Assembly (NCBI GenBank): GCA_963707285.1
Contig: CAVPPA010000005.1
Location: 66,180 to 130,179 of the forward strand
From: an uncultured Candidatus Saccharibacteria bacterium
GTDB taxonomy: Bacteria > Patescibacteriota > Saccharimonadia > Saccharimonadales > UBA4665
Length of the DNA: 64,000 nucleotides
Reading direction: 5' to 3'
In this document: positions 1 to 64,000 of the stretch, piece by piece
How the letters are laid out: each line of letters begins with the position of its first letter
Position numbering within the stretch: the stretch's first letter is position 1
Program-made: the position numbers and the translations under genes
Notes under the pieces: generated by a model
Database searches by the model: none
What the model was told of the DNA's origin: nothing
Seen by the model: the letters and a program-made list of their open reading frames with translations, nothing else

Positions 1-5
1 ACGAC

Positions 6-1022
6 TTGAAATATATTCATGAACGAGACGCTGATGACGCTCTTGGTGTTGCCGAAAAGCTGTGGCAGCAAATTGGTTATAGCTTTCAAACTGGACAAGG
101 CAAAATTGACGTCGATAATATCGTTTACGCCGGTATGGGAGGCTCCGCTTTGGCGGCAGTGGTTAGTCAAAGTTGGCCAGCCTATAAAAAGCCGTTCGAG
201 ATTGTACGAAACTATGACATTCCAGAATATGTGACCTCCAGAACGTACTTTATTGCCAGCAGTTATTCCGGCAACACCGAAGAAACGCTTAGTGCACTGG
301 CTCAAGCTGAGGCGAAAGGGGCTCAATTAGCTATTATTGCAGGTGGCGGTAAATTAGCTGAGATTGCCAAAGAGAAGAACTATCCGCTGGCGTTAGTTCC
401 TGCCGTTAAGCAGCCGCGGTTTGCTGTTATTTATAACTTGAAAGCCTTACTAACTTTGCTTAAATCAGCGGGACTTTTAGATGACGATGATATGCAAAAA
501 TTTGATGACGTGTCGCCTTGGCTGCATACGAGCATTGCATCATGGTTGCCGACAGTACCAACTGCTTCTAATCCTGCCAAGCAATTTGCCTTAGAATGCA
601 TCGGCAAATCCATCGTTATGTATGCTGGGCCGAAATTATATCCGGCGGCATATAAATGGAAAATCAGTTTCAACGAAAATGCTAAACAAGTAGCTTGGGT
701 CAATCAATTTTCTGAGTTTAATCATAATGAGTTCATAGGCTGGAGTAAACAGCCCGTCGATAAGCCATATGCCATTATCGAATTACAGAGCAATCTCGAA
801 CATGAACGAATCCAGAAACGATTTACGGTATCTAATAGGTTACTTTCCGGGCTTTGGCCCCATCCGCACGAAATCCAAGTAAAGGGCGAAAATCTCATTG
901 AACAGTTACTCTGGACGATCACTTTCGGTGATTTTGTCACGCTTTATACAGCTCTCCTAAATGGGCTCAATCCGACACCAGTCGAATTAATTGAAGCGTT
1001 AAAACGGGAGCTTGGTCAGTAA
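6..1022 (+). CDS. bifunctional phosphoglucose/phosphomannose isomerase (SIS-domain family)
   Basis: 338-aa ORF with SIS sugar-phosphate-binding segments GMGGSALAA and SSYSGNTEET. The frame is open to the window edge, so the start may lie upstream. Confidence 0.7.
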   Translation: MKYIHERDADDALGVAEKLWQQIGYSFQTGQGKIDVDNIVYAGMGGSALAAVVSQSWPAYKKPFEIVRNYDIPEYVTSRTYFIASSYSGNTEETLSALAQAEAKGAQLAIIAGGGKLAEIAKEKNYPLALVPAVKQPRFAVIYNLKALLTLLKSAGLLDDDDMQKFDDVSPWLHTSIASWLPTVPTASNPAKQFALECIGKSIVMYAGPKLYPAAYKWKISFNENAKQVAWVNQFSEFNHNEFIGWSKQPVDKPYAIIELQSNLEHERIQKRFTVSNRLLSGLWPHPHEIQVKGENLIEQLLWTITFGDFVTLYTALLNGLNPTPVELIEALKRELGQ

Positions 1023-1078
1023 TTTAATAGTCGTGGTCCCGGACTTCAGATAGAGGTACTGCTATAATGGGGCGTAAC

Positions 1079-1759
1079 ATGCTTGGGAGTGTGCGTTTGA
1101 ATTCGTGGGCTCGTTTTGTGGCCGCATTAGGTTTAGCGTCTGTTGTGAGCTTGGGGCTAATGGTGGTAGATGCCATAAGTAACCGGAGCATCGTGGGAAC
1201 GTACTTGCTTGTAAACCTAGTACTAGCATGGGTGCCTTTAGTTATGGTGTTATGGTTGCGTCAATGTTTAAGGCGCAAATCTTGGTCTAGTTGGGAAGCA
1301 ATGGGTTTCAGTATCTTATGGCTCATCTTTTTGCCTAATACGTTTTACATGATTAGCGATTTCATACATTTGGCCGATATTAATTCCCAGCAGCTTTTAT
1401 TTAATGCCGTCATGTTTACATCTTTTATATATATTGCCGTCTTACTTGGTTTTAGCAGTCTCTATATCATGGAACAGGAACTGGCTAGACGGTTTTCAGT
1501 ACGGACAACGGTTATAGCAGTTATCCTTACATTATTAACTTGTAGTTTTGCTATTTATATTGGTCGTGATTTACGTTGGAACACCTGGGATATAGTCTTC
1601 GATCCAGCAGGCGTACTTTTTGAAGTTTCCACTCGGGTACTTCATCCTTCGCAGTACCCACAAGTTCTATCAGTGGTGACGCCATTCTTTGCGCTGCTGG
1701 GTAGTATGTATATCGTGGCGCGCCAAAGCGTGTCAGTTCTAAAACTACACCGAGAGTAA
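1079..1759 (+). CDS. integral membrane protein (DUF1361-like)
   Basis: Multi-TM ORF. The first ATG (1067) lies inside the TGCTATAAT box at 1060-1068, so in-frame ATG 1079 is the likelier, leaderless start. Confidence 0.55.
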   Translation: MLGSVRLNSWARFVAALGLASVVSLGLMVVDAISNRSIVGTYLLVNLVLAWVPLVMVLWLRQCLRRKSWSSWEAMGFSILWLIFLPNTFYMISDFIHLADINSQQLLFNAVMFTSFIYIAVLLGFSSLYIMEQELARRFSVRTTVIAVILTLLTCSFAIYIGRDLRWNTWDIVFDPAGVLFEVSTRVLHPSQYPQVLSVVTPFFALLGSMYIVARQSVSVLKLHRE

Positions 1760-1777
1760 CTTGGTATACTGGTGCTC

Positions 1778-3478
1778 ATGAGATCTGAACTCGAAGCCAC
1801 TATCGCCCGAGTGTGCCAAGCTACTTTCGGAGTTGAAGTCAAAGTCCAACTTACCCGACCAGAGGAACAGTTCGGGGATTATGCCACAAACGTTGCTTTG
1901 CAGCTTGCGAGTAAGCTCGGCCAGAAACCGGTAACCATTGCTGAATCAATAGCCGACAAAGTTCGCGATGTGAAAGGTAGTGAAAATATAAAAATTTCAG
2001 TTTCGGATTCGGGTTTTATTAACCTGCGACTAAGTGATACGGCCTTATTAAAACTCGTCCAATCTACCCCATCACTTAGTTTGAAAGGACGTAAGATTGT
2101 TGCTGAATATTCGGACCCCAATCCATTCAAGATTTTACATGCCGGCCATTTATATACCAGTATTGTTGGTGATGCTATTGCCAACCTACTTACATATGCT
2201 GGTGCCGATGTCCACCGGGTTAATTTTGGCGGTGACGTCGGCTTACATGTGGCTAAAACGATGTGGGCTATTGTCGACAGCGAGTCGGCTCAAAAAATGG
2301 ACGAGGTCATGGCGGCTGAGGCGGTTAAAAACAGGGAGTCTCAGCCGTTATTTGATCGAGCTCGTTGGATAGCAGAATGCTATTCAGCTGGCCACAAAGT
2401 TTATAGCGAGAATGAAAATTATAAGCAACAGATCATCGCTATGAACAAGCGTGTTTATGATCTCCACGATCTAGCTGATAAAACTTCTCCATTTGCTCGC
2501 ATCTACTGGCTTTGTCGGCAGTGGAGTTACGAATATTTCAAAGCTTTTTATCAGACAATCAAAGTTAAAGAATTTGAGCGGTATTACCCTGAAAGCGAAA
2601 CGGCCCCACTGGGTTTGACGACCGTCAGGGAACAACTAGATAAGGGCGTATTTGAAGAAAGTGACGGGGCAGTTGTATTTAACGGTGAACGTTACGGACT
2701 GCATACTCGTGTATTTATAACATCTCAGGGATTACCGACGTATGAAGCAAAAGATGTCGGACTAATTATGACAAAATGGCGCGATTATCATTTTGATGAA
2801 TCAATTGTAATTACCGCTAACGACATCCTCGAATATATGAAAGTTGTACTGAAAAGTGTCGAACAATTTGCCCCAGAATTAGCAGAACGGTCAACTCATT
2901 TAACGCACGGAAACGTTAAATTAGCCGGTGGTGTGAAAATGAGTAGCCGCTTGGGCAATGTTTTGTATGCCGAAGAAGTATTGGCGGTTGCCAAAAAAGC
3001 CTATAAAGATTTATACGGTACTTCTAATGAGGCTATTGAGCTCGGTGCAGTGAAATATGCATTCTTAAAGCAACGATTGGGCGGTGATATTATCTATAAC
3101 CCGAAAGAAGCGGTTAGTCTGGAAGGCAACAGCGGTCCGTATCTACAATATGCTCACGCCCGAGCTAGAAGCATTCTCGAAAAGAATCCGGCGGATAAGA
3201 TGAGTCATCCGACTAACTTAGAACCTGACGAGAGGAGTTTAGTTAGAAAAATGAGTGAATTTCCCGACATCATCGAACAAGCCGTGCATGACCGTATGCC
3301 GCACCATGTCTGCACTTACCTTTATGAACTCGCCCAAGTCTTCAATCATTTCTATGAACTCAATCGGGTTATTGGGAATAAACGTCAAGCAGTGCGACTA
3401 AGTTTGGTTGCAGGTTACGCCGATATTTTAGAAATTGGCCTAGGTCTATTGGGTATTGCGGCACCTCATAAGATGTAA
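1778..3478 (+). CDS. argS: arginine--tRNA ligase
   Basis: Class I signatures HAGH (HIGH) and MSSRLG (KMSKS-like), with an ArgRS-like C-terminal anticodon-binding region. TGGTATACT at 1762-1770 lies 7 nt upstream of ATG 1778; the ORF is open from 1772. Confidence 0.9.
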   Translation: MRSELEATIARVCQATFGVEVKVQLTRPEEQFGDYATNVALQLASKLGQKPVTIAESIADKVRDVKGSENIKISVSDSGFINLRLSDTALLKLVQSTPSLSLKGRKIVAEYSDPNPFKILHAGHLYTSIVGDAIANLLTYAGADVHRVNFGGDVGLHVAKTMWAIVDSESAQKMDEVMAAEAVKNRESQPLFDRARWIAECYSAGHKVYSENENYKQQIIAMNKRVYDLHDLADKTSPFARIYWLCRQWSYEYFKAFYQTIKVKEFERYYPESETAPLGLTTVREQLDKGVFEESDGAVVFNGERYGLHTRVFITSQGLPTYEAKDVGLIMTKWRDYHFDESIVITANDILEYMKVVLKSVEQFAPELAERSTHLTHGNVKLAGGVKMSSRLGNVLYAEEVLAVAKKAYKDLYGTSNEAIELGAVKYAFLKQRLGGDIIYNPKEAVSLEGNSGPYLQYAHARARSILEKNPADKMSHPTNLEPDERSLVRKMSEFPDIIEQAVHDRMPHHVCTYLYELAQVFNHFYELNRVIGNKRQAVRLSLVAGYADILEIGLGLLGIAAPHKM

Positions 3479-3498
3479 TAAGATATAGGGACAGAATT

Positions 3499-3864
3499 AT
3501 GGCTAATAAGCAATCGACGTACAGTCAGCCTAAAGAACGGAGAGCCTCGGCGGTAAGTGGCTTTACCGACTTTTTACGCCAGAATGCCATAGTTGGTTTG
3601 GCGGTCGGTTTTGTGATTGGTACACAGGTACAAGGGCTAGTTAAACAATTGATTGCTAGTTTTATTGATCCACTAACAGCACTCCTTTTCGGCGGTGTAG
3701 CACTTAGCTCTCGGGTTTTTACACTCCATCTAGGTCATCAATCGGCAACTTTCGGTTGGGGCGCTTTAGTCTATGCCCTAATTGATTTTTTGTTTGTTCT
3801 GGCGGTTATTTATGGGATTATCAAATTTTTCCATCTCGATAAACTCGATAAACCAAAATCATAA
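3499..3864 (+). CDS. mscL: large-conductance mechanosensitive channel
   Basis: 121 aa with a typical MscL TM1 segment, NAIVGLAVGFVIGTQVQGLVKQLIASFIDPL. Confidence 0.85.
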   Translation: MANKQSTYSQPKERRASAVSGFTDFLRQNAIVGLAVGFVIGTQVQGLVKQLIASFIDPLTALLFGGVALSSRVFTLHLGHQSATFGWGALVYALIDFLFVLAVIYGIIKFFHLDKLDKPKS

Positions 3865-3892
3865 TTCTTTAATTAAGAGCGACTAAATAATT

Positions 3893-4285
3893 ATGAGTAT
3901 GTCTAAAGTTGATCCATGGAAAGACAAATTGTCTCCTGAACAGTACCGAGTCTTACGCGAAAAGGGTACTGAGATGCCATTTACTGGTGCGTTATTACAC
4001 AATAATGCCAACGGGGATTACGTCTGCGCCGCCTGCGGCAATGTCGTATTTAAAAGCGGCACAAAATTTGATTCCGGTTCAGGTTGGCCCAGTTTTTATG
4101 ATGTTGCCAATCCCAACGCGGTTAAGTTAGTAGAAGACAATAGCGGTGGCATGAAACGAGTAGAAGTAGAATGTGCTAAATGTGGCGGCCATCTTGGTCA
4201 CGTCTTTAATGATGCCCCAGATCAACCGACAGGTATGCGCTTTTGTATTAATTCGGCGGCTTTGGGTTTTAAGAAACGGAGCTAA
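3893..4285 (+). CDS. msrB: peptide-methionine (R)-S-oxide reductase
   Basis: Two CxxC zinc pairs (CAAC, CAKC), a GWPSF motif and the catalytic RFCINS motif. Confidence 0.9.
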
Positions 4286-4299
4286 TACCTCTGAAACCT

Positions 4300-4656
4300 T
4301 TAAAGCGAGGATATATTAGAACAATATTTACTACCCCAGGAAGCCATTTGTTCAAGCACCGGGATCAGATCAAGACCTTTTTTAGTCAACGTGTACTCAA
4401 TTCGTGGTGGAGTCTCGGCAAAACTTTGCTTGGTAATAATGCCACTAGATTCCAGGTCGTCGAGTCTTTTTGAAAGTGTACGAGGATTGATATTACCTAC
4501 AGATTTTTCTAAATAACAAAAACGCTGCGATCCACTAGCGAGGTCACGCAAGATAAGAGCAGTCCATTTGTTGCCGATTATATCCATGGCGCCAGCAATA
4601 CAGCCAACTCGAGGTTCGAGTTTGTCAACAGGAGTGGAAGTTTGGACTAGTTTCAT
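4300..4656 (-). CDS. HxlR-family winged-helix transcriptional regulator
   Basis: 118 aa with an IIGNKWTALILRDL motif. It is divergent from an FMN reductase gene, a typical HxlR pairing. Confidence 0.75.
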   Translation of the reverse strand: MKLVQTSTPVDKLEPRVGCIAGAMDIIGNKWTALILRDLASGSQRFCYLEKSVGNINPRTLSKRLDDLESSGIITKQSFAETPPRIEYTLTKKGLDLIPVLEQMASWGSKYCSNISSL

Positions 4657-4728
4657 AACTTTACAAAATATAGTATTGACGTATAGTTAATAATATACAA
4701 AGTATACCATAGAGGAGAATACCAGGTT

Positions 4729-5319
4729 ATGAAAGTACAAATAATTATTGGCAGTACCCGGCCAAACCGAGTAACCGATCGCATGGCAAAATGGGTCGCC
4801 CTTGAAGCTAAAAATCTGCCTCAGACGGAAGTAGAAATAGTTGACCTGGCTGATTATCCAATGCCGTTTTTGGATGAACCAATTTCACCGCAATTTAATC
4901 CTGATAGAAAGCCGAACCCCGTTACTCAAAAATGGTTACTTAAATTAACCGAGGCTGATGCTTACATTTTAGTCACTCCTGAATATAACCGTTCATATTC
5001 AGCGGTTCTTAAAAATGCCCTCGATTATATTGATTATCAATTTGCCAAAAAACCGGTAGCACTAACCGCTCACGGAACGACCGGGGGAGCCCAAGCCGTA
5101 GCTCATCTTAGGGGCGTATTACCCGGACTTTTGGCTGTTACCGTTCCGCGCGCAACTTTCCTAACCGGTAGAGTCAGAGAGATAATAGACGAATCTGGAG
5201 TGATGAACGAAGATCTACGGACCAGTCAATACGGACCACAGACTGCACTTAAGACAACACTTGAGGATTTAAAATGGTACAGTGATGCCTTAGCCTCAGC
5301 ACGTAATTCCAGCAAATAA
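4729..5319 (+). CDS. NADPH-dependent FMN reductase family protein
   Basis: Flavodoxin-like fold motifs IIIGSTRPNR and VTPEYNRSYSAVLKNALD. GGAG Shine-Dalgarno upstream. Confidence 0.75.
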   Translation: MKVQIIIGSTRPNRVTDRMAKWVALEAKNLPQTEVEIVDLADYPMPFLDEPISPQFNPDRKPNPVTQKWLLKLTEADAYILVTPEYNRSYSAVLKNALDYIDYQFAKKPVALTAHGTTGGAQAVAHLRGVLPGLLAVTVPRATFLTGRVREIIDESGVMNEDLRTSQYGPQTALKTTLEDLKWYSDALASARNSSK

Positions 5320-5388
5320 GCCGCGTTTGACAGGGACGTTCTGGAGAATAACTCTTCTAGACATTCATCTTAAGATATAATCGAGCCC

Positions 5389-5958
5389 ATGATAAATAAA
5401 CACGATATACCGACGAAATTACTGTGGCTTGATCTAGAGATGACTGGTCTTGATCCCAGTAAAGATCTGATACTTGAAGTAGCAGCGCTGATTACCGACT
5501 TTACGTTTCAGCCATTAGCTAACTATAAAGCGATAATTAAACAAGATGAAAAATCCGTAAAGGCGCGTATGGCCCAAAATAACTGGTGGGATAGCTTTCC
5601 AAAAAATCGTGATGAATTTCTACGAAATGTTAGATACGGCGTTCCTAGCAACGAGGTAGAACAGAATCTTGTAAATATAGTTAATGAACAATTTAAAACT
5701 GAACCGGTTATTTTAGCTGGAAATTCAGTTCATATGGATCGGGCCTTTATACATAAAAACTGGCCGCAACTTTATCAGAAACTGCATTACCGAATGCTCG
5801 ATGTCAGCTCATTTAAAATATTCATGCAGGGCAAGTATGGCATTGAATTTGAAAAAAAAGAAAGCCATCGCGCTGTCGATGATATACATGAATCAATTGC
5901 CGAATTAGAATATTACCATTCATGGTTTAAAAACCATTATGCCGAAATTAACAGCTAA
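5389..5958 (+). CDS. orn: oligoribonuclease
   Basis: DEDDh exonuclease motifs LWLDLEMTGLDP and HRAVDDIHES. TATAAT at 5376-5381 lies 7 nt upstream of the ATG. Confidence 0.85.
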   Translation: MINKHDIPTKLLWLDLEMTGLDPSKDLILEVAALITDFTFQPLANYKAIIKQDEKSVKARMAQNNWWDSFPKNRDEFLRNVRYGVPSNEVEQNLVNIVNEQFKTEPVILAGNSVHMDRAFIHKNWPQLYQKLHYRMLDVSSFKIFMQGKYGIEFEKKESHRAVDDIHESIAELEYYHSWFKNHYAEINS

Positions 5959-5997
5959 TTTATTAACCTGCCTAAGGAGTAGCCATTCTTTATGTAG

Positions 5998-6342
5998 ATG
6001 AGTCACGATATGAATCATAAAACGGTTGAAGACTATGTACTTAGTATGCCCAATGCAGTGCGGGAATATCCATTTGGTGAAGACGTGGCAGTCTATAAAG
6101 TCAACGATAAGATGTTTGCCTTAATTAGGGAGGGAGTCGAGCCCGTTCAAATCAGCTTAAAATGTGATCCTCAGCTCGCTGAAGTATTACGTCAACGTTA
6201 TGAAACTGTTTTGCCCGGTTATCACTTAAATAAAAAACATTGGAACACTTTACTTTTGACTGGTCAGATGGGCTGGCAAGAAATCCAAGATCTTATTCGT
6301 CATTCCTATTATTTAGTTGCCCCTGAAACTTTACCGACATGA
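5998..6342 (+). CDS. MmcQ/YjbR-family DNA-binding protein
   Basis: 114 aa with family-like segments KMFALI and HLNKKHWNT. Confidence 0.55.
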   Translation: MSHDMNHKTVEDYVLSMPNAVREYPFGEDVAVYKVNDKMFALIREGVEPVQISLKCDPQLAEVLRQRYETVLPGYHLNKKHWNTLLLTGQMGWQEIQDLIRHSYYLVAPETLPT

Positions 6343-6372
6343 TTAGGCTATGAACGGTTATTCTAATTTGTT

Positions 6373-7011
6373 TTACTCGGTTTGGCTGCTTTGTTGAACG
6401 AGTAATTGAGCTTGGGAGTAGGCGGTACTAAGTAGTGCTTGCTCTTTACTATTTTTGGTATTCGCAAAGGCCAGTTTTAAGGCACTTTCGTAAGAATTTA
6501 GTTCATCTTGAGCAATTGATATATAAGTTTGATCATAGGTGCCGGCAGTCAAGGCAGATTGCAAAGTTGAATCGGTTTGTTTGTTTTGTAAAGCTTGCAA
6601 TACTGTGCTGCTCGGGGAACTACCTAGACCGTGCAGGAACGCAATGAATGTGTGCTGCTCGCTGAGGAGGCTTAAGTTGGTGGTTGTGGCAAAATTTTTA
6701 GTTGGTTGGATGGATGCGTTTTGTTCAGCTTCTAAAGCTACGCGGGCCAACTCAGTTTGTTGTTGGGTGAGTGTAATTAACGGGGCAGTAGGGTTGTGCG
6801 ATGAAGTACTCAAAAAGGCAATAAAAATCCAGGCGCAGACAATAAGCAATAACGCGCCTCCACCGGTAATAAGCAGTCGATTTTTGAGAGAAGAATTATT
6901 GACTTTAATTAGTCGGTTTGATTGTCGCTGTTTGTCATAATTAACGATGAAATCATATTGTTCCGGTCCGGTTTGTGAAGGAGCCGTTCCGTTTGGTTGT
7001 TGAGGAGGCAT
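6373..7011 (-). CDS. hypothetical membrane-anchored protein
   Basis: 212-aa ORF with a single N-terminal TM (LLITGGGALLLIVCAWIFIAFL) and a Q/S/T-rich ectodomain. I recognise no family. Confidence 0.5.
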   Translation of the reverse strand: MPPQQPNGTAPSQTGPEQYDFIVNYDKQRQSNRLIKVNNSSLKNRLLITGGGALLLIVCAWIFIAFLSTSSHNPTAPLITLTQQQTELARVALEAEQNASIQPTKNFATTTNLSLLSEQHTFIAFLHGLGSSPSSTVLQALQNKQTDSTLQSALTAGTYDQTYISIAQDELNSYESALKLAFANTKNSKEQALLSTAYSQAQLLVQQSSQTE

Positions 7012-7116
7012 ATCCTTATTTAATCATAAGCGATGAGAGCGTACCACGTTGCTTCGCTTTCGCTACGTCAGTAGATAGAAAGTCTTACAGCGTAAATAGC
7101 GTACAATATCCTTACA

Positions 7117-8865
7117 ATGGATGCTGTTGAAGAGGTCAAGGCTCGGTTAAGTATCGAGGACGTTATTGGTCAGTACGTTCAACTGAAACGTACCGGGCGA
7201 AATTGGCGTGCCTTGAGCCCCTTTACTAATGAAAAAACACCGAGTTTTATTGTTAGCCCTGAAAAGCAGATTTGGCACGACTTTTCATCCGGAAAGGGTG
7301 GCAACATGTTTAGCTTTGTGATGGAAATGGAAGGGCTCGATTTTAAGGGAACCTTAGAACTATTAGCGCGTCAAGCTGGCATTGATCTTGAACAGTACCA
7401 GCGGAGCGGTCAGAGCAGCGGACCAAATAAAGCACGCCTGCATGAGGTCCTCGAACTAAGTACAACCTTTTATCAACGCCATTTTACGCGGCACCAAGCA
7501 ACGCTTGATTACGTCTTACGTGAGCGGAAATTCACGAGAGAAACCGCCTTAGCCTGGCGGTTAGGTTACGCACCGAATAGTACTACGGCTCTGACAAGCT
7601 TTTTACGAACCAAGGGATTTACCGAAATGGAATTGAATCAGGCGGGGGTCAGTGTGCGTCGCTCCGGTGGTCTCAATGACATGTTCCACGATCGACTGAT
7701 GATTCCGCTCCAAGATTCATTCGGTGCGGTTATCGGTTTTACGGCGCGTTTACTATCGGACACGCCACAGGCTCCAAAATATATAAATACACCTCATACT
7801 GTCCTTTATGATAAGTCGCGGCACGTTTTCGGCCTTCACTTTGCCAAAGAAGCCGTCCGCAAGAACGGTTTTGTCGTAATTACGGAAGGTAATCTTGATG
7901 TAATTGCCAGCCATCAAGCGGGTGTATCGCAAGTAGTAGCTGTTGCCGGTACGGCTCTGACCGAACAGCACCTAAAGATACTCAGTCGTCTGAGTAACGA
8001 TGTTCGACTTTGTTTTGATGCCGATCGGGCCGGTCTAGCTGCCACGGAACGAGCCATACCAATTGCTAGTAAAGTCGGCGTCTCGCTTAGTATTATTGAT
8101 ATTCCGAGCGGCAAAGATCCCGATGAACTAATTCGTCAGGATCCTAAAGAGTGGCAATCGGCAATCGCCAAGCACAGTTATGCCCTCGATTGGTTAATGG
8201 AGCGCTATAAACAGCAGATCGATATTACCAGCGCCCCGGGTAAGCGCCAATATACGGATGTATTGTTGCCACTGGTCCGACGCTTACATGATAGTGTTGA
8301 GCAGGATCACTATATAAACGCCATCGCTACAACGATTGATATCAGCCGAAATGCACTGACCGATAAATTACTCGCCATACCTGAAGCTAAAGCGATTCAG
8401 AGATCCCCGCGTAGCCTACCTATTTTATCGAGTGCCGAACAAATCGAATACGCTAAGCTGCAAGATCATTTACTCGCACTAGCCTTAATGGAGCCAAATT
8501 TACGCGTGAAACTATCACTAGTAACGCCAAATATGCTGACCAAAGATGAGGCGAAGCAGCTACTTACACTGCTAAGGGCAAACCCGCAGCTGAGGGCTGA
8601 TGATACTCAGCAGTTGGAGCCAGTCGCCGAATATGTTAAAATATTAGGATTAGAGTATGAAGAGCTCTACCAGAATATTGAGCGTGCAGAACTCGAATAC
8701 GAGGTTATCCGCTTACAAACTAGACTGGTTGAAGCCTACGTAAAACTACAAAAGCAAAAATTAGCCGCTGAACTTGAAACGGCTAACGAGGTATTGACCA
8801 CTTCGTTATTAGAACAGGTCAAACAACTCGATAGGTTGCTTAAGCGTGTGACAGGAGGAATTTAA
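7117..8865 (+). CDS. dnaG: DNA primase
   Basis: N-terminal primase zinc-ribbon homology ([34 protein letters not shown]) and TOPRIM motifs ([18 protein letters not shown]). It lies directly upstream of rpoD. Confidence 0.9.
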
Positions 8866-8869
8866 TTTT

Positions 8870-10003
8870 ATGCCCAAGAATGTGAAGCCCATTACTAAAA
8901 CGCCAGAGGATTTAGAAGCGGTTCGAGTCCGATTAGTTGAGCAAGCCAAGAAGGATGGTCATATTGGCCAAAAAGAGATTCTCGCAGCTATACCAGAAAC
9001 ACCTGAAAATGCTGAGATTTTAGATAAATTGTATACGGAATTAGCTGATGTAAACGCCGAGGTAACGCTGGTTGAACCTGACGTCGAAAACTTTAGTGAT
9101 GAATGGTTACTTGAGGATGAAGAGGAAGAAGCAGCTCCTCCGGAAGCGTCAGGCTATCTTGACGATGATATTGCCGATGACTCGGTTCGATTGTACCTTC
9201 GTGAAATCGGTAAGATACCACTGCTTTCGGCAGAAGAAGAATTAGCCCTTGCCAAACGCGTTTCGTCCGGCGAAAAGCTGGCCAAAGACAAAATGGCCGA
9301 AGCTAACATGCGACTAGTAGTATCAATCGCCAAACGCTACGTTGGTCGTGGCCTTGATTTACTTGATCTTATCCAAGAAGGTAATACAGGATTACTACGG
9401 GCAGTTGAGAAATTCGATCCGACAAAAGGCTTTAAGTTTTCTACCTATGCAACCTGGTGGATTCGACAGGCTATTACTCGTGCTATCGCCGATCAAGCTC
9501 GAACTATTCGCATACCGGTTCATATGGTCGAGACCATCAATAAATTGCTCCGCACCCAGCGTCGTCTTACCCAAAAACTCAACCGCGAGCCAACCAACGA
9601 AGAAATCGCCAGCGAAATGGAAATTGATGTCGATAAAGTCGAGCATATAATGAAAATCAAACAAGATATCTCAAGCCTGGATGCCTCCATCCGTGACGAT
9701 GAAGATGATTCGGTCTTAGCCGATTTTATTGAGGATGAAGATACTGTCACTCCCGAAGAATCTGCCACCAATCAACTGCTTAAAGAACAAGTAAAAGATA
9801 TGCTAGGTGCGCTAACCGAACGTGAACAAAAGATTATAAAGCTGCGATTTGGTCTGGAGGACGGCAAAAGTCATACTCTTGAGGAAGTCGGCCAAGAGTT
9901 TGCCGTGACACGCGAACGTATTCGCCAAATTGAAGCCAAAGCGCTTGCTAAACTTCGCAAACACCGCGACGCCAAAAAGCTTCACGACTACATAAAAGGT
10001 TAA
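8870..10003 (+). CDS. rpoD: RNA polymerase sigma factor RpoD (primary sigma-70)
   Basis: Region 2 ([34 protein letters not shown]) and regions 3 and 4 ([20 protein letters not shown]). Confidence 0.92.
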
Positions 10004-10032
10004 ATATATAGATTTTGAAAAAGGATCTTTAC

Positions 10033-10638
10033 TTGAAAATAAACCTAATCGGTATCGCTGGAACCAACGGCTCGGGCAAAGATACGGTTGGCCAAGTATT
10101 AAATGAACAATCCAATTTCACATTTGTATCAGTTACCGATTCCTTGCGAACCGAGGCGAGACGACGGGGGATGGCAGAAGATAGAGCGGCGACTCGACTC
10201 ATTAGCGCGGAGTGGCGACGAAAATACGGTTTGGCGGTTTTAGTCGATAAAGTCTTAGAAGAATATAAGCCAAAAATTGAAAATGGCATTGGGTTATCTA
10301 TGGCATCACTTCGTCATCCTGCTGAAGCCGATCGAATACATGAACTAGGCGGTATAGTACTTTGGATAGATGCCGATCCACTGATTCGTTATAACCGAAT
10401 TCAAGCAAATGCTGCAGTGCGTAATCGGGCGGCTGCTGACAATATTACATTCGAGCAATTTATGAGCGACGAACAAGCTGAAATGCATCGATCTGGTGAT
10501 GACGCAACTCTGGATATGTCAGCCGTCAAAGCTAAAGCTGATCTGTCCATCATCAATAATTTTGATAGTAAAAAAGCTCTAGCCATAGAAGTAACTAAGC
10601 AGCTAAAGCAATTTTTAAAAGACGGTTCTGAAGAATAA
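10033..10638 (+). CDS. P-loop nucleoside/nucleotide kinase family protein
   Basis: N-terminal Walker A, GIAGTNGSGKDT. AAAGGA Shine-Dalgarno 7 nt upstream of TTG 10033; the ORF is open from 10015. Substrate unknown. Confidence 0.55.
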   Translation: MKINLIGIAGTNGSGKDTVGQVLNEQSNFTFVSVTDSLRTEARRRGMAEDRAATRLISAEWRRKYGLAVLVDKVLEEYKPKIENGIGLSMASLRHPAEADRIHELGGIVLWIDADPLIRYNRIQANAAVRNRAAADNITFEQFMSDEQAEMHRSGDDATLDMSAVKAKADLSIINNFDSKKALAIEVTKQLKQFLKDGSEE

Positions 10639-10649
10639 TCTTAATCAGT

Positions 10650-13481
10650 TCAAATCTGAACGAATGAGGCTTTGTGACTAATTTCTTTGTGAAGAGAAAT
10701 AATTGCTTTTCTGGTGTGTTTTCGGGTATGCCGCTGCAGCAAACGAATACCAAGGTATAAGCCGGCAGCCAGTATGGCCATCACCCAATCAACTAAACTT
10801 AATGGGCCAGCGTGGAAATAGGGTTGGATAACCGGGTTATACATTATATTGAAGATACAAAAGAGCGAGAGGCTAAAAGCAATTAGCAACTTTTTGTTGC
10901 TCCAAAGATAACGCGTAAAAAAGCTCTCATGTTCATCAGCCCTTACCAGTAATAGATTCATAAATTGACAGAGCACAAGCGTTAGATAGGTAAGTATGGT
11001 GGCTTCAGCATAAAGTTGGCTGCTTGTATCAATATAGGCTGCACCAATTCCGCGACGGGCGAAAAAGAATAGGAAATTGGCATAAGCGAGTAGCGCCGAG
11101 AGCAGGCCGAACATTAAGAATTCACGGACCGTATCACTGTTTAGGATGTGATCATTTAATCGTCGAGGTCGATCTTTCATGAGATTAGCTCGGGCTTTAT
11201 CCCAACCTAAGGCTGTTATCGGAAAAATTTGGGCAATTACGTCAATCGCCAAAATCTGTATGGCAGTAATAGCTAATGGGACATGGAAAAAAACTTGGCC
11301 GGCCAAACTCATTAAGATCGCGATCAATTCACTGGCATTATCGGTCATGGCACAGCGCGCTGCTTTTTTGACATTTATAAAGGTTAAGCGTCCTTGCTCA
11401 ATGGCGTGCACAAGCGTACTAAAACTGTCATCGAGAAGGACTATTTCGGAGGCGTCTTTTGCCACATCGGTACCAGTTTTACCCATGGCGACACCTATAT
11501 CTGCTCGCTTCAGCGCTGGCGCATCATTAATGCCATCTCCAGTTACAGCCACAACTAAGCCGCTATTTTTGGCAATCTCGACGATTCGGAGTTTATCTTC
11601 TGGTGAAGCACGCGAAAAAATAGCACCCCCTGCTTCAATTAGCTGTAGTATCTGGCTATCCGATAGGGCATTCAGTTCCTCAGTTACTACCAGTTTAACT
11701 TCAGCTTCGGAAGAGGCCAGTTTAGCTTTAATTGCGATGGCTTCAGCGGTAGCAGGAAAATCACCGGTTACAACCGAGACAGCTACGTGCGCGTTACGAG
11801 CAATCGTCATTGCGGCTGGGACATCATCGCGTAGCGGATCACTCATGCTGACCATACCCAAAAACGTTAAGTTTTGCTCGACATTATTCATGGAAAGTTT
11901 TTTTAGATCCGTTGTGTCTGGCAGGATTCGGTAAGCAAAAGCCAAGTTACGCATGCTCTTTTTTGCTTCGGATTTATTATGAGTCGTAAAAAAAGTCTGG
12001 TCTGCTACCGTTAATTTACGGACATGGCCGTGGTCCCACAGTTTGACACTGTGTTCTAAAACTGCTTCCGGTGCTCCTTTTACAAATACCAGCACCTGAT
12101 CGCCAGATCGACGAACCGAACTCATCAACTTGCGGCCCGAGTCAAACTGAAATTCGCGAATTTCTTGATAGCTCAACAGCAATTTCTCGGTATTTAGACC
12201 GGCTTTTCGGGCGGCGGTAATAATTGCTCCTTCTGTTGGATCACCAATAACGTACCAGGTTCGGTGCTGTGAGTCGGGCTGGCTGACCTTAGCATTGCAG
12301 GCTAGCGCGCCGGTTATAAAAAAGAGTGAAATATCATCCAGATTTTTTTGGGTTAATGGTTTTTGATTGTTACTAACCACAGAGCCAATCGGTTCATAAC
12401 CAGTGCCGGTGATATGGTAGCTGGTCCGACCGATGATGGCATCGCTGACGGTCATTTCGTTTTTTGTTAATGTGCCCGTCTTATCGGTCAGGATAATGTT
12501 AGTAGCACCCAATGTTTCCACAGCGGAGAGTTTTTTAACGAGAGCCCGTGCTTTTGCCATACGACTTGCCGTTTGAGCAAGTGTAATGTTAACTTCAGCC
12601 ACTAATCCATTGGGAATCATGGCAGCGCTAATACCGATTGCAAAAAGCAATGCCGCTTTCAAACCAAGGTTGGCCTGGAGGGCAATAATAGCCAATAGGG
12701 CTGCCAAAATAAGCGTGCCTTGGGTTATGCGGGTGGCTAAATTATTCATTTCTTTTTGAAGCGGGGAAGGATCGACCCGAGTTACTTGACTCAACGATGC
12801 TATCCGGCCCAGTTCGGTATGCATCCCGGTTCCAACAACGATACCGTGAGCTGTACCAGTCGCTACCGTCGTACTCATAAAAGCTAAGTTATGTCGTGTA
12901 GGGAGTGGGACCATCGTCGAGATAGCATGAACAAATTTGCGGCTCGGACTACTTTCACCGGTTAAAGCGAAATCATTTGTACTCAGTTCGTCCTCGTCTA
13001 AAATGCGTATATCAGCCGGAACAGAGTCACCCTCTTCAATATAGACGATATCACCTAGGACTAATTTTGTGGCGTCGATATCTCTTAATGTGCCATTTCG
13101 TAGCACTTTGGCTCGTGAGACCATCAGACTCTCCAAATTCTCCATTAACGTTTCGGCTTTGTGCTCTTGGAAGAAACCAACGCCGGCATTCATGAGCGCA
13201 ATGAGGAGTAAGATAGTGGCAGTTTTACTGTCTTGCAAATAGAAAGCGAAAGCGGCACTGACGAGCAGCATAACCACAAAAAGACTTTTAAATTGACGCA
13301 AAAATGTAATTAATACCGACTCGTGGTGGGCATGATACAAAGCGTTTGGTCCATGTTGCTCTAAGCGACGAGCCGCATCAGGGTTGGTGAGACCCATTTT
13401 ATGGCTGCGTAATTCAGTTATGACGTCATTAGGCGTCATGCGGTAATAATTCAAGCGTTTATCGGAGCCCACCGTATTCAT
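10650..13481 (-). CDS. cation-transporting P-type ATPase (P2-type, Ca2+/Mg2+-like)
   Basis: 943 aa with phosphorylation motif DKTGTLT, hinge VTGDGINDAPALK, TGES and about 10 TM segments. Confidence 0.88.
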   Translation of the reverse strand: MNTVGSDKRLNYYRMTPNDVITELRSHKMGLTNPDAARRLEQHGPNALYHAHHESVLITFLRQFKSLFVVMLLVSAAFAFYLQDSKTATILLLIALMNAGVGFFQEHKAETLMENLESLMVSRAKVLRNGTLRDIDATKLVLGDIVYIEEGDSVPADIRILDEDELSTNDFALTGESSPSRKFVHAISTMVPLPTRHNLAFMSTTVATGTAHGIVVGTGMHTELGRIASLSQVTRVDPSPLQKEMNNLATRITQGTLILAALLAIIALQANLGLKAALLFAIGISAAMIPNGLVAEVNITLAQTASRMAKARALVKKLSAVETLGATNIILTDKTGTLTKNEMTVSDAIIGRTSYHITGTGYEPIGSVVSNNQKPLTQKNLDDISLFFITGALACNAKVSQPDSQHRTWYVIGDPTEGAIITAARKAGLNTEKLLLSYQEIREFQFDSGRKLMSSVRRSGDQVLVFVKGAPEAVLEHSVKLWDHGHVRKLTVADQTFFTTHNKSEAKKSMRNLAFAYRILPDTTDLKKLSMNNVEQNLTFLGMVSMSDPLRDDVPAAMTIARNAHVAVSVVTGDFPATAEAIAIKAKLASSEAEVKLVVTEELNALSDSQILQLIEAGGAIFSRASPEDKLRIVEIAKNSGLVVAVTGDGINDAPALKRADIGVAMGKTGTDVAKDASEIVLLDDSFSTLVHAIEQGRLTFINVKKAARCAMTDNASELIAILMSLAGQVFFHVPLAITAIQILAIDVIAQIFPITALGWDKARANLMKDRPRRLNDHILNSDTVREFLMFGLLSALLAYANFLFFFARRGIGAAYIDTSSQLYAEATILTYLTLVLCQFMNLLLVRADEHESFFTRYLWSNKKLLIAFSLSLFCIFNIMYNPVIQPYFHAGPLSLVDWVMAILAAGLYLGIRLLQRHTRKHTRKAIISLHKEISHKASFVQI

Positions 13482-13563
13482 CTTGGGATCATTATACTAT
13501 GATCGGTCTTGTTGCCCGCGCTGTTGTTAGAGCTGAACATACCACTAGGCTATACTGAATAAC

Positions 13564-16227
13564 ATGCCCGACTTATCAGAGAAGCGTAAGAAGTTCGTCA
13601 TTATTGACGGTAAGAGCGTATTTTACCGCGGTTATTTTGCCATGCCGAATTTGACGACTAAAGAGGGGACACCAACTGGTGGAGTATTCGGTTTCGCCAC
13701 TATGGCACTGGAAGTCATCCGACGCCTTAGACCAGATTATGTGGCTGTGGCGTGGGACAAGCCTAAAACGAATATACGCCGACGTCTCCAGCTATACCCT
13801 GAATATAAGGCTGGACGCAAACCGCCACCGCCGGACTTCTATGAACAAATACCCATTCTTCAGGAACTCTTAAAAGCGTTTGGTTGGCCACTTTATGAAA
13901 TGGATGACTATGAAGCCGACGACATTATGGGAACACTAGCGCTACAGGCTACCAAAAAAGGTATTGAATCGCTACTAGTTACGAGCGATCTAGATATGTT
14001 ACAGCTAATTGATCCTCACGTGCACGTCTTTGCTTTAAAGCACGGCCTAAGCAACATTGAACTTTATTCACCGGAAAGTTTTGAGACAAAATACGGACTG
14101 AAAGTCGACCAATTTTTAGATTTTAAATCACTCAAAGGCGATTCATCTGACAATATACCGGGTGTACCAGGTATCGGTGAAAAAAAAGCGATTGAACTCT
14201 TGAAGCAATATAGAACGTTGGATGGTATTTATAAGAATCTTAAAGACATTAATCCAAGTCTTCGAGCAAAACTTGAGGCAGGCAAAAAATCGGCTGAACT
14301 GAGTAAGGAATTAGCTCGAATTTGGACTGATGCGCCGCTTACACTCAATCTAACAGAAGTAGACGGCAGCAAGCTGCAACCGACAAAATTACTGGAGCTA
14401 CTACAGAAATTAGAATTCCGAACCCTAGCACGCCAATTGCCTGAAGTCATGCAAGTTGCAACCAGCGAAGTCACGAATTTGCAGACTAGCCAACAGCACT
14501 TGAAAATCGGTCACAGCGTAGTTGTTGACAGCGACCATAAACTGGCTTCACTTAAACTAAACAGCTCTAAACAGCTTTTTGTTTATTCATGGTCGAAAGC
14601 TCCCCATGGCAATGAACCACTAATGTTGTTGCTAAGCCCAGATGGTGTTGTTGTCTATGCCCTGGATCTGACAAAACTTTCATCTCAGTCTATCGTCAAA
14701 CAATTATCGGGTATGGCACCAGTTGTAGGTTATGACGTTAAAGCGACTCTTCAAATTCTATTGGCATTAGGAATTGAAGCATTACCGGCCGTTGGTTATG
14801 ATGTGCTAATAGGGGCTTTTATACTTAATTCTTTGCGACGAGAACAAACCTTGACTGAACTTGCCTCAGCCGATCTGCACTACCACGAGACACCATTTGA
14901 ACAGATTGAGCCAGTCGACTTTTTATCACGGGCACCCGAAATTATAGCCGTCATAAAAGCGCTCTATGACCAGCAGTTAAAAGAACTTCACTCTATTCCA
15001 AAACTTACTGACCTAGCTACCCGAGTTGACTGGCCAGTCATACCCGTTTTGGCTCGAATGGAGTATATCGGTATAAAGCTTGACAGTGCATACCTTAAGC
15101 AGATGAGCATAGAATTTGATGCTTTAATTACCGATATAGAAGGTCAGATATTTACTAATGCCGGCACGACATTTAATATTGGCAGCCCCAGTCAATTGGC
15201 CGAGATTTTATTTCAAAAGTTACATTTGTCTACCAGTGGAATAAAAAAAGGCAAAACCAGCTTCAGCACTGCCGCTAGCGAACTCGATAAATTGCGCGGT
15301 CAACATCCGATTATCGAACTAATTACGCAATGGCGAGAAGTCACCAAGCTTAAAAATACCTATGTTGATACGCTTCCTTTAATGGTAGATAAAAATTCTC
15401 GATTGCATACCACATTTAATCTGACTATTGCCCAAACCGGTAGATTGTCCAGTACTGATCCTAATCTGCAAAATATACCTGTTCGAACCGATCTGGGCCG
15501 AAAAATTCGGACGGCTTTTGTAGCCTCTCCAGGCAATAAGCTAGTTAGCGCTGATTACAGCCAGTTTGAGCTTCGACTCAGTGCCGCTATGAGCCAGGAC
15601 AAAGAACTGATCGATATGTTCAATCGGGACGTTGACGTTCATACAGCCACGGCCGCGTTGGTCTATGGACGCGAACTTGAGGATGTCACAAAACAGATGC
15701 GACGTGTTGCTAAAGTAGTTAATTTTGGCATTCTTTACGGCATGAGCCCACACGGTCTTTCGATCGCAACTGGTATGACTTATGAACAAGCTCAACGTTT
15801 CATTGCCGAATACACGGCTATTCGTAAACCGTTGATCACCTATTTAGAGAGCCTGAAGGAGCGAGCCGTCAAAGACGGCTATGTCGAAACTTTACTGGGT
15901 CGTCGGCGACCTATGCCTGATATACACTCGACTAATTTTATAGTTCGTTCAGCTGCCGAGAGGGCAGCTATGAATATGCCAATTCAAGGCACCGAAGCCG
16001 ATCTAATGAAAATTGCTATGACGAAATTGGATAAATTATTGCAGGCGCGTCACGATAACGCCCGAATGCTACTGCAAATTCATGATTCAATCTTAGTTGA
16101 ATGCTCTGGAGACGCTGCCGAGTCAGTTGCCGCCCAACTTAAGGACACGATGGAAAATATTTATCCGGAACTTCCCGTTAAACTGACCGTTGATACCAGC
16201 ATCGGCAATAATTGGGGTGAGATATAA
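13564..16227 (+). CDS. polA: DNA polymerase I
   Basis: 5'-nuclease domain, then motif A DYSQFELR, motif B KVVNFGILYGMS and motif C QIHDSILVE. The 3'-5' exonuclease Exo motifs look degenerate. TATACT at 13551-13556 lies 7 nt upstream of the ATG. Confidence 0.92.
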   Translation: MPDLSEKRKKFVIIDGKSVFYRGYFAMPNLTTKEGTPTGGVFGFATMALEVIRRLRPDYVAVAWDKPKTNIRRRLQLYPEYKAGRKPPPPDFYEQIPILQELLKAFGWPLYEMDDYEADDIMGTLALQATKKGIESLLVTSDLDMLQLIDPHVHVFALKHGLSNIELYSPESFETKYGLKVDQFLDFKSLKGDSSDNIPGVPGIGEKKAIELLKQYRTLDGIYKNLKDINPSLRAKLEAGKKSAELSKELARIWTDAPLTLNLTEVDGSKLQPTKLLELLQKLEFRTLARQLPEVMQVATSEVTNLQTSQQHLKIGHSVVVDSDHKLASLKLNSSKQLFVYSWSKAPHGNEPLMLLLSPDGVVVYALDLTKLSSQSIVKQLSGMAPVVGYDVKATLQILLALGIEALPAVGYDVLIGAFILNSLRREQTLTELASADLHYHETPFEQIEPVDFLSRAPEIIAVIKALYDQQLKELHSIPKLTDLATRVDWPVIPVLARMEYIGIKLDSAYLKQMSIEFDALITDIEGQIFTNAGTTFNIGSPSQLAEILFQKLHLSTSGIKKGKTSFSTAASELDKLRGQHPIIELITQWREVTKLKNTYVDTLPLMVDKNSRLHTTFNLTIAQTGRLSSTDPNLQNIPVRTDLGRKIRTAFVASPGNKLVSADYSQFELRLSAAMSQDKELIDMFNRDVDVHTATAALVYGRELEDVTKQMRRVAKVVNFGILYGMSPHGLSIATGMTYEQAQRFIAEYTAIRKPLITYLESLKERAVKDGYVETLLGRRRPMPDIHSTNFIVRSAAERAAMNMPIQGTEADLMKIAMTKLDKLLQARHDNARMLLQIHDSILVECSGDAAESVAAQLKDTMENIYPELPVKLTVDTSIGNNWGEI

Positions 16228-16242
16228 AAACTACATTAATAT

Positions 16243-16680
16243 TTAGGTGCTATGTCGACGGCGGCTACGAACTTTAACTATTCGTCCACCTTTGGCTCGC
16301 GCTAAACGCCAAGCCAAAACAATGACCCAAAGCGCTATAAGACAAGAAGCCAGATTAGTTATCCGCTCAAGAAGACTTAGAGCATGTTGCGTATCGTATA
16401 GGTAAATAAGAGCCGCTAAAGCTTCGGCAGCAATTAGGAATTTCGCCAGACGGCTACTCCGCCTTTCCTGAGCGGCATACCCAAGTACGAGCAAGAATCC
16501 CAAGGCAAAGATTATCAAAATAACAAGTATCAGAGAAACCAAAGCGTTACTAATACAACTGGCATTAAAACCACTCGTACAGCCACCAATAATGGCAACA
16601 ATTGTCGTTAAGAATGTCAAAATAATTGTCGCGATAAATTGAATTAGGGTAGCCACACCAGTTTCATAGCGTAAATGCAT
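16243..16680 (-). CDS. hypothetical integral membrane protein
   Basis: 4-TM ORF. TACAAT (minus strand, 16688-16693) lies 7 nt upstream of ATG 16680; the ORF is open to 16722. Confidence 0.5.
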   Translation of the reverse strand: MHLRYETGVATLIQFIATIILTFLTTIVAIIGGCTSGFNASCISNALVSLILVILIIFALGFLLVLGYAAQERRSSRLAKFLIAAEALAALIYLYDTQHALSLLERITNLASCLIALWVIVLAWRLARAKGGRIVKVRSRRRHST

Positions 16681-16771
16681 AAGCACTATTGTAACGAAAA
16701 AACACATTGAGCATAGTTGCAAAATAATAAAAATATGGTATCATAGTAATGTTTATTGAAAGAGTTTTGGC

Positions 16772-17323
16772 ATGTTACGTTATATAATTGGATTTTTTGT
16801 AGCTGTTGGCTTAATTATAGTCGTCTTAGTGCTTATTTTTCACGGTTCAAATACGCCCGTTACGCAGCCTCTTAATCTAGATAATGATGCCAATACGGCC
16901 ATTGAAGTACAATTTACGATTGATAATCCAATATCCTCACCCCAAACCCATAACGATATCATCATTACTGTCAGTAACTCACAATCGTCAATCCTTATAA
17001 CCAAGGGCTACGATGGACAGATCACTAATATGCAAACTTATCCGATGAGCGTTACTGGATACGCCGACTTTTTGCGGGCTTTAAATATCAACGGTTTTAC
17101 TCTCGGGATTAATGATCCTGCTGTAGCTGATGAACGTGGTCATTGTGCTTTAGGCGACCGCTTTATTTATCAGGTACTTGGCGGCAATGGCAATAACTTG
17201 GAACGTTACTGGTCAACTTCTTGTAATACTGGCACTTTTAAAGGAAATATCCCCGTTATTCAACAGCTTTTTGAATTACAAATTCCTAATTATGGAACTC
17301 TAACAAGCAACATTACGCTGTAA
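16772..17323 (+). CDS. hypothetical secreted/membrane-anchored protein
   Basis: 183 aa with an N-terminal TM or signal anchor (IIGFFVAVGLIIVVLVLIF). No recognised domain. Confidence 0.45.
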   Translation: MLRYIIGFFVAVGLIIVVLVLIFHGSNTPVTQPLNLDNDANTAIEVQFTIDNPISSPQTHNDIIITVSNSQSSILITKGYDGQITNMQTYPMSVTGYADFLRALNINGFTLGINDPAVADERGHCALGDRFIYQVLGGNGNNLERYWSTSCNTGTFKGNIPVIQQLFELQIPNYGTLTSNITL

Positions 17324-17330
17324 GCTTGTC

Positions 17331-17570
17331 TTATCTCGTTCGAAATACAATTCGCTTATCTGTCTGCGCCACTTTTTTCAGTTGACTAATTTGAAAACGA
17401 AGTGTGCCCGTAAGGGCTGCACTCGGTGTCGTGACTATTATGTCATTACCACGTATAACAGCTTCTACTGTCACTTGGAAGTTGCCTTGGACGTACTGTT
17501 TAATGGCCACCGTTTCTGGTGGTTCACTAAAGTCTTTCTGGCTTAATATATCGAAAAGCGAATCAGTCAC
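17331..17570 (-). CDS. small hypothetical protein (tentatively DUF721/DciA-like)
   Basis: 79 aa. The C-terminal pattern IIVTTPSAALTGTLRFQISQLKK...RIVFRT resembles DUF721. The assignment is weak. Confidence 0.3.
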   Translation of the reverse strand: MTDSLFDILSQKDFSEPPETVAIKQYVQGNFQVTVEAVIRGNDIIVTTPSAALTGTLRFQISQLKKVAQTDKRIVFRTR

Positions 17571-17603
17571 ATCCCTATTCTAACAGGTATAATAAAGGGT
17601 ACG

Positions 17604-18491
17604 ATGCCCGAATTGCCAGAGGTGGAAACTGTCCGGATTGGCCTTAACCGTTTACTAGTCGGCTTAGTCATTGAAGCAGTTGAGGCTATTAACCCGAAAA
17701 GTTTTTTAATTGACCACAAAGATCAACAGTCATTGTTGTTTGGTGCGAAAATACTTGATGTCAGACGCCGGGCGAAGATGTTACTCATAGATTTATCAAC
17801 TAACTGTTCGCTTATTATTCATTTAAAAATGACCGGACAACTGGTGTTTGTTGCCTCTGATATTCATTTTGGCGCAGGGCATCCTTCAGAATCATTAATT
17901 GGTAGTTTACCTGATCGATCGACTCGAGTTATTTTTAGATTTACAAACGGCAGTTCGCTATATTTTAACGACCAACGTAAGTTTGGTTGGATACGATTAC
18001 TGCCGACAGTCGAGTTACCAAACAGTACATTAATGAATTTGCTTGGTCCTGAACCGTTAGATCCTGCTTTTAGTTGGCGCATATTGAAACAGCGGTTGCA
18101 AAAACGACAAAATACGTCGATTAAAGCAGCTTTGCTTGACCAGACCGTTCTCGCCGGTGTGGGTAATATTTACGCCGACGAATCGTTATGGGGAGCTAAA
18201 ATTCACCCCCAGCGATTAGTTCGAAGCCTTTCAGATACTAATATTAGAAATCTCCATAATACCTTAGTCGCCGTACTTCGTATGAGTATTAGTAAGGGAG
18301 GATCGACTGATCGCAATTATATCGATGCTGAGGGCAGAAAAGGAAGTTACTTACGTTTTGCCAATGTTTTTCGCCGCAATGGCCAACATTGTCTACGCTG
18401 TAATACGGAAATAATTAAAATTAGAGTTGCTGGTAGAGGTACCCATCTATGTCCTCATTGCCAAAAACTGCCGAAAAAAGCTAAACCTTAA
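17604..18491 (+). CDS. mutM: formamidopyrimidine-DNA glycosylase
   Basis: N-terminal MPELPEVETV, an H2TH region and a C-terminal CxxC...CxxC zinc finger (CLRC...CPHC). Confidence 0.9.
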   Translation: MPELPEVETVRIGLNRLLVGLVIEAVEAINPKSFLIDHKDQQSLLFGAKILDVRRRAKMLLIDLSTNCSLIIHLKMTGQLVFVASDIHFGAGHPSESLIGSLPDRSTRVIFRFTNGSSLYFNDQRKFGWIRLLPTVELPNSTLMNLLGPEPLDPAFSWRILKQRLQKRQNTSIKAALLDQTVLAGVGNIYADESLWGAKIHPQRLVRSLSDTNIRNLHNTLVAVLRMSISKGGSTDRNYIDAEGRKGSYLRFANVFRRNGQHCLRCNTEIIKIRVAGRGTHLCPHCQKLPKKAKP

Positions 18492-18550
18492 ACAAATAAA
18501 ACTAGCTAAACCATTCGTCAAAGTATTCGCATGAACATATAATAAAATCG

Positions 18551-19480
18551 ATGGTTACGACGCTTTCGGGAGGAAATAGTTACGCTCTTCAATCAGAACT
18601 TCAAAAATTGGTGAGCGAGTTTGTGGCGACTCACAGCGACATCGCTGTCGAGCGCTTAGAAGGTAAAGAAGCTGATTTTGACCGCATACGTGAGAGCTTG
18701 CAAAGTACACCATTTTTAGCGAGCCGAAAATTAGTTGTACTACGTAATCCCAGTGACAATAAAATATTTGTAAATCAAGCCGAGCAACTGTTGAAAGAGC
18801 TGCCAGAATCGACTGACGTAATACTAGTGGAGCCAATTCTAGATAAGCGATTGAGCTATTACAAGCTATTAAAAAAAGCGACAATATTTCATGAATTCAC
18901 TGAACCCGATCAATCAGGACTTGAGCGGTGGCTCAACGAAACTATTCAAAAAGGTGGTGGCTCGATAAATCCAAGCGAGGCGCGTTTCTTGGTCGAACGC
19001 GTCGGTATAAATCAACAACGATTGGCCCACGAGTTAGATAAATTGTTGTTATACGATCCGAAAATCACACACGATACGATTATGTTACTGACCGACCCTA
19101 CGCCACAAAGTACCATTTTCGATCTCCTCGACACAGCTTTTAACGGTAATAGCAAACGGACTTTGGAGCTTTATCGTGACCAACGTGAGCAGAAAGTCGA
19201 CATGTCTCAGATAATTGCTATGCTGACATGGCAACTGAGAATAATTGCCTTAATCAAAACAGCAGCTGGAAGAACTTTTGAAAATATAATTAAGGAAGCA
19301 AAGCTCAATCCATATACCGTTCGTAAAAGTCAGACAGCTGCTAGCCGCATTACGTTTGATCAGCTTAAAAAACTTATAACTGATTTGCTTCTCATAGATA
19401 TGCGTTCAAAACGAGAGAATATCGATCTTGATGAAGCCTTGCAGCTATTTTTACTAAACATTGCCTCATCGAAAGCCTAA
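18551..19480 (+). CDS. holA: DNA polymerase III subunit delta
   Basis: 309 aa with HolA-like organisation. TATAAT at 18538-18543 lies 7 nt upstream of the ATG. Confidence 0.7.
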   Translation: MVTTLSGGNSYALQSELQKLVSEFVATHSDIAVERLEGKEADFDRIRESLQSTPFLASRKLVVLRNPSDNKIFVNQAEQLLKELPESTDVILVEPILDKRLSYYKLLKKATIFHEFTEPDQSGLERWLNETIQKGGGSINPSEARFLVERVGINQQRLAHELDKLLLYDPKITHDTIMLLTDPTPQSTIFDLLDTAFNGNSKRTLELYRDQREQKVDMSQIIAMLTWQLRIIALIKTAAGRTFENIIKEAKLNPYTVRKSQTAASRITFDQLKKLITDLLLIDMRSKRENIDLDEALQLFLLNIASSKA

Positions 19481-19487
19481 AAAATGA

Positions 19488-19865
19488 TTACTTTTTAGCT
19501 GGTCGGGACTTTTTTGACAGTGGTTTTTTAAGAGAAGTTTTTTTATGGACTGGAGTTTTTTTAGCAGGGCTGACTTTCTTAACCTTTGTGGCTGTGGCAG
19601 TTTTTTTCGACGTAGTTTGCTTCGCGCCGGCCGCTTTAGCCTTGGCTGATAGTTGCTTCTTAATTCGAGCAGCCTTATTTTTGGACATCAAACCTTTTTT
19701 GACGGCTGTGTCTATAACACTTTGAGCGCTGTTATGTGATGCTGGTGTCGCTTTTTTAGCAAAAGCTTTAAGTGCACTTCTCATAATGCGCTTTGTCTTG
19801 CTGTTTCGAACAGTTGCCTTACGGGCCGTTCGTACGCGCTTTTTGGCTGATTTAATGATGGGCAT
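19488..19865 (-). CDS. rpsT: 30S ribosomal protein S20 with Lys-rich C-terminal extension
   Basis: N-terminus MPIIKSAKKRVRTARKATVRN is canonical S20. About 40 extra K/A/T/P-rich residues sit at the C-terminus. Confidence 0.88.
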   Translation of the reverse strand: MPIIKSAKKRVRTARKATVRNSKTKRIMRSALKAFAKKATPASHNSAQSVIDTAVKKGLMSKNKAARIKKQLSAKAKAAGAKQTTSKKTATATKVKKVSPAKKTPVHKKTSLKKPLSKKSRPAKK

Positions 19866-20046
19866 AACGTTCCTTAGAGTTTAATCAAATTGCCAAGTGA
19901 CTATAACAGATGAAGGCCGCTATTGTAAAGGCGGGAAGGCGCTGCTTTTAATTAAACCTACAATTATAGTTCTCTCGTCTGTTATGGCTTATAGACATAT
20001 GTTAACGTTTGTGGTAAGCTCACGCTAAAGGTTAAAATAAAAATGT

Positions 20047-21813
20047 ATGGATAGTGCTGAACAACAAGTTGTTGATCACTTAAAACAAGCTCGCAATATA
20101 TTAGTGACAGTTCGAAACAGCCCGACAGCTGATCTGCTCAGTGCGTGCATTGGATTAGCCTTAGCTTTAGACAAGATGGATAAGCATGTCGCTGCAGTTT
20201 TTAGCGGTGAGGTACCAAGTACTCTCGAATTTCTAAAACCTGAAGAAACGATAGAACAAAACCCGGATAGCTTACGTGATTTCATTATTGCGCTTGATAA
20301 GTCGAAAGCCGATAAATTACGCTACAAAGTCGAAGATAAGGTAGTTCGTATATTCATAACACCTTATAAAACCAGTCTAAGTCAAGATGATTTGCAGTTT
20401 AGTCAGGGCGATTTTAACGTTGATGCAGTAGTTGCACTTGGTGCCCACGAACAACAAGAGTTAGATCAGGCCATAACTGCGCACGGAAGAATATTGCATG
20501 ATGCAACAGTTATAAGTATCAATAACACACCCAACGGCAGCCTTGGATCCGTCAATTGGCAGGATACATCGGCCAGTTCGATTTCCGAACTTGTCACTAA
20601 ACTTGTTAAAGATCTTAATAAAAGTGTTCTTGATGACCAAATTGCTACTGCATTATTGACGGGTATCGTAGCTGAAACTGATAGATTCAGTAACGAAAAA
20701 ACAACACCGCGGACAATGAGCCTTGCAGGCGATCTTATGGCAGCCGGCGCTAATCAGCAACTAGTGTCGACGCAATTGCAAACAGATAGTGAACCTAGCA
20801 TTCCAGATAAGCCGAACGCTGACTTCTCAACAGTGTTACATAAAAGTGCTCAGCCTATGCCGCCAAAACCGTCAAAAACTGATGATGGTGCGCTGAAAAT
20901 CGATCATAAGCCATGGCAAGAAAACGAAGATGCGGGGTCTGAAGTAGTAGAATCAGCCGATCAAATGGATCAACCATCACATGAACCTGAATTAGGTCAG
21001 AATCGAGATATGTTGCCAATACCCGAGCCGCCTCGCACTAATGGCTTAAATGACGATCCGTTCAGTAGTGAATTTGCTAAAGATAGCGATAAGGATAAAC
21101 CTTCAGTCGGCCATTCGTTTTTAGTGGATGAACCAACTTTGCCAGAAACACCTCAGTCTGAGTCAGCTCTGCCCGAACCAAGCGGCGCAAATCCCTTTGA
21201 TTTACCTCCCAAGGAACCATCGGCACCGCTACTTAGCCGGGATGAACCAGCTGACACTCGCTTTTCGTTCCCAGCGCCGCCTCCGCCAATTCCATCCGCG
21301 CCTGAACCAACAACTTTTTCACCTCCCGCCTTGCCTTATTCGCCAGCACCAGAACCAATAATTCCTCCGAACTCGAACGATACTCCGGAATCAACGACAG
21401 ATACTCTAGAAGAGATAGAAGAATCTGTCCATAGCCCGCATTTAATATCTTCGCAACCAGCCGATGTTGACAGCGCCCGGCACGAGGTTATGCAAGCGCT
21501 ACAAAGCAGTACCCCACCAATCGAACCATTAGCTGCTTTAAATGCTAACCCACTGGGAGACGAACTTCACGCAAATCAAGTTGAAATTGATGCTAACGGC
21601 AATATAGTTACGACATCGCCGCCGTCTGCACCAGCTACGCCTGTAGCTGATACTGAACCAGATGAAAGTACGCCCCTTGATATGCCTTTGCCGACGGTTA
21701 ATCCTGCTCCGCCGGCTACTAGCCAGCAAGCGCCAATCTCCACAACTTCTGACTCGCCACCTCCAGTACCGCCTCCATTTATGCCTCCGCCAAACTTCGT
21801 CAACCCGAACTAG
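20047..21813 (+). CDS. NrnA-like DHH-domain protein (degenerate motifs) fused to a Pro-rich low-complexity tail
   Basis: Residues 1-245 align to DHH subfamily 1 (WQDTSASSISELV, TGIVAETDRF). Motif I (DxD) and motif III (DHH, here GAH) are degenerate. There is no DHHA1 domain, and the C-terminal ~340 aa are P/S/E-rich. Confidence 0.65.
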   Translation: MDSAEQQVVDHLKQARNILVTVRNSPTADLLSACIGLALALDKMDKHVAAVFSGEVPSTLEFLKPEETIEQNPDSLRDFIIALDKSKADKLRYKVEDKVVRIFITPYKTSLSQDDLQFSQGDFNVDAVVALGAHEQQELDQAITAHGRILHDATVISINNTPNGSLGSVNWQDTSASSISELVTKLVKDLNKSVLDDQIATALLTGIVAETDRFSNEKTTPRTMSLAGDLMAAGANQQLVSTQLQTDSEPSIPDKPNADFSTVLHKSAQPMPPKPSKTDDGALKIDHKPWQENEDAGSEVVESADQMDQPSHEPELGQNRDMLPIPEPPRTNGLNDDPFSSEFAKDSDKDKPSVGHSFLVDEPTLPETPQSESALPEPSGANPFDLPPKEPSAPLLSRDEPADTRFSFPAPPPPIPSAPEPTTFSPPALPYSPAPEPIIPPNSNDTPESTTDTLEEIEESVHSPHLISSQPADVDSARHEVMQALQSSTPPIEPLAALNANPLGDELHANQVEIDANGNIVTTSPPSAPATPVADTEPDESTPLDMPLPTVNPAPPATSQQAPISTTSDSPPPVPPPFMPPPNFVNPN

Positions 21814-21852
21814 CTGCGTTTAAGATTCCCGATATTTAGTACAATTGCAATT

Positions 21853-22548
21853 ATGCAGGGACTGTTGCTCGTCGACAAACCATCGGAATGGACATCGTTT
21901 GATGTAGTTAATTACATCCGAACCGCACTGGCCCGATCAGCTGGTGTTAAACCGAAATCCATAAAAGTTGGGCATATTGGGACTCTCGATCCGTTAGCGA
22001 CCGGGTTGTTAGTTATATTGATCGGCAAAGATTATACCCGCCGGGCGACTGAACTTACCAAGCTGGATAAAGTTTACGAGGTCACGATGCACTTGGGGTG
22101 TGTCAGCTCGACAGGTGATGATGAAGGTGAGAAGCATTTTGTAAGCGACAGGATACCGACGAAAAGCGAAATTCGGATAGTTTTAAGCCGATTCACTGGC
22201 CATCTCGATCAGGTACCGCCGGCCTTTTCGGCTATAAAAGTTCAAGGACGACGAGCATATTCTTTAGCTCGTGCTGGACAGAGTGTCGTACTTCAGTCAC
22301 GTCCAATTATGATTCTTCAAAATGTACTTAAGGTCTATAATTATCCGCTCGTACATTTTGTCAGTACAGTCAGTAGCGGTACTTACATTCGCGCACTTGT
22401 TGCCGATATTGGTAAAGAACTTAAAACAGGTGCTTATATGTCCGATCTGCGCCGAACTAAAATTGGTAAGTACTGCGTAGAAGATGCGGTAACTGTACAC
22501 AATTTAGATGCAGACCTCATCGTCTCGCGGTTACAAGTACTTAATTGA
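21853..22548 (+). CDS. truB: tRNA pseudouridine(55) synthase
   Basis: Catalytic motif GHIGTLDPLATGLL. TACAAT at 21840-21845 lies 7 nt upstream of the ATG. Confidence 0.88.
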   Translation: MQGLLLVDKPSEWTSFDVVNYIRTALARSAGVKPKSIKVGHIGTLDPLATGLLVILIGKDYTRRATELTKLDKVYEVTMHLGCVSSTGDDEGEKHFVSDRIPTKSEIRIVLSRFTGHLDQVPPAFSAIKVQGRRAYSLARAGQSVVLQSRPIMILQNVLKVYNYPLVHFVSTVSSGTYIRALVADIGKELKTGAYMSDLRRTKIGKYCVEDAVTVHNLDADLIVSRLQVLN

Positions 22549-22611
22549 ATAATTAGTTATCTCAATTCTCATCTTGTGCACACAGTCATCTTGTGATATA
22601 ATTCGACAAAC

Positions 22612-22878
22612 ATGATAACACGTGAGAAAAAACAAGCCGCTATTGGTGGCGTGCAAACGCACAAAACCGATACAGGTGGCTCTGCCGTTCAAGTGGCAAT
22701 TGCCACTGAACGTATTAAAGAGTTAACTGAGCATCTGCAAGTCCACAAAAAGGATTTCACTGCTCGTCGCGGGTTACTGCAACTGGTCGGTCAACGTCGA
22801 CGACTACTTAAATATATCGCCGCCCACAATAGTCAAACTTATTTAGATTTGATTAAAAAACTCGGCATTCGCCGCTAA
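22612..22878 (+). CDS. rpsO: 30S ribosomal protein S15
   Basis: 88 aa with a TGGSAVQVAIATERIKELTEHLQVHKKD motif. Conserved rpsO-pnp synteny. Confidence 0.92.
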   Translation: MITREKKQAAIGGVQTHKTDTGGSAVQVAIATERIKELTEHLQVHKKDFTARRGLLQLVGQRRRLLKYIAAHNSQTYLDLIKKLGIRR

Positions 22879-22895
22879 AGTACATAAACCAGCCC

Positions 22896-22911
22896 TCTCG
22901 GAAATCCGAGA
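22896..22911 (+). terminator. short hairpin after rpsO (possible attenuator or processing site ahead of pnp)
   Basis: 6-bp stem TCTCGG/CCGAGA with loop AAAT. No T-tract follows, so it is weak as an intrinsic terminator. Confidence 0.3.
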
Positions 22912-23082
22912 ATGCAAGCTTGTGCACTTTAAAACTTCGAACACAATTCATGTGCTCGTATATAGAGCTACAGATATACCGCCGCTATTTTAAGATACGC
23001 ACAAGAGCGTCTTGTATATTTGCACTCTATGTATGAGATAAAACATCCACACTCATGAATTAGAAAGGTCAGAAATACCCTT

Positions 23083-25218
23083 ATGGGACAAACAATTAAT
23101 CCTTCTGGAAAAAAAATTATCAAAATTACTACTGAACTATGCGGCCGCCCGCTCACTTTAGAGGTTGGCCGACTCGGTTTTCGTAGTTCAGCCGCTGTCA
23201 CAGTAAGCTATGGCGACACAGTTGTCATCGGTACTGTTATGGTAGGTCAAGCCGCTACCGGGCTCGATTATTTTCCGCTCAGTATTGATTACGAAGAACG
23301 ATTTTACGCTACAGGTAAGATAAGCGGTAGCCGTTATATTAAACGTGAGGGAAGACCCTCAGATGAGGCCATTTTAATTGGACGGATTATCGACCGACCA
23401 ATTCGACCCTTGTGGCCGAAAGGCTTCCGTAATGAAGTACAGGGCATAGCCACAGTATTAAGCAGTGATCCGAATTTTCGGCCAGATGTTATAGCTATGA
23501 TTGCCATAAGTGCGGCCCTCATGCTGACGGGAGCACCGTTCGATGGTCCGGTAGCAGGCTTACGAATCGGCTTAAAAGACGGTAAACCGACCGCCTTTTT
23601 ATCGGCTGAAGAATTGGAAAACGGCCCGCTTGATCTTGTTGTAGCCGGAACCGAACAGGCAATAACCATGGTTGAGGCTGGCGCCAAAGAGGTTAGCGAA
23701 GACCAGGTGGTTGAAGCATTGGAGTATGCCTATAGAGCGATGCAGCCAGCCATAGCTGCCCAGAAAGAACTTATCGAGAAGGTTGGTGTGTCGCCACTAG
23801 CTTATGAGCTTGAACTTACTGATAGCGATATCCAGCAACGCGTTGAAACGTGGCTGGAAGGACGATTAGGCACTGATTTGCATACTTCTTACCCAGAACG
23901 CAATGATCTTATTAAAGATTTACGAGATAAAATGCATGCTCATTTTACTGAAGAATTTGGTGAAGCTTTTTCTAATGTTAAACATGTTTATGACGAAGCA
24001 TTTATGCTTGCCGTACACAAAGATGTGCGGAAAGGTATTGTCGAAAGTGGCATCCGTCCCGATGGGCGAGGCTTAACCGATATCCGACCGTTGTCCAGTG
24101 AAGTAGGTGTTTTACCACGAGCTCACGGATCGAGTATTTTTACGCGCGGACTGACTCAAGCTCTAAATATCGTAACTCTAGCTTCGCCATCATATGTGCA
24201 ACTGGTTGATACGATGGAACGAAGTGGTGAACGTCGCTACATGCACCACTACAATGCGCCCGGTTATAGTGTTGGTGAAGTTCGTCGACTCGGCAGCCCA
24301 GGCCGTCGGGAAATCGGCCATGGCTATTTGGCTGAACGCGCATTACTAGCCGTTATGCCCGATGAAGCTGATTTTCCCTATGCTGTCCGTTCGGTGACCG
24401 AAATTATGAGTCAGAATGGTTCAACCAGTATGGCTGCCACCTGTTCAAGCTGTTTAGCTCTAATGGACGCTGGCGTACCTATTAAATCACCCGTCAGTGG
24501 TATTGCCATGGGCCTGATAGTAGATGGCGATAAAACATTCATCATGAGTGATTTAGCTGATGCCGAAGATTTCGCTGGCGATATGGACTTTAAAGTGGCT
24601 GGAACCAGCAAGGGTATTACGGCTCTGCAAATGGATATGAAAGTACATGGACTACCAATCAAAGTACTCAAGCAAGCCTTAGTTCAAGCCAAAGATGGCC
24701 GGGCATATATTCTAAAGCACATGCTTGAAACGCTTACTAAGCCGCGGGACGATCTCAGCCCCTATGCCCCCCGTGTCGAAGCAATCCAAATTAACCCTGA
24801 AAAAATTCGTGACGTTATAGGCAAGGGCGGTGAAACGATTAATAAAATTATTGCTGAGACTGGTGCTGAAATCGACATAAAAGATGACGGAACAGTGTTA
24901 ATTGCCAGTCCCGATAAAAAATCAATCGATGGCGCCATCCAATATATTCGAAATCTAACAGCTGAACCGGAAGTCGGCAAAATCTATACTGATTGTCGAG
25001 TTGTTAGCGTGCTCGATTTTGGAGCCTTCGTAGAAATCTTTCCTGGTAAAGAAGGTTTGGTTCATGTCAGTGAAATGAAAGATACAAGGGTAGAAAAACC
25101 AACTGACGTCGTTAAAGAAGGTGACCATGTAACAGTTAAGTTGTTGGCTATCGATGATCGAGGACGATTAGTGTTAAGCATGAAAGCTGCTCAGAAAGAA
25201 CAATCTACTAAGAGTTAA
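23083..25218 (+). CDS. pnp: polyribonucleotide nucleotidyltransferase (PNPase)
   Basis: 711 aa with two RNase PH domains, KH (IGKGGETINKI) and S1 (GAFVEIFPGKEGLVHVSE). Confidence 0.93.
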   Translation: MGQTINPSGKKIIKITTELCGRPLTLEVGRLGFRSSAAVTVSYGDTVVIGTVMVGQAATGLDYFPLSIDYEERFYATGKISGSRYIKREGRPSDEAILIGRIIDRPIRPLWPKGFRNEVQGIATVLSSDPNFRPDVIAMIAISAALMLTGAPFDGPVAGLRIGLKDGKPTAFLSAEELENGPLDLVVAGTEQAITMVEAGAKEVSEDQVVEALEYAYRAMQPAIAAQKELIEKVGVSPLAYELELTDSDIQQRVETWLEGRLGTDLHTSYPERNDLIKDLRDKMHAHFTEEFGEAFSNVKHVYDEAFMLAVHKDVRKGIVESGIRPDGRGLTDIRPLSSEVGVLPRAHGSSIFTRGLTQALNIVTLASPSYVQLVDTMERSGERRYMHHYNAPGYSVGEVRRLGSPGRREIGHGYLAERALLAVMPDEADFPYAVRSVTEIMSQNGSTSMAATCSSCLALMDAGVPIKSPVSGIAMGLIVDGDKTFIMSDLADAEDFAGDMDFKVAGTSKGITALQMDMKVHGLPIKVLKQALVQAKDGRAYILKHMLETLTKPRDDLSPYAPRVEAIQINPEKIRDVIGKGGETINKIIAETGAEIDIKDDGTVLIASPDKKSIDGAIQYIRNLTAEPEVGKIYTDCRVVSVLDFGAFVEIFPGKEGLVHVSEMKDTRVEKPTDVVKEGDHVTVKLLAIDDRGRLVLSMKAAQKEQSTKS

Positions 25219-25219
25219 C

Positions 25220-25453
25220 ATGGGTACGCGTAAGGTTCTAATGGATATTTCTCAATGGCATAAAACAGTTTTAGGTTTATTGATTTTTGCCATTATTGAA
25301 CTAGTGCTCGCATACGGACTATTTTTAGTTGCTGTCGATCGAGGCACCTTATGGTGGTACGTTGCAACAATCCTGCTATTAATTGGTGTTTTGCAAAACG
25401 TATCAAAGTTGATATGGAAGGTATGGCATGTCCTCAAATCACCAAATGCTTAA
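25220..25453 (+). CDS. small hypothetical membrane protein
   Basis: 77 aa with two predicted TM helices. It is tightly packed between pnp and the UDG gene. Confidence 0.4.
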   Translation: MGTRKVLMDISQWHKTVLGLLIFAIIELVLAYGLFLVAVDRGTLWWYVATILLLIGVLQNVSKLIWKVWHVLKSPNA

Positions 25454-26069
25454 TAATATCCAGACTCAGATAGTGAGAGATAAGGTTTGTCCTGAGCTGG
25501 CCAAGTCAGCCACTCAGTTAGTATTTGGTGACGGAAACCCTGAAGCGGCGCTAGTATTTGTTGGTGAAGCACCAGGCAAAAGCGAAGACGAGCAGGGTAA
25601 ACCTTTTGTTGGGGCGGCCGGTAAGTTTCTCAATGAAATGCTTACCATGATTAACCTGAAACGCGAGGATGTATATATAACTAATATCGTAAAATATCGA
25701 CCACCAAATAACCGTGAACCGCAACCAGAAGAAAAAAGAGCCTTCTTACCATATCTGCAAGCTCAACTAGAGGTTATTCGTCCTAAAGTCTTAGTGACAC
25801 TAGGGAGTCATAGCTTAAGTTGTTTTTTGCCAGATATTAAGATCAGCCAATGTCATGGGCAACCTAAACGTATACGCTTGAATTTTCATAGACTAGACGA
25901 AAAGCAGAATGATAAGGCTTCCGGTAAAACTAAAAAGGGTTTTCCCTTGGTTATTATGCCACTTTTTCATCCAGCTGCAGCTTTATATAACGGTGCGATG
26001 CGCCAAACACTTATCGATGATTTCGCGAAGATCCCACAAGTTATTCAACAAATTTCAATTTCCGTATAA
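25428..26069 (+). CDS. uracil-DNA glycosylase, family 4
   Basis: Motif A FVGEAPG and motif B LFHPAAAL. The start may instead be the internal ATG at 25446. Confidence 0.8.
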   Translation: MSSNHQMLNNIQTQIVRDKVCPELAKSATQLVFGDGNPEAALVFVGEAPGKSEDEQGKPFVGAAGKFLNEMLTMINLKREDVYITNIVKYRPPNNREPQPEEKRAFLPYLQAQLEVIRPKVLVTLGSHSLSCFLPDIKISQCHGQPKRIRLNFHRLDEKQNDKASGKTKKGFPLVIMPLFHPAAALYNGAMRQTLIDDFAKIPQVIQQISISV

Positions 26070-26101
26070 CAACATTAACTTTTTGTAATCCAAGGAGACA
26101 T

Positions 26102-28164
26102 ATGAATCCAAATAGAAATAACAATCCGAATCAACCACAGAGGAGATATTCTAATAATCCTCAAAAAGATTCACAAACTAATCAACAATCAACTCAAACT
26201 GGCCCGAGGTTAAGTACCTCACGGGGTCAAGCCGTCCGTGCCCAGAAGCGATCACAGATGGATGCCCAACGTATAGCCGACCAATACACAGCTGCCGCTG
26301 CACCGCAGTCGGATCAAAGACGTGCAAATATCATCGATGATAGTCCAAGACTAAGGGTGATTGGACTGGGTGGTATGGACGGTGGTGGCTCCAAGAATAT
26401 GATTCTCGTTGAATATAAAGACGACGCAGTGGTTATCGATTGCGGTAACGATTTAGGTGTTGATTTACCGGGTATTAATTATGGTATCCCAGATACAGCA
26501 TATCTTGAATCAATCAAACATAAACTACGGGCCTATATCATCACCCACGGGCATCTTGACCATATTGGCGGTTTGCCGCACATCGTACCACGCATCCCGG
26601 CCCCAATTTACGGATCAAGGTTCACGATCGGTATGATCGAGAAGGTATTTGAGGGTTTTACTTCACCAATGCCAGCCGGCTTTCAGCTCCGTACCGTCGT
26701 AATGAACGAGGAAACACATGAACGATTGAAAATCGGTCCTTTCTTTGCTGAACTCGTTCGAATCACTCACTCCATCCCAGGTAGCACTTGTGTCATTTTA
26801 GACACACCGGTCGGTCGGATTATCAATACTGGCGACTTCAGACTTGATCCCAATCCGCTAGACCATGAAAGAAGTGACACAGAGCGCATAAAACAGCTCG
26901 GCAATGAAGGGGTACTGCTACTTATGTCAGATAGTACGTCAGCTGAACGTCCGGGACGGACCCCTTCTGAAAGCACCATTGAACCAACCTTCGTTGATTT
27001 AATCGGCAAAGCGCCAGGTCGAGTTTTTGTTGCTCTGTTCTCGAGTAATATTAACCGTATTCAAATGATCGTCAACGCTGCAACTCATCATGGTCGCAAA
27101 ATTGCCATGGATGGACGCAGTATGATGAGTACGCTCGAAGTGGCAGTTAAGTTGGGTATGATACGTATTCCGAAAGGAACATTCATACCTATTGCAAGCG
27201 CCGCCACGATGCGTGACGATGAAGTAGTTGTGGTATGTACTGGTTCGCAGGGCGAACCGAGTTCAGCCTTCAACGAATGTCAACCGGCGACCACAAACAT
27301 ATTAAATTAAAAGAACAAGACACCGTTATTTTATCGAGTACACCAATACCTGAAAGCGGTAATGATAAATTAATTGGTGACATGGTTGATAAGCTTATGG
27401 CCATGGGAGTACATGTTTTCCGGGCCAATACGCATGAAATTGATAACTGTGGACCACTTCACGTATCCGGTCATGCTAGTCTAGATGAATACGGTGAAAT
27501 GATCGATATGACTAAGCCGAAATTTTTCATGCCAATTTATGGCCCATATCGAGCTAAGAAATATCACATTGAAGAAGCTATCCGCCGTGGTGTACCACGC
27601 GCAAATTGTGTCAACGCCGACAATGGCCAAGTAGTGGCTTTGACGAGTGATAAAATGGAGAGTCTTGGTGAAGTGCCGCACGGTACGATTTTAGTAGATG
27701 AAACAAGCGCTATTGTTTCGAATATTGTCGTGAAAGACCGGGTACTTCTCAGTGAAGAGGGCCTGGTAGCAGTCGTTCTAACGGTTGATAAAAGAACCGG
27801 CAATCTGCTGACCAGCCCGGATATCATAAGTCGCGGCTTTATTTATATGCGCGACAATGAAGATCTAATGAATGGACTTCGCACCGAACTACGTCGCGCA
27901 ACGCAACAGCGTTTTAAGCGTGTCGATTTAGATCGTTTTAAAGCGGAATTAAAAGATCACGTCACACACTACCTGTTTGAACAAACTCAACGTAGCCCGA
28001 TCGTCATACCGGTTGTAAATGTGATCGGTGCAAAAGGTGAAGTCACTACAGTTACCAACGGTGGTAGTTCCACGAAGAGCGGGGAAGAAATTGTTGCAGA
28101 GCAAGAGCGCCGGTTCCAAGAAATGCGAGCCCGGTTATTAACTCAAGATCCGCGAGTCGATTAA
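26102..28164 (+). pseudogene. rnj: ribonuclease J, reading frame interrupted by a 1-nt frameshift near 27268
   Basis: ORF 26102-27310 carries the metallo-beta-lactamase motif HGHLDHIGG and ends ...TGSQGEPSSA. ORF 27235-28164 continues LQRMSTGDHKHIKLKEQDTVILSSTPIP in another frame. The two pieces together form a colinear RNase J of about 688 aa. Confidence 0.8.
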
Positions 28165-28168
28165 GCTT

Positions 28169-28190
28169 ACAATCCAACTCTATGCGCCAA
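28169..28190 (+). repeat. copy of the AATCCAACTCTA element (motif B0) upstream of the ftsK promoter
   Basis: ACAATCCAACTCTATGCGCCAA shares the 12-mer AATCCAACTCTA and a CGCCAA tail with the elements at 59175 and 60563. Confidence 0.5.
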
Positions 28191-28201
28191 ACATCAGCTT
28201 T

Positions 28202-28230
28202 TTGACAAGTGATGTAATTTTTGCTATAAT
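28202..28230 (+). promoter_or_regulatory. sigma70-type promoter of ftsK
   Basis: TTGACA (28202-28207), 17-nt spacer, TATAAT (28225-28230), with TGC immediately upstream of the -10. Confidence 0.65.
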
Positions 28231-28318
28231 ACAGGCATTACATATAGTACCATTACTAATGAAGATGCCGTAGAATACCTAGACCATAAGAAGTAACGAG
28301 GGTATAATCAACGAAGTC

Positions 28319-30502
28319 ATGGCAACTAAAAATAAAAGACAGTCAAAGAAAAAACAACCTGTACTAAAGGAAACAAGTGAAAAATCGCCATTTCCAGCGT
28401 TTGCCGGGGCTGCGCTACTCTGTTTACTGGCAGTCTTCTTTCTGTTTGGTGGTTTTGGCGGTGGCGGTTTATTACCGGTAAATTTATTCCACGGAGCTTA
28501 TGACCTTCTCGGTTGGAGTGCCTATTTAGTGCCTGTCGCCCTAGTCTATTGGGGCGTCGTTATATTCGTTAGTGAAGAACATCGCCTCACTTTGCCCAAA
28601 TTTGCTGGTATGGCTTGTATATTGGTGTTTTCAGCTAGTCTTTTATATGTCAGTTTTGCTACCAAAAGCCCAGACGGCCTTTTGCGAGGCGGTCATGGTG
28701 GCGGTATAGGACAAATTTTAGGTAGCGGCACGCTTGGAGTTTTGGATAAAGTCCCCGCAGCCATATTATTTTTTGTGCTGACACTTCTCGCCGTATTTTT
28801 CGCTTTTGGTATTTCACCAAAGATTATCATGAGTATTTTCGGAGCGTTTAGGCATAAACCAGATAGTGATGAAGCAAATGATCTGGCCAGCTTGAAAGCA
28901 AAAGCTGATCCAGGATTCCAACTGAACGAGGGTGTACCGATTGTACATCATGATACGATCCCGATGAGTAGCCTCAGAAATACGACCCAAAAACTGATGC
29001 CAGCGGCTCGTCAAGATGCTCTAACAACAGCCAGCGACCCAGACTGGCAATTTCCCGGCCTTAATTTATTAGACCAGAAACAAGATAAAGCCGATGCCGG
29101 CAATGTTAATGCCAATGCCGCTATAATCCGAGACACTTTAGCCAATTTCAATATAGAAGTAGAGATGGAAGGGGCAAACGTTGGACCACGCTTAACCCAA
29201 TATACCCTGAAACCCCCATCAGGTATTAAACTAGGCAGAATTACCGCTCTCGATAATAACCTAGCTCTAGACCTTGCTGCCCATTCTATCCGTATTGAGG
29301 CACCTATTCCGGGTAAGCGTGCCGTCGGCGTAGAGGTGCCGAACTTAAGATCGGCAACCGTGCGATTAAGCTCAATGTTTACCTCGCAAGAGTGGCAAAA
29401 CTTAAATAGCCCAATTGGCTTTGCCATCGGTAAAGACATAGCTGGTGTACCGGTCGTTGCCGATCTTGATAACATGCCGCATCTACTAATTGCCGGACAA
29501 ACCGGTTCGGGTAAATCAGTCATGATTAACACACTTCTAACCAGTTTCTTATATCGAAATTCTCCATCTGATTTAAAACTGATACTGGTCGATCCCAAAC
29601 AAGTCGAGCTAAAACCATATGATGATATTCCGCATTTATTGACGCCAGTTATTACCGAGCCAGAAAGGTGTATTAGCGCCCTTAAATGGGCGACTGTCGA
29701 AATGGAACGCCGTTACCGTGCCTTGGTTGAAGTCGGCAAGCGCAATATAACTGAATACAATGCCCTGAAAAAGGAAGAAGGTATGCCCTATATTGTAATT
29801 GTGATAGATGAGTTAGCCGATCTTATGATGTTGGCGTCGCGTGATGTAGAAAATTTAATTGTCCGGATTGCTCAAAAGGCTAGGGCAGTTGGCATTCATT
29901 TGGTCCTGGCAACCCAGAGGCCAAGCGTTGATGTTATCACGGGTCTTATTAAAGCTAACTTTCCGGCTCGGATCGCCTTTACCACCGCCTCTCAAGTCGA
30001 TTCGCGGACAATAATCGATCAAGTTGGGGCTGAAAAATTACTTGGTCAAGGCGATATGCTGCTGATGACAGCCGAAATGTCAAAACCCAAACGGGTTCAA
30101 GGAGCCTTTATCGGCGAACAGGAAACAACTCGGGTAACAGACTTTATCCGGATGCAACGACCGCCTCAATACAATGACGAAGTCGTTAGCCAACCTGTCG
30201 TATTAAACGGTAGGGGTGGTATTGTCGCCGATTACGGCACGAATGATGCGGACGATGATATGTTCAAAGATGCGGTGCGTTGTGTTATTGAAGGACGCAA
30301 GGCTAGTACCAGTTTATTGCAACGGCGTTTAAGAATCGGTTATGGTCGGGCTGCTCGTCTGATTGAAGCAATGGAAGAACAGGGAATAGTGGGACCTGCT
30401 GACGGATCGCGTCCTCGAGAAGTGCTTGTTGGTAGCATGGACGCAGTGTTCGGCAATAATGATGTTACCTCAGATACAAGCGACCTAGCAGAAGTTGAAT
30501 AA
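28319..30502 (+). CDS. ftsK: DNA translocase FtsK/SpoIIIE
   Basis: N-terminal TM segments, Walker A GQTGSGKS, Walker B VIVIDELADLM and a gamma winged helix (LLQRRLRIGYGRAARLIE). Confidence 0.92.
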   Translation: MATKNKRQSKKKQPVLKETSEKSPFPAFAGAALLCLLAVFFLFGGFGGGGLLPVNLFHGAYDLLGWSAYLVPVALVYWGVVIFVSEEHRLTLPKFAGMACILVFSASLLYVSFATKSPDGLLRGGHGGGIGQILGSGTLGVLDKVPAAILFFVLTLLAVFFAFGISPKIIMSIFGAFRHKPDSDEANDLASLKAKADPGFQLNEGVPIVHHDTIPMSSLRNTTQKLMPAARQDALTTASDPDWQFPGLNLLDQKQDKADAGNVNANAAIIRDTLANFNIEVEMEGANVGPRLTQYTLKPPSGIKLGRITALDNNLALDLAAHSIRIEAPIPGKRAVGVEVPNLRSATVRLSSMFTSQEWQNLNSPIGFAIGKDIAGVPVVADLDNMPHLLIAGQTGSGKSVMINTLLTSFLYRNSPSDLKLILVDPKQVELKPYDDIPHLLTPVITEPERCISALKWATVEMERRYRALVEVGKRNITEYNALKKEEGMPYIVIVIDELADLMMLASRDVENLIVRIAQKARAVGIHLVLATQRPSVDVITGLIKANFPARIAFTTASQVDSRTIIDQVGAEKLLGQGDMLLMTAEMSKPKRVQGAFIGEQETTRVTDFIRMQRPPQYNDEVVSQPVVLNGRGGIVADYGTNDADDDMFKDAVRCVIEGRKASTSLLQRRLRIGYGRAARLIEAMEEQGIVGPADGSRPREVLVGSMDAVFGNNDVTSDTSDLAEVE

Positions 30503-30526
30503 AATAACTTAAACGATTGACCAACA

Positions 30527-30555
30527 GAGGTCAGTACTGTATACTTAGGCTTAAT
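30527..30555 (+). promoter_or_regulatory. sigma70-type promoter of the rpsF-ssb-rpsR cluster
   Basis: TTGACC, 17-nt spacer, TATACT. A leader of about 55 nt precedes the AAGGAG Shine-Dalgarno. Confidence 0.6.
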
Positions 30556-30612
30556 GTCAACTTAGTTTGTGGCCGACAAAGTGCGCACAGACTATAACCA
30601 AAGGAGTTTATC

Positions 30613-30996
30613 TTGAACCAATACGAAATTTCTATTTTGTATCATCCAGATTTGGAAATTGATTTGGATAAGGCTAGTAAGCGAGTCGAAAAAATATTTA
30701 CCGATAATGGCGGTAAGGTAACTAAAGTCGATAATTGGGGTAAGCGAAAACTAGCCTATCCGATCAAGAAAAATGAGCATGCTATCTATGTTTTCTATAT
30801 GGTTGATTTTCCGGCTTCCAACTTACAAAAAGTTGAAAGCACACTTAATATTACAGACGAAGTTATCCGATTTCTGATCACAAAACCAGATCTTAAAGCG
30901 ATGGCTAAAGCTGAAACCGAAAAAGCCAAATTATTGGCAAAACAAAGTGTCTATAGCGACACTGATTCAAGTGATAACGATGATACCGAAGAGTAG
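30613..30996 (+). CDS. rpsF: 30S ribosomal protein S6
   Basis: N-terminus NQYEISILYHPDLE and an acidic C-terminal tail. rpsF-ssb-rpsR synteny. Confidence 0.9.
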   Translation: MNQYEISILYHPDLEIDLDKASKRVEKIFTDNGGKVTKVDNWGKRKLAYPIKKNEHAIYVFYMVDFPASNLQKVESTLNITDEVIRFLITKPDLKAMAKAETEKAKLLAKQSVYSDTDSSDNDDTEE

Positions 30997-31037
30997 AGAG
31001 CAAGTGTACAATCGAACTAAATCGGAGGAGAAAAGTT

Positions 31038-31487
31038 ATGGCAAAAGGTTTTAATAAAGTAATCCTAATGGGGAATTTAACGCGTGATCCTGAAACACGG
31101 ACTACCCCTAGTGGTCAAAGCGTCACCAGCTTTACGGTAGCCGTTAATCGTACTTGGCGCAATCAGAGTGGTGAGTCTCAGGAGAGTGTAAGTTATATCG
31201 ATTGTGTCGCGTGGGGTAAACCGGGCGAAGTGATTGCTCAGTATTTGCAAAAGGGGCGAGCCTTACTCGTTAGTGGACGACTTGATCAGCGCAGTTGGGA
31301 AGACAAAGAAAGCGGCCAGAAGCGATCAAAAGTTGAAGTTATTGTGGAAGATTTCAATTTTGTAGATAGCCGAGGCAGCACAACAGACGTACCTGACAAA
31401 TCACCTAAGTCCAGTAAAAAAGAAGATGAAGTTGTCATTGAAGATATTGGCGATGAGCCAATTAATCTGGATGACATACCGTTTTAG
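31038..31487 (+). CDS. ssb: single-stranded DNA-binding protein
   Basis: OB-fold N-terminus (NKVILMGNLTRDPE) and acidic tip ending DDIPF. Confidence 0.92.
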   Translation: MAKGFNKVILMGNLTRDPETRTTPSGQSVTSFTVAVNRTWRNQSGESQESVSYIDCVAWGKPGEVIAQYLQKGRALLVSGRLDQRSWEDKESGQKRSKVEVIVEDFNFVDSRGSTTDVPDKSPKSSKKEDEVVIEDIGDEPINLDDIPF

Positions 31488-31554
31488 TAAATGATTTGTA
31501 ATTATGTAGTTGAACGCAATGCGTTCAGACTAGAAAGGAATGTATCGATAATCC

Positions 31555-31758
31555 ATGGCAAAAATTTTTAAACCAAAGACCGACGTAGCCTATTTTGATT
31601 ACAAGGATTTTAAAACCTTGCAACGCTATATTAACACCTATGGTCAAATTGAAACTCGAAAGAAAACCGGTCTCAATGAAGCTCAGCAGAGGCATCTAGC
31701 CCGAGCCATAAAGCGTGCTCGTCACATCGGTCTACTACCGTTCGTGGCAAGCAATTAG
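31555..31758 (+). CDS. rpsR: 30S ribosomal protein S18
   Basis: 67 aa with DYKDFKTLQRYI and ARAIKRARHIGLLPF motifs. Confidence 0.9.
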   Translation: MAKIFKPKTDVAYFDYKDFKTLQRYINTYGQIETRKKTGLNEAQQRHLARAIKRARHIGLLPFVASN

Positions 31759-31831
31759 GTGCTTCACATTTACGACTAAACTGTTAAAATTCTAAAACTT
31801 TTGGTACGAAGGAGTTAGTTTAAACTGTCAT

Positions 31832-32164
31832 ATGCCGCATGCGTCACCTTATCTTCTTATGCAAAGCCTGGAAAGAGCAGTCATGTCGATTTTAACGAAA
31901 CTAGACCTTTACGAACTTGATTCGTCGGCTCTACGAACTACTCACAACCTAAAGAAACGACTGATTGAAGTTCGACTAGATGTACGTGATTATGAATTGT
32001 CTGAAACGAGAGAAGAACAAGAAAGGAATGCGACGAACGGACAACGTAAACTCGAGGAAGTTCGACAAGCAATTTTGGCTTCAAGTGAACACAATATATT
32101 TAATCCTGTTGACGTAGCCCAATTAACAGCCCAAGTCGAACTTATCTCAGAATTATTAATATGA
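31832..32164 (+). CDS. hypothetical coiled-coil protein
   Basis: 110-aa charged helical ORF between rpsR and efp. No recognised domain, and the start is uncertain. Confidence 0.4.
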   Translation: MPHASPYLLMQSLERAVMSILTKLDLYELDSSALRTTHNLKKRLIEVRLDVRDYELSETREEQERNATNGQRKLEEVRQAILASSEHNIFNPVDVAQLTAQVELISELLI

Positions 32165-32174
32165 GGATAAAAAT

Positions 32175-32741
32175 ATGGCTTTAAATATTACCGAACTAAA
32201 AAAAGGCAGACTATTTCAACTTGACGGTGTGCCTTTTCGAGTTATTGATTATTCTCAAAAAGTAATGGGTCGAGGCGGCTCAATTGTAAACGTGCGGGTA
32301 AAAAGTCTGCTCGACGGTAGAGTGCTTGATAAAACTTTTAAGGGTAATGAACAACTCGAAACCGCCGATATTACAAACCAGAGCGTGCAATACCTATACA
32401 CAGACGGTAAGTCATTGTATTTTATGAATCCAACGACATTTGAGCAATTTGATGTACCAAAAGATTCGGTCGGTGATTATACATCTTATATAAGGGAAGG
32501 TGACTTAGTCAGCTTGCAATTTTTTGAGAGTAATCCTATAACAGTCGAACTTCCTAAGAATGTACCACTTAAAGTAACCCAAACCGAATCGGTTGTTAGA
32601 GGAGATACCAGCACGGCTATTACCAAAGAAGCGATCTTGGAAACAGGATTAAGCATCAAAGTACCTGCTTTTATAAAAATCGGAGATATTATCTCGGTAG
32701 ACACTTCAACGGGAACGTACCGAGAACGGGTGAAAGAGTAA
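32175..32741 (+). CDS. efp: elongation factor P
   Basis: 188 aa colinear with EF-P. The loop reads KVMGRGGS, with Arg33 at the position of the modified Lys/Arg. Confidence 0.9.
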   Translation: MALNITELKKGRLFQLDGVPFRVIDYSQKVMGRGGSIVNVRVKSLLDGRVLDKTFKGNEQLETADITNQSVQYLYTDGKSLYFMNPTTFEQFDVPKDSVGDYTSYIREGDLVSLQFFESNPITVELPKNVPLKVTQTESVVRGDTSTAITKEAILETGLSIKVPAFIKIGDIISVDTSTGTYRERVKE

Positions 32742-32756
32742 ATAGTTGGTCGCTTT

Positions 32757-33485
32757 ATGAGTAAAATATGGCTTACTCAATTAATGCTTGAAAGAGGTCT
32801 TGTGTCATCTCGAAGTCAGGCTGAGAGCTATATAAAATTAGGCGATATCGTAGTTAACGGTAAGGTTATTACACGGATAAAGACTCTGGTCGAAGAACAT
32901 GACGATGTAAAACTGAATATATCTAAACAATATGTTGGGCGGGCAGGACTAAAACTGGACAGCGTTGCCGATGCGTTTAAGCTCGATTTTCGCGATAAAA
33001 TAGTCTTGGATGTCGGCAGTTCAACCGGTGGATTTACCGACTTTGCGCTGCAGCACGGCGCTCAAAAAGTGGTGGCTGTAGAATTGGGCACGAACCAACT
33101 CCATCCGAATTTGAAGCATCATCCCAGCATAGAACTACATGAAAAAACTGACATTCGTGATTTTAAACCATCGCAACGATTTGACATTGTATTAATTGAT
33201 GTATCATTTATATCGTTGCGAGATATCTTGCCGTACATTGCCATATTTTCAAGCGCAAATACTAATATAGTAGCTATGGTAAAACCGCAATTTGAAGTGT
33301 CGAATATAAATTACAAACATAAAGGAATAATTAAAAATGACCGAATTAGACGCGATATTTTTAAGCTGTTTGAAATCTGGTCCAAAGATCAGTTTACAAT
33401 TATTAATAAAGCCGATTCTAGTGTAAGTGGTGCCAAGGGTAATCAAGAACGGTTTTATCTATTACGAATAATTACCCACTTGTAG
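32757..33485 (+). CDS. tlyA: TlyA-family rRNA 2'-O-methyltransferase
   Basis: N-terminal S4 domain plus an FtsJ-type SAM motif, VLDVGSSTGGFTD. Confidence 0.85.
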   Translation: MSKIWLTQLMLERGLVSSRSQAESYIKLGDIVVNGKVITRIKTLVEEHDDVKLNISKQYVGRAGLKLDSVADAFKLDFRDKIVLDVGSSTGGFTDFALQHGAQKVVAVELGTNQLHPNLKHHPSIELHEKTDIRDFKPSQRFDIVLIDVSFISLRDILPYIAIFSSANTNIVAMVKPQFEVSNINYKHKGIIKNDRIRRDIFKLFEIWSKDQFTIINKADSSVSGAKGNQERFYLLRIITHL

Positions 33486-33556
33486 ATGACGGATAAATTT
33501 AGTATATCCATGAGCATTTTCGATAAGTCAAAGTCATAATGCTAGACTAATAAGAT

Positions 33557-34213
33557 ATGTACTTTGCGAGTCGAACCCAAGCTGGACACATGCTCGCCAA
33601 TCGATTGCTACCAAAGTATCGCTACGAAAACTGTGCAGTTGTAGCATTGAGCGATGGGGGGGTTGTTGTCGGAGCGCAAATTGCTACAGCATTGCACTGC
33701 GTGTTATCGCTTTTACTCAGTGAAGAAATTACTCTGCCTCGAGAGCCAGAAGCCGTCGGTGGAATAAGCCAGGATGGTTCGATGTCTTATAACCAAGGCT
33801 ACTCTCCAGGCGAGCTCGATGAACTAGTGGGTGAATATTATCAGTACATTGAACAAGAAAAGCTAGTTAAAATTCATGAATTGAACCGCTTGGTGGGTAG
33901 AGGGAATACCGTTGATAAACGATTACTTGCCGGTCGAAATGTAATTCTTGTTTCCGATGGACTGAGTAGTGGATTTGCTATTGACCTAGCAGCAACTTTT
34001 TTAAAGACAATTCCGATTGAAAAGATGATTGTGGCAACACCACTCGCCAGCGTTCAAGCGGTCGATCGAATACATGTGACTGCCGATGAAATCTATTGTT
34101 TAAGCGTCGTCGAAAACTACATGTCGACCGATCATTACTATGATCAAAGAGATATTCCACCCCACGAAAAGATTATTGAAATAATCGAAAAAGTCATTCT
34201 GAACTGGAAGTAG
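33557..34213 (+). CDS. phosphoribosyltransferase family protein
   Basis: PRPP-binding motif NVILVSDGLSSGFA. TGCTAGACT lies 8 nt upstream of the ATG. Confidence 0.7.
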   Translation: MYFASRTQAGHMLANRLLPKYRYENCAVVALSDGGVVVGAQIATALHCVLSLLLSEEITLPREPEAVGGISQDGSMSYNQGYSPGELDELVGEYYQYIEQEKLVKIHELNRLVGRGNTVDKRLLAGRNVILVSDGLSSGFAIDLAATFLKTIPIEKMIVATPLASVQAVDRIHVTADEIYCLSVVENYMSTDHYYDQRDIPPHEKIIEIIEKVILNWK

Positions 34214-34877
34214 ATCCAATTTGGTGGGATAAATACGACTGTAATTTTTCGACATCCTTTAATAATAGTCTTGATGAATCTTTGGCAATCAAACCTTTAC
34301 GTTCTAGTCCGGAAAGTTCACGACTTGTAGTTTCGCGGGATGAATTAATTGAACTTGCTATATCCTGATGTCTGAGTGGAACGTCAATCAATAGCCCTTT
34401 TGAAGTTTCGACCCCGAAGCGATGGGACATTGTAAGTAAAAATGAAATAATACGCTCTCGAACCGACCGATATTCTAAATTCATAATACGTTCACTGTGT
34501 AAACGGTACATTTCCATTGTCATGTCCATTAGTGGGGCTAATGCAGAGGGGCTTTTACGCATAAAATCGACAAATTCTTGTCTAGTGACTCGCAGGGTTG
34601 TGGTTGTCACAAGAGCTCGATAAATAATATTTCTTTCTTGTCCTGTCATAGCCCATATAAGCGGAAAAACTTCATGGTCTTTACGGACTATCAAAAGATT
34701 CTCATCTCCATATCTGGTAATATCATAAGCTTTAACTAAACCTTCTGAGATATAAAAAACACCCGGTGGTTGTTCACCGGGCCGAATAATATAGTCACCT
34801 TTCTGATAGGTGGCCTTAAAACCTTTCCTACGGAAAAAGTCCACCAGCTCTGCCGTTTGTCTCAAGGTCGCGAGCAT
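34194..34877 (-). CDS. Crp/Fnr-family transcriptional regulator
   Basis: cNMP-binding-like beta-roll and a C-terminal HTH (RETTSRELSGLERKGLI). TATAGT lies 6 nt upstream of the ATG on the minus strand. Confidence 0.8.
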   Translation of the reverse strand: MLATLRQTAELVDFFRRKGFKATYQKGDYIIRPGEQPPGVFYISEGLVKAYDITRYGDENLLIVRKDHEVFPLIWAMTGQERNIIYRALVTTTTLRVTRQEFVDFMRKSPSALAPLMDMTMEMYRLHSERIMNLEYRSVRERIISFLLTMSHRFGVETSKGLLIDVPLRHQDIASSINSSRETTSRELSGLERKGLIAKDSSRLLLKDVEKLQSYLSHQIGSTSSSE

Positions 34878-35010
34878 ATCCTAACTATAAGTGTAAATTG
34901 GGTTTGGGGCAAGATTTGTGACGAATATCTCTCAGAAGATGTAAGTATTCTCATCGATAAGATACGAGCGTAAGACTACTATAAGGGTATTCGATAAGGA
35001 GGGCACAACG

Positions 35011-35778
35011 ATGATAAGTAGGAGTACTTTAGATAAGCAACTCAAACAAATTCACTTTAATCAACAGGGTTGGGGGAGAAGTGAAGCTCAAGAATTGTGC
35101 AATGTTTTAATGCCGACTGAAGAAATAGACGAATGCGTAAACGGTTATTATGAAGCTGGATTTGCCCTTCTGGTTGCTACAAAAGATCGTTTACTACTCG
35201 TTGATAAAAAACCGCTTAATTATCTAACTATCGAAGATATGCGTTTTGATATGATCAATGAGTTTGACTATAATCATCGATTGCTAGGAGCCGAAATTAA
35301 AATTAGTGCTGGCGCCAAAACCCTGCACTTCAGAAGTCTCAATAAAATCCGTTTGCGCCGCTTGATTAGCTTTGTGCAGTATCGGATGACGGAAATTAAG
35401 AAACTTCAACAAAGTCACCAAGAGTCCCAGAAAGCTCACTTGGAACGGATGAATCAACAGTTGCAGATGTTTTTGGCAATTCAACAGTATCAACATCAGC
35501 AACAGCAGCTCCTTCAACAACATGGAGCAGCTAACCCATCACCCATTGCTATGCAGTATTCACCAAACTCAATATTAACTAGCTCTATAAGCGACGATCC
35601 AACATTTCAATCAGATTCAAATCACATATCGCCAGCTCAGCTTGGTATTGCAGCAATGAAGCGTGTCGTGCCCGTTATAGGGGCTTACACAAGATTACCG
35701 CTTATGAGCCAGCGTTACAGATTCAAGAGCGGTCATGTTGCATCTCAAACTACTTCTCCATTGCAGACTACTTACTAA
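35011..35778 (+). CDS. bacterial PH-domain (YokE-like) protein with Gln-rich linker
   Basis: The N-terminal ~130 aa are PH-like (LLLVDKKPLNYLTIEDMRFDMI). They are followed by QQYQHQQQQLLQQH and a low-complexity tail. Confidence 0.5.
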   Translation: MISRSTLDKQLKQIHFNQQGWGRSEAQELCNVLMPTEEIDECVNGYYEAGFALLVATKDRLLLVDKKPLNYLTIEDMRFDMINEFDYNHRLLGAEIKISAGAKTLHFRSLNKIRLRRLISFVQYRMTEIKKLQQSHQESQKAHLERMNQQLQMFLAIQQYQHQQQQLLQQHGAANPSPIAMQYSPNSILTSSISDDPTFQSDSNHISPAQLGIAAMKRVVPVIGAYTRLPLMSQRYRFKSGHVASQTTSPLQTTY

Positions 35779-36859
35779 CATTGAACCTAAATTCTACAAC
35801 ATCGTTGGGTTGCATGATGTAGTCTTTGCCTTCAGTTCTGATCTTACCAGCCGCTCTTGCAGCCGCTTCTGAACCGCTGTTGATTAAATCATCGTAATCG
35901 ATTATTTGGGCAGCAATAAAGCCACGCTCAAAATCACCGTGAATGGTACCGGCTGCCTGAGGGGCAGTACTACCTTTCGTGATAGTCCATGCTCGTACCT
36001 CCTTAGATCCAGCAGTCAGGAAGCTTTGAAGACCAAGAATATCGTAAGAAGTGTGAATGAGCTGAATAAGTCCAGATTCTTTGACTCCGTAACTGTTTAA
36101 TAATTCTCGAGAGTCAAGTTCATTAAGTTCATGTAATTCGCTTTCAAGCTTTGCACAAATAAACAAAGCTTTGTTAGGGGCAACTAAATCAGAGAACTGC
36201 CGCTTTTTAGTATCATCAACAAGATCTAATTCGTTTACATTGAAGACAAAAATAACTGGCTTTAGGGTGATAAGTTGAAGTTCCTTTTGTATCCAACCAC
36301 TAAAACTCTTTATTTTACCGCTCGCTGAAAGTGGAATTCCCTCTTCAAGTATATTTTTAATTTGTGATAATTCGTCAACTAAAGAATATAACTTAGGATT
36401 AGCTTTAGCTTCTTTTTCTAAACGAGGTAATCTTTTGTTTACTGTTTGTAAATCCGCAATTACCAACTCAGTATTAACTATGTCAATATCTCGCTTTGGG
36501 TTGAGCTCTTTATTCACATGAATGACATTATTGTCATTAAAAGTACGAACTACTTGAATAATTGTACTAGTAGAACGAATATGACCTAGAAATTGATTTC
36601 CTAAACCTTCGCCATTACTTGCGCCTTTAACAAGACCCGCAATATCTATAAATGATGCAGTTGCAGGTATGATCCGTTCAGTATTATAAATATCCGCTAG
36701 TTTATGAAGTCGAAAGTCTGGTATAGGCACTATACCCGTATTTGGTTCAATAGTCGCAAAGGGATAATTAGCAGCTAAAACATTATTATTAGTAATTGCA
36801 TTGAATAGAGTCGACTTACCGACATTCGGCAATCCTATTATTCCGATACCTAAGCTCAA
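35768..36859 (-). CDS. ychF: redox-regulated ATPase YchF
   Basis: G1 motif GIIGLPNVGKSTLFNA and a C-terminal TGS-like domain. TTG start with an AAGG Shine-Dalgarno. Confidence 0.9.
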   Translation of the reverse strand: MSLGIGIIGLPNVGKSTLFNAITNNNVLAANYPFATIEPNTGIVPIPDFRLHKLADIYNTERIIPATASFIDIAGLVKGASNGEGLGNQFLGHIRSTSTIIQVVRTFNDNNVIHVNKELNPKRDIDIVNTELVIADLQTVNKRLPRLEKEAKANPKLYSLVDELSQIKNILEEGIPLSASGKIKSFSGWIQKELQLITLKPVIFVFNVNELDLVDDTKKRQFSDLVAPNKALFICAKLESELHELNELDSRELLNSYGVKESGLIQLIHTSYDILGLQSFLTAGSKEVRAWTITKGSTAPQAAGTIHGDFERGFIAAQIIDYDDLINSGSEAAARAAGKIRTEGKDYIMQPNDVVEFRFNVSK

Positions 36860-36929
36860 AGTTCAGCCTTAGTTTTCATATCTGTTAATTGTAACATAAA
36901 TTAAGGTAAGGTTACTATAAAAGTAAGAC

Positions 36930-36958
36930 TTGACATAATGTATTACTTTATATAATAT
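36930..36958 (+). promoter_or_regulatory. promoter of vapBC
   Basis: TTGACA (36930-36935), 17-nt spacer, TAATAT (36953-36958). The ATG is 7 nt downstream, so the transcript is probably leaderless. Confidence 0.55.
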
Positions 36959-36965
36959 AATACTT

Positions 36966-37262
36966 ATGACATACACGACTACCGTGACCAGTAAAGGACA
37001 AGTAACCATACCGGCAGCTATACGCCGCAACTTGGGAATTAAGGCTGGCGAATCTGTTCGTTTCAAACTAGTAGATAGAAACCAAGTAGTTGTTGAAAAA
37101 AACGATTGGAAAAGGGGACTCAATGAATTACACATTGAGGTAGCTGCACATTTGAAAAAGCACAACATTAAACCTCTTACAGATGAAGAACTCGATAATG
37201 CTATAAACGACGCAGCTCAACAAGCGTCAATTGATCGGTATAAGCGAAGTCTGGAATCATAA
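36966..37262 (+). CDS. vapB: AbrB/SpoVT-family antitoxin (VapB-like)
   Basis: SpoVT/AbrB swapped-hairpin motif SKGQVTIPAAIRRNLGIKAGESV, immediately upstream of a PIN gene. Confidence 0.8.
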   Translation: MTYTTTVTSKGQVTIPAAIRRNLGIKAGESVRFKLVDRNQVVVEKNDWKRGLNELHIEVAAHLKKHNIKPLTDEELDNAINDAAQQASIDRYKRSLES

Positions 37263-37268
37263 TGATTT

Positions 37269-37676
37269 ATGAAAAGTCTTGATACTAATATTACACTCCG
37301 TTTGTTGCTTCGTGATGTACCCGCACAGCTTCAAAAAGTAATAGATTTAATAGACAACTCAAAGTCTAGTAGTTTAGGTATTGCAGATGCTGTATTTTTT
37401 GAATGTGTATGGATTTTATCAGGCAAGCAATATGATTTTAAACGCGAATTAATTGGCAAACTATTGCTACAAATCGCAGATATACCACAAGTTAGCTGTA
37501 ATCGACCATTGTTAGAAAAAGCTATTCCATTGTATGTAAGGCATAAAAATATTTCATTTGTAGATGCGTATTTAGCAGTCTATGCAGAACTTAACGACGC
37601 TATGCCATTATTGACTTTCGATAAAAAGCTTGCAGCAACATTACCAAAATCTGTTGCGGTGCTTGGAGTTGAATAA
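37269..37676 (+). CDS. vapC: PIN-domain ribonuclease toxin (VapC-like)
   Basis: 135 aa with N-terminal LDTNI (catalytic Asp) and later acidic residues (FVDAY). There is a 6-nt gap after vapB. Confidence 0.8.
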   Translation: MKSLDTNITLRLLLRDVPAQLQKVIDLIDNSKSSSLGIADAVFFECVWILSGKQYDFKRELIGKLLLQIADIPQVSCNRPLLEKAIPLYVRHKNISFVDAYLAVYAELNDAMPLLTFDKKLAATLPKSVAVLGVE

Positions 37677-37751
37677 GAGAGATATCAACATTCATCAAAA
37701 GTAGGGTTGAAAAATTTAGTAACAATTCAAATTAAATCTAGAAACGCAATC

Positions 37752-39002
37752 TTAAAACTTTTCTGCTCCACCCCATTCCACGACTGTGAAACCATTTCTA
37801 TGAAACACGGGGAATGATTGTGGGGGCATAGATATTGAGGATTGTAAAGGTTCAAATATCATGTTAACCCTCAATAATGAATCCGGCTTAGGAGTTATAT
37901 TTAGTGGAGCTGAAGACGTATAGTCACTTCCAGCGAAGTGAATTAAATTATATTTATCATTTACCATTTTTGGCACCCAATAAGCCAAAAAGTCATTTGT
38001 CTCTCTCAGATTTAATCCAATTATTGGAAGTTCTAAGGCCAAGAATTGCTTCGTGTCTTTACCCGCAACAACAAACCCGGTAGACATATTAATATTCAAG
38101 TTAGTCGGATTACCTTCCCAATATAAATATGGATAAATTTTATTGTCAGATTTATTTTTAAGCGTACCGTCGGGCTGAGCATAAACTTGCCAGCCCGTTG
38201 TTGAGTCATAGGATGGAACGGACTTACTAAATCCAGCTATATAATTCAATTTAACAGAGACATTTTCGGCATGCTGAGGGTATAGATTAATGACTGGTTT
38301 ACCCTCCGTAATTGGAGCATCTGAACCGCAAATCACGACATCCCCATTATTGTCGGTACAAGTAACCTTAACTTTATAATAAAGACTGACCTGGTCATAT
38401 GCAGTTGGACTGCTGCCATTAATAGGAACCCAAGACCCAGTTAATATAAAATCTGTTGCAGCACCCGAATTTGTCAACGAAGTAGAACAACCAGGAGGAG
38501 GAAGTAACGGATAGCATTCCTCAATAGCTAAGCCTAATTTATATGTGGGATTTGGGAAACATGTCGTATTAAAATTATTATTTAAAGAAGTATAATAATT
38601 GCTCGGTGAAACTGACGATCTCGCTTGAGGAGCTGCCAAACTATGATAACCGATGATGGTGCCGTTTGTTGATCCTAAACAAAATGGAGCGGTGACGCAT
38701 ATCGCTTTCCCATTGCTTTGGTTTGGACACGCTCCATGTTGTAAACCTCCTTGGCCGTTAGGTACAGTATTGAAAAACCCAGGAATATTAGCAGCCGCTC
38801 TTAAAAGTTCTACTTGACCTTGCAACTGCTGCAAAACTTCGCTATGTTCTTCTGAATCTCTCACAGAAGTTATGCTATGAGATGAAACGACAAATGCACC
38901 AGTTAAAACAGCAGCGATTACGGCGATTGCTATAATCACCTCGACGATAGTATCGCCAGACTGTAAATGTCCTCGCAACCTTTGATTAAGACGTATTTTC
39001 AT
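37752..39002 (-). CDS. atypical type IV pilin-like protein with large C-terminal globular region
   Basis: The N-terminus RGHLQSG|DTIVEVIIAIAVIAAV fits a class III signal (Gly at -1, Glu at +5, hydrophobic helix) but has Asp at +1. About 380 aa of Cys-containing ectodomain follow. Confidence 0.55.
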   Translation of the reverse strand: MKIRLNQRLRGHLQSGDTIVEVIIAIAVIAAVLTGAFVVSSHSITSVRDSEEHSEVLQQLQGQVELLRAAANIPGFFNTVPNGQGGLQHGACPNQSNGKAICVTAPFCLGSTNGTIIGYHSLAAPQARSSVSPSNYYTSLNNNFNTTCFPNPTYKLGLAIEECYPLLPPPGCSTSLTNSGAATDFILTGSWVPINGSSPTAYDQVSLYYKVKVTCTDNNGDVVICGSDAPITEGKPVINLYPQHAENVSVKLNYIAGFSKSVPSYDSTTGWQVYAQPDGTLKNKSDNKIYPYLYWEGNPTNLNINMSTGFVVAGKDTKQFLALELPIIGLNLRETNDFLAYWVPKMVNDKYNLIHFAGSDYTSSAPLNITPKPDSLLRVNMIFEPLQSSISMPPQSFPVFHRNGFTVVEWGGAEKF

Positions 39003-39092
39003 AATCTAATTATGCTTATAATAGTACATTTTTTTAAGTAAGATAAACAAAATATCATCTTGCTTGTGGTTTTTGGTATACTGATTCGTAAG

Positions 39093-39668
39093 ATGAGCGA
39101 ACATAAGCAGCCTAAACCCACCGAGGGTATTGTGACTAGTGATGCTTTAAAAGCGAAGAAACATCTACTAAAGAAAATTCTTCTTTTTGTGGGTTCGGGT
39201 TTAATCGTTGCCTTATTAATATTGTGTTTAGTTTTAATTATGAGTGGGATGCAAAAACCTAAAACAGCATCTAATACGAATACGACCAAAAATACCCCAT
39301 CATTAGTTAACGTTAAACAACAGCTTACTAATGCTCAAACTGCACTGAAAAATGCCACTTCTCCTCAAGCTAAAGCGACAGCCTATTACGACCTGGGCGG
39401 AGCTTATATGAATAATAATGAAATTAGTCTAGCTATTACCGCTTATAACAATTCTCTTAATGTACAAAACTCTGGTAATCCATATGAATACGGTTCGCTC
39501 ATTAATCTGGGATATGCCTATAATATGGCCGGACAGAAGGCCAACGCTATCAGTACATTTAATAAGCTTATTGGCTTATTGCAACAATCTAGTGATCCTG
39601 TGGCAAAGTCTAAAATACCAACCTATCAGAATATTGTAAATCAGCTTCAGGCGGGCGAGAGCATATGA
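39093..39668 (+). CDS. membrane-anchored TPR-repeat protein
   Basis: One TM (LLFVGSGLIVALLILCLVLIM) followed by TPR-like repeats (AYYDLGGAYMNNNEISLAITAYNNSL). Its stop overlaps the next start (ATGA). TGGTATACT lies 10 nt upstream of ATG 39093. Confidence 0.55.
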   Translation: MSEHKQPKPTEGIVTSDALKAKKHLLKKILLFVGSGLIVALLILCLVLIMSGMQKPKTASNTNTTKNTPSLVNVKQQLTNAQTALKNATSPQAKATAYYDLGGAYMNNNEISLAITAYNNSLNVQNSGNPYEYGSLINLGYAYNMAGQKANAISTFNKLIGLLQQSSDPVAKSKIPTYQNIVNQLQAGESI

Positions 39669-42136
39669 GTAAAAAAGTAATCCTAGGCTCTTTACTAGTA
39701 ATAGTTTTTAGCTTTACAGGTTTAGTTGCTCACCAGAGCCGGGTGTTTGCATGGGCGCAGACCGGTTATCCTTGCTCAGTAGGTGGAGACGGGCTTGCCG
39801 CTGGCTGTCAAGGATTTTATACCGGCGTAGATGCCCCCATTTATACATGTCCAAATTCTCCAGCACCACCTACTCGCCCTTGTTTTTCAAATGCGGGAGA
39901 TCTTTTACCTGCGGGACTCAATGTCAATAGCACTAGTGCTTTAATAGCAGCAGTTGACGCTGATTTAAGAGATTCGGGGAATGAACAGAACTATAGAGGT
40001 GCAGCTTTTATTATCGATAATATGATGGGAATTAAAGGACCAACTGCTGTTGGCTGGACAGATGCAATTAACGCCGAATCTGGTTGGGAACAAATAGTTA
40101 ACTACTTTAATGGTACTCACCCCGGGTACACCGTGAATTGGAATTATGAGGAGGATTGTGCAAACTCGTCTAGTCTTCCTAACAGCGGTTATTTTTCCAA
40201 CGATCACGACGATCGCTTCCATAATTTTATTTGTCAATATCAAGATGCCGGACTCGATGATGGACCTACGATCTTATTTCAATGGTCAGGCGGTGATTTT
40301 AGCATCGGAAAACTGTGCGGCAATGTGCAAGGTTATTTAGATAAGTTACCGTCGATACCACCTAGTCCAACTGGAAAAATAACCGTAACTTGCAATCCAA
40401 ATGCCAGCCAATTTACCGCAGCCGTCACTTTTGGAGATGCTAACGGTTATGCTACTACTGGATCAATATCTACAACTGGGCCTGGAGGTACCTATAATAC
40501 GGCAGTAACTTCGGGTAATAGTTATCCAATACCTACTAAGGATACAAGTCCAACGATATCCCAAATTGTCACTCTAACGGTAACTGATCAGGGTACAAAT
40601 ACTAATTACACAGCTCCAACGCCAGTGTCGCCGCCTTGTCAACCACCCCCTAAACCGACTGGTAAAATTACCATAACTTGCGATCAGAATACCAGTCAGT
40701 TTGTGGCTGCTGTTACCTTTGGAGATAGCAATGGTTATTCAACCACGGGTAAAATCTCCACTGGAAGTTGGCCTGGTGAAACGGTTGTATCAGGTAAAAG
40801 TTATCCGATACCCCAGTCTGCAACAAACCCGTATACCAAACAACCGGTAACGCTAACTGTTACCGATCAAGGTACTAACACAAATTACACTAATCAGACT
40901 AATGTACCCTGTGTAAATCTGGCCTGTGGAAGTCTTAGTGTTACACCCAGCACGCTGGACCCTTACACTACTTTTTCAGCCACAGTGACAGTGACTAACG
41001 ATGTTAACATGACACCGCCAGGTGCGACATTTAAAATTAATATCAGTCCTTCAGGAGGAACTTCTAGTGGTAGCCAACCAGATAAAGGAAGTGGTTCAAC
41101 CTCCACTGCAACCTTCAGTAATCTTGGACCAACCGGTGGCCCTCCCGGAGCTATTACAGCCACATGGACACTTACTGCTCCAGGCCTTACCATAACCTGT
41201 AAAGGGAACTTTCAAGTCGCTGATCAACCATATCTTAAAGTGTATGGCGGCGATGTAATGATAGGTGCTAGCCCTACCTACAGCTCGACTAATAATAGCT
41301 CTAGTTGCGCACCGAATCCTAACGGAGGTATATATTCATGGAATAGTGACTCGCCGAAATACTTCGGGGCAGGGACTGAGTATGCGGTACAAGCGTTGGG
41401 ACAGATTGAAGGTTTTGCCAGCGCCCAAAGTTCTACTAGCTCACCACCGACTGATTTATCGTTCGCCAATACTGGTGTAAATACAACTTCACCAATATAT
41501 GGTGGCTCATTTGGCGCGAGTACAGAAGATTGTGATTTTACGAGTGATCTTGTTGGACTAACCCCTCAACCGGGTAGTAATGTAAATCCACCGAATAATG
41601 TAAGCGGCGTCGTAACAATCTACGCGACAGGCGATGTATATATCAGTAATAATATTTTATATTGCATTGCGGCTGATACGACCGCTAAAAATACGTGTCC
41701 CACTGAAAAATGGGCGAATCCAAGTCAAATACCTTACTTTAAATTAGTAGTAGTCGGCGGCAATATATTTATTGATCATAATGTAACTGAATTAGATGGT
41801 CTTTATGTTGCCGAACCTAAAACTAGCAGTAGTGGTAGTGTAGGTGGAACAATCTATACCTGCGCCACAAAAACACCGCTAGCTTATAGTCCATTTACGA
41901 TTGGTAATTATTTCTCCACCTGTAGTAATCAGTTAAATATTTATGGTTCATTTATAGCTCAGCAAGTTCAATTCTTACGTACATTTGGATCAGTCGGGAA
42001 CGACAAAAACGATAAATTGAGTTCTAGTAATGCAGCTGAGGTATTCGATTATACCCCCGAGATGTGGTTGCCTCGAAGTAATACGGTTACAAACAACGGC
42101 TATTCAGCAATTACTTCCTTACCGCCAGTATTATAA
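39665..42136 (+). CDS. large secreted protein with tandem ~96-aa repeats (candidate surface or pilus-associated adhesin)
   Basis: 823 aa with a signal peptide (LLVIVFSFTGLVAHQSRVFAWA), a Cys-rich N-domain, two tandem repeats and T/S/G/N-rich beta-type sequence. No recognised family. Confidence 0.5.
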   Translation: MSKKVILGSLLVIVFSFTGLVAHQSRVFAWAQTGYPCSVGGDGLAAGCQGFYTGVDAPIYTCPNSPAPPTRPCFSNAGDLLPAGLNVNSTSALIAAVDADLRDSGNEQNYRGAAFIIDNMMGIKGPTAVGWTDAINAESGWEQIVNYFNGTHPGYTVNWNYEEDCANSSSLPNSGYFSNDHDDRFHNFICQYQDAGLDDGPTILFQWSGGDFSIGKLCGNVQGYLDKLPSIPPSPTGKITVTCNPNASQFTAAVTFGDANGYATTGSISTTGPGGTYNTAVTSGNSYPIPTKDTSPTISQIVTLTVTDQGTNTNYTAPTPVSPPCQPPPKPTGKITITCDQNTSQFVAAVTFGDSNGYSTTGKISTGSWPGETVVSGKSYPIPQSATNPYTKQPVTLTVTDQGTNTNYTNQTNVPCVNLACGSLSVTPSTLDPYTTFSATVTVTNDVNMTPPGATFKINISPSGGTSSGSQPDKGSGSTSTATFSNLGPTGGPPGAITATWTLTAPGLTITCKGNFQVADQPYLKVYGGDVMIGASPTYSSTNNSSSCAPNPNGGIYSWNSDSPKYFGAGTEYAVQALGQIEGFASAQSSTSSPPTDLSFANTGVNTTSPIYGGSFGASTEDCDFTSDLVGLTPQPGSNVNPPNNVSGVVTIYATGDVYISNNILYCIAADTTAKNTCPTEKWANPSQIPYFKLVVVGGNIFIDHNVTELDGLYVAEPKTSSSGSVGGTIYTCATKTPLAYSPFTIGNYFSTCSNQLNIYGSFIAQQVQFLRTFGSVGNDKNDKLSSSNAAEVFDYTPEMWLPRSNTVTNNGYSAITSLPPVL
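40367..40912 (+). repeat. in-frame tandem duplication (2 x ~288 nt) inside the 823-aa gene
   Basis: Unit 1 PTGKITVTCNPNASQFTAAVTFGDANGYATTG...VTLTVTDQGTNTNYT and unit 2 PTGKITITCDQNTSQFVAAVTFGDSNGYSTTG...VTLTVTDQGTNTNYT. The period is 96 aa. Confidence 0.85.
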
Positions 42137-42193
42137 TCTGTTCTATTACCGTTATGATACGGAGTCAAAATTGGTGTATTGACAAGAGGCTTA

Positions 42194-42202
42194 TGCTATA
42201 AT
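42194..42202 (+). promoter_or_regulatory. extended -10 promoter ahead of pilM
   Basis: TGCTATAAT lies about 120 nt upstream of the pilM ATG. The leader contains complementary segments. Confidence 0.45.
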
Positions 42203-42324
42203 TGCCCTAAACATAGTCCCGTTGCAGTTCTGGTGGGACATGAACAAGATAAGGCAACGCGTAAATTTTCTATGCAGACTACAAAATCAAAAATTATACT
42301 TAAATTATTCGGAGTGATCACCTC

Positions 42325-43365
42325 ATGAGCTTGCTGAGCGGTGTATCTGCATTTTTTGGTCTTGACATCGGTAGTTCAGCTCTTCGGGTTGTTGAATTGC
42401 ACGGCAATGGCCCCCAAAAGATACTTTACAAATATGCTTACATGCCGATTGACAGTAAGATATCTCTAAGTGATTCTCGAAATGACCAACAGCGATTAAG
42501 CCAGGCTATTGCACAACTTGTTAGTCAGGCGCACTTAAGCACAAAAAATGTAGCAGTCGGAATACCTTCAAGTCACGTCTTCACTACTATTGCTGATGTG
42601 GAAAGATTGCCTGCCCATGAACTCGATAAGTCAATACGTTATCAAGCCGACTCATTAATACCAACTCCCTTAAATGAATCCAAAATAGATTGGACGTTGT
42701 TGGGAGACTCGCCAGTAGACAAAACTAAAGTCGAGATTTTATTAACAAGCGTTCCAAATGAGTTTATTGAGCGACGTTTAGACATCGTAGAAGCTGCCGG
42801 AATAAATGTGATAGCATTTGAACCCGATAATTTAGCCCTAGCACGTGCGCTAACGAGCTCAGATGCAACTTTAGCTCATATGATTTTAGATATTGGTCAA
42901 AAAAGTACCGATTTAGTTATTATTTTCGGAGGCATGCCTCGGCTCACAAGGTCTATACCAACTGGCGTAGAAGCCATAATTCGATCAGCAGTTCAAAATC
43001 TGAATATTGACGAAAAACAAGCGGAACAATTTGTTATGAAGTTTGGTTTAAGTAAAGATAAGCTTGAAGGTCAAGTCTATGAAGCTATTATCGGTACGGT
43101 GGAATTATTAGTTACTGAAATAGATAAATCTATAAAATTTTTCCAGACCCGCTATACCGCCACAAAACTCGACCGTTTAATTGTAACTGGCGGCGGTTCC
43201 GTTTTGCCTGAATTTCCGTTGTTTTTAGCCAACAAGTTTAGTTTAAATGTGGAGATTGGGAATGCCTGGCGAAATGTGCAGTTCGCCCCAGATAGACAAA
43301 ACGAGTTATTATCTATTTCAAATCAATTTAGCGTAGCTGTCGGCTTGGCGGAGAGAATAGAATGA
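42325..43365 (+). CDS. pilM: type IV pilus assembly protein PilM
   Basis: Actin-like ATPase fold (FGLDIGSSALRVVEL) and first gene of a pilMNO arrangement. Confidence 0.85.
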   Translation: MSLLSGVSAFFGLDIGSSALRVVELHGNGPQKILYKYAYMPIDSKISLSDSRNDQQRLSQAIAQLVSQAHLSTKNVAVGIPSSHVFTTIADVERLPAHELDKSIRYQADSLIPTPLNESKIDWTLLGDSPVDKTKVEILLTSVPNEFIERRLDIVEAAGINVIAFEPDNLALARALTSSDATLAHMILDIGQKSTDLVIIFGGMPRLTRSIPTGVEAIIRSAVQNLNIDEKQAEQFVMKFGLSKDKLEGQVYEAIIGTVELLVTEIDKSIKFFQTRYTATKLDRLIVTGGGSVLPEFPLFLANKFSLNVEIGNAWRNVQFAPDRQNELLSISNQFSVAVGLAERIE

Positions 43366-44024
43366 TTCAGTTTAATTTACTGCCAGATATTAAGCAGGAA
43401 TTTATTAAAACTCAACGAATTAAACGTTTAGTTGTTGGTATTTCATTACTAATATGCGCGATTGTCTTATTCATTCTATTAGTACTTATTTTCTCAGTTT
43501 TTGTTATTCAAAAAAGTAATATCAATAATCTCAATAATAAAATTCAATCAGACAGTGTCAATCTTAAAGATAAGCCTAATTTGTCAACCATTTTAACCGT
43601 CCAAAGTCAGCTAAACTCTTTATCGACACTAGATAGCCAAAGTCCCGAGGCTTCCAGAGTATTTAATTATCTTTACCAAATAGTACCAACTCAAGCAACT
43701 ATATCTGATTTTAGGATTGACTTTGGTCAACACGTAATAACAATTACAGGCAATGCACCTAGTCTAGATGTCGTAAACACCTTCGTAGATAATTTAAAAT
43801 ATACATCTTACACAGTTAGTGGCGTATCTGGTACTCAAAACTCCTTTTCATCTGTTTTGCTGGCAAGTTTCGGTCGTGGTCCTACTTCAGCAACTTATTC
43901 GATAAATATGGACTTTAACCCAGTTATTTTCAACAATGCAGATTCGGTTAGTTTAAGCGTAGGTGGCAATCCTCCCCAAACTGCTTCACAACAACCATCA
44001 ATAATATTTAAGAAGGGTAGCTGA
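43362..44024 (+). CDS. pilN: type IV pilus assembly protein PilN-like
   Basis: N-terminal IQFNLLP motif, a single TM and position after pilM with an ATGA overlap. Confidence 0.7.
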   Translation: MIQFNLLPDIKQEFIKTQRIKRLVVGISLLICAIVLFILLVLIFSVFVIQKSNINNLNNKIQSDSVNLKDKPNLSTILTVQSQLNSLSTLDSQSPEASRVFNYLYQIVPTQATISDFRIDFGQHVITITGNAPSLDVVNTFVDNLKYTSYTVSGVSGTQNSFSSVLLASFGRGPTSATYSINMDFNPVIFNNADSVSLSVGGNPPQTASQQPSIIFKKGS

Positions 44025-44026
44025 TA

Positions 44027-44695
44027 ATGGCTGGTGTGAGCTCAGTTAAAAGAAGTCTAATAGATAAATCTAATTCTACGATTGTGGCTGTTACGTCCGG
44101 AGCATGTTTTGTTATTGTTTTTTGTTTAGTCGCATCGACTTCGTTAATAAGTCAATTCACGTACCAAAACCGTATAATTGCAGCAGATAATAACGCCCTC
44201 AATCAACTTAATAGTGATATAAACGCAACTCAAAACCTGGAAAATGCCTACAATGCTTTTGTTGGCACACCTATAAACATTATTGGCGGAAATCCTAGTG
44301 GTACAGGCATCCAAGATGGGTCGAACTCGAAGATTATCTTAGATGCTTTACCTAGCACTTATGATTACCCAGCGTTAGCAACGAGCCTAGAAAGCATCTT
44401 AACCAGCCAAGGAGTCCAGATACAAAGTATCACCGGTACTGATGAATCTACCGTACAGTCGAATCAGTCAAGTTCTAACCCGTCACCTCAGCCAATGCCA
44501 TTTCAAGTAATTGTTGAAGGTAACTATACGTCAGTCCAAAATGTTATTAACGCATTTGAAAGATCCGTCCGTCCCTTTCAAATCCAAACGATAGAACTAT
44601 CCGGAGATCAAAACCAACTTAATCTAAATCTTACAGCTCAAACTTACTGGCAACCCGCAAAAAGTTTAAACATTAGAACCGAGGTCGTGAAATGA
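44027..44695 (+). CDS. pilO: type IV pilus assembly protein PilO-like
   Basis: Bitopic protein of about 220 aa directly after pilN. Assigned by synteny and topology. Confidence 0.6.
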   Translation: MAGVSSVKRSLIDKSNSTIVAVTSGACFVIVFCLVASTSLISQFTYQNRIIAADNNALNQLNSDINATQNLENAYNAFVGTPINIIGGNPSGTGIQDGSNSKIILDALPSTYDYPALATSLESILTSQGVQIQSITGTDESTVQSNQSSSNPSPQPMPFQVIVEGNYTSVQNVINAFERSVRPFQIQTIELSGDQNQLNLNLTAQTYWQPAKSLNIRTEVVK

Positions 44696-44943
44696 AACAA
44701 AAAGATATTGCCTTAATAATATTAATTTCCGCCGTTAGTGCAGTTATTTCATTCACGGTCTCTCATTTATTATTTTCTACTCCTCAAAATAGACAACAAA
44801 AAGTTGCAGTTATAGACAAAATTACTACTCAATTTACTACACCAAACTCCCAATTTTTTAATAGTCAATCAATTGACCCCACCCAATTAATAGAAGTACA
44901 AAGTAGCAACAACTCCAATCCATTTAATGGATCGGGACAATAA
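44692..44943 (+). CDS. small bitopic membrane protein of the pilus operon
   Basis: 83 aa with one TM, overlapping the pilO stop. A possible PilP-like accessory component with no sequence support. Confidence 0.4.
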   Translation: MKQKDIALIILISAVSAVISFTVSHLLFSTPQNRQQKVAVIDKITTQFTTPNSQFFNSQSIDPTQLIEVQSSNNSNPFNGSGQ

Positions 44944-44965
44944 TAGTACATAAAGGACATAAATT

Positions 44966-46783
44966 GTGAGCGTATTGTCAACAACCACTCAGCAACAGGT
45001 TGAGGAGGATCTTGTTAAAGAGGGCACCCTAACAGACGTCCAGCTTAAAACTGTTAAAGAACAAGCAACTAAGGAGGGCGGCTCAGTCTTCGGTACTTTG
45101 GTGGGTAGTAAAATAATTAGTAATGAACAGTTAACAAAATCGATAGCTAAGGCTACGGGTGTGCCATATGTAAATCTGACGGACACTACGATCGATCAAA
45201 AAGTATTAGATTTATTACCAAAAGATGTAGCAGAACGATACATGGCGGTGCCTTTAGGTGAAATGCAGCATCGTTTGGTGGTAGCTATGTTGGATGCCGA
45301 TAACGTTCAGGCTGTCGATTTCCTAAGTAAAAGAATAGGCCGCCCTTTAAAAGTATATGTAGCAAGCGAAGAGGGAATACGCAATATTTTGCAACAATAC
45401 CAATCTCATATTACGGAGGCGGTGGCAGGTCAAATTGGTCAATTCGAAAAAGATGAGGAAAATGATCAACTAAAAAAACCCGGTAGCAAGGAAGACCATA
45501 GGTCCATAACCCAAAATGAAAAGAATATTGCTTCCCTAGTTCAAGATTCCCCCATAAGTAAAGCGTTATCGGCTATTTTAGAATATGCGGCGAGGAATAA
45601 TGCATCCGACGTACATATCGAGCCAATGGAGGATACATTAAAAATTCGTTGCCGAGTCGACGGAATCTTACGAGAAATAATGCAACTACCCAAAAGTTCA
45701 GAACCACCTCTTATTAGCCGAATAAAAATATTATCCAATTTGAAGATTGACGAACACCGAATTCCTCAAGATGGAGAATTTTCCATAAATGTAGCGAATA
45801 AGAATATAGACCTTCGTATTGCGATTTCACCCGTAGTTTGGGGAGAGCAGGTAGTCATTCGTTTACTTGACAAAACAACCACCAGTTTTAAGTTGGAAGA
45901 TTTAGGTTACACCGGTCATGCCTTGCAACTTATTAGACAAGGGCTAAAACAAAGTAACGGTATGATTTTAAATTCAGGACCTACTGGGTCCGGAAAATCG
46001 ACTAGTTTATACGCGCTGATCCAGGAAATAAAGACTGACGCCATAAATATTGTTACGCTTGAAGATCCCGTTGAATATAAAATGCCCGGAGTTAATCAGA
46101 TTCAAATCAACCCTGAAGTGGGCTTAACTTTTGCCACTGGTTTACGATCGATTTTGCGACAAGATCCAGATGTTATAATGATCGGAGAAATTCGTGATAG
46201 GGAAACAGCTGATTTGGCCGTTCAGTCTGCCCTTACGGGGCATCTAGTTTTTTCGACTCTACACACTAATTCTGCAGCCGGTATATTGCCTCGGCTACTT
46301 GATATGGGTGTGGAGCCGTTTTTAATAGCATCTACTGTCAAAGTGGTAATCGGCCAACGATTAGTCCGACGTATCGGTCCAGAGAAAGAAAGCTATCAAA
46401 GTTCACCGGCCGAAACCGAGTCTATCCACCAAACGTTGAAAGATTTATTACCAGCTGAAGAATCAGATAGAAAGAAAGTAAGTCTTGATCTTGGTTATGA
46501 TAACTTGCCACTTGCTACCGAAAGTGCTTATACTTTAACTAAGGGTAAAGATAGCCCTCGTACGCCTGGAGGGTATAGCGGCCGCCAAGGGGTTTATGAA
46601 GTATTTAGTGTGTCAGAAGAGATTCAAAATCTAATATTAAAACGATCTACGAGCAGTGAAATTCAGAAAGTCGCTCAATCACAAGGAATGATAACAATGC
46701 GCCAGGATGGTTATTTAAAAGCCTTAAAAGAACTCACTACACTTAATGAAGTGAACCGTGTCGCTGCGGCAGATATTACGTAG
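44966..46783 (+). CDS. pilB: type IV pilus assembly ATPase PilB (GspE family)
   Basis: N-terminal T2SSE_N-like domain, Walker A GPTGSGKST and Asp/His boxes. GTG start after AAAGGA. Confidence 0.9.
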   Translation: MSVLSTTTQQQVEEDLVKEGTLTDVQLKTVKEQATKEGGSVFGTLVGSKIISNEQLTKSIAKATGVPYVNLTDTTIDQKVLDLLPKDVAERYMAVPLGEMQHRLVVAMLDADNVQAVDFLSKRIGRPLKVYVASEEGIRNILQQYQSHITEAVAGQIGQFEKDEENDQLKKPGSKEDHRSITQNEKNIASLVQDSPISKALSAILEYAARNNASDVHIEPMEDTLKIRCRVDGILREIMQLPKSSEPPLISRIKILSNLKIDEHRIPQDGEFSINVANKNIDLRIAISPVVWGEQVVIRLLDKTTTSFKLEDLGYTGHALQLIRQGLKQSNGMILNSGPTGSGKSTSLYALIQEIKTDAINIVTLEDPVEYKMPGVNQIQINPEVGLTFATGLRSILRQDPDVIMIGEIRDRETADLAVQSALTGHLVFSTLHTNSAAGILPRLLDMGVEPFLIASTVKVVIGQRLVRRIGPEKESYQSSPAETESIHQTLKDLLPAEESDRKKVSLDLGYDNLPLATESAYTLTKGKDSPRTPGGYSGRQGVYEVFSVSEEIQNLILKRSTSSEIQKVAQSQGMITMRQDGYLKALKELTTLNEVNRVAAADIT

Positions 46784-46804
46784 TTAAAGAAGGGTGGAAA
46801 AAAT

Positions 46805-47872
46805 ATGCAGGGTCAGCCACGAATCGAAGTTTTACTGGAAGAAGTAGTCAAGAAAAAAGCATCTGATTTACACCTTCAAGTTGGTTTGCCGCCCATACTG
46901 AGAGTAGACGGAACGTTAATACCGGTTAGCGGGGCAGATTTACTAAATGATGAAGCAGTCGAGACACTCATTTTCGCAATCTTAGACGAGGATCAAAAAC
47001 AAATACTGCTAAAAGATAAAGAATTCGACTTTAGTTTCGCTTTTGGTGATATGGGTCGATTTCGAGTAAACGCATTTCATGAACGGGGAAATTTAGCGGC
47101 AGCACTACGACTAATTCCTAATGAAATCTTGTCAGTAGAACAATTAGGGTTGCCACCAATTGTTGAGAAATTTGCTAGTTACCCACGCGGTTTAGTGCTC
47201 GTAACTGGCCCAACAGGTTCAGGTAAATCAACTAGTCTGGCGGCACTGGTGCATAAGATAAATATGGAGAGAGCATCTCATATAATTACCATTGAAGACC
47301 CCATTGAATATACTCATAAGTCTAATAAATCCGTCATAGTTCAACGAGAAGTACATTACGATACCTATTCGTTTAGTGCTGCTCTAAGGTCGGCGCTCCG
47401 GGAAGACCCTGATGTCGTATTGATAGGTGAAATGCGTGATCTTGAAACCATTGCTAGCGCTATAACTATTGCCGAAACAGGACATCTCGTGTTTGCTACC
47501 TTACATACTAATAGTGCTGCTCAAAGTATTGATCGTATGATAGATGTATTTCCTCCACACCAACAACCACAGATAAGGGCTCAGCTCTCCAATATTTTAA
47601 TGGCAATCTGTTCCCAACGTTTGCTGCCTGCAATTGGAGGTGGACGAATAGCCGCAGCCGAAATATTAATAGTCACCCCGGCGGTTCGTAACATTATTCG
47701 AGAAGGTAAAACGCATCAGCTAGATGCCGTTATTCAGACGGGTGCGGAATATGGGATGCAGGCTATGGATAAAACGCTCGCTAAGTTAATTCATGAGGGA
47801 ACAGTCACCTATGACGAAGCACGTAATTTTGCGGTTGATCTCGATGAATTAGACAGGCTTATGAGGAGTTAA
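46805..47872 (+). CDS. pilT: type IV pilus retraction ATPase PilT
   Basis: 355 aa with Walker A GPTGSGKST, PilT-type segments AALRSALREDPDV and GHLVFATLHT. Confidence 0.9.
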   Translation: MQGQPRIEVLLEEVVKKKASDLHLQVGLPPILRVDGTLIPVSGADLLNDEAVETLIFAILDEDQKQILLKDKEFDFSFAFGDMGRFRVNAFHERGNLAAALRLIPNEILSVEQLGLPPIVEKFASYPRGLVLVTGPTGSGKSTSLAALVHKINMERASHIITIEDPIEYTHKSNKSVIVQREVHYDTYSFSAALRSALREDPDVVLIGEMRDLETIASAITIAETGHLVFATLHTNSAAQSIDRMIDVFPPHQQPQIRAQLSNILMAICSQRLLPAIGGGRIAAAEILIVTPAVRNIIREGKTHQLDAVIQTGAEYGMQAMDKTLAKLIHEGTVTYDEARNFAVDLDELDRLMRS

Positions 47873-47881
47873 AACAATTAA

Positions 47882-49102
47882 ATGTTAAGTTATAATTTTT
47901 ATGCCCGTGACCCAGCAACTGGACGGCATGTCAAATCAACGCTTCAAGCTGATAGCGAAGCGTCAGCGGCAAAGTTAATTCGATCAGAGGGCTTGGTACC
48001 GATCGATATTTCAATAAGCAAAAGCGGTACATTCAGTATTTTAGGAAAACTTAATCGAATTAAAGCCAAAGACCGCGTTCTTTTTTCTCGTCAACTTGCA
48101 ACTCTATTAAATGCCGGTTTACCACTTATTCAAAGCTTACATAATGTAAACGATCAAACTGAAAGTAAACCTCTCAAAGTAATTATAGGACACATTATTT
48201 CCGATGTTGAAGCTGGTTCGACGCTCGCAAAATCAATGGGTAAATACCCGCAAGTATTTAACAATGTTTACATAAGTCTTATTGCTGCCGGTGAAGCATC
48301 AGGCACGCTTGATAAAGCACTAGAGCGTTTAGCTGATCAGCAAGAAAAAGATGCAGACATCGTAAGTAAAGTCCGTGGGGCGATGATATATCCGGTCATT
48401 GTACTAATTGTTATGATGATAGTCGTCACATTTATGCTCGTCAAAGTATTGCCTCAAGTTAAGACGCTTTATGGTGAAAGTGGAAATTTAAGCTTGCCTT
48501 TGGTAACTCAAATACTGTTAACCGTCTCAAATATTATTATTAATTGGTGGTGGGCAATAATCCTAGTACTAATTGTCCTAATAATTTTTACTACCAGGTG
48601 GGCACGGACTATAGGTGGCAAAAGCGTCATTGATGCACTAAAAATGCATGCTTGGCCAATTGGTCCACTTTTTATGAAAATGTATATGGCCCGCTTTTGC
48701 CGGACTGGAACCACTTTGGTTGCTAGTGGCGTACCGCTCATTCAGATGTTAAATATTACCGCGCAAGCGGTAGATAACGTACATGTTGAAAATTCAATAA
48801 ATAAAGCCAGCGAAAAAGTGAAGACAGGTAAATCGTTAGGAAAATCTCTAGAAAATGACCCTAACTTTTTGCCTTTAGTACCTAATATGTTACAAATCGG
48901 TGAACAATCGGGCTCCATGGAACAGATGTTGGGCAAGGCTGCCGATTATTATGAGAAAGAGTTAGACAATGAAATTAAAGCAATCCAGACTATCATTGAG
49001 CCGGTAATGATGATACTAATGGGTGTCGTAGCTTTTGCCATTGTTGCTGCCGTATTATTACCAATCTATAATTTGGCAAGTAATATTAATAACGTTGTAT
49101 AG
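47882..49102 (+). CDS. pilC: type IV pilus platform protein PilC (GspF family)
   Basis: 406 aa with two T2SSF repeats and 3-4 TM segments. Confidence 0.88.
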   Translation: MLSYNFYARDPATGRHVKSTLQADSEASAAKLIRSEGLVPIDISISKSGTFSILGKLNRIKAKDRVLFSRQLATLLNAGLPLIQSLHNVNDQTESKPLKVIIGHIISDVEAGSTLAKSMGKYPQVFNNVYISLIAAGEASGTLDKALERLADQQEKDADIVSKVRGAMIYPVIVLIVMMIVVTFMLVKVLPQVKTLYGESGNLSLPLVTQILLTVSNIIINWWWAIILVLIVLIIFTTRWARTIGGKSVIDALKMHAWPIGPLFMKMYMARFCRTGTTLVASGVPLIQMLNITAQAVDNVHVENSINKASEKVKTGKSLGKSLENDPNFLPLVPNMLQIGEQSGSMEQMLGKAADYYEKELDNEIKAIQTIIEPVMMILMGVVAFAIVAAVLLPIYNLASNINNVV

Positions 49103-49195
49103 TTAAGATTTATTAAATTGGACTTGATTTTAGAATATAATGCCATTAAGATTCATTTATAAGCATTAACAGCATGATAAAGGGGGCATTTAATA

Positions 49196-49699
49196 ATGCT
49201 AAGTAAAAATCATAAACCTAAAAACGGATTTACAATCATTGAAATAATGATTGTTCTTGCAATAGCTGGATTGATTATGCTAATTGTCTTTCTAGCTGTT
49301 CCGGCATTACAACGGAGTGGACGTAATACTCAACGAAGATCGGATGTTGGACAAATATCAACAGCAGTATCTAATTATATAAGTAATAATGGTGGTCTTT
49401 TACCGGGATTTTCTGCTACAGATACAAATGCTACATCAGTCGATATATGTGCGGCTAATCCGTGTAGTGGGGGTAATTTTGAAGTTGCTAAACTTGGCTA
49501 TTATTCACCCGGAATGGTTTCGGTAACGGGTTCGGCACCCAACAATTGGCCAGACACTAATCATGTGGTCATTCTCACCGGATTCACTTGTGGCGCCAAT
49601 GGAACAACGGTAGGCACAGCATCATCACGTGCAGTTGCTATTTTGTATGCACTTGAAGGATCAAATGCTGCTGGTGACTCCGAATGTCTCGAAGCATAG
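49196..49699 (+). CDS. pilA: type IV pilin (probable major pilin)
   Basis: Class III signal KPKNG|FTIIEIMIVLAIAGLIM with Glu at +5, two Cys pairs, a strong AAGGGGG Shine-Dalgarno and a terminator directly downstream. Confidence 0.88.
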   Translation: MLSKNHKPKNGFTIIEIMIVLAIAGLIMLIVFLAVPALQRSGRNTQRRSDVGQISTAVSNYISNNGGLLPGFSATDTNATSVDICAANPCSGGNFEVAKLGYYSPGMVSVTGSAPNNWPDTNHVVILTGFTCGANGTTVGTASSRAVAILYALEGSNAAGDSECLEA

Positions 49700-49717
49700 A
49701 AGTATAGTCAGTTCTTT

Positions 49718-49748
49718 AAAACAGACCCGATATTCCGGGTCTGTTTTT
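49718..49748 (+). terminator. Rho-independent terminator after the pilin gene
   Basis: 8-bp GC-rich stem CAGACCCG/CGGGTCTG (49722-49743), 6-nt loop and a TTTTT tract, with a complementary A-tract upstream. Confidence 0.8.
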
Positions 49749-49764
49749 ATGGTACGATAGGCGC

Positions 49765-50640
49765 ATGCTAGAAGTTGTTGTGCTTATAGTGATTGGATTG
49801 TGTCTTGGAAGTTTTGTTAATGCACTTGTGTGGCGGTTACATATACAGCAGGAAATGGATTCTAAACTTGATAAAAATACTAAGAGCGTTAATAGATTTC
49901 TATTTAGATTTAAAACCGATAACCCTTACTCGATCATTAATGGTAGATCTATGTGCCCTCATTGCCACCATGAATTGGCTATATTCGATTTAATTCCAGT
50001 AATTAGTTGGGTATTATTAAGAGGCAAGTGTCGTTATTGCGACAAGCCAATATCATGGCAGTACCCAGTAGTTGAGCTACTTTTAATGTCACTCTTTGTA
50101 GTTTCATTTCTACTCTGGCCCATGGGATTTAATTCATTAGGACAATTTAGTTTTGTAATATGGTTAGCGATTTTAACTGGTTTCGTTGCACTTGCTGTCT
50201 ATGATCTAAAGTGGTTTTTATTACCAGATCGAATTGTTTATCCATTAATTGGTCTAGCTATCTTCGAAGTTCTATGGAAAGCCACTTTTTTTGGAGAGGG
50301 TTGGAATGTAATTACTCAAGCCTTTTGGGCAGTATTAGCTATTGCCGGGACCTTTTATCTAATATATGTAGTATCTAACGGTAAATGGATCGGTTTTGGT
50401 GACGTTAAACTAGCGATTGTTCTCGGATTGATAGTCGCTAATCCATTTAGGGCATTGCTAATAATATTTATAGCTTCCATTATCGGTTCAGTTATCGCTA
50501 CACCTTTACTTTTAAGAGGCAAGGCAAAAATGTCATCACAAATTCCATTTGGACCCTATTTACTAACAGCAGTAGTACTAGTTGTAATATTTGGAAACGA
50601 TTTCGTTAATTGGTATAACAGTTTTTTCTATTTACGTTAG
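49765..50640 (+). CDS. pilD: prepilin peptidase (A24 family)
   Basis: N-terminal CxxC pairs (CPHC, CRYC), catalytic Asp motifs (LLPD, GFGDVKL) and a polytopic membrane topology. Confidence 0.9.
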   Translation: MLEVVVLIVIGLCLGSFVNALVWRLHIQQEMDSKLDKNTKSVNRFLFRFKTDNPYSIINGRSMCPHCHHELAIFDLIPVISWVLLRGKCRYCDKPISWQYPVVELLLMSLFVVSFLLWPMGFNSLGQFSFVIWLAILTGFVALAVYDLKWFLLPDRIVYPLIGLAIFEVLWKATFFGEGWNVITQAFWAVLAIAGTFYLIYVVSNGKWIGFGDVKLAIVLGLIVANPFRALLIIFIASIIGSVIATPLLLRGKAKMSSQIPFGPYLLTAVVLVVIFGNDFVNWYNSFFYLR

Positions 50641-50678
50641 GATATTTACCCCAAGAAGCTTATGTTATACTTAGGCGC

Positions 50679-51545
50679 ATGAGCAACGGTGATAGTAAAG
50701 TTAACCTCAAAGAGGTCGGCTTTACTATTTTTGAGACTATGATAGTTCTGGCAGTTACAGGTGCATTGTTTGTAGCTATAGCGGCTACATTAAGCGGCCG
50801 ACAGAATGAGGCTGAATTTATACATGCAATTCAGGATGCCCAAGCCCATGTCCAACAGGTTATTAACCAGGTTTCAGACGGATACTACTCGAGCAATAAT
50901 AATTTTAGTTGTACTAATAATAGTAATATTGTAACCATTAATCCCGGCAATAATACACAAGGAACAAACTTTGGCTGTGAACTACTGGGGTCAGTAATTC
51001 AATTTGGAGTATTGAATACATCTCCGGAACAGTATCAAATTTATACTATTGCCGGCCTGCAAGGTTCCACTGCTGGTGCTAACTCACCTTATCAGAACGC
51101 CGATCCCACAGTTGTACAAGTGGGTGGAAATTTTGCTAATTATACTGTTACTAAAAGTCTTGAGTATGGTCTTACAACTAGTAAGATGCAAATTAATAAC
51201 GGCGGTTCAACACCTCCAACGCCCATCGGAGCAGTGGGATTTTTAATGGAGCCAGGTAGTTCAAGTGGAGGCATAAGTGGTTACAATTCTGGGACGCAAT
51301 CTATCGATCTTGTGCCGATCTATAAATCGAATCTTAATCTAGACCCTGCTTCCATGAGTAGTGCAATAGAGGCAAGTTTAAAAAGCCTAAGCGAGTCGTC
51401 TTATGCTTCTATTAATCCTCCCAATGGAGTGCAAATTTGTATGGTAAGTGGAGCTACAAACCAATCGGGGCTTATTACAATAGGAAATTCTAATGGATCG
51501 TTGCTCGCAACATTAAGCATAAAAAGCAATAGGAATTGCTCATGA
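50679..51545 (+). CDS. minor pilin / pseudopilin
   Basis: Class III signal KEVG|FTIFETMIVLAVTG with Glu at +5. Confidence 0.75.
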   Translation: MSNGDSKVNLKEVGFTIFETMIVLAVTGALFVAIAATLSGRQNEAEFIHAIQDAQAHVQQVINQVSDGYYSSNNNFSCTNNSNIVTINPGNNTQGTNFGCELLGSVIQFGVLNTSPEQYQIYTIAGLQGSTAGANSPYQNADPTVVQVGGNFANYTVTKSLEYGLTTSKMQINNGGSTPPTPIGAVGFLMEPGSSSGGISGYNSGTQSIDLVPIYKSNLNLDPASMSSAIEASLKSLSESSYASINPPNGVQICMVSGATNQSGLITIGNSNGSLLATLSIKSNRNCS

Positions 51546-52231
51546 GTAGAATCGATTTACGAACTTTCAATTTTAAACCGAAATTTGGTTCTCAATCAAA
51601 GTTACCGATTGGCTTTACTATTCTTGAACTTATGATTTCTTCGGCAGTATTTGCGGTTGTCCTGCTCATAGTTGCTATTGGGATTATTAGTTTTACGAAC
51701 AGCTATTACCAGGGGATAAATAGCTCAAATGTTCAATCCGTCGCAAGATCTATTATGGCTGAGGTAAGCCAATCTTTAGAATTTAATCAAGGCTTCAATA
51801 ACCTTACAACACAACCCTCATCAGCCGTAGTCGGCTATTGTATTGGTAACACAATGTATTCATATGAATTAGGCCAGGAAGTAGTCAATCCACCTTCATC
51901 ATCGGATCAAGGCGATCATGGACTAGTAGTTAATACAAACTCTTCATGTACTTCAAGTTCTTCACCTAGCATCAGTGACCCTTTACCTCAATCTTCAGAA
52001 GAACTTCTAAATCAGCATATGCGCTTGGGTGTATTTAATATTACACCGCTACCCGGCAACCTTTACAGCGTTCATATAAGAGTAATATATGGTGACAACA
52101 ACGTTTTAAAACCGAATAGTTTGCCAAATTTAGGAGCTGATTGGAGCACCGTTGGTTGTGCCTCGGGACCAGGTTCTCAGTTTTGTGCCGTATCAGATCT
52201 AACTACAACAGTACAAGAACGAATTATTTAA
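51536..52231 (+). CDS. minor pilin / pseudopilin
   Basis: Class III signal LPIG|FTILELMISSAVFAVV with Glu at +5. It overlaps the preceding gene. Confidence 0.75.
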   Translation: MLMSRIDLRTFNFKPKFGSQSKLPIGFTILELMISSAVFAVVLLIVAIGIISFTNSYYQGINSSNVQSVARSIMAEVSQSLEFNQGFNNLTTQPSSAVVGYCIGNTMYSYELGQEVVNPPSSSDQGDHGLVVNTNSSCTSSSSPSISDPLPQSSEELLNQHMRLGVFNITPLPGNLYSVHIRVIYGDNNVLKPNSLPNLGADWSTVGCASGPGSQFCAVSDLTTTVQERII

Positions 52232-52253
52232 TGATTCTATACTATAATAGAGG

Positions 52254-53330
52254 TTGATAAACACTAGAAATATGAAAGACATTAAAAGCGAATCTGGCAT
52301 AGTTTCAATCATGGTAACAATGGTAATGTTAATCGTGATCAGTTTGATAGTTCTCGGCTTAGCTGAAATTTCTCAAACCGAACAAAGAAATACCACTGAT
52401 AGTCAATTAAGCGACCAAGCATTTTATAGCGCTGAAAGTGGCGTAAATGATGCCGTTACAGCGATTGAATCTTTAGTCTCCTCTGGTCAAACTGTACCGG
52501 CTAAACTAAGCTGTACAAACTCTTCTAGTCCACCTTATAATTTCACGGGTATCGTAAATACTGTCTATAACGATTACTATACATGCCTGACAATTAACCC
52601 ATCACCTTCAACACTTAGTTATCCAGTTAACACGCAATCGACAGTTATACCGCTCACATCTTCATCGGCAATAAATAGTATCACCTTAACATGGACAACT
52701 CCCACTGGATTGGGTGCCGGAAATTGTAATATTACGAAAGATCATTTTGTTCCAGCTAATCCAATTAGTAATTGGCCATGTAATTTCCCTGTATTAAGAG
52801 TGGATTTATTAGATGCAAATGGTCAGCTGGAGAGGAATGTCAGTAGCACAACAAATGACTGGTCGACAGATACTGCTACGATGTTTTTCATGCCTACCTT
52901 TGGCTCGGCCGACCCCAACCCATCACTAAATGAAAGGGGTACAGTAGTTGAAGCGCATTGTACCCAAACCATTAACCCTCAGCCAACCTGTTCGGCTACA
53001 ATTAATCTAAGCGGTGGAACGTCCTATTATATGAGGGAAACTGCACTTTATAAATCCGGATCTAGCCTAACGGTAACCGCAAATGGCGGTGCTGTTTCAT
53101 TTAATGGCGTACAGGTTGTCATCGACTCCACTGGAAAGGCACAAGATATACTCAAGCGTATCAGGGTAGCAGTAGATTTAACTGCTGCTAATGCAAATAT
53201 ACTTCCAAGTGGCGCTTTAATTTCGGAAGATTCTGTATGTAAAGAGTATAGCGTATCTGGTAGTTTGTTTAGCATGACCAATTCAGGTATTGCGGGGAGC
53301 GACGGAGACACGCTCTGTTCGCCTCATTAA
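52254..53330 (+). CDS. PilX-like pilus-associated protein (no Glu at +5)
   Basis: Its N-terminal hydrophobic helix SESGIVSIMVTMVMLIVISLIVLGLAE resembles PilX/ComGG-type minor components. It is the last gene of the pilus cluster, and the start may be ATG 52272. Confidence 0.5.
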   Translation: MINTRNMKDIKSESGIVSIMVTMVMLIVISLIVLGLAEISQTEQRNTTDSQLSDQAFYSAESGVNDAVTAIESLVSSGQTVPAKLSCTNSSSPPYNFTGIVNTVYNDYYTCLTINPSPSTLSYPVNTQSTVIPLTSSSAINSITLTWTTPTGLGAGNCNITKDHFVPANPISNWPCNFPVLRVDLLDANGQLERNVSSTTNDWSTDTATMFFMPTFGSADPNPSLNERGTVVEAHCTQTINPQPTCSATINLSGGTSYYMRETALYKSGSSLTVTANGGAVSFNGVQVVIDSTGKAQDILKRIRVAVDLTAANANILPSGALISEDSVCKEYSVSGSLFSMTNSGIAGSDGDTLCSPH

Positions 53331-53351
53331 ATATTTTTTATCAGATAATTC

Positions 53352-54266
53352 CTAAACGTTTTTATGGTGATATTGTTCGTAGACCTTTTTTAGATGCTGA
53401 TCTGTTACATGGGTATAGATCTGGGTGGTACTGATATCACTATGTCCAAGCATGACCTGGACTGACCTGAGATCTGATCCGTTCATTAGAAGATCGGTCG
53501 CAAAACTGTGCCTTAAAACGTGGGGATGAACATGTTTAGTTATCCCTGCTAACTGGGCATAACGATTGACTAGACGCTGGACCGATCTAGCCGTTAATCT
53601 TTTAAAGTTTCCAGTTCTATCAACTTTTTGACTGCCGCTATAGCGAATAAATAGCGGACTCATGGCATCGTTTCGCTTTTGTAGATAATTTTCAATCCAC
53701 TGGGCGGCTTCAGCACTAATAAATACCGGCCTGTCTTTTTGACCTTTACCACGGACGGTAAATTCCCGAAGTTTAAGGTTAATATGATCTCGATCAAGTT
53801 TTACGAGTTCTGATACTCTTAAACCTGAACTAAATAAAAGTTCTAGTATAGCTCGATCTCGCATCCCAATTAAACTAGTCATATCCGGTTGTTTAAAAAG
53901 TCTACTCAGTTCTTCATTATTGAGAAAGGTGACTTGCTTTCGGTGTACCCGAGCTAGTTCAATTTTTTCGGCCGATAGGGCAGGGATGTTTCGTTTGGCG
54001 CAAAATTTTAAAAAACTTCTCAGTGCAATCAAATGATAATTAACCGTTATTCGTTGTAGCTCATCGGAAGTATTAGTGCCGAGTCGATTGAGCCATAAGC
54101 GCCATTTACGAACTAATTCATCATCGATTTCGTCAACTTTAATTTCACCTGCAAAATCAGCTAATCTGGTTAAGTAATGGTCATAATTAGCAATTGTTTT
54201 TTGGGAACGGTTCTGTTCAATCTCTAAATGTTCTAAGAAATCAGTTTTTGCTTTAGTGAATAACAT
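53352..54266 (-). CDS. tyrosine recombinase XerC/XerD family
   Basis: Catalytic R..HxxR..Y set (RHSFATDLL, LGHSDISTTQIYTHV). TGTTATAAT (minus strand) lies 6 nt upstream of ATG 54266; the ORF is open to 54347. Confidence 0.85.
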   Translation of the reverse strand: MLFTKAKTDFLEHLEIEQNRSQKTIANYDHYLTRLADFAGEIKVDEIDDELVRKWRLWLNRLGTNTSDELQRITVNYHLIALRSFLKFCAKRNIPALSAEKIELARVHRKQVTFLNNEELSRLFKQPDMTSLIGMRDRAILELLFSSGLRVSELVKLDRDHINLKLREFTVRGKGQKDRPVFISAEAAQWIENYLQKRNDAMSPLFIRYSGSQKVDRTGNFKRLTARSVQRLVNRYAQLAGITKHVHPHVLRHSFATDLLMNGSDLRSVQVMLGHSDISTTQIYTHVTDQHLKKVYEQYHHKNV

Positions 54267-54371
54267 AAGCGAATTATAACATTGTGCGACATAACTAGGG
54301 TCATTGCTGATGTCGTTCTGATCTGTTAGAATAGCAACAACTAGCAACTAACATGAGGTTCTTGCATTTTT

Positions 54372-54998
54372 ATGGCTCAGTTACACCCAGCACTTCATTC
54401 TATAAAGTTTCAGCGAACCTTTTGCCTCATTAAACCAGACGGTGTCAGCCGTGGCTTAATTGGTGACATTATTCATCGAATTGAAAAGGCAGGTCTTAAA
54501 ATTGTCGCTCTCAAAATGGTTCACGCCGAAAGAAAATTAGCCGTAAAGCACTATCCAACTGAAGATTTAGCCTGGATTGATCGATTGGGCGAAAAGAGTC
54601 TAAGTAGTTTCGATACACTTAACGTCAAACCGAAAGATGCCCTTGGTTCAGATGACAAAAGAGAAATTGGGACACAAGTCAGTGAAACTCTGGTCGATTA
54701 CTTAACATCAGGTCCGGTTGTCTGTATGGTCATAGAAGGCATTCAAGCTATTGATATGGTTCGAAAATTAGCCGGCCATACACTGCCTTATAAAGCAGAT
54801 GTCGGTACGATTAGGGGAGATTATTCAGTCGATAGTCCAGCTATCGCCAATGCCGAGAGCCGATCAATTCACAATTTGTTCCACGCCAGTGAAAATGAAA
54901 AAGAAGCAAACAATGAGATACATATATGGTTCAAAGATGAACCTATCCATAGCTACCGTAGGGCCGGCGAAGATGTTATGTATGAAAAACACTATTAA
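54372..54998 (+). CDS. ndk: nucleoside-diphosphate kinase with internal insertion
   Basis: TFCLIKPDGV, SGPVVCMVIEG and active-site NLFHASE. At 208 aa it is larger than the usual ~140-150 aa because of extra sequence between KHY and LVDYLTSGP. Confidence 0.85.
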   Translation: MAQLHPALHSIKFQRTFCLIKPDGVSRGLIGDIIHRIEKAGLKIVALKMVHAERKLAVKHYPTEDLAWIDRLGEKSLSSFDTLNVKPKDALGSDDKREIGTQVSETLVDYLTSGPVVCMVIEGIQAIDMVRKLAGHTLPYKADVGTIRGDYSVDSPAIANAESRSIHNLFHASENEKEANNEIHIWFKDEPIHSYRRAGEDVMYEKHY

Positions 54999-55018
54999 AG
55001 CTATTAGAATAGGTATAC

Positions 55019-55093
55019 GTCCCCGTAGTTAAATGGATAGAATAACTCCGTCCTAAGGAGCAGATCTGCGTTCGAGTCGCGGCGGGGATACCA
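55019..55093 (+). tRNA. tRNA-Arg (anticodon CCU), CCA encoded
   Basis: Manual fold: acceptor GTCCCCG/CGGGGAT, anticodon arm ACTCC-GTCCTAA-GGAGC, T arm CTGCG-TTCGAGT-CGCGG and discriminator A plus CCA. It closely resembles E. coli argW. Confidence 0.85.
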
Positions 55094-55141
55094 TGGTAAA
55101 GGCTTATGACTCATGTCATAATCAACTGATACAATACGCTT

Positions 55142-55735
55142 ATGGCTAAGGATACTGCTAAAACTGCTTCACCTAAGTACTTCGATGGTCAATTTGATGA
55201 CGAAGAAGTGTTACTTGTTTTCCGACGTCACCCAATCGTTATGCGCAAAGGACTCATCATTAGTATGGCTTCATGGCTAATAGGCCCGGTTATCATTGTC
55301 ATCTTAACTTACGTCAGGCCAAATAATCCGCCCAGTATACTCGATTTCTTTTTAGCGCTGATAGCCAGCATGATAGTTGGTCTGTTAATTCTTATTATCC
55401 CTTGGATTAGTTGGTATTTCAGTCTTTTTATAGTTACCACCCAACGTTTTATTCAAATTTCCCAAAAAGGATTATTCCATAGCAGTTTTGCCGATATGAA
55501 TTTGGCGCAAATCCAACAGGTGAACTATGAAATTGCCGGTATACAAGAGACACTACTTGGATTTGGTACAATAAAAATGCAGACGTATTTAGGTGAGCTG
55601 GTCATTCATGACGTGCACCATCCAGCTAAAACACAGAGTAAGATAGTTCAGATACTGCGTGATCAAGGTGTGCCGTCAGTCGATGTGCCGTTCAAAAAAA
55701 TTGGTCCATGGGATGGGCATTTAGAAGAGACATAA
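55142..55735 (+). CDS. membrane protein with bacterial PH (bPH_2/YdbS-like) domain
   Basis: Two TM helices followed by IVTTQRFIQISQKGLF...GFGTIKMQT. TGATACAAT lies 6 nt upstream of the ATG. Confidence 0.55.
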   Translation: MAKDTAKTASPKYFDGQFDDEEVLLVFRRHPIVMRKGLIISMASWLIGPVIIVILTYVRPNNPPSILDFFLALIASMIVGLLILIIPWISWYFSLFIVTTQRFIQISQKGLFHSSFADMNLAQIQQVNYEIAGIQETLLGFGTIKMQTYLGELVIHDVHHPAKTQSKIVQILRDQGVPSVDVPFKKIGPWDGHLEET

Positions 55736-55739
55736 GATT

Positions 55740-56804
55740 ATGAAGCGTAAAATTAAGCGACTTTTGAAAAGATGGAGCCGCCAAGTATCTGATTCTGCAT
55801 CCACAGCTAATGGGGATAGTGAGGTTCGAGTCACCAACGAAACTATAGCTGCCCAGCGTGAAGAAGTATTAGGTAGTGCTCGAAAGTATATTTATCCGTT
55901 ACAAGCACCGAAACATCGGGTTGTAAAGTTCTCGGTAGGCATCTTGGTTGCAGCAGTCATTGGTTTTATCGGTTTTTGTATTCTAGATCTATATAAATTT
56001 CAGTCATCATCAACTTTTATATACGGAGTGACACAAGTAATTCCATTCCCAGTAGCAGTTATCGATAACAGAGATTTCGTTTCATATAATAGTTATCTAT
56101 TTGAATTACGACACTATATACACTATTACCAGACCCAGCAAAACGTTAATTTTGCCACTCGTGCCGGCAAGCAACAACTTAGTGTATTTAAGCAAAGATC
56201 ATTAGATCAAGCACTCCAAAATACCTATGTCGATCAGATTGCTCAAAAAAATCATCTGTCGGTTAGTAGCAGCGATGTTAATAATGCAATTACCATTGTT
56301 CGTACCGAGAACAGGTTAGGCGCTAATAATCAAGTTTTTCAAAACGTTCTTAGTGAATTCTACGGTTGGTCGATGGACGATTTTAGGAGAGAATTGAGCC
56401 AAGAATTATTAGCTCAAATGGTTGTAAGCAAACTTGATACCGCAACTCATCTACGAGCTACCCAAGCTTTGACGCAGTTACAACAGGGTTCAGATTTTGC
56501 TACTCTTGCTAAACAAGTTTCTGACGATAGCTCTACCCGCGCAAATGGTGGAGATTATGGCTCATTAATTGACGTATCAAATACAAATATTGCTCCTCAA
56601 ATTATTAAAATATTATTCCAACTTCAACCAGGACAGAATTCGGGGATAATTAATACAGGATATAGTTTGGAAATAGTTAAAGTATTAGCAGTCCAAGGAA
56701 ATGAGGTAAGAGCCGCTCATATAGAATTTAATTTTCAGCCAATTTCAACATACACAAACCCATTAGAAAATTCCGAAAAACCACATCTTTTTATTCATGT
56801 CTAA
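55740..56804 (+). CDS. membrane-anchored parvulin-type peptidyl-prolyl isomerase (SurA/PrsA-like)
   Basis: N-terminal TM, a SurA_N-like region and a PpiC rotamase motif FATLAKQVSDDSSTRANGGDYG. Confidence 0.75.
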   Translation: MKRKIKRLLKRWSRQVSDSASTANGDSEVRVTNETIAAQREEVLGSARKYIYPLQAPKHRVVKFSVGILVAAVIGFIGFCILDLYKFQSSSTFIYGVTQVIPFPVAVIDNRDFVSYNSYLFELRHYIHYYQTQQNVNFATRAGKQQLSVFKQRSLDQALQNTYVDQIAQKNHLSVSSSDVNNAITIVRTENRLGANNQVFQNVLSEFYGWSMDDFRRELSQELLAQMVVSKLDTATHLRATQALTQLQQGSDFATLAKQVSDDSSTRANGGDYGSLIDVSNTNIAPQIIKILFQLQPGQNSGIINTGYSLEIVKVLAVQGNEVRAAHIEFNFQPISTYTNPLENSEKPHLFIHV

Positions 56805-56886
56805 AATAATATAATTACTTTACTGGAGCATTGCTTTTTAACAGATAGCTTGGTATGATGACCTCTGTTACTTGGCTAGTTTTTAG

Positions 56887-56963
56887 GGGCTCGTAGTGAA
56901 GAGGCCTATCACGTCTCCCTGTCACGGAGAAGATCGCCGGTTCGAATCCGGTCGGGCCCGCCA
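56887..56963 (+). tRNA. tRNA-Asp (anticodon GUC), CCA encoded
   Basis: Manual fold: acceptor GGGCTCG/CGGGCCC, D arm GTGA-AGAGGCCTA-TCAC, anticodon arm TCTCC-CTGTCAC-GGAGA, T arm GCCGG-TTCGAAT-CCGGT and discriminator G plus CCA. Confidence 0.9.
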
Positions 56964-57015
56964 AGCATAAGAATTTTCAATCTATTCTTCGAGTTGATTT
57001 TGATAAGATAATCCC

Positions 57016-57273
57016 ATGCATATTAATGACTGGCGAGACATTGTACTTGCCATAAGCTTCGCAGTCTTTAATATCGCACTTATTCCATCAATTATTAGTA
57101 AACATAAGCCTGCTTTAGGTACGAGCTTAGTTACAGCTACATTCCTAATACCTGGGCTGGTAGTCTACATTAGCCTCTCTCTATGGTATTCCGCTATTAT
57201 GACGGCGATAAACATTAGTCTTTGGACAACCTTATCTATTCAACGCTACCTACAATCCAAGAATGAGGGCTAA
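57016..57273 (+). CDS. small 3-TM membrane protein (PQ-loop/SemiSWEET-like, tentative)
   Basis: 85 aa. The segment SKHKPALGTSLVTATFL resembles SKSAIGNSLVTWSFFAL of the 61371 gene. Confidence 0.45.
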   Translation: MHINDWRDIVLAISFAVFNIALIPSIISKHKPALGTSLVTATFLIPGLVVYISLSLWYSAIMTAINISLWTTLSIQRYLQSKNEG

Positions 57274-57286
57274 TGCTCTGTAATAA

Positions 57287-57320
57287 AATAATTCCACACC
57301 TGTTCAGCTAAGGTCCGCCA
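57287..57320 (+). repeat. island upstream element, motif A copy 1
   Basis: AATAATTCCACACCTGTTCAGCTAAGGTCCGCCA ends 1 nt upstream of the -35 TTGACT. Confidence 0.85.
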
Positions 57321-57321
57321 T

Positions 57322-57350
57322 TTGACTAAATACTACTTTTATGGTAGTAT
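57322..57350 (+). promoter_or_regulatory. sigma70-type promoter of the 57370 gene
   Basis: TTGACT, 17-nt spacer, TAGTAT. Confidence 0.55.
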
Positions 57351-57369
57351 TTTTTATTGGAATAATAAA

Positions 57370-58638
57370 ATGAACAATCAAACTAATAATGAAATAAATC
57401 CAGCCTTGCCTGAGTTGTTTAACTCAAGTGAGTTTCTGAATGACCAGCAATTGAGCACCCTAATTGGCGGTATTGGTAACAACGAAGGGAAAGCCCTTTT
57501 GTTAGTGGCTATGGCAACCGGGGGTAGCGCGTATACATCACGTCCCTTGCATGGGCTGATAACTGGTCTTCCAGGTATGGATAGCGTAGAGGCCGGAAGC
57601 ATCTATACACAAAAAGGTTGGTGTCAGTCATCCATAGGGCCAGCTGGCTTAGTTGAGAACCACGGTTCAGATGGGACTCAAGTAACATCGCTGGGGTTAA
57701 GGCTTGGGGTTCCCCTTGCTGGGTTATTGCTTAATCATGCCGATAAATATGACGTACCGCTCGTAGAGTTATTCGGCGAAACTCGTTCAAGTTCAGAAGT
57801 GCCCTCTCAATTTATAAGACTTAGGATAATGGAAGAGCTCCTGACACATCCAGGGGGGATGCAATTAGGTGATTTAGTTACCTCAACCTATGCATCAAAT
57901 CAAGTTGTAATTGAAAAACAATTAAGGAAGTTAGCAAATGCGGACTTGATTACCTACGATGACTGGGATAGTGCAACATGCCAGATCAGATACGAGGTTC
58001 CATCAGAAAGTCGAAGTAGTTTAGCGGACAAGGCAGGTTTTACCGGGACAATCGCTGAATATCTATTGCAAGCGTCTGAGACGTCTCACGATCAAGTTGT
58101 TAACTATTGCATACAGACAGTGCCAGGATTTAACCAACTTGACCCTAGAGCTCAAAGTGCCAAGGTTTCGGTGGTCATGTTTAATTTAAAGCGTCAGGGA
58201 TTAGTGCAAAAACTTGAGGGCAAAGAACGACCTTTTGAACTTGATGTCTCGTTAACCCCCGAACAATTAGAACAGTGGACCGATTTATGCAATAAACTGG
58301 AGTCTTTCAAGAATCAGGAGCCAGAAGTTTTAGCTAAATGGACTAAGGTAGCTTTTGATTTTATTACCGATCCTGCTAAAGTTAGGCGCGCCTATGAACG
58401 CTTTCGTGACAGCTCTGCTAGGGCGAATCATATTGAAAAAAACTTAGGTAGTATTGTTCTAAATGCTTTACAAGATAGTGGTGGCTCTGCTTCAGTTCGT
58501 GAAGTAGTGAAACTAGCCTCAGACAGACGTGGTAATTCTGTATCGCACTTTGGGGTCGTGAGGGTATTAAACCATCTAGCCGCCGAAGGATTGGTAAACA
58601 GACACCAAGATAAGGTGGTGATGTTTAGCAAGCGCTAA
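57370..58638 (+). CDS. hypothetical protein with at least two winged-helix-like segments
   Basis: About 423 aa from ATG 57370; the longer TTG-started ORF from 57322 would overlap its own promoter. wHTH-like stretches IRLRIMEELLTHPGGMQLGDLV...LRKLANADLITY and VLNALQDSGGSASVREVV...VLNHLAAEGLVNRH. Confidence 0.45.
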   Translation: MNNQTNNEINPALPELFNSSEFLNDQQLSTLIGGIGNNEGKALLLVAMATGGSAYTSRPLHGLITGLPGMDSVEAGSIYTQKGWCQSSIGPAGLVENHGSDGTQVTSLGLRLGVPLAGLLLNHADKYDVPLVELFGETRSSSEVPSQFIRLRIMEELLTHPGGMQLGDLVTSTYASNQVVIEKQLRKLANADLITYDDWDSATCQIRYEVPSESRSSLADKAGFTGTIAEYLLQASETSHDQVVNYCIQTVPGFNQLDPRAQSAKVSVVMFNLKRQGLVQKLEGKERPFELDVSLTPEQLEQWTDLCNKLESFKNQEPEVLAKWTKVAFDFITDPAKVRRAYERFRDSSARANHIEKNLGSIVLNALQDSGGSASVREVVKLASDRRGNSVSHFGVVRVLNHLAAEGLVNRHQDKVVMFSKR

Positions 58639-58686
58639 ATGGCTTCGGTCTCTGGTAAAAAGACTCTTCTAAAGCTTCCTTTAAAA

Positions 58687-58720
58687 AATAATTCCACACC
58701 TGTTCCGCTAAGGTCCGCCA
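58687..58720 (+). repeat. island upstream element, motif A copy 2
   Basis: AATAATTCCACACCTGTTCCGCTAAGGTCCGCCA is 33/34 identical to copy 1 and ends 3 nt upstream of the -35 TTGACA. Confidence 0.85.
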
Positions 58721-58723
58721 TAA

Positions 58724-58752
58724 TTGACATATAGTTGCTAATATGCTATTGT
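58724..58752 (+). promoter_or_regulatory. sigma70-type promoter of the 58760 gene (leaderless)
   Basis: TTGACA, 17-nt spacer, TATTGT. The ATG is 7 nt downstream. Confidence 0.5.
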
Positions 58753-58759
58753 TTAAGAT

Positions 58760-59143
58760 ATGACTACAATAGATTCACAAGCTTTTAATGCACCTGAATT
58801 ACCGTCTGATTTCGATTTGAGTCGTCGTAAGGAAATTGCTCAGGTTCTAGGCATAACACTATTCGAACCTACTAACCTATATGATCACTATCTTATAATT
58901 ACGCCTAATGGTAACCAGCATCTTGAATCTGGGACAACCCTCCAGTCTCTTAGAGAAGAAGGTTTGTCGGATGAAGCTATTGGCGAAAGATTAGAGCAAG
59001 TACTTACCGAACGTAGGGCAAGACTGAGCAATGATTTATTGAAAGCAATTCTGATGTATGATGATGCCAGAGACCCTGATTATTACTTAAATGATCTTCT
59101 TCCCGAACCACCGTTCGGACTTATAGATGGGGTTGATTACTAG
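58760..59143 (+). CDS. hypothetical protein
   Basis: 127-aa acidic soluble ORF with its own promoter. No recognised domain. Confidence 0.45.
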   Translation: MTTIDSQAFNAPELPSDFDLSRRKEIAQVLGITLFEPTNLYDHYLIITPNGNQHLESGTTLQSLREEGLSDEAIGERLEQVLTERRARLSNDLLKAILMYDDARDPDYYLNDLLPEPPFGLIDGVDY

Positions 59144-59174
59144 ATAAACTAAGGATCTATCCTATTATTTAGTT

Positions 59175-59208
59175 ACAATTCTAAAATCCAACTCTAGATC
59201 CCGCCAAT
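59175..59208 (+). repeat. island upstream element, motif B copy 1
   Basis: ACAATTCTAAAATCCAACTCTAGATCCCGCCAAT shares the 18-mer TTCTAAAATCCAACTCTA with 60568-60585. Confidence 0.8.
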
Positions 59209-59230
59209 TAGATACCTTTAAACGATTAAT

Positions 59231-59258
59231 TTGACTGTTGTAACCTTACTAATATAAT
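59231..59258 (+). promoter_or_regulatory. sigma70-type promoter of the 59300 gene
   Basis: TTGACT, 16-nt spacer, TATAAT. Confidence 0.55.
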
Positions 59259-59299
59259 CATAAACAATATTACATATTTCATTGAAAGGTAACACGAAC

Positions 59300-59830
59300 A
59301 TGCGATTTAAGAATAATGGATCAAACAAGGGTGGTTTTATAGACCATACCGCTTTAGTGATTATTGTAGTAGGGGTAGCAATATTAGGTAGTTTCTATTT
59401 GGTTGCAACTCATGCCGCCACTAAAACAGCCGTAATTTTTAGTAACTACCAAACTGCAGTTGATCACAGTTCGAGCACGACCGTAACTTCAAGCTCTGTT
59501 TCAACATTAGATAGTAATCAAAACGTCGTTAGTTTATCTGAAAATCAAAAAGCAGATTTTACCCCATTAAAGGGTGGCGGTGGCTGGTATGACATATCTA
59601 CATGTTACTTCCTAGCGGCACCTGATGGTAATGTTACGGCTCTAATCGGTAACGAATCTGCAACCCTTCAAGTACATGTTGCCCAAAGCCTTAGTTATTA
59701 TGCGAAATATTGTCTTAATGCTCCTAGTTCATCTGGTAGCTATACTAACGATACAGTTGAAAATCTTTCAAGTACTCCCCTATACATCTATCAAGCCGAG
59801 CTGAACTCAGCTTGCAAAACGATGTGTTAA
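59300..59830 (+). CDS. hypothetical secreted/membrane-anchored Cys-containing protein
   Basis: ATG 59300 follows AAAGG. N-terminal TM (ALVIIVVGVAILGSFYLVA), an S/T-rich linker and a C-terminal domain with four Cys. Confidence 0.45.
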   Translation: MRFKNNGSNKGGFIDHTALVIIVVGVAILGSFYLVATHAATKTAVIFSNYQTAVDHSSSTTVTSSSVSTLDSNQNVVSLSENQKADFTPLKGGGGWYDISTCYFLAAPDGNVTALIGNESATLQVHVAQSLSYYAKYCLNAPSSSGSYTNDTVENLSSTPLYIYQAELNSACKTMC

Positions 59831-59863
59831 AAAAGATATCAAAATCTACACACTAGTTAATAT

Positions 59864-59897
59864 AATAATTCCACACCCGTTCAGCTAAGGTCCGCCA
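59864..59897 (+). repeat. island upstream element, motif A copy 3
   Basis: AATAATTCCACACCCGTTCAGCTAAGGTCCGCCA is 33/34 identical to copy 1. A partial CCACACCC recurs at 59921-59928. Confidence 0.85.
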
Positions 59898-59978
59898 ATA
59901 ATCCGCAATTTGTTATTTTGCCACACCCAAACCGGATGTTAGAACTATTTTTGTAGACTAGTCTGTTACCGCTCATGC

Positions 59979-60007
59979 TTGCTATGATGGTACTTCAGAC
60001 CTAGAAT
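59979..60007 (+). promoter_or_regulatory. sigma70-type promoter of the 60015 gene (leaderless)
   Basis: TTGCTA, 17-nt spacer, TAGAAT. The ATG is 7 nt downstream. Confidence 0.5.
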
Positions 60008-60014
60008 TGTTTAA

Positions 60015-60548
60015 ATGGAAAAATTACCCTCCGCAGTTACTAAGCTTGAAAAAGCAGGCATACTAGATATGGTATATGCAAGAATTGCGATCAGAAAAAT
60101 AAGAAATGCCGTAATGGACATTGAAGTTCCCAGATTAATTGATAATTTGGATTTCTGTGTAAGACAATCAAGAGATGTAAGTGCTGTCCTCGAAGAGTAT
60201 CGTAAACGATATGGTTATAGTCCTCACTTAATACCCAGAACTAATGTTAGTCTTTGGAAATCTTCAGATGAAGTGGGTTTATTTTATGGGAGCTCAAACG
60301 GATTAGAATATAGATCTCATAGATTCAGATTTAATTTTAATAGTGGGGGTGGAGTTCAGTATCATAGAGAAGCATATAATGTTGATTTTCAAGCTATGGG
60401 GTCTCAGCCTGTTAATTTAGCTTCTTTAAAAGAAATAGCTAGTCATTCGCAAGCAATAATTGAATTACGTTGGTTGGCATCTCAGATTGCTGGCAAACCG
60501 CCTAATAGTTGGCGTGACGGACCCCCTATTTCCACAGTGGCTTGTTAG
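60015..60548 (+). CDS. hypothetical protein
   Basis: 177-aa soluble ORF with no recognised domain. Confidence 0.45.
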   Translation: MEKLPSAVTKLEKAGILDMVYARIAIRKIRNAVMDIEVPRLIDNLDFCVRQSRDVSAVLEEYRKRYGYSPHLIPRTNVSLWKSSDEVGLFYGSSNGLEYRSHRFRFNFNSGGGVQYHREAYNVDFQAMGSQPVNLASLKEIASHSQAIIELRWLASQIAGKPPNSWRDGPPISTVAC

Positions 60549-60562
60549 AAGATACTTATCGT

Positions 60563-60591
60563 AATTGTTCTAAAATCCAACTCTAAACCCC
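60563..60591 (+). repeat. island upstream element, motif B copy 2
   Basis: AATTGTTCTAAAATCCAACTCTAAACCCC. Confidence 0.8.
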
Positions 60592-60606
60592 ATAAATGAT
60601 GCTTTA

Positions 60607-60635
60607 TTGACTAATAATCAATCTTATGATATTAT
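60607..60635 (+). promoter_or_regulatory. sigma70-type promoter of the 60692 gene
   Basis: TTGACT, 17-nt spacer, TATTAT, with TGA immediately upstream of the -10. Confidence 0.55.
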
Positions 60636-60691
60636 GTATTTAAGATATATTATCTTCTTTAATAATAAAAAGCTAGGATAGAAAGCACAAA

Positions 60692-61216
60692 ATGTCAGAT
60701 TCAGAAACATCGCCACTACAGACTGCTCCTCTAGAGCAAATTACAACCGAACAGGCAACAGAGGCAGGTCGAAATTTTGAAGAACTTTTGGGTAAAAATC
60801 CAAACATAACAGATGTTGTTGTTCTGGTAGGCATACGTGGTCGTAAGAAGCTTGTTCAACAGGAAACGGTTGAGTTTGTGGCAGGTAATTCAAAACTTGT
60901 AGTTGCCCGAAATAGCAATAGTCCAAGAGTAGGAGCCGCACTTTTAAAGAAGGTCACGCAAAGCGAAAGCAACAGTGGCTGGGAAATCTCAGATCAATTC
61001 TTGTTTGATACAACCCAGGGAAGCGTTCTTCGTCTGGGTAGGGATGAATCCGATAAACCCCTTAAATTAGGTGCATTTACACCATTTAACGAAACAGGAA
61101 AAGGTACGCTAGAGACGTTTTTAAGTTCTACGAAAAGTGTCATTGAGGCTAGTAAACGCCCGGGCGCAAGGATTCGAAGCGTAGCTCAAAAAGCTGGTCG
61201 TCTGGTCAGCCATTAA
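60692..61216 (+). CDS. hypothetical protein
   Basis: 174-aa soluble ORF with no recognised domain. Confidence 0.45.
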   Translation: MSDSETSPLQTAPLEQITTEQATEAGRNFEELLGKNPNITDVVVLVGIRGRKKLVQQETVEFVAGNSKLVVARNSNSPRVGAALLKKVTQSESNSGWEISDQFLFDTTQGSVLRLGRDESDKPLKLGAFTPFNETGKGTLETFLSSTKSVIEASKRPGARIRSVAQKAGRLVSH

Positions 61217-61294
61217 AATTCTTGGATTATAATTAATTATTTTATTGTTCACTGCTCTATAATCTATCTTAACTTGATTTAAAAGTTACTAGGT

Positions 61295-61328
61295 ATTAGG
61301 TCCACATCACCAAAGCTAACATCCGCCA
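61295..61328 (+). repeat. island upstream element, degenerate motif A copy 4
   Basis: ATTAGGTCCACATCACCAAAGCTAACATCCGCCA shares about 22/34 positions with motif A, including TCCACA, AGCTAA and TCCGCCA. Confidence 0.55.
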
Positions 61329-61370
61329 ATAAGCTTATGTTTGTAGTTAATCTCTGTTAGTATTTGTGTC

Positions 61371-61673
61371 ATGAGTCGCACATCCTTGTTGCACTTGAGA
61401 AGTAAAGGCAAGCTTGAGAATTACATCTTATATAAAGTCATTTTAGTTATTGCTTTTATCGAACCACTTACGACATCGGGACAAATATATCAAATCTGGA
61501 AGTCGAAAAGTGCCATAGGTAATTCTCTTGTTACATGGTCATTTTTTGCTTTATCTAGCATCATTTGGCTTTCCTATGGCATTAAAATAAAAAGTAAGCC
61601 ACTCATAATTAGCAGTTTATTATGGGCTATAACCGAATCAATAATTATTATCCAAATAATTTATTATTCGTAA
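61371..61673 (+). CDS. SemiSWEET/PQ-loop-like 3-TM membrane protein
   Basis: 100 aa. SGQIYQIWKSKSAIGNSLVTWSFFALSSIIWLSYGI resembles the MtN3/PQ-loop signature. TGTTAGTAT lies 7 nt upstream of the ATG. Confidence 0.5.
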   Translation: MSRTSLLHLRSKGKLENYILYKVILVIAFIEPLTTSGQIYQIWKSKSAIGNSLVTWSFFALSSIIWLSYGIKIKSKPLIISSLLWAITESIIIIQIIYYS

Positions 61674-61776
61674 CACTTACTCTAAAAGCTAACTACAGAT
61701 AAAGTCAATTTGACTTAAAAGATACTATATGTAATTTTAAAGTGTAGTTAAAAATTAAATAAATAATTTACAAGAT

Positions 61777-62727
61777 ATGAAGAATAATTACGGATATATT
61801 CAAGAATCTAGAGAACCGCGCAACTCACCTACCTTTTCGGTTACACTTATTACTGAAGGACTTGCGTTTGGCGAAGGCAATATAACTAGTAGTGTAGAAA
61901 ATCCACAAATACTAAATGATATGGATGAAACTATCCGTAATTCATCTGACATTCTAGTTCAAATTGAGATAGATGATGATGGATGTGGTGACGGGAGAGA
62001 GGTAGTCCGGGTCTACGATCTTAATAGTGAATATAAGCGCAGCCTAAATCGTGCCAAAGTCTTTGGCGGGGCTGTAGCTATGACAGCTGCTATACTGATT
62101 GGTTTAGGAAAAGCCCACGACAAGTCCTTACAAGGAGTTTATATTGACTCAGTAAATACATTAGTCCGCAATGGAATTAACTTTGGCGCTCATACAGATG
62201 AACATGCCCATGGCAATAATTGTGGTTGCGGTGCTATAGACCGATCTCCTGAGGCCTTGGTAGCGATTCTAAAATATGAAGAACGTATCAGAGGAGTTAT
62301 ATCTGAACTAGGGGTTAATTTAAATGGTCTAGACCAAGTTTTTATTAATTTTCGAGACTTTGTAAGAAATGAAATGGCTCAGCCCCAAAAATTTAGCGGT
62401 GGAGAAGTTATTGATCATATACTGTCTGTTGGTAAAGTTGTAAAAAAACTTGGTGGTGAGCATCAAGAGAGGCGAATAATACTGAATCAAGTTAGGCGTA
62501 ATACAATAAATCAAAAATTAATTCGCGATGTTACTCATGGAAGGGGACAGGTATTTGGCATAGACGAGTGGCGACTAGAAGATATTGCTTCAAGTCTGTT
62601 TCCCGAGCAGGACAAATTGCAAAATCAAGCTTTAATTAGTGAATTAGTGTATACATTAGGAATTGCTGCAGTTCTCACTAAAGGTGATTTACCAGTTTAT
62701 ATGATTCAAAGTCTGAATCCTAATTAA
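61777..62727 (+). CDS. hypothetical protein with Cys/His/Asp metal-site-like clusters
   Basis: 316 aa with DDDGCGDGRE (CxDxR) at residues 67-75 and GAHTDEHAHGNNCGCGAID at residues 137-155. I cannot assign a family. Confidence 0.45.
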   Translation: MKNNYGYIQESREPRNSPTFSVTLITEGLAFGEGNITSSVENPQILNDMDETIRNSSDILVQIEIDDDGCGDGREVVRVYDLNSEYKRSLNRAKVFGGAVAMTAAILIGLGKAHDKSLQGVYIDSVNTLVRNGINFGAHTDEHAHGNNCGCGAIDRSPEALVAILKYEERIRGVISELGVNLNGLDQVFINFRDFVRNEMAQPQKFSGGEVIDHILSVGKVVKKLGGEHQERRIILNQVRRNTINQKLIRDVTHGRGQVFGIDEWRLEDIASSLFPEQDKLQNQALISELVYTLGIAAVLTKGDLPVYMIQSLNPN

Positions 62728-62873
62728 TGAAGAAGATATTTTCTATTCAATTAATTTCAGAATATCGGTTAATAATCACCAGGTATTAGACATAAAAGAG
62801 CGGTCTATTGAGTATTTCTGTTATTGTAAGGGTATGTGAAAGTGCTTTAATGGGCTTTATGAGAGGAGCATAT

Positions 62874-63092
62874 ATGGCAAAAGTTGAATCAAATAGTCGA
62901 ATTTATAAAACAAAGTACGTTACAAAAAATGGCGGCGCCGGAGGATTATGGTTATTAGGATTTATTGGCACCTTTATTTATTATATACAAGTTCATTCCG
63001 GCACTTTTTGGTTGGTAGTCCTGGCCTTTTTAAAAGCAATTATCTGGCCGGCAATTATGGTATATCATCTTTTCCTTTTCCTAAAAGTTTAA
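62874..63092 (+). CDS. small 2-TM membrane protein
   Basis: ATG 62874 follows a GAGGAG Shine-Dalgarno at 5-nt spacing; the ORF is open from 62808. Hydrophobic helices GGLWLLGFIGTFIYYI and FWLVVLAFLKAIIWPAIMVY. Confidence 0.45.
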   Translation: MAKVESNSRIYKTKYVTKNGGAGGLWLLGFIGTFIYYIQVHSGTFWLVVLAFLKAIIWPAIMVYHLFLFLKV

Positions 63093-63184
63093 CGTTTTAA
63101 AGAGTTTCTAGTCTATAGTTACCAAATAATTTTGTCAAAAATTACGCTTGAAAAACCTCGATTAAATAATGCTATGCTAGACGC

Positions 63185-64000
63185 ATGACTAGACAACAAA
63201 GGCTTGTATTAATTGTTAGTATTTTGGCGTCTTTTGTAGCCTTTCTGGATAGTTCAGTTATAAATGTAGCATTACCGGCTATAAGCCGTAATTTGGGCGG
63301 AGGTTTAGTAACACAACAGTGGGTAGTCGATGCTTATCTTATAACTTTAGGATCTCTTATACTACTTGCCGGATCGTTATCTGACTTATTTGGTCGTAAA
63401 CGCATATTAACTAGTGGTCTAATAGGATTCGCGGCTTCATCAATTTTATGTGCTATTTCGCCTGATAGTACATTTTTAATTATTGCTAGGGCATTACAAG
63501 GAGTTGCCGGAGCTCTTCTAGTTCCAAGCTCACTCGCTATGATTATCTCAAACTTTTCTCACAAGACTCAGGGCAAGGCGATCGGTACTTGGACGGCGTG
63601 GACGGGCATATCTTTTATTATCGGTCCTTTACTTGGCGGATTCTTAGTGGATGCCGTTTCCTGGCGTTTAATTTTTGCGATAAATATTATACCTATTGCA
63701 GTTTGTTTGTGGTTGATAGACTTACTAGATACGGTTGAGCAGACTAAAAGAGTTAAAGTAGACACTTTGGGAGCCATATTATGTAGCTTTGGGCTTGGTG
63801 GTGCTGTATTTGGTCTGATTGAAGAGCAACATTTTGGTTGGGATAGCCCTATCATTTTTATGTCTTTAATATTAGGGTTTATTTTCTTAATAAGCTTTAT
63901 GTTTTATGAAAGTCGAAATTTAGAACCAATGTTACCGTTGTCCTTATTTAGGGTTCAAAATTTTCGATTTGGCAATATTGCAACTGCGGCTATTTACGGT
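63185..64000 (+). CDS. MFS transporter, DHA2 (EmrB/QacA-like) family, 3'-truncated by the window edge
   Basis: My translation from ATG 63185 reads MTRQQRLVLIVSILASFVAFLDSSVINVALPAIS...GSLSDLFGRKRI, which carries MFS motif A and the DHA2 signature. The frame is open to position 64000 and is absent from the ORF track because it has no stop. Confidence 0.8.
   Translation, partial: MTRQQRLVLIVSILASFVAFLDSSVINVALPAISRNLGGGLVTQQWVVDAYLITLGSLILLAGSLSDLFGRKRILTSGLIGFAASSILCAISPDSTFLIIARALQGVAGALLVPSSLAMIISNFSHKTQGKAIGTWTAWTGISFIIGPLLGGFLVDAVSWRLIFAINIIPIAVCLWLIDLLDTVEQTKRVKVDTLGAILCSFGLGGAVFGLIEEQHFGWDSPIIFMSLILGFIFLISFMFYESRNLEPMLPLSLFRVQNFRFGNIATAAIYG

Follow-up and report, generated by a model that had tools for sequence, protein, structure and literature searches.

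A probable hypervariable cassette island at the 3' end of tRNA-Asp in a Saccharibacteria genome

[quoted passage not shown] The arrangement is common to many related Saccharibacteria and is reminiscent of integrons, not of a co-regulated, operon-like module. Here it is proposed that the cassettes, of about 0.5-1.5 kb and self-contained (each would comprise a promoter and one small gene), are set apart by motifs A and B, boundary repeats some 33 nt long. The tRNA and the genes of the block are as follows:

56887..56963, plus strand: tRNA-Asp(gtc), the array anchor (ARAGORN; Rfam tRNA 61.9 bits), with the 3' end ...GGGCCCGCCA
56964..56971, plus strand: tRNA trailer AGCATAAG, half of the trailer palindrome AAGC-w-TA-w-GCTT
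57016..57273, plus strand: o1 (ORF1), small membrane protein of 85 aa (ORF call, codon usage)
57370..58638, plus strand: o2 (ORF2), 422 aa, several winged-helix domains
58760..59143, plus strand: o3, 127 aa, no family (ORF call, codon usage)
59300..59830, plus strand: o4, 176 aa, N-terminal hydrophobic anchor (ORF call, codon usage)
60015..60548, plus strand: o5 (ORF5), 177 aa, small uncharacterised family (34 representative proteins at E <= 1e-3)
60692..61216, plus strand: o6 (ORF6), ORFan of 174 aa (codon-usage score as high as core genes)
61371..61673, plus strand: o7 (ORF7), membrane protein of 100 aa, SemiSWEET-like below the curated threshold
61777..62727, plus strand: o8 (ORF8), 316 aa, zeta (cadmium) carbonic-anhydrase-like (PF18484)
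62874..63092, plus strand: o9, small membrane peptide of 72 aa (ORF call, public gene call, codon usage)

The public gene calls match all nine ORFs identically, and the codon-usage score of every one is positive in frame and negative off frame, which bears out the original prediction of nine small plus-strand genes after tRNA-Asp. The unusually wide spacers and the AT-richness seen by eye are confirmed as well: the intergenic gaps of the block are 48-184 nt (median 138 nt, compared with 31 nt elsewhere; Mann-Whitney p 5.6e-4), and its GC content of 0.380, versus 0.418 for the rest, is the lowest of all 6.2-kb windows in the 64 kb sequence.

The products point to unrelated accessory functions, and each gene would be expressed on its own. 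They comprise small membrane proteins and ORFans together with a surface protein, a winged-helix protein and a zeta-carbonic-anhydrase-like enzyme. The earlier statement that no gene matched a family is wrong for o8, a cadmium/zeta carbonic-anhydrase-like protein whose 436 homologs come mostly from Saccharimonadales; it has the invariant residues C70, H139 and C151 and an AlphaFold2 model (pLDDT 92.6) that Foldseek matches to the CDCA1 repeats with a probability of 1.0. For o7, it is weakened by the SemiSWEET match, itself sub-threshold (NF037969 42 bits, cut-off 100; PF03083 22.5, cut-off 23.7). The product of o4, with its hydrophobic anchor and no match in the Pfam search, is predicted to be a secreted or surface protein, and o6 is a true ORFan, with only its self-match among 5.8 billion clusters. 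The homologs of ORF2, ORF5 and ORF8 stand alone in quite different contexts and therefore give no support to the suggested pathway around the metal-site protein and the SemiSWEET-like transporters; no functional link was found among the block genes.

Allowing at most one mismatch, motif A (TCCACACCTGTTCAGCTAAGGTCCGCCA) is found three times, at 57293, 58693 and 59870 (chance expectation 0), and nowhere outside the block in the 64 kb; motif B has two copies, at 59175 and 60564 (0.16 expected). Both motifs are real, as had been proposed, and are block-specific in the 64 kb, and the degenerate fourth copy of motif A was recovered by the profile. The fragment ACTCTAAAAGCTAAC is also present, at 61679-61693 and not at 61676-61690, and is statistically undetectable. 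Within the window, the A and B repeats are confined to the block:

57286..57320, plus strand: boundary repeat A1, family A (profile E 1.5e-5), ending in GTCCGCCA
58686..58720, plus strand: boundary repeat A2, family A (motif and profile matches)
59175..59206, plus strand: boundary repeat B1, family B (profile E 1.6e-9), ending in TCCCGCCA
59863..59897, plus strand: boundary repeat A3, family A (profile E 5e-6)
59910..59952, plus strand: conserved module after A3 (TTGTTATTTTGCCACACCCAAACCGGATGTTAGAAC), no assigned role
60564..60595, plus strand: boundary repeat B2, degenerate, CCA end lost (profile E 6e-4)
61294..61328, plus strand: boundary repeat A4, degenerate (profile match at 61290-61328, E 8e-4), ending in ATCCGCCA, then AAGCTTATG
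62780..62808, plus strand: weak candidate for a decayed A-type repeat (GGTATTAGACATAAAAGAGCGGTC), sharing direct repeat D12 with the 5' portion of A4 (not significant against the repeat profile)

The repeats decay with distance from the tRNA, from the intact A1-A3 to the degraded B2, A4 and the fragments beyond. Sequence similar to the module after A3 is found after a repeat in L025 and after tRNA genes in L023 and L048.

Families A and B (about 33 nt each) comprise 74 copies at E < 1e-3 in about 34 loci, which are Saccharibacteria metagenome contigs and MAGs gathered by the repeat search itself, so that the frequency of repeats without a tRNA link is biased. All repeat copies of a locus share one strand, with a median spacing of 780 nt, roughly the length of one small gene, and a full tRNA gene lies upstream wherever upstream DNA is present in the sequence. 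A same-strand tRNA is upstream in 21 loci: Asp(gtc), the array anchor in 16 other loci as in the window, Arg(gcg) in four and Ser(gga) in one; Gly(tcc) is a fourth host. Each repeat consists of a conserved T-arm-like body followed by the last 6-7 nt of the tRNA of its own locus and often by the trailer of that tRNA. The repeats end in ...CCGCCA at Asp or Ser, in the ...ACACCA type at Arg (14 of 14 repeats, four loci) and in CCGCACCA at Gly, and the exact match to the host tRNA extends for a median of 7 nt leftwards from CCA and then stops. This identity of 6-7 nt is shorter than that of most tRNA-integrating elements, which counts against the island reading. After CCA, the host trailer is copied over 13-22 nt in L064, 8-11 nt in L072 and 34 nt in L053, and the mean identity over the first 14 nt is 7.0 to the own tRNA and 4.9 to the tRNAs of other loci (p 9e-4). 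The trailer palindrome, found also 3' of many repeats in other loci, follows 9 of the 20 array-hosting tRNAs and none of 31 other tRNAs, and so is no general tRNA processing signal. This anatomy resembles an attR-type junction, in which the arm of a mobile element would be joined to a duplicated target core, and it suggests that the tRNA end and the repeats already in place are the sites at which cassettes are taken up and shuffled by site-specific recombination, perhaps helped by short-homology recombination that follows natural transformation.

Most arrays place the start of the repeat no more than about 30 nt from a stop codon on the same strand, and the TAG within ATAGTTC often is that stop. 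This position would also suit a role in the 3'-UTR and in this respect speaks against the island reading. The repeats could accordingly be seen as transcribed, tRNA-mimicking 3'-end elements, like plant-mitochondrial t-elements or the tRNA-linked repeats (TLRs) of E. coli, with CCA-ending mRNA tails processed or protected by the tRNA 3' maturation machinery and the island secondary. [quoted passage not shown] However, the candidate repeat hairpin has no compensatory change (pairing cells 77.9%, compared with 78.4% in shuffles), the A and B copies of the window do not fold (0 to -2.8 kcal/mol, z > 0), and the repeats have neither covariation nor conserved RNA structure. In addition, an RNA role explains neither the end specific to the neighbouring tRNA nor the copied trailer, whose palindrome is missing from the non-host tRNAs, and in L053 the repeat adjoins the 5' end of an opposite-strand gene, which makes this explanation rather unlikely. 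In this locus (a MAG), a clean 41-nt direct repeat surrounds a single cassette of about 990 nt, whose pilin-like gene carries an N_methyl motif and runs on the opposite strand, and a B body lies just inside the distal 41-nt repeat. The TLRs (PMC8144298) are similar to the block repeats in lying downstream of a tRNA gene and copying its 3' end; unlike the block repeats, with their 6-7 nt of tRNA identity, they sit within tRNA/rRNA operons and separate no protein-coding cassettes, whereas each repeat here closes a gene-sized unit.

The upstream flank (bPH protein, SurA/PpiC-like protein and tRNA-Asp) is kept in L046, L032, L011, L017, L048 and L069, and the arrays of these six loci have no gene in common with the window except for an ORF1 homolog of 46% identity inside another tRNA-Asp array (L069:5648-5914). 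This presence/absence comparison supports the prediction of an accessory, non-core block. The cassette genes o1, o2 and o5 recur in other arrays or beside other tRNAs. The homologs of o2 are only four, all in different contexts, including the Arg array of L003, L007 and a core context in L008, with A-like repeats 3' of those in L007 and L003, and the o5 homolog P0136 is directly 3' of tRNA-Gly(tcc) and followed by an A-like repeat. Breakpoints coincide with repeat edges: in the variant contig L074, homology to the window begins at 59179, the 5' edge of B1, with 99.9% identity from there onward and unrelated sequence upstream, a junction that could have arisen when k-mer assembly joined sequences at a second copy of the repeat, and the common homology of L036 and L046 stops right after CCA.

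The repeats could also be passive scars, here decayed partial-tRNA att repeats of ordinary integrase-carrying elements (phages, plasmids, ICE-like) once inserted at the tRNA and since largely deleted, which would constitute neither a cassette system nor a present function. Islands anchored at tRNAs, with partial-tRNA repeats and degraded elements, have well-known precedents, such as the tycheposon-built islands of Prochlorococcus (bioRxiv 10.1101/2020.12.28.424599), and the decay gradient of the window fits. Such an origin is nevertheless unlikely, because the repeat body is not tRNA sequence and is near-invariant across loci of unrelated flanks and GC contents of 0.36-0.51, a constancy that random decay would not yield. 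Moreover, the one-gene spacing is regular, no integrase fragments were found in the arrays, the repeats have no credible matches among 2.9 million viral contigs, and L064 has eight well-preserved copies without a decay gradient. The block does share with the tycheposon-built islands the start at a full-length tRNA gene, the tRNA-3'-end direct repeats between successive insertions, the variable content, the several specific tRNAs as seeds and, in the window, the decay away from the tRNA. It differs in its tiny units without integrase or replication genes, in repeats that share only 6-7 nt plus trailer with the tRNA, and in a conserved non-tRNA body that arrays at four different tRNAs have in common.

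The promoter-like sites of the block include the following:

57322..57350, plus strand: promoter-like site of o2, TTGACT-17-TAGTAT, with the palindrome TACTAC-N7-GTAGTA
58724..58752, plus strand: promoter-like site of o3, TTGACA-17-TATTGT, 3 nt after A2
59231..59258, plus strand: promoter-like site of o4, TTGACT-16-TATAAT, 11/12 consensus positions
60607..60635, plus strand: promoter-like site of o6, TTGACT-17-TATTAT

Promoters had been described in seven consecutive spacers; the consensus scan supports five (57322, 58724, 59231, 59979 and 60607) and not the rest, and promoter-like sites overall are not enriched (23 found, 21.4 in shuffles). The idea of single-gene units holds, as the block genes look separate, each with its own promoter-like site, and each promoter may be used individually. 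The original prediction had read the nine genes as one co-regulated accessory module; in such a module, A and B would lie upstream of the promoters as UP-like elements or as sites for a common regulator. Consistent with it, about 40% of copies, A1 and A2 among them, have a TTGACA-like -35 box that starts 0-8 nt downstream, the palindromic promoter is confined, in all loci examined, to positions immediately 3' of repeats or 3' of tRNA-Asp (the o2-type promoter is also in L007 and L046), and ORF2 is a winged-helix protein. A module is still very improbable: the distance from repeat to -35 box varies from 0 to >50 nt, terminators intervene after some repeats, and the palindrome is present in one promoter of the window only. 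The motifs belong to a widespread, tRNA-tied family whose 3' ends track the host tRNA, unexpected for a regulator site, and in L053 stand beside an opposite-strand gene; ORF2 has just its four homologs against these widespread repeats, and the block genes, lacking a functional link and with homologs occurring alone elsewhere, never travel together in other genomes.

For the preferred cassette island, the recombinase would act in trans, since the cassettes carry none. No recombinase gene lies inside any array, and neither empty sites nor excised circles were observed, nor any gain or loss within a species, observations that weigh against the island reading. The window has a single recombinase gene:

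53352..54347, minus strand: Xer-type tyrosine recombinase (PF00589 152 bits; XerC/XerD/XerA models 238-262 bits)

This gene is 2.5 kb from the array, with three genes and the tRNA in between, and is syntenic in L048 and L062. Its product scores 131 bits with the integron-integrase model, below the cut-off of 265, and is a candidate for the trans-acting enzyme, the link being positional only; it could simply be the housekeeping dimer-resolution enzyme.

Xer-dependent modules, such as pdif modules and IMEX arrays, are small, recombinase-free units bounded by short sites and moved by the host Xer enzyme, and pdif sites alternate in orientation. The block is similar in its small recombinase-free units and in the Xer-type gene as the only recombinase of the window; unlike pdif modules, its repeats are all direct, its Xer link is positional, and no dif-like 11-6-11 site is recognisable in the repeats. 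Compared with integrons (attC, IntI), the block repeats are not attC-like, having no imperfect palindrome or folded structure, the nearby recombinase is of Xer type, scores below the integron-integrase cut-off and has three genes and a tRNA between it and the array, each cassette seems to bring its own promoter, and a tRNA gene 3' end serves as the primary site. As in integrons, the array is one-directional and made of mostly single-gene cassettes of uncharacterised function, the cassettes, with a family of short conserved repeats between them, adjoin a fixed primary site, relatives differ greatly in gene content, and a tyrosine recombinase gene is nearby on the opposite strand.

The nine small plus-strand genes that follow tRNA-Asp in the window of the uncultured Candidatus Saccharibacteria bacterium, o1 to o9, would be best read as an additive island, in which promoter-bearing cassettes are placed at the end of the tRNA gene and ~33-nt repeats (motifs A and B, with window copies A1-A4, B1 and B2) act as recombination boundaries. 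The next gene after o9 is an MFS transporter gene.

Genes of the block and its upstream flank (window coordinates)
49765-50640, prepilin peptidase (PF06750/PF01478)
52254-53330, PilX_N protein
53352-54347, minus strand, Xer-type tyrosine recombinase, the only recombinase gene of the window, 2.5 kb from the array
55019-55093, tRNA-Arg(cct), found by ARAGORN and Rfam
56887-56963, tRNA-Asp(gtc), found by ARAGORN and Rfam
57016-57273, plus strand, o1
57370-58638, plus strand, o2
58760-59143, plus strand, o3
59300-59830, plus strand, o4
60015-60548, plus strand, o5
60692-61216, plus strand, o6
61371-61673, plus strand, o7
61777-62727, plus strand, o8
62874-63092, plus strand, o9

The public gene calls are identical to all nine ORFs, each of which is a singleton at 90% identity. 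Their in-frame codon-usage scores are all positive (0.04-0.27 per codon, against 0.21 +/- 0.05 for core genes) and the off-frame scores are strongly negative, so o1 to o9 look like real genes. As described in the original prediction, the nine genes are separated by wide spacers, with a median gap of 138 nt against 31 nt elsewhere in the window (p 5.6e-4), and the block is AT-richer than its flanks, its computed GC content of 0.380 being below that of every other 6.2-kb stretch of the window. The two motifs are also real: A has three near-exact 28-nt copies where 0 were expected and B has two copies where 0.16 were expected, none of them outside the block. The further fragment ACTCTAAAAGCTAAC had been misplaced; it lies at 61679-61693 and is statistically not significant. 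Promoters had been proposed in seven spacers, of which five match a simple scan, but there is no overall excess of promoter-like sites. Nor does the block have more terminators than expected (2 against 4.2 in shuffles), and an Rfam search of 54-64 kb found the two tRNAs and no other RNA family.

The exact motif A had no match among GTDB representative genomes, which therefore include neither the genome of the window nor a near relative bearing these copies. The first link to other arrays, that is, tRNA-anchored series of genes separated by repeats, was the JGI contig L003, which carries an o2 homolog with 69% identity. In this contig, tRNA-Arg(gcg) is followed by an array of small unannotated plus-strand genes, where each unit runs from the gene to a ~30-nt repeat, often a terminator, and then a promoter; one of its repeats (AGTTCGAAAATCCGACTCTAGTCACACCA) is plainly homologous to motif B of the window (AATTCTAAAATCCAACTCTAGATCCCGCCA). 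A degenerate pattern of the B core matched 38 stretches in metagenomes, ~25 of them true family members, and a second scan, of genomes, matched 26, including ~12 from metagenome-assembled genomes (MAGs) titled Candidatus Saccharibacteria, Saccharimonadales or Patescibacteria group. The remaining matches (~13 of 38 and ~14 of 26) were chance occurrences in unrelated taxa and were ignored. Profiles of family A (consensus AAATAGTTCCAAACYTNTTCCRCTAMGGTCCGCCA) and family B (consensus ATAGTTCGGAAATCCGACTCTATGTCCCGCCA) were built from the repeat copies; at E < 1e-3 they count 74 copies in 34 loci, which were gathered with the repeat as bait and a few of which are duplicated between the metagenome and genome collections. 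All copies lie on one strand in every locus, with a median repeat-to-repeat spacing of 780 nt (interquartile range 639-1395 nt), about one small gene. Within the sequence covered, a same-strand tRNA lies upstream in 21 of the 34 loci: Asp(gtc) in 16, Arg(gcg) in four and Ser(gga) in one. Eight direct B repeats follow tRNA-Asp in L064, and six repeats follow tRNA-Arg(gcg) in L063. In viral contigs, the A and B cores had 0, 0 and 2 matches in the respective scans, both of the latter by chance (one contig has GC 0.68, and the other match is inside a packed coding region), and without a credible match a phage attP origin is unsupported. L016 (Ga0182031_1387934) was excluded as a probable mis-assembly, apparently a palindrome of the L014 locus joined at boundary repeats; arrays assembled from short reads may often be broken or misjoined at the repeats, and contig L073 begins inside A1.

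In its body, the repeat is similar to a T-arm whose loop is widened (GTTCGGAAATCCGAC against GGTTCGAATCCGG); the body is the same whichever tRNA hosts the array, and the final 6-7 nt are those of the host tRNA. Repeats of L003 end in ...CACACCA, as does its tRNA-Arg (GGGTACACCA), and those of the window in ...CCGCCA, as does tRNA-Asp (GGGCCCGCCA). ACACCA-type ends are present in 14 of 14 repeats of the four Arg loci and in none of the other repeats. Read leftwards from CCA, a repeat is exactly identical to its host tRNA over a median of 7 nt (range 3-9 nt), whereas the tRNA-linked repeats (TLRs) of E. coli are identical to the 3' end of the upstream tRNA gene over 18-19 nt (PMC8144298). An unplanned test of the match came from P0136, a homolog of o5, which lies directly after tRNA-Gly(tcc): the A-like repeat behind it has the end CCGCACCA, as does that same tRNA. 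In several arrays, the trailer of the host tRNA is also copied to the right of CCA, over 13-22 nt in L064, 8-11 nt in L072 and 34 nt in L053, and the first 14 nt after CCA have a mean identity of 7.0 to the tRNA of their own locus against 4.9 to those of other loci (p 9e-4). The trailer palindrome AAGC-w-TA-w-GCTT, in either orientation, is present after 9 of the 20 tRNAs that host arrays and after none of 31 others, and it therefore belongs to the repeat unit rather than being a signal of tRNAs in general. Such a structure, in which a conserved arm adjoins a duplicate of the target core (tRNA end plus trailer), is that of an attR junction left by integration at the 3' end of a tRNA gene.

The copies of the window do not fold (0 to -2.8 kcal/mol, z > 0), and the lone candidate stem, a hairpin in B, has no covariation or compensatory change in 42 copies. 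With neither covariation nor folding, both a structured tRNA-like RNA and an integron attC site were rejected; what is conserved is thus the primary sequence, which would suit a DNA site recognised by a protein.

The original prediction took the block for a co-regulated module, in which the repeats would be operators of a shared regulator or UP elements. A TTGACA-like -35 box is indeed found 0-8 nt after CCA in ~40% of copies (some other copies have a terminator hairpin in between), and a palindromic promoter type occurs only after repeats or the tRNA, as detailed below. This reading fails, however, because the spacing from repeat to -35 box varies from 0 to >50 nt, the block genes do not co-occur in other genomes, and the repeat ends match the tRNA. 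The palindromic type, TACYAC-N4-10-GTRGTA, overlaps the -10 box and is found at 57331-57350 of the window as well as in L014, L025, L029, L036 and L046; in all loci examined it is present only directly after a boundary repeat or tRNA-Asp, in the window being that of o2 alone, and the inverted repeat may be an operator. Also, a conserved stretch after A3 (TTGTTATTTTGCCACACCCAAACCGGATGTTAGAAC, 59910-59952) is like the post-repeat sequence of L025, and tRNA-Ser(gga) of L023 and tRNA-Asp of L048 have trailers that resemble it.

Six loci (L046, L032, L011, L017, L048 and L069) conserve the upstream flank of the block, which consists of bPH protein, SurA/PpiC-like protein and tRNA-Asp and, farther away, of tRNA-Arg(cct), NDK and Xer. 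The arrays of these loci have none of the window genes, with the exception of an o1 homolog at a different position in L069. Homologs of o2 occur in an Asp array (the window), an Arg array (L003), L007 and a core context without repeats (L008). The contig L074, from run ERR11523645, is 99.87% identical to window 59170-61448 and has a different gene upstream; the identity starts at TTCTAAAATCC, which is the 5' edge of B1. Similarly, the homology between L036 and L046 covers the last ~50 nt of a gene plus the repeat and ends right after CCA. The simplest case is L053, a named MAG, in which two direct copies of a 41-nt sequence (CCCGCCA and 34 nt of trailer and terminator) enclose ~990 nt with a pilin-like gene, which has an N_methyl motif and is encoded on the opposite strand; a B body lies immediately inside the distal copy. 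These observations are evidence that the repeats probably mark recombination boundaries. No excised circle and no empty site was found among the loci gathered with the repeat as bait. In L074, the place of o3 upstream of B1 is taken by a partial protein (L074:1-504, Logan ERR11523645; at least 167 aa), Ser/Thr-rich and seemingly secreted, which has no homolog among the loci collected.

The frequent position of the repeats at stop codons, and the analogy with the TLRs of E. coli, would agree with a tRNA-like 3'-UTR element, but such an element does not explain the specific match to the host tRNA, the copied trailers or the geometry of L053, and it is at odds with the lack of structure in the repeats. 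Nor do the repeats fit passive scars of larger integrated elements, a reading that the general literature on tRNA islands, e.g. tycheposons (bioRxiv 10.1101/2020.12.28.424599), would favour: their non-tRNA body is near-invariant across unrelated loci, they recur with a one-gene periodicity, and integrase remnants and viral matches are absent.

In the most economical reading, small promoter-bearing cassettes would insert at the tRNA 3' end and at existing repeats, and new insertions would push older cassettes outwards. Of the window repeats, those near the tRNA (A1-A3 and B1) are intact, and B2, A4 and later fragments are decayed; L064 has no such gradient. Recombination between 30-40-nt repeats after natural transformation would be an alternative route to the same pattern. 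No recombinase was found in any array by phmmer searches with three queries, namely the Xer protein of the window, XerD of E. coli and a serine recombinase annotated by Pfam; XerD was used as a pre-filter only, and the recombinase match was then verified with Pfam and NCBIfam. The Xer-type protein of the window (53352-54347) scores 131 bits against TIGR02249 (integron integrase, cut-off 265) and 238-262 bits against Xer models, and the order Xer, NDK, tRNA-Arg(cct), bPH, PpiC, tRNA-Asp is syntenic in L048 and partly so in L062, L046 and L069. It could be a housekeeping enzyme, and it is possibly a candidate trans-acting recombinase of the cassettes. In a more distant relative, a large serine recombinase (L008:232-1563) adjoins a tRNA-Ser(cga)/tRNA-Arg(gcg) pair, and that genome has a variable region after tRNA-Arg without A or B repeats.

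The array is one-directional and made of single-gene cassettes of variable content with a repeat family between them, as in integrons; however, it has no adjacent IntI, the nearest tyrosine recombinase being of Xer type and 2.5 kb away, and its repeats are unlike attC sites, which are imperfect inverted repeats folding into a hairpin with R''/L''/L'/R' boxes. Similarly to att-repeat islands, it starts at a full-length tRNA gene (in the window and 21 of 34 loci), and direct repeats of the tRNA end bound the inserts (6-7 nt shared plus up to 34 nt of trailer; 41 nt in L053), but the element-borne integrase of such islands is absent. It also behaves like a tycheposon-type tRNA island, again without an element-borne integrase. 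The array works like an integron and a tycheposon-type island yet fails the defining tests of each, and searches of the accessible literature found no description of such arrays in Saccharibacteria or Patescibacteria. It is proposed here only tentatively, as a rather doubtful possibility, that a Saccharibacteria lineage has a dedicated gene-cassette capture platform, integron-like but independently evolved. Such a platform would use the tRNA gene 3' end as primary attachment site, the ~33-nt pseudo-tRNA end as cassette-borne site, promoters brought by the cassettes themselves and a trans-acting recombinase, possibly the syntenic Xer-type enzyme, and would supply surface or accessory gene variation to reduced-genome episymbionts.

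Saccharibacteria have tiny genomes and live attached to host bacteria. They are thought to be poor in classical mobile elements, and their gain and exchange of accessory genes is poorly understood. A repeat-punctuated tRNA cassette array present in many MAGs would be a concrete mechanism by which strains come to differ, among other things in pilin-like and surface proteins that matter for host attachment, and the A and B repeats would be a simple sequence signature for locating the flexible gene pool of the lineage. If a dedicated or Xer-type recombinase drives the arrays, they would represent an independent invention of the integron principle. Genetic work in Saccharibacteria could also use the array as a site of integration.

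Pfam, NCBIfam, PHROGs and PADLOC yield little for o1 to o9, and PHROGs and PADLOC gave neither defence nor phage families in the block, except for a weak regulator match of o2. The block had been described as lacking any family that could be named with confidence, but o8 matches a known family, and o7 does so weakly. The 436 homologs of o8, named mostly from Saccharimonadales MAGs, include many annotated as cadmium-containing carbonic anhydrase; PF18484 is a precomputed match in most of them and matches o8 of the window with an E of 1e-4 and 22.5 bits, under the gathering score of 29.2. The structure model of o8 (pLDDT 92.6) matches the zeta-class carbonic anhydrase CDCA1 repeats in Foldseek with probability 1.0 (7bez, 3bob and 3uk8, target-normalised TM 0.54), and residues C70, H139 and C151 are invariant in 33 homologs. 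Thus, o8 is predicted to have the CDCA fold and the Cys-His-Cys metal site of a zeta-class (cadmium) carbonic anhydrase. PDB sequence searches, even profile-based, found nothing for o8 or o2, and the fold search alone linked o8 to known structures. In a relative, an o8 homolog with 61% identity is placed after the ATP synthase operon, so o8 is not tied to the block. SemiSWEET-like transporters had been named among the products; o7 appears similar by its scores, which are below the curated thresholds (NF037969, 42.1 bits, cut-off 100; PF03083, 22.5, cut-off 23.7). The o2 protein has several winged-helix domains, for which the fold search hits single winged-helix domains only, with no global structural match, and it has four homologs in total. 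The o5 family is small (34 representative proteins), and o6 has zero relatives among 5.8 billion protein clusters. The N-terminus of o4 (KGGFIDHTALVIIVVGVAILG) resembles a prepilin signal in which the conserved Glu5 is absent, and the protein has no match in a Pfam search. Because related arrays have pilin-like proteins in their cassettes (L053), the island may supply pilus or surface variation. Type IV pilus genes are located just upstream of the block (49765-53330). Two separate parts of the nucleoside-diphosphate kinase gene at 54372-54998 match the NDK domain, and there is an insertion or extension, an arrangement unusual for the family.

Follow-up and report, generated by a model that had tools for sequence, protein, structure and literature searches.

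An array of single-gene cassettes behind tRNA-Asp in a Candidatus Saccharibacteria genome is probably bounded by site-specific recombination sites

Introduction

Stacking of elements at tRNA genes is a known principle. Composite islands of the SCC/SCCmec type are made by Ccr large serine recombinases (LSRs) at the 3′ end of rlmH. rlmH is a conserved housekeeping gene; insertion at this single 3′ end is serial, and the direct repeats that separate the elements contain the last bases of the gene. Many units have no recombinase of their own and are supplied with one in trans, and conservation of the target is confined to its gene-side half. The locus described here, an array of small cassettes delimited by a 34-nt repeat behind a tRNA-Asp gene of an uncultured Candidatus Saccharibacteria bacterium (a stretch of 64,000 nucleotides, the window, was analysed), resembles SCC in its apparent serial 3′-end insertion, its direct repeats, its recombinase-less units and the conservation of the gene-side half only. 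It differs in the target (a tRNA gene instead of rlmH), in the host (a CPR bacterium), in the weak similarity of the associated LSRs to CcrA/CcrB and in the much smaller units (0.36–1.4 kb, a single gene each).

The Prochlorococcus tycheposons are hypervariable islands adjoining tRNA genes, in which newcomers displace older elements outward, att-site copies and degraded remnants are scattered throughout, and LSRs are found in a minority (27/937) (bioRxiv 10.1101/2020.12.28.424599). The present locus is likewise a variable island at a tRNA gene, with apparent outward stacking and scattered att-site copies and remnants. However, the repeats of tycheposons are partial tRNA copies, whereas the 34-nt site has a conserved arm of its own; the tyrosine recombinase and replication genes that are the hallmark of tycheposons are lacking here, and each unit is one gene with a promoter of its own. 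Integron arrays (IntI, attI, attC) share with this locus a fixed primary site followed by same-strand, mostly one-gene cassettes with a terminal site, cassette content that varies among close relatives, cassettes without a recombinase and toxin–antitoxin cargo (found among the cassettes of the related locus L006). Unlike integrons, the locus has no IntI, its sites have no attC fold, its cassettes carry promoter-like sequences and the 3′ end of a tRNA serves as its primary site.

Similar to LSR attachment sites (A118/LI, Bxb1, phiC31, SPbeta; PMC3783163), a recombinase gene adjoins the attachment site in relatives of this locus, a short core is common to the element and host sites, and of the two half-sites the one on the element side is the longer. 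Unlike those sites, the ones described here target a tRNA gene at its 3′ end and recur, bounding recombinase-less one-gene cassettes with unconserved right half-sites. We found no description in the literature of an LSR-linked array of single-gene cassettes in CPR bacteria.

Layout of the array

The original prediction described three near-identical copies of a 34-mer and a diverged fourth, and took the element for an activator or UP-type site. A pattern search of the 64 kb bears out the copies: three exact degenerate-pattern matches lie on the + strand (57287–57320, 58687–58720 and 59864–59897), copies 2 and 3 are each one base off copy 1 (33/34 identity), and there is no further match at ≤3 mismatches on either strand. 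None of 100 dinucleotide shuffles contained a match (chance expectation, 0). Copy 4 (61295–61328) agrees with copy 1 at 23/34 bases, close to the predicted 22/34 or so, and at 72% over 39 nt; its nhmmer E-value of 2e-5 is partly circular because copy 4 sat in the training alignment. All copies are intergenic, and, as had been noted, neither their flanking DNA nor the cassette proteins are related to one another.

Two features had been missed: copy 1 is preceded, at a distance of 323 nt, by a tRNA-Asp gene, and another repeat family, B (TTCTAAAATCCAACTCTARATCCCGCCA), is interleaved with the 34-mer. With the 34-mer as the A-type site, the array (56964–61328) consists of six one-gene units behind tRNA-Asp, each closed by an A-type or B-type site:

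56887–56963, + strand: tRNA-Asp(GTC) (ARAGORN; Rfam 61.9 bits), 3′ end ...GGTTCGAATCCGGTCGGGCCCGCCA
56964–57286, + strand: cassette 0 body, 85-aa membrane protein ORF at 57016–57273 (no Pfam match)
57287–57320, + strand: A-type site, copy 1, AATAATTCCACACCTGTTCAGCTAAGGTCCGCCA (profile score 41.8 bits)
57321–58686, + strand: cassette 1 body, promoter-like TTGACT-17-TAGTAT at 57322–57350, 422-aa ORF at 57370–58638
58687–58720, + strand: A-type site, copy 2 (40.2 bits)
58721–59177, + strand: cassette 2 body, promoter-like TTGACA-17-TATTGT at 58724–58752, 127-aa ORF at 58760–59143 (no Pfam match)
59178–59206, + strand: B-type site, copy 1, ATTCTAAAATCCAACTCTAGATCCCGCCA (repeat family D8; 29.5 bits, E = 1e-7)
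59207–59863, + strand: cassette 3 body, promoter-like TTGACT-16-TATAAT at 59231–59258 (11/12 match to consensus), 176-aa ORF at 59300–59830
59864–59897, + strand: A-type site, copy 3 (38.6 bits)
59898–60565, + strand: cassette 4 body, leader module ‘C’, palindrome at 59955–59964, 177-aa ORF at 60015–60548
60566–60595, + strand: B-type site, copy 2 (family D8; 24.9 bits), 3′ end degenerate (...CTCTAAACCCCATAA)
60596–61294, + strand: cassette 5 body, promoter-like TTGACT-17-TATTAT at 60607–60635, 174-aa ORF at 60692–61216
61295–61328, + strand: A-type site, copy 4, degenerate (22.2 bits), the last recognisable site and the farthest from the tRNA

The A and B sites all have the orientation of the tRNA, and their 3′ terminus is YCCGCCA, the same 7 nt with which tRNA-Asp finishes (B copy 2 is degenerate there). 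This motif occurs six times on the + strand at 56957–61322 (tRNA end, four A copies and B copy 1) and only six times in the rest of the 64 kb, both strands counted. The part common to the A site and tRNA-Asp is these 7 nt (18/34 overall, by our own count), and the conserved boundary of the A site is its 3′ end, ...CCGCCA, a copy of the adjacent tRNA-Asp 3′ end. Each cassette begins directly after ...CCGCCA with its own promoter-like sequence. No A or B site was found downstream of 61328; the remaining 56 kb of the window and the upstream flanks contain none either. Copies in coding DNA or in both orientations, which the original prediction had named as contrary evidence, do not occur in the window.

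The same sites with different cargo in related genomes

Orthologous Saccharimonadales loci (L numbers) retain the pilus genes, Xer, ndk, tRNA-Arg, a 197-aa gene, PpiC and an almost invariant tRNA-Asp, identical in the four closest loci and different at 2 positions in L020 over the stretch shown. Behind tRNA-Asp the genes differ, with A and B sites again between them. All significant placeable copies lie downstream of tRNA-Asp on the tRNA strand (window, L012, L014, L018, L020, L022, L023, L026). Cassettes common to L014 and L018 differ between the two in array position and in the type of site that precedes them. In L007, tRNA-Arg(GCG) is followed by an equivalent array, the sites of which end in ...ACACCA like that tRNA.

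The cassette-type A site is 97–100% identical among the window, L014, L018 and L004/L006, whereas the housekeeping DNA beside the array is ~79% identical between the same genomes. Set against unrelated surroundings and cargo, this identity points to selection or ongoing horizontal spread, in agreement with the original proposals of a sequence-constrained site recognised by a protein and/or of recombinational copying.

A 731-bp cassette is present in L014 and absent from L017, a locus of the same species. The empty locus reads tRNA...GGGCCCGCCA followed directly by AGAAGTCAG; in the filled one, tRNA...GGGCCCGCCA is followed by GACCGAAC, the 731 bp end in AAGGTCCGCCA, and AGAAGTCAG resumes. The junction falls exactly in CCGCCA. 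No other base-precise polymorphism was found, and the L017 scaffold behind this one contains gaps.

Large serine recombinase elements ending in the A site

In five other lineages the position behind tRNA-Asp is occupied by a 4.8–5.8 kb element with an LSR gene or an LSR remnant. In L020, L022, L023–25 and L026–29, a gene for a 515–522-aa LSR runs tail-to-tail into the tRNA-Asp 3′ end, and the far end of the element, 4.8–5.8 kb off, is an A-type site (e.g. AGTAATTCCACACCTCTAAAGCCACGGCCCGCCA). In L012, a C-terminal LSR remnant adjoins tRNA-Asp, with an A-type site 1.8 kb away. The LSRs have Resolvase, Recombinase and zinc-ribbon domains and align to the SPbeta integrase over nearly their full length, with weak similarity to CcrA/CcrB (30–42 bits vs cut-offs of 700–900). 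The 64-kb window itself contains no LSR gene.

The distance from a T-loop-like TTC motif to the CCA end is 23 nt in the tRNAs, 29 nt in A-type sites and 27–28 nt in B-type and tRNA-Arg-array sites. This 4–6 bp shift of the distal, T-loop-like RTTC... motif matches that between LSR half-sites, where the zinc-ribbon-domain motif lies ~5 bp further out in attP than in attB (5 bp in LI integrase sites; PMC3783163). Reconstructed attP (the A site joined to the sequence after the tRNA) displays no significant dyad symmetry. LSR sites are usually pseudo-palindromic, and in this respect the locus is unlike them.

A model for the array

The 34-mer is probably a site-specific recombination (attachment) site bounding mobile cassettes and not a transcription signal; it is most likely the element-side arm and common core of that site. 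The tRNA-Asp 3′ end would be the primary attachment site (left half of attB) and the anchor of the array, and copy 1 would join a P-type, element-side arm to the core CCGCCA. A circular element carrying an A-type or B-type site would recombine with the tRNA-Asp 3′ end inside YCCGCCA, regenerating the tRNA and shifting older cassettes outward. Each A site in the array would then be an attR-like junction of an element-side arm (~27 nt, AATAATTCCACACCTGTTCAGCTAAGG) and the common core. The enzyme would most likely be an LSR of the family present at the same position in related genomes; we infer both its action on cassette-type sites and the exact crossover dinucleotide. Since the window cassettes carry no recombinase, they may have been moved in trans or be recent products of such events. 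The viral contig collection contained no free circular form.

A new attP does not normally recombine with the attL left by LSR integration, so stacking in series would call for less stringent demands on the right half. Among the small cassettes, the sequence that follows CCGCCA on the right varies; they thus have no recognisable right (P′) half-site, and standard LSR chemistry on them is putative. Promoters follow the 34-mer because each cassette carries its own at its start.

Alternative readings

It is unlikely that the sites belong to a tyrosine recombinase in an integron-like or IMEX-like platform, with the Xer-like gene at 53352–54347 (2.5 kb upstream, opposite strand) as the candidate enzyme. 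A shared core of 6–7 nt is also compatible with a tyrosine recombinase, an identical core of this length flanked by direct repeats is typical of the overlap regions of these enzymes, and single-gene, same-strand cassettes look like integron arrays. The Xer-like protein scores above the cut-off of NF040815 (‘site-specific tyrosine recombinase/integron integrase’, 238 vs 220 bits, NCBIfam) but far below integron-integrase models (131 vs 265 bits). Its gene is retained nearby in every tRNA-Asp locus examined; however, ndk, two tRNAs, the 197-aa gene and PpiC stand between it and the array, and it is itself part of a conserved block of housekeeping genes, so its presence is uninformative. No Xer gene lies within 10 kb of the tRNA-Arg array of L007. 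The sites have neither inverted-repeat arms nor an attC-like fold, and GC skew gives no terminus at the locus, which therefore is not a dif site. Inside the complete A-ended elements of five lineages, the LSR is the only recombinase found.

The copies could also be inert scars of past integrations or local duplications, near-identical only through recent origin, which we consider quite improbable. Degenerate or truncated copies do exist (A copy 4 and B copy 2 in the window, L018 14169–14186, several L014 B* copies), site quality drops with distance from the tRNA (rho = −0.94 in the window, n = 6; pooled rho = −0.37, p = 0.046), a trend that also speaks for the attachment-site model, and the window lacks a recombinase. 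Against this stand the near identity of the cassette-type site amid diverged housekeeping DNA and unrelated cargo, and the cassette whose presence varies within a single species, with the site as the junction.

The activator or UP-like site of the original prediction, bound perhaps by the 422-aa wHTH-like protein, is highly improbable. The element was said to end 1–6 nt before a −35 hexamer; this is true of copy 1 (TTGACT, 1 nt) and copy 2 (TTGACA, 3 nt), both with strong promoter-like hexamers; for copy 4, no hexamer pair passed the promoter scan and the proposed −35, TTATGT, matches the consensus at 2/6. For copy 3 the best promoter-like site indeed begins 81 nt downstream, beyond the palindrome AGACTAGTCT (59955–59964), and the spacing is thus unfixed (1, 3 and 81 nt). 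The 422-aa protein has weak wHTH-type matches, and homologues lie in the tRNA-Arg array of L007 (69%) and the tRNA-Asp array of L012 (61%); another, in L013 (36% identity), lies outside any array. The sharp conserved edge is the one common to the tRNA 3′ end, and the presence/absence junction falls exactly there. In the LSR elements of five lineages the site borders host DNA and has no cassette promoter behind it. Moreover, ordinary operator sites are much shorter and less well conserved than these near-identical 34 nt, and B-type sites of different sequence hold the same positional role.

A role at the RNA level, in which the 3′ UTR of each cassette mRNA would contain the site as a tRNA-like 3′ tag for processing, stability or priming, is barely credible: the sites finish in tRNA-like ...GCCA, the B type resembles the T-loop-to-CCA stretch of tRNA-Asp, and the L007 sites, placed between a stop codon and a terminator hairpin, are probably transcribed, but the complementary 5′ strand and a stable fold are both missing, the upstream flanks able to pair are unrelated between copies, Rfam gives no match even at E ≤ 1, and the DNA-level indel junction and recombinase association are left unexplained. 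The 34-mer contains no hairpin, as originally stated (DNA folds of both strands are no stabler than shuffles, z = +0.5 to +1.0), and the fold test and the Rfam search support the earlier exclusion of terminators, REP-like structures and CRISPR arrays.

Cassette 4 also carries the conserved leader module C (about 59908–59947, TTGTTATTTTGCCACACCCAAACCGGATGTTAGAACTA), which L014 has in three copies, each in the corresponding place behind an A or B site.

A tRNA-anchored array of one-gene cassettes

The 34-mer AATAATTCCACACCYGTTCMGCTAAGGTCCGCCA belongs to an array of six one-gene cassettes that begins at the 3' end of a tRNA-Asp(GTC) gene (window 56964-61328). Cassette ends are marked by two families of sites: the 34-mer itself (A-type site), within which a TTCCACACC block and a CCGCCA core can be distinguished, and a second repeat interleaved with it, TTCTAAAATCCAACTCTAGATCCCGCCA (B-type site), which likewise serves as a cassette end. 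All of them lie on the strand of the tRNA.

tRNA gene and cassette-end sites in the window
56887-56963, plus strand: tRNA-Asp(GTC), ending in ...GGGCCCGCCA
57287-57320, plus strand: A-type site, first copy (A1)
58687-58720, plus strand: A-type site, second copy (A2)
59178-59206, plus strand: B-type site, first copy (B1)
59864-59897, plus strand: A-type site, third copy (A3)
60566-60595, plus strand: B-type site, second copy (B2)
61295-61328, plus strand: A-type site, fourth and degenerate copy (A4)

The order is tRNA-Asp, ORF85, A1, ORF422, A2, ORF127, B1, ORF176, A3, ORF177, B2, ORF174 and A4, each of the six units being a single plus-strand gene. A Pfam search gave no significant family for any of the six cassette proteins (0/6), and the best promoter-like hexamers of the region stand directly after A1, A2, B1 and B2.

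Degenerate-pattern matching finds the 34-mer at 57287, 58687 and 59864, with no further match at up to 3 mismatches on either strand of the window and none in 100 shuffled sequences; the degenerate copy at 61295-61328 is 72% identical over 39 nt (23/34 by direct count). All four copies are intergenic and confined to one orientation and one locus in the window, and both the DNA flanking them and the proteins encoded beside them are mutually unrelated. The description in the original prediction (near-identical intergenic copies plus one degenerate copy, with unrelated flanks) is thus confirmed by pattern matching, shuffles and comparison of flanks and proteins, and scattered or both-orientation copies in coding DNA, which would have spoken against it, are not seen in the window. 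Its exclusion of a terminator or REP structure, made for want of a hairpin, also holds: the minimum free energies of the A sites, -0.2 to -1.7 kcal/mol, are no better than those of shuffled sequences on either strand (z = +0.5 to +1.0). A REP, MITE or CRISPR repeat can be rejected, given the lack of a fold, the spacing of 1.2-1.4 kb with genes between, the one orientation and the one locus; a CRISPR array had already been set aside for its spacing.

Between 56957 and 61322, the plus strand has YCCGCCA six times (at the end of the tRNA, in the four A copies and in one further site of the B family); the remainder of the window has this heptamer only six times, both strands together. Neither family is a classical partial-tRNA direct repeat: the A site shares just its last 7 nt with the tRNA (18/34 overall by direct count), and the B-type site, which is closer, is similar to tRNA-Asp from T-loop to CCA but longer by 4-5 nt. 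A tRNA 3' half or tRNA-like RNA was rejected as well, since neither T-arm nor acceptor pairing can be drawn, no fold is present, and an Rfam scan of the array region, even at E <= 1, returned the tRNA and no other family. Sites are less well preserved the farther they lie from the tRNA (rho = -0.94 in the window, n = 6; rho = -0.37 in the pooled arrays, p = 0.046), a gradient that fits weakly with insertion at the tRNA end and outward displacement of older units.

Variable gene content at the same locus in relatives

By the names that its homologues bear, the upstream PpiC-type gene assigns the window to Candidatus Saccharimonadales (CPR/Patescibacteria). Orthologous loci were compared in relatives chosen by a PpiC identity of 72-81% (L014-L021). 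The upstream block is kept: type IV pilus genes, a Xer-like recombinase gene on the opposite strand, ndk, tRNA-Arg(CCT), a gene for a 197-aa protein and PpiC. The Xer-like gene (window 53352-54347, minus strand) is syntenic in the relatives at 85-89% identity; its product passes the model NF040815 (archaeal XerA/'integron integrase') with 238 bits against a cut-off of 220 and falls below the cut-offs of the bacterial XerC and XerD NCBIfam models. tRNA-Asp is nearly invariant, with only 2 positions differing (in L020) over the stretch compared. Past tRNA-Asp, the gene set differs in each genome, and the same A- and B-type sites, on the tRNA strand, separate the genes. B-type sites outnumber A-type sites in L014 and L018.

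Sites in three related loci
L014: A-type, at least 5; B-type, at least 6
L018: A-type, 2; B-type, 3
L020: A-type, 1; B-type, 2

A profile search of the remaining 56 kb of the window and of the upstream flanks of the related loci returned no significant A or B copies. Within this comparison, no homology was found between the cassette proteins of the window and the cassettes of other arrays; the exception is a 94-aa ORF and an MFS gene past the window array, which are common to L018. The one-gene cassettes of close relatives that have the same flanks and tRNA are wholly different; the locus has the look of a dedicated variable region.

Between the window, L014, L018 and a further, unrelated contig from a metagenome (L004/L006), identity of the cassette-type A variant is 97-100%, whereas the housekeeping DNA of the window is only 79% identical to that of the L014 species, which argues for constraint or ongoing spread of the site instead of shared spacer ancestry. 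The same metagenome contig also holds A-like sites whose halves are split by inserted sequence (L006 ~1055-1114 and 1-85, read on the minus strand); one insert is 29 nt long with a hairpin TTCGCTGGTCAGCGAA and the other is longer. Either decay or a longer variant of the site may account for these split sites.

The degenerate pattern TCCACANCNNNNNNGCTAANNTCCGCCA has just 3 matches in GTDB species genomes, at chance level and in unrelated phyla; in metagenome contigs it finds one true relative, assembled twice (L004/L006), and one chance match. Viral contigs gave 0 matches for this pattern, for the B-type site or for the tRNA-Asp 3' end, and thus no free element or phage with the site; nor did blastn of the whole array match GenBank phages or PLSDB plasmids.

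A large serine recombinase in complete elements

Directly after tRNA-Asp, the L020 locus encodes on the opposite strand a 520-aa protein with Resolvase and Recombinase domains, a large serine recombinase (LSR) whose final 13 codons run antisense across the tRNA 3' end. The far end of this element lies 5.5 kb on, in AGTAATTCCACACCTCTAAAGCCACGGCCCGCCA. Contig L012, which begins within tRNA-Asp, carries a C-terminal LSR remnant and an A-type site at 1811-1844. Residues 15-475 of the LSR align to the SPbeta integrase, and its NCBIfam matches (XisF, CcrB, CcrA) are weak. The family comprises 165 clusters at E <= 1e-30, the named members of which are from Saccharimonadales or Patescibacteria. Three further members were examined at the DNA level (L022, L023-25 and L026-29), and all three are organized alike: the LSR gene and tRNA-Asp stand tail-to-tail, and the tRNA strand bears an A-type site at a distance of 4.8-5.8 kb. 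Because the A-type site stands at the far end of LSR elements, the 34-mer family represents the far-end junction of a family of integrative elements that target tRNA-Asp. In recombination terms, this junction is an attR, made up of an element-side arm and the common core.

Relative to PpiC, the tRNA-Asp and LSR element is inverted in L022 (5673-11602) and L023 (5855-11605) as compared with the window, L020 and L026; the inversion may be recombinase-mediated. Cargo genes in these and a third locus include a reverse transcriptase with an HTH partner, a KAP-family NTPase and a putative toxin-antitoxin pair, the last named from a reading of the sequences of two small genes (L023 6528-7809; L022 5756-8374; L006 86-618, minus strand). 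Such cargo is defence-like and fits a variable island; cassette cargo overall includes toxin-antitoxin, reverse transcriptase, NTPase, transporter and enzyme genes.

Probable recombination junctions

L014 and L017 (samples JGI 3300048818 and ENA ERZ28655625) encode identical PpiC proteins and differ immediately past tRNA-Asp. The junction in L017 reads ...GGTCGGGCCCGCCA|AGAAGTCAGTTATC; in L014, 731 bp comprising a 140-aa gene and two A sites lie between the CCGCCA of the tRNA and ...GCTAAGGTCCGCCA|AGAAGTCAGTTATC. This presence/absence polymorphism is read from L017, a gapped scaffold that joins both variants. The junction falls inside the shared core; its two partners have only CCGCCA in common, and a sole shared sequence this short is not one that could have caused an assembly collapse. 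Across a run of N, the L017 scaffold (2951-3131) joins a tRNA-then-Ldh cassette with a tRNA-then-140-aa cassette, and this double junction indicates a mixed population in the sample.

Individual cassettes also change place. A glyoxalase cassette is preceded by a B site in L014 but by a truncated A site in L018, and the cassette of an 85-aa gene has different positions in the two arrays. Homologues of the 422-aa gene of the window occur in a tRNA-Asp array (L012), in an array behind tRNA-Arg(GCG) (L007) and outside any array (L013). The tRNA-Arg(GCG) array (L007 4545-11640) is equivalent to that of the window and has the same site architecture, its intergenic sites ending in ...ACACCA like the tRNA that precedes them. 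Downstream of each of these sites come a terminator hairpin and, after it, a promoter. True tRNA 3' fragments are present too, as is an exact duplicate of the last 18 nt of tRNA-Arg together with ~55 nt of trailer, located ~120 nt past the first copy.

Site geometry

The T-loop sequence of the tRNA, GTTCGAA, has counterparts at the 5' ends of the sites (GTTCTAA or GTTCGAA in B, ATTCCAC or GTTCCAC in A), which stand farther from the CCA end than in the tRNAs.

Spacing between the CCA end and the first T of TTC
tRNA-Asp and tRNA-Arg: 23 nt
B-type and tRNA-Arg-array sites: 27-28 nt
A-type sites: 29 nt

The TTC is thus shifted by +4 to +6 nt in the sites as compared with the tRNAs; TTC would be the motif contacted by a zinc ribbon. 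In serine integrases, the motif bound by the zinc ribbon is 5 bp nearer the centre in attB than it is in attP, whose half-sites are ~25 bp long (PMC3783163). If crossover took place ~3-4 nt inside CCCGCCA, half-sites would be ~20 bp in the tRNA and 25-26 bp in A and B. This agreement with the attP/attB rule, drawn from sequence spacing, is no more than suggestive. The reconstructed attP has no significant dyad symmetry, the mark of an LSR site as a pseudo-palindrome: its best ungapped score is 9-11 of 26 positions, equalled by 59%-98% of shuffles. To the right of CCGCCA, the DNA is unconserved among the small cassettes.

Possible mechanism and alternatives

The 34-mer is probably the attachment-site arm of tRNA-Asp-targeted elements. 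An element with an A- or B-type arm would recombine with the tRNA-Asp 3' end within YCCGCCA, regenerating the tRNA and leaving arm and core at the distal end, and repeated events would produce stacked cassettes. We lean towards the LSR as the enzyme that acts on the cassette-type copies. The cassettes of the window carry no recombinase and no LSR gene was found in its 64 kb, which means that they would depend on an enzyme encoded elsewhere or are products of recent events. Serial insertion would need tolerance for a variable right half-site; the Ccr recombinases, acting at rlmH, have such tolerance.

A tyrosine recombinase could act on the sites in place of the LSR, and the Xer-like enzyme is encoded nearby. 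We consider this unlikely: the protein is XerC/XerD/XerA-like, scores 131 bits against an integron-integrase cut-off of 265 (TIGR02249) and is encoded within the conserved housekeeping block, and GC skew gives no terminus signal here. A dif or Xer site was rejected for want of inverted arms and of a terminus in the GC skew, and an integron attC site for want of an IntI-type integrase (the sole nearby tyrosine recombinase being the Xer-like one, which matches the XerC/XerD/XerA models best) and of a single-stranded hairpin fold. That the copies are inert scars is improbable, as it is at odds with the identity of sites across genomes and with the presence/absence polymorphism.

The original prediction favoured an activator or UP-type promoter site. 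Its promoter spacing stands for the first three copies (1, 3 and 81 nt), the fourth having no convincing promoter after it; this variation, the genomic context and the folding, together with the end sites of LSR elements, which precede host DNA, make an activator or UP site very improbable and that reading wrong. The broader claim of a constrained protein-recognition site survives, now linked to recombination. An RNA-level tag fails on the same spacing, context and folding and is scarcely credible.

Relation to known systems

Integrative elements that stack at tRNA genes, along with repeated att sites and remnants, are already established from tycheposons, which mostly use tyrosine recombinases and in a minority of cases LSRs (bioRxiv 10.1101/2020.12.28.424599). 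The present locus resembles such islands in that it abuts a tRNA 3' end and has its repeats on the tRNA strand. With LSR attachment sites it shares the LSR gene next to an att site in complete elements and the core common to element and host. In the SCC/Ccr pattern, units that lack a recombinase accumulate one after another, by LSR action, at the 3' end of a single conserved gene, and integrons are same-strand arrays of one-gene cassettes; the likeness to the latter lies in a same-strand one-gene array in which each cassette is followed by a site (six units in the window; L014 and L018 are similar). Unlike any of these systems, the locus combines an LSR, a tRNA 3'-end target and a conserved element arm that is no copy of the tRNA with very small cassettes that have their own promoters and with a CPR host. 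No description of such a system in Saccharibacteria, Patescibacteria or CPR was found in the searchable literature, whose coverage is incomplete.

Tentatively, and at somewhat less than even probability for the whole, the locus can be read as an LSR-run, integron-like gene-capture platform in Saccharibacteria and perhaps other CPR. Its fixed acceptor would be a tRNA 3' end (tRNA-Asp here, tRNA-Arg(GCG) in another lineage), and its single-gene cassettes, each with its own promoter and only a ~30-nt element-type half-site (A or B), would be inserted, excised and exchanged in trans. The genomes of Saccharibacteria are tiny, and to our knowledge little is known of how genes are gained and lost in them; the platform, if real, would amount to a dedicated hypervariable locus in these ultra-small bacteria, which depend on hosts. 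If the LSR moves these cassettes, this would represent a second, mechanistically different solution to the task of integrons. The LSR, the ~34-nt element site and the conserved tRNA-Asp target would also form a ready-made site-specific integration system for CPR bacteria, expected to be useful since genetic work on them is difficult. In annotation, the repeats should be read as cassette boundaries instead of regulatory motifs.

Sequences within and bordering the array

Some A and B sites are followed, after ~10-22 nt, by a ~40-nt module TGTTATTnTGCCACACCCAAACCGGATGTTAGAACTA that opens otherwise unrelated cassettes (window 59908-59947; L014 ~13660-13700, 14376-14416 and 16452-16490). Its CCACACC block repeats an A-site motif in the same orientation, and the module could be either a leader or promoter common to these cassettes or an additional site that has decayed.

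Two small membrane proteins flank the recognisable array (window 57016-57273 and 61371-61673). They show a weak similarity to each other over 25 aa (E = 0.009), and the 100-aa protein has a sub-threshold MtN3/SemiSWEET match (E = 1e-4, 22.5 bits against a cut-off of 23.7). Past 61328, a repeat of the sequence upstream of the fourth A copy is found at 62769-62789, with no element continuing from it. The 94-aa ORF and the MFS transporter gene are adjacent just past the array (window 62808-63999); in L018, they are 5.4 kb apart (12863-13153 and 18598-19433), and the 94-aa gene is flanked by B-type sites. From this placement, the variable region of the window may once have extended past 61328.
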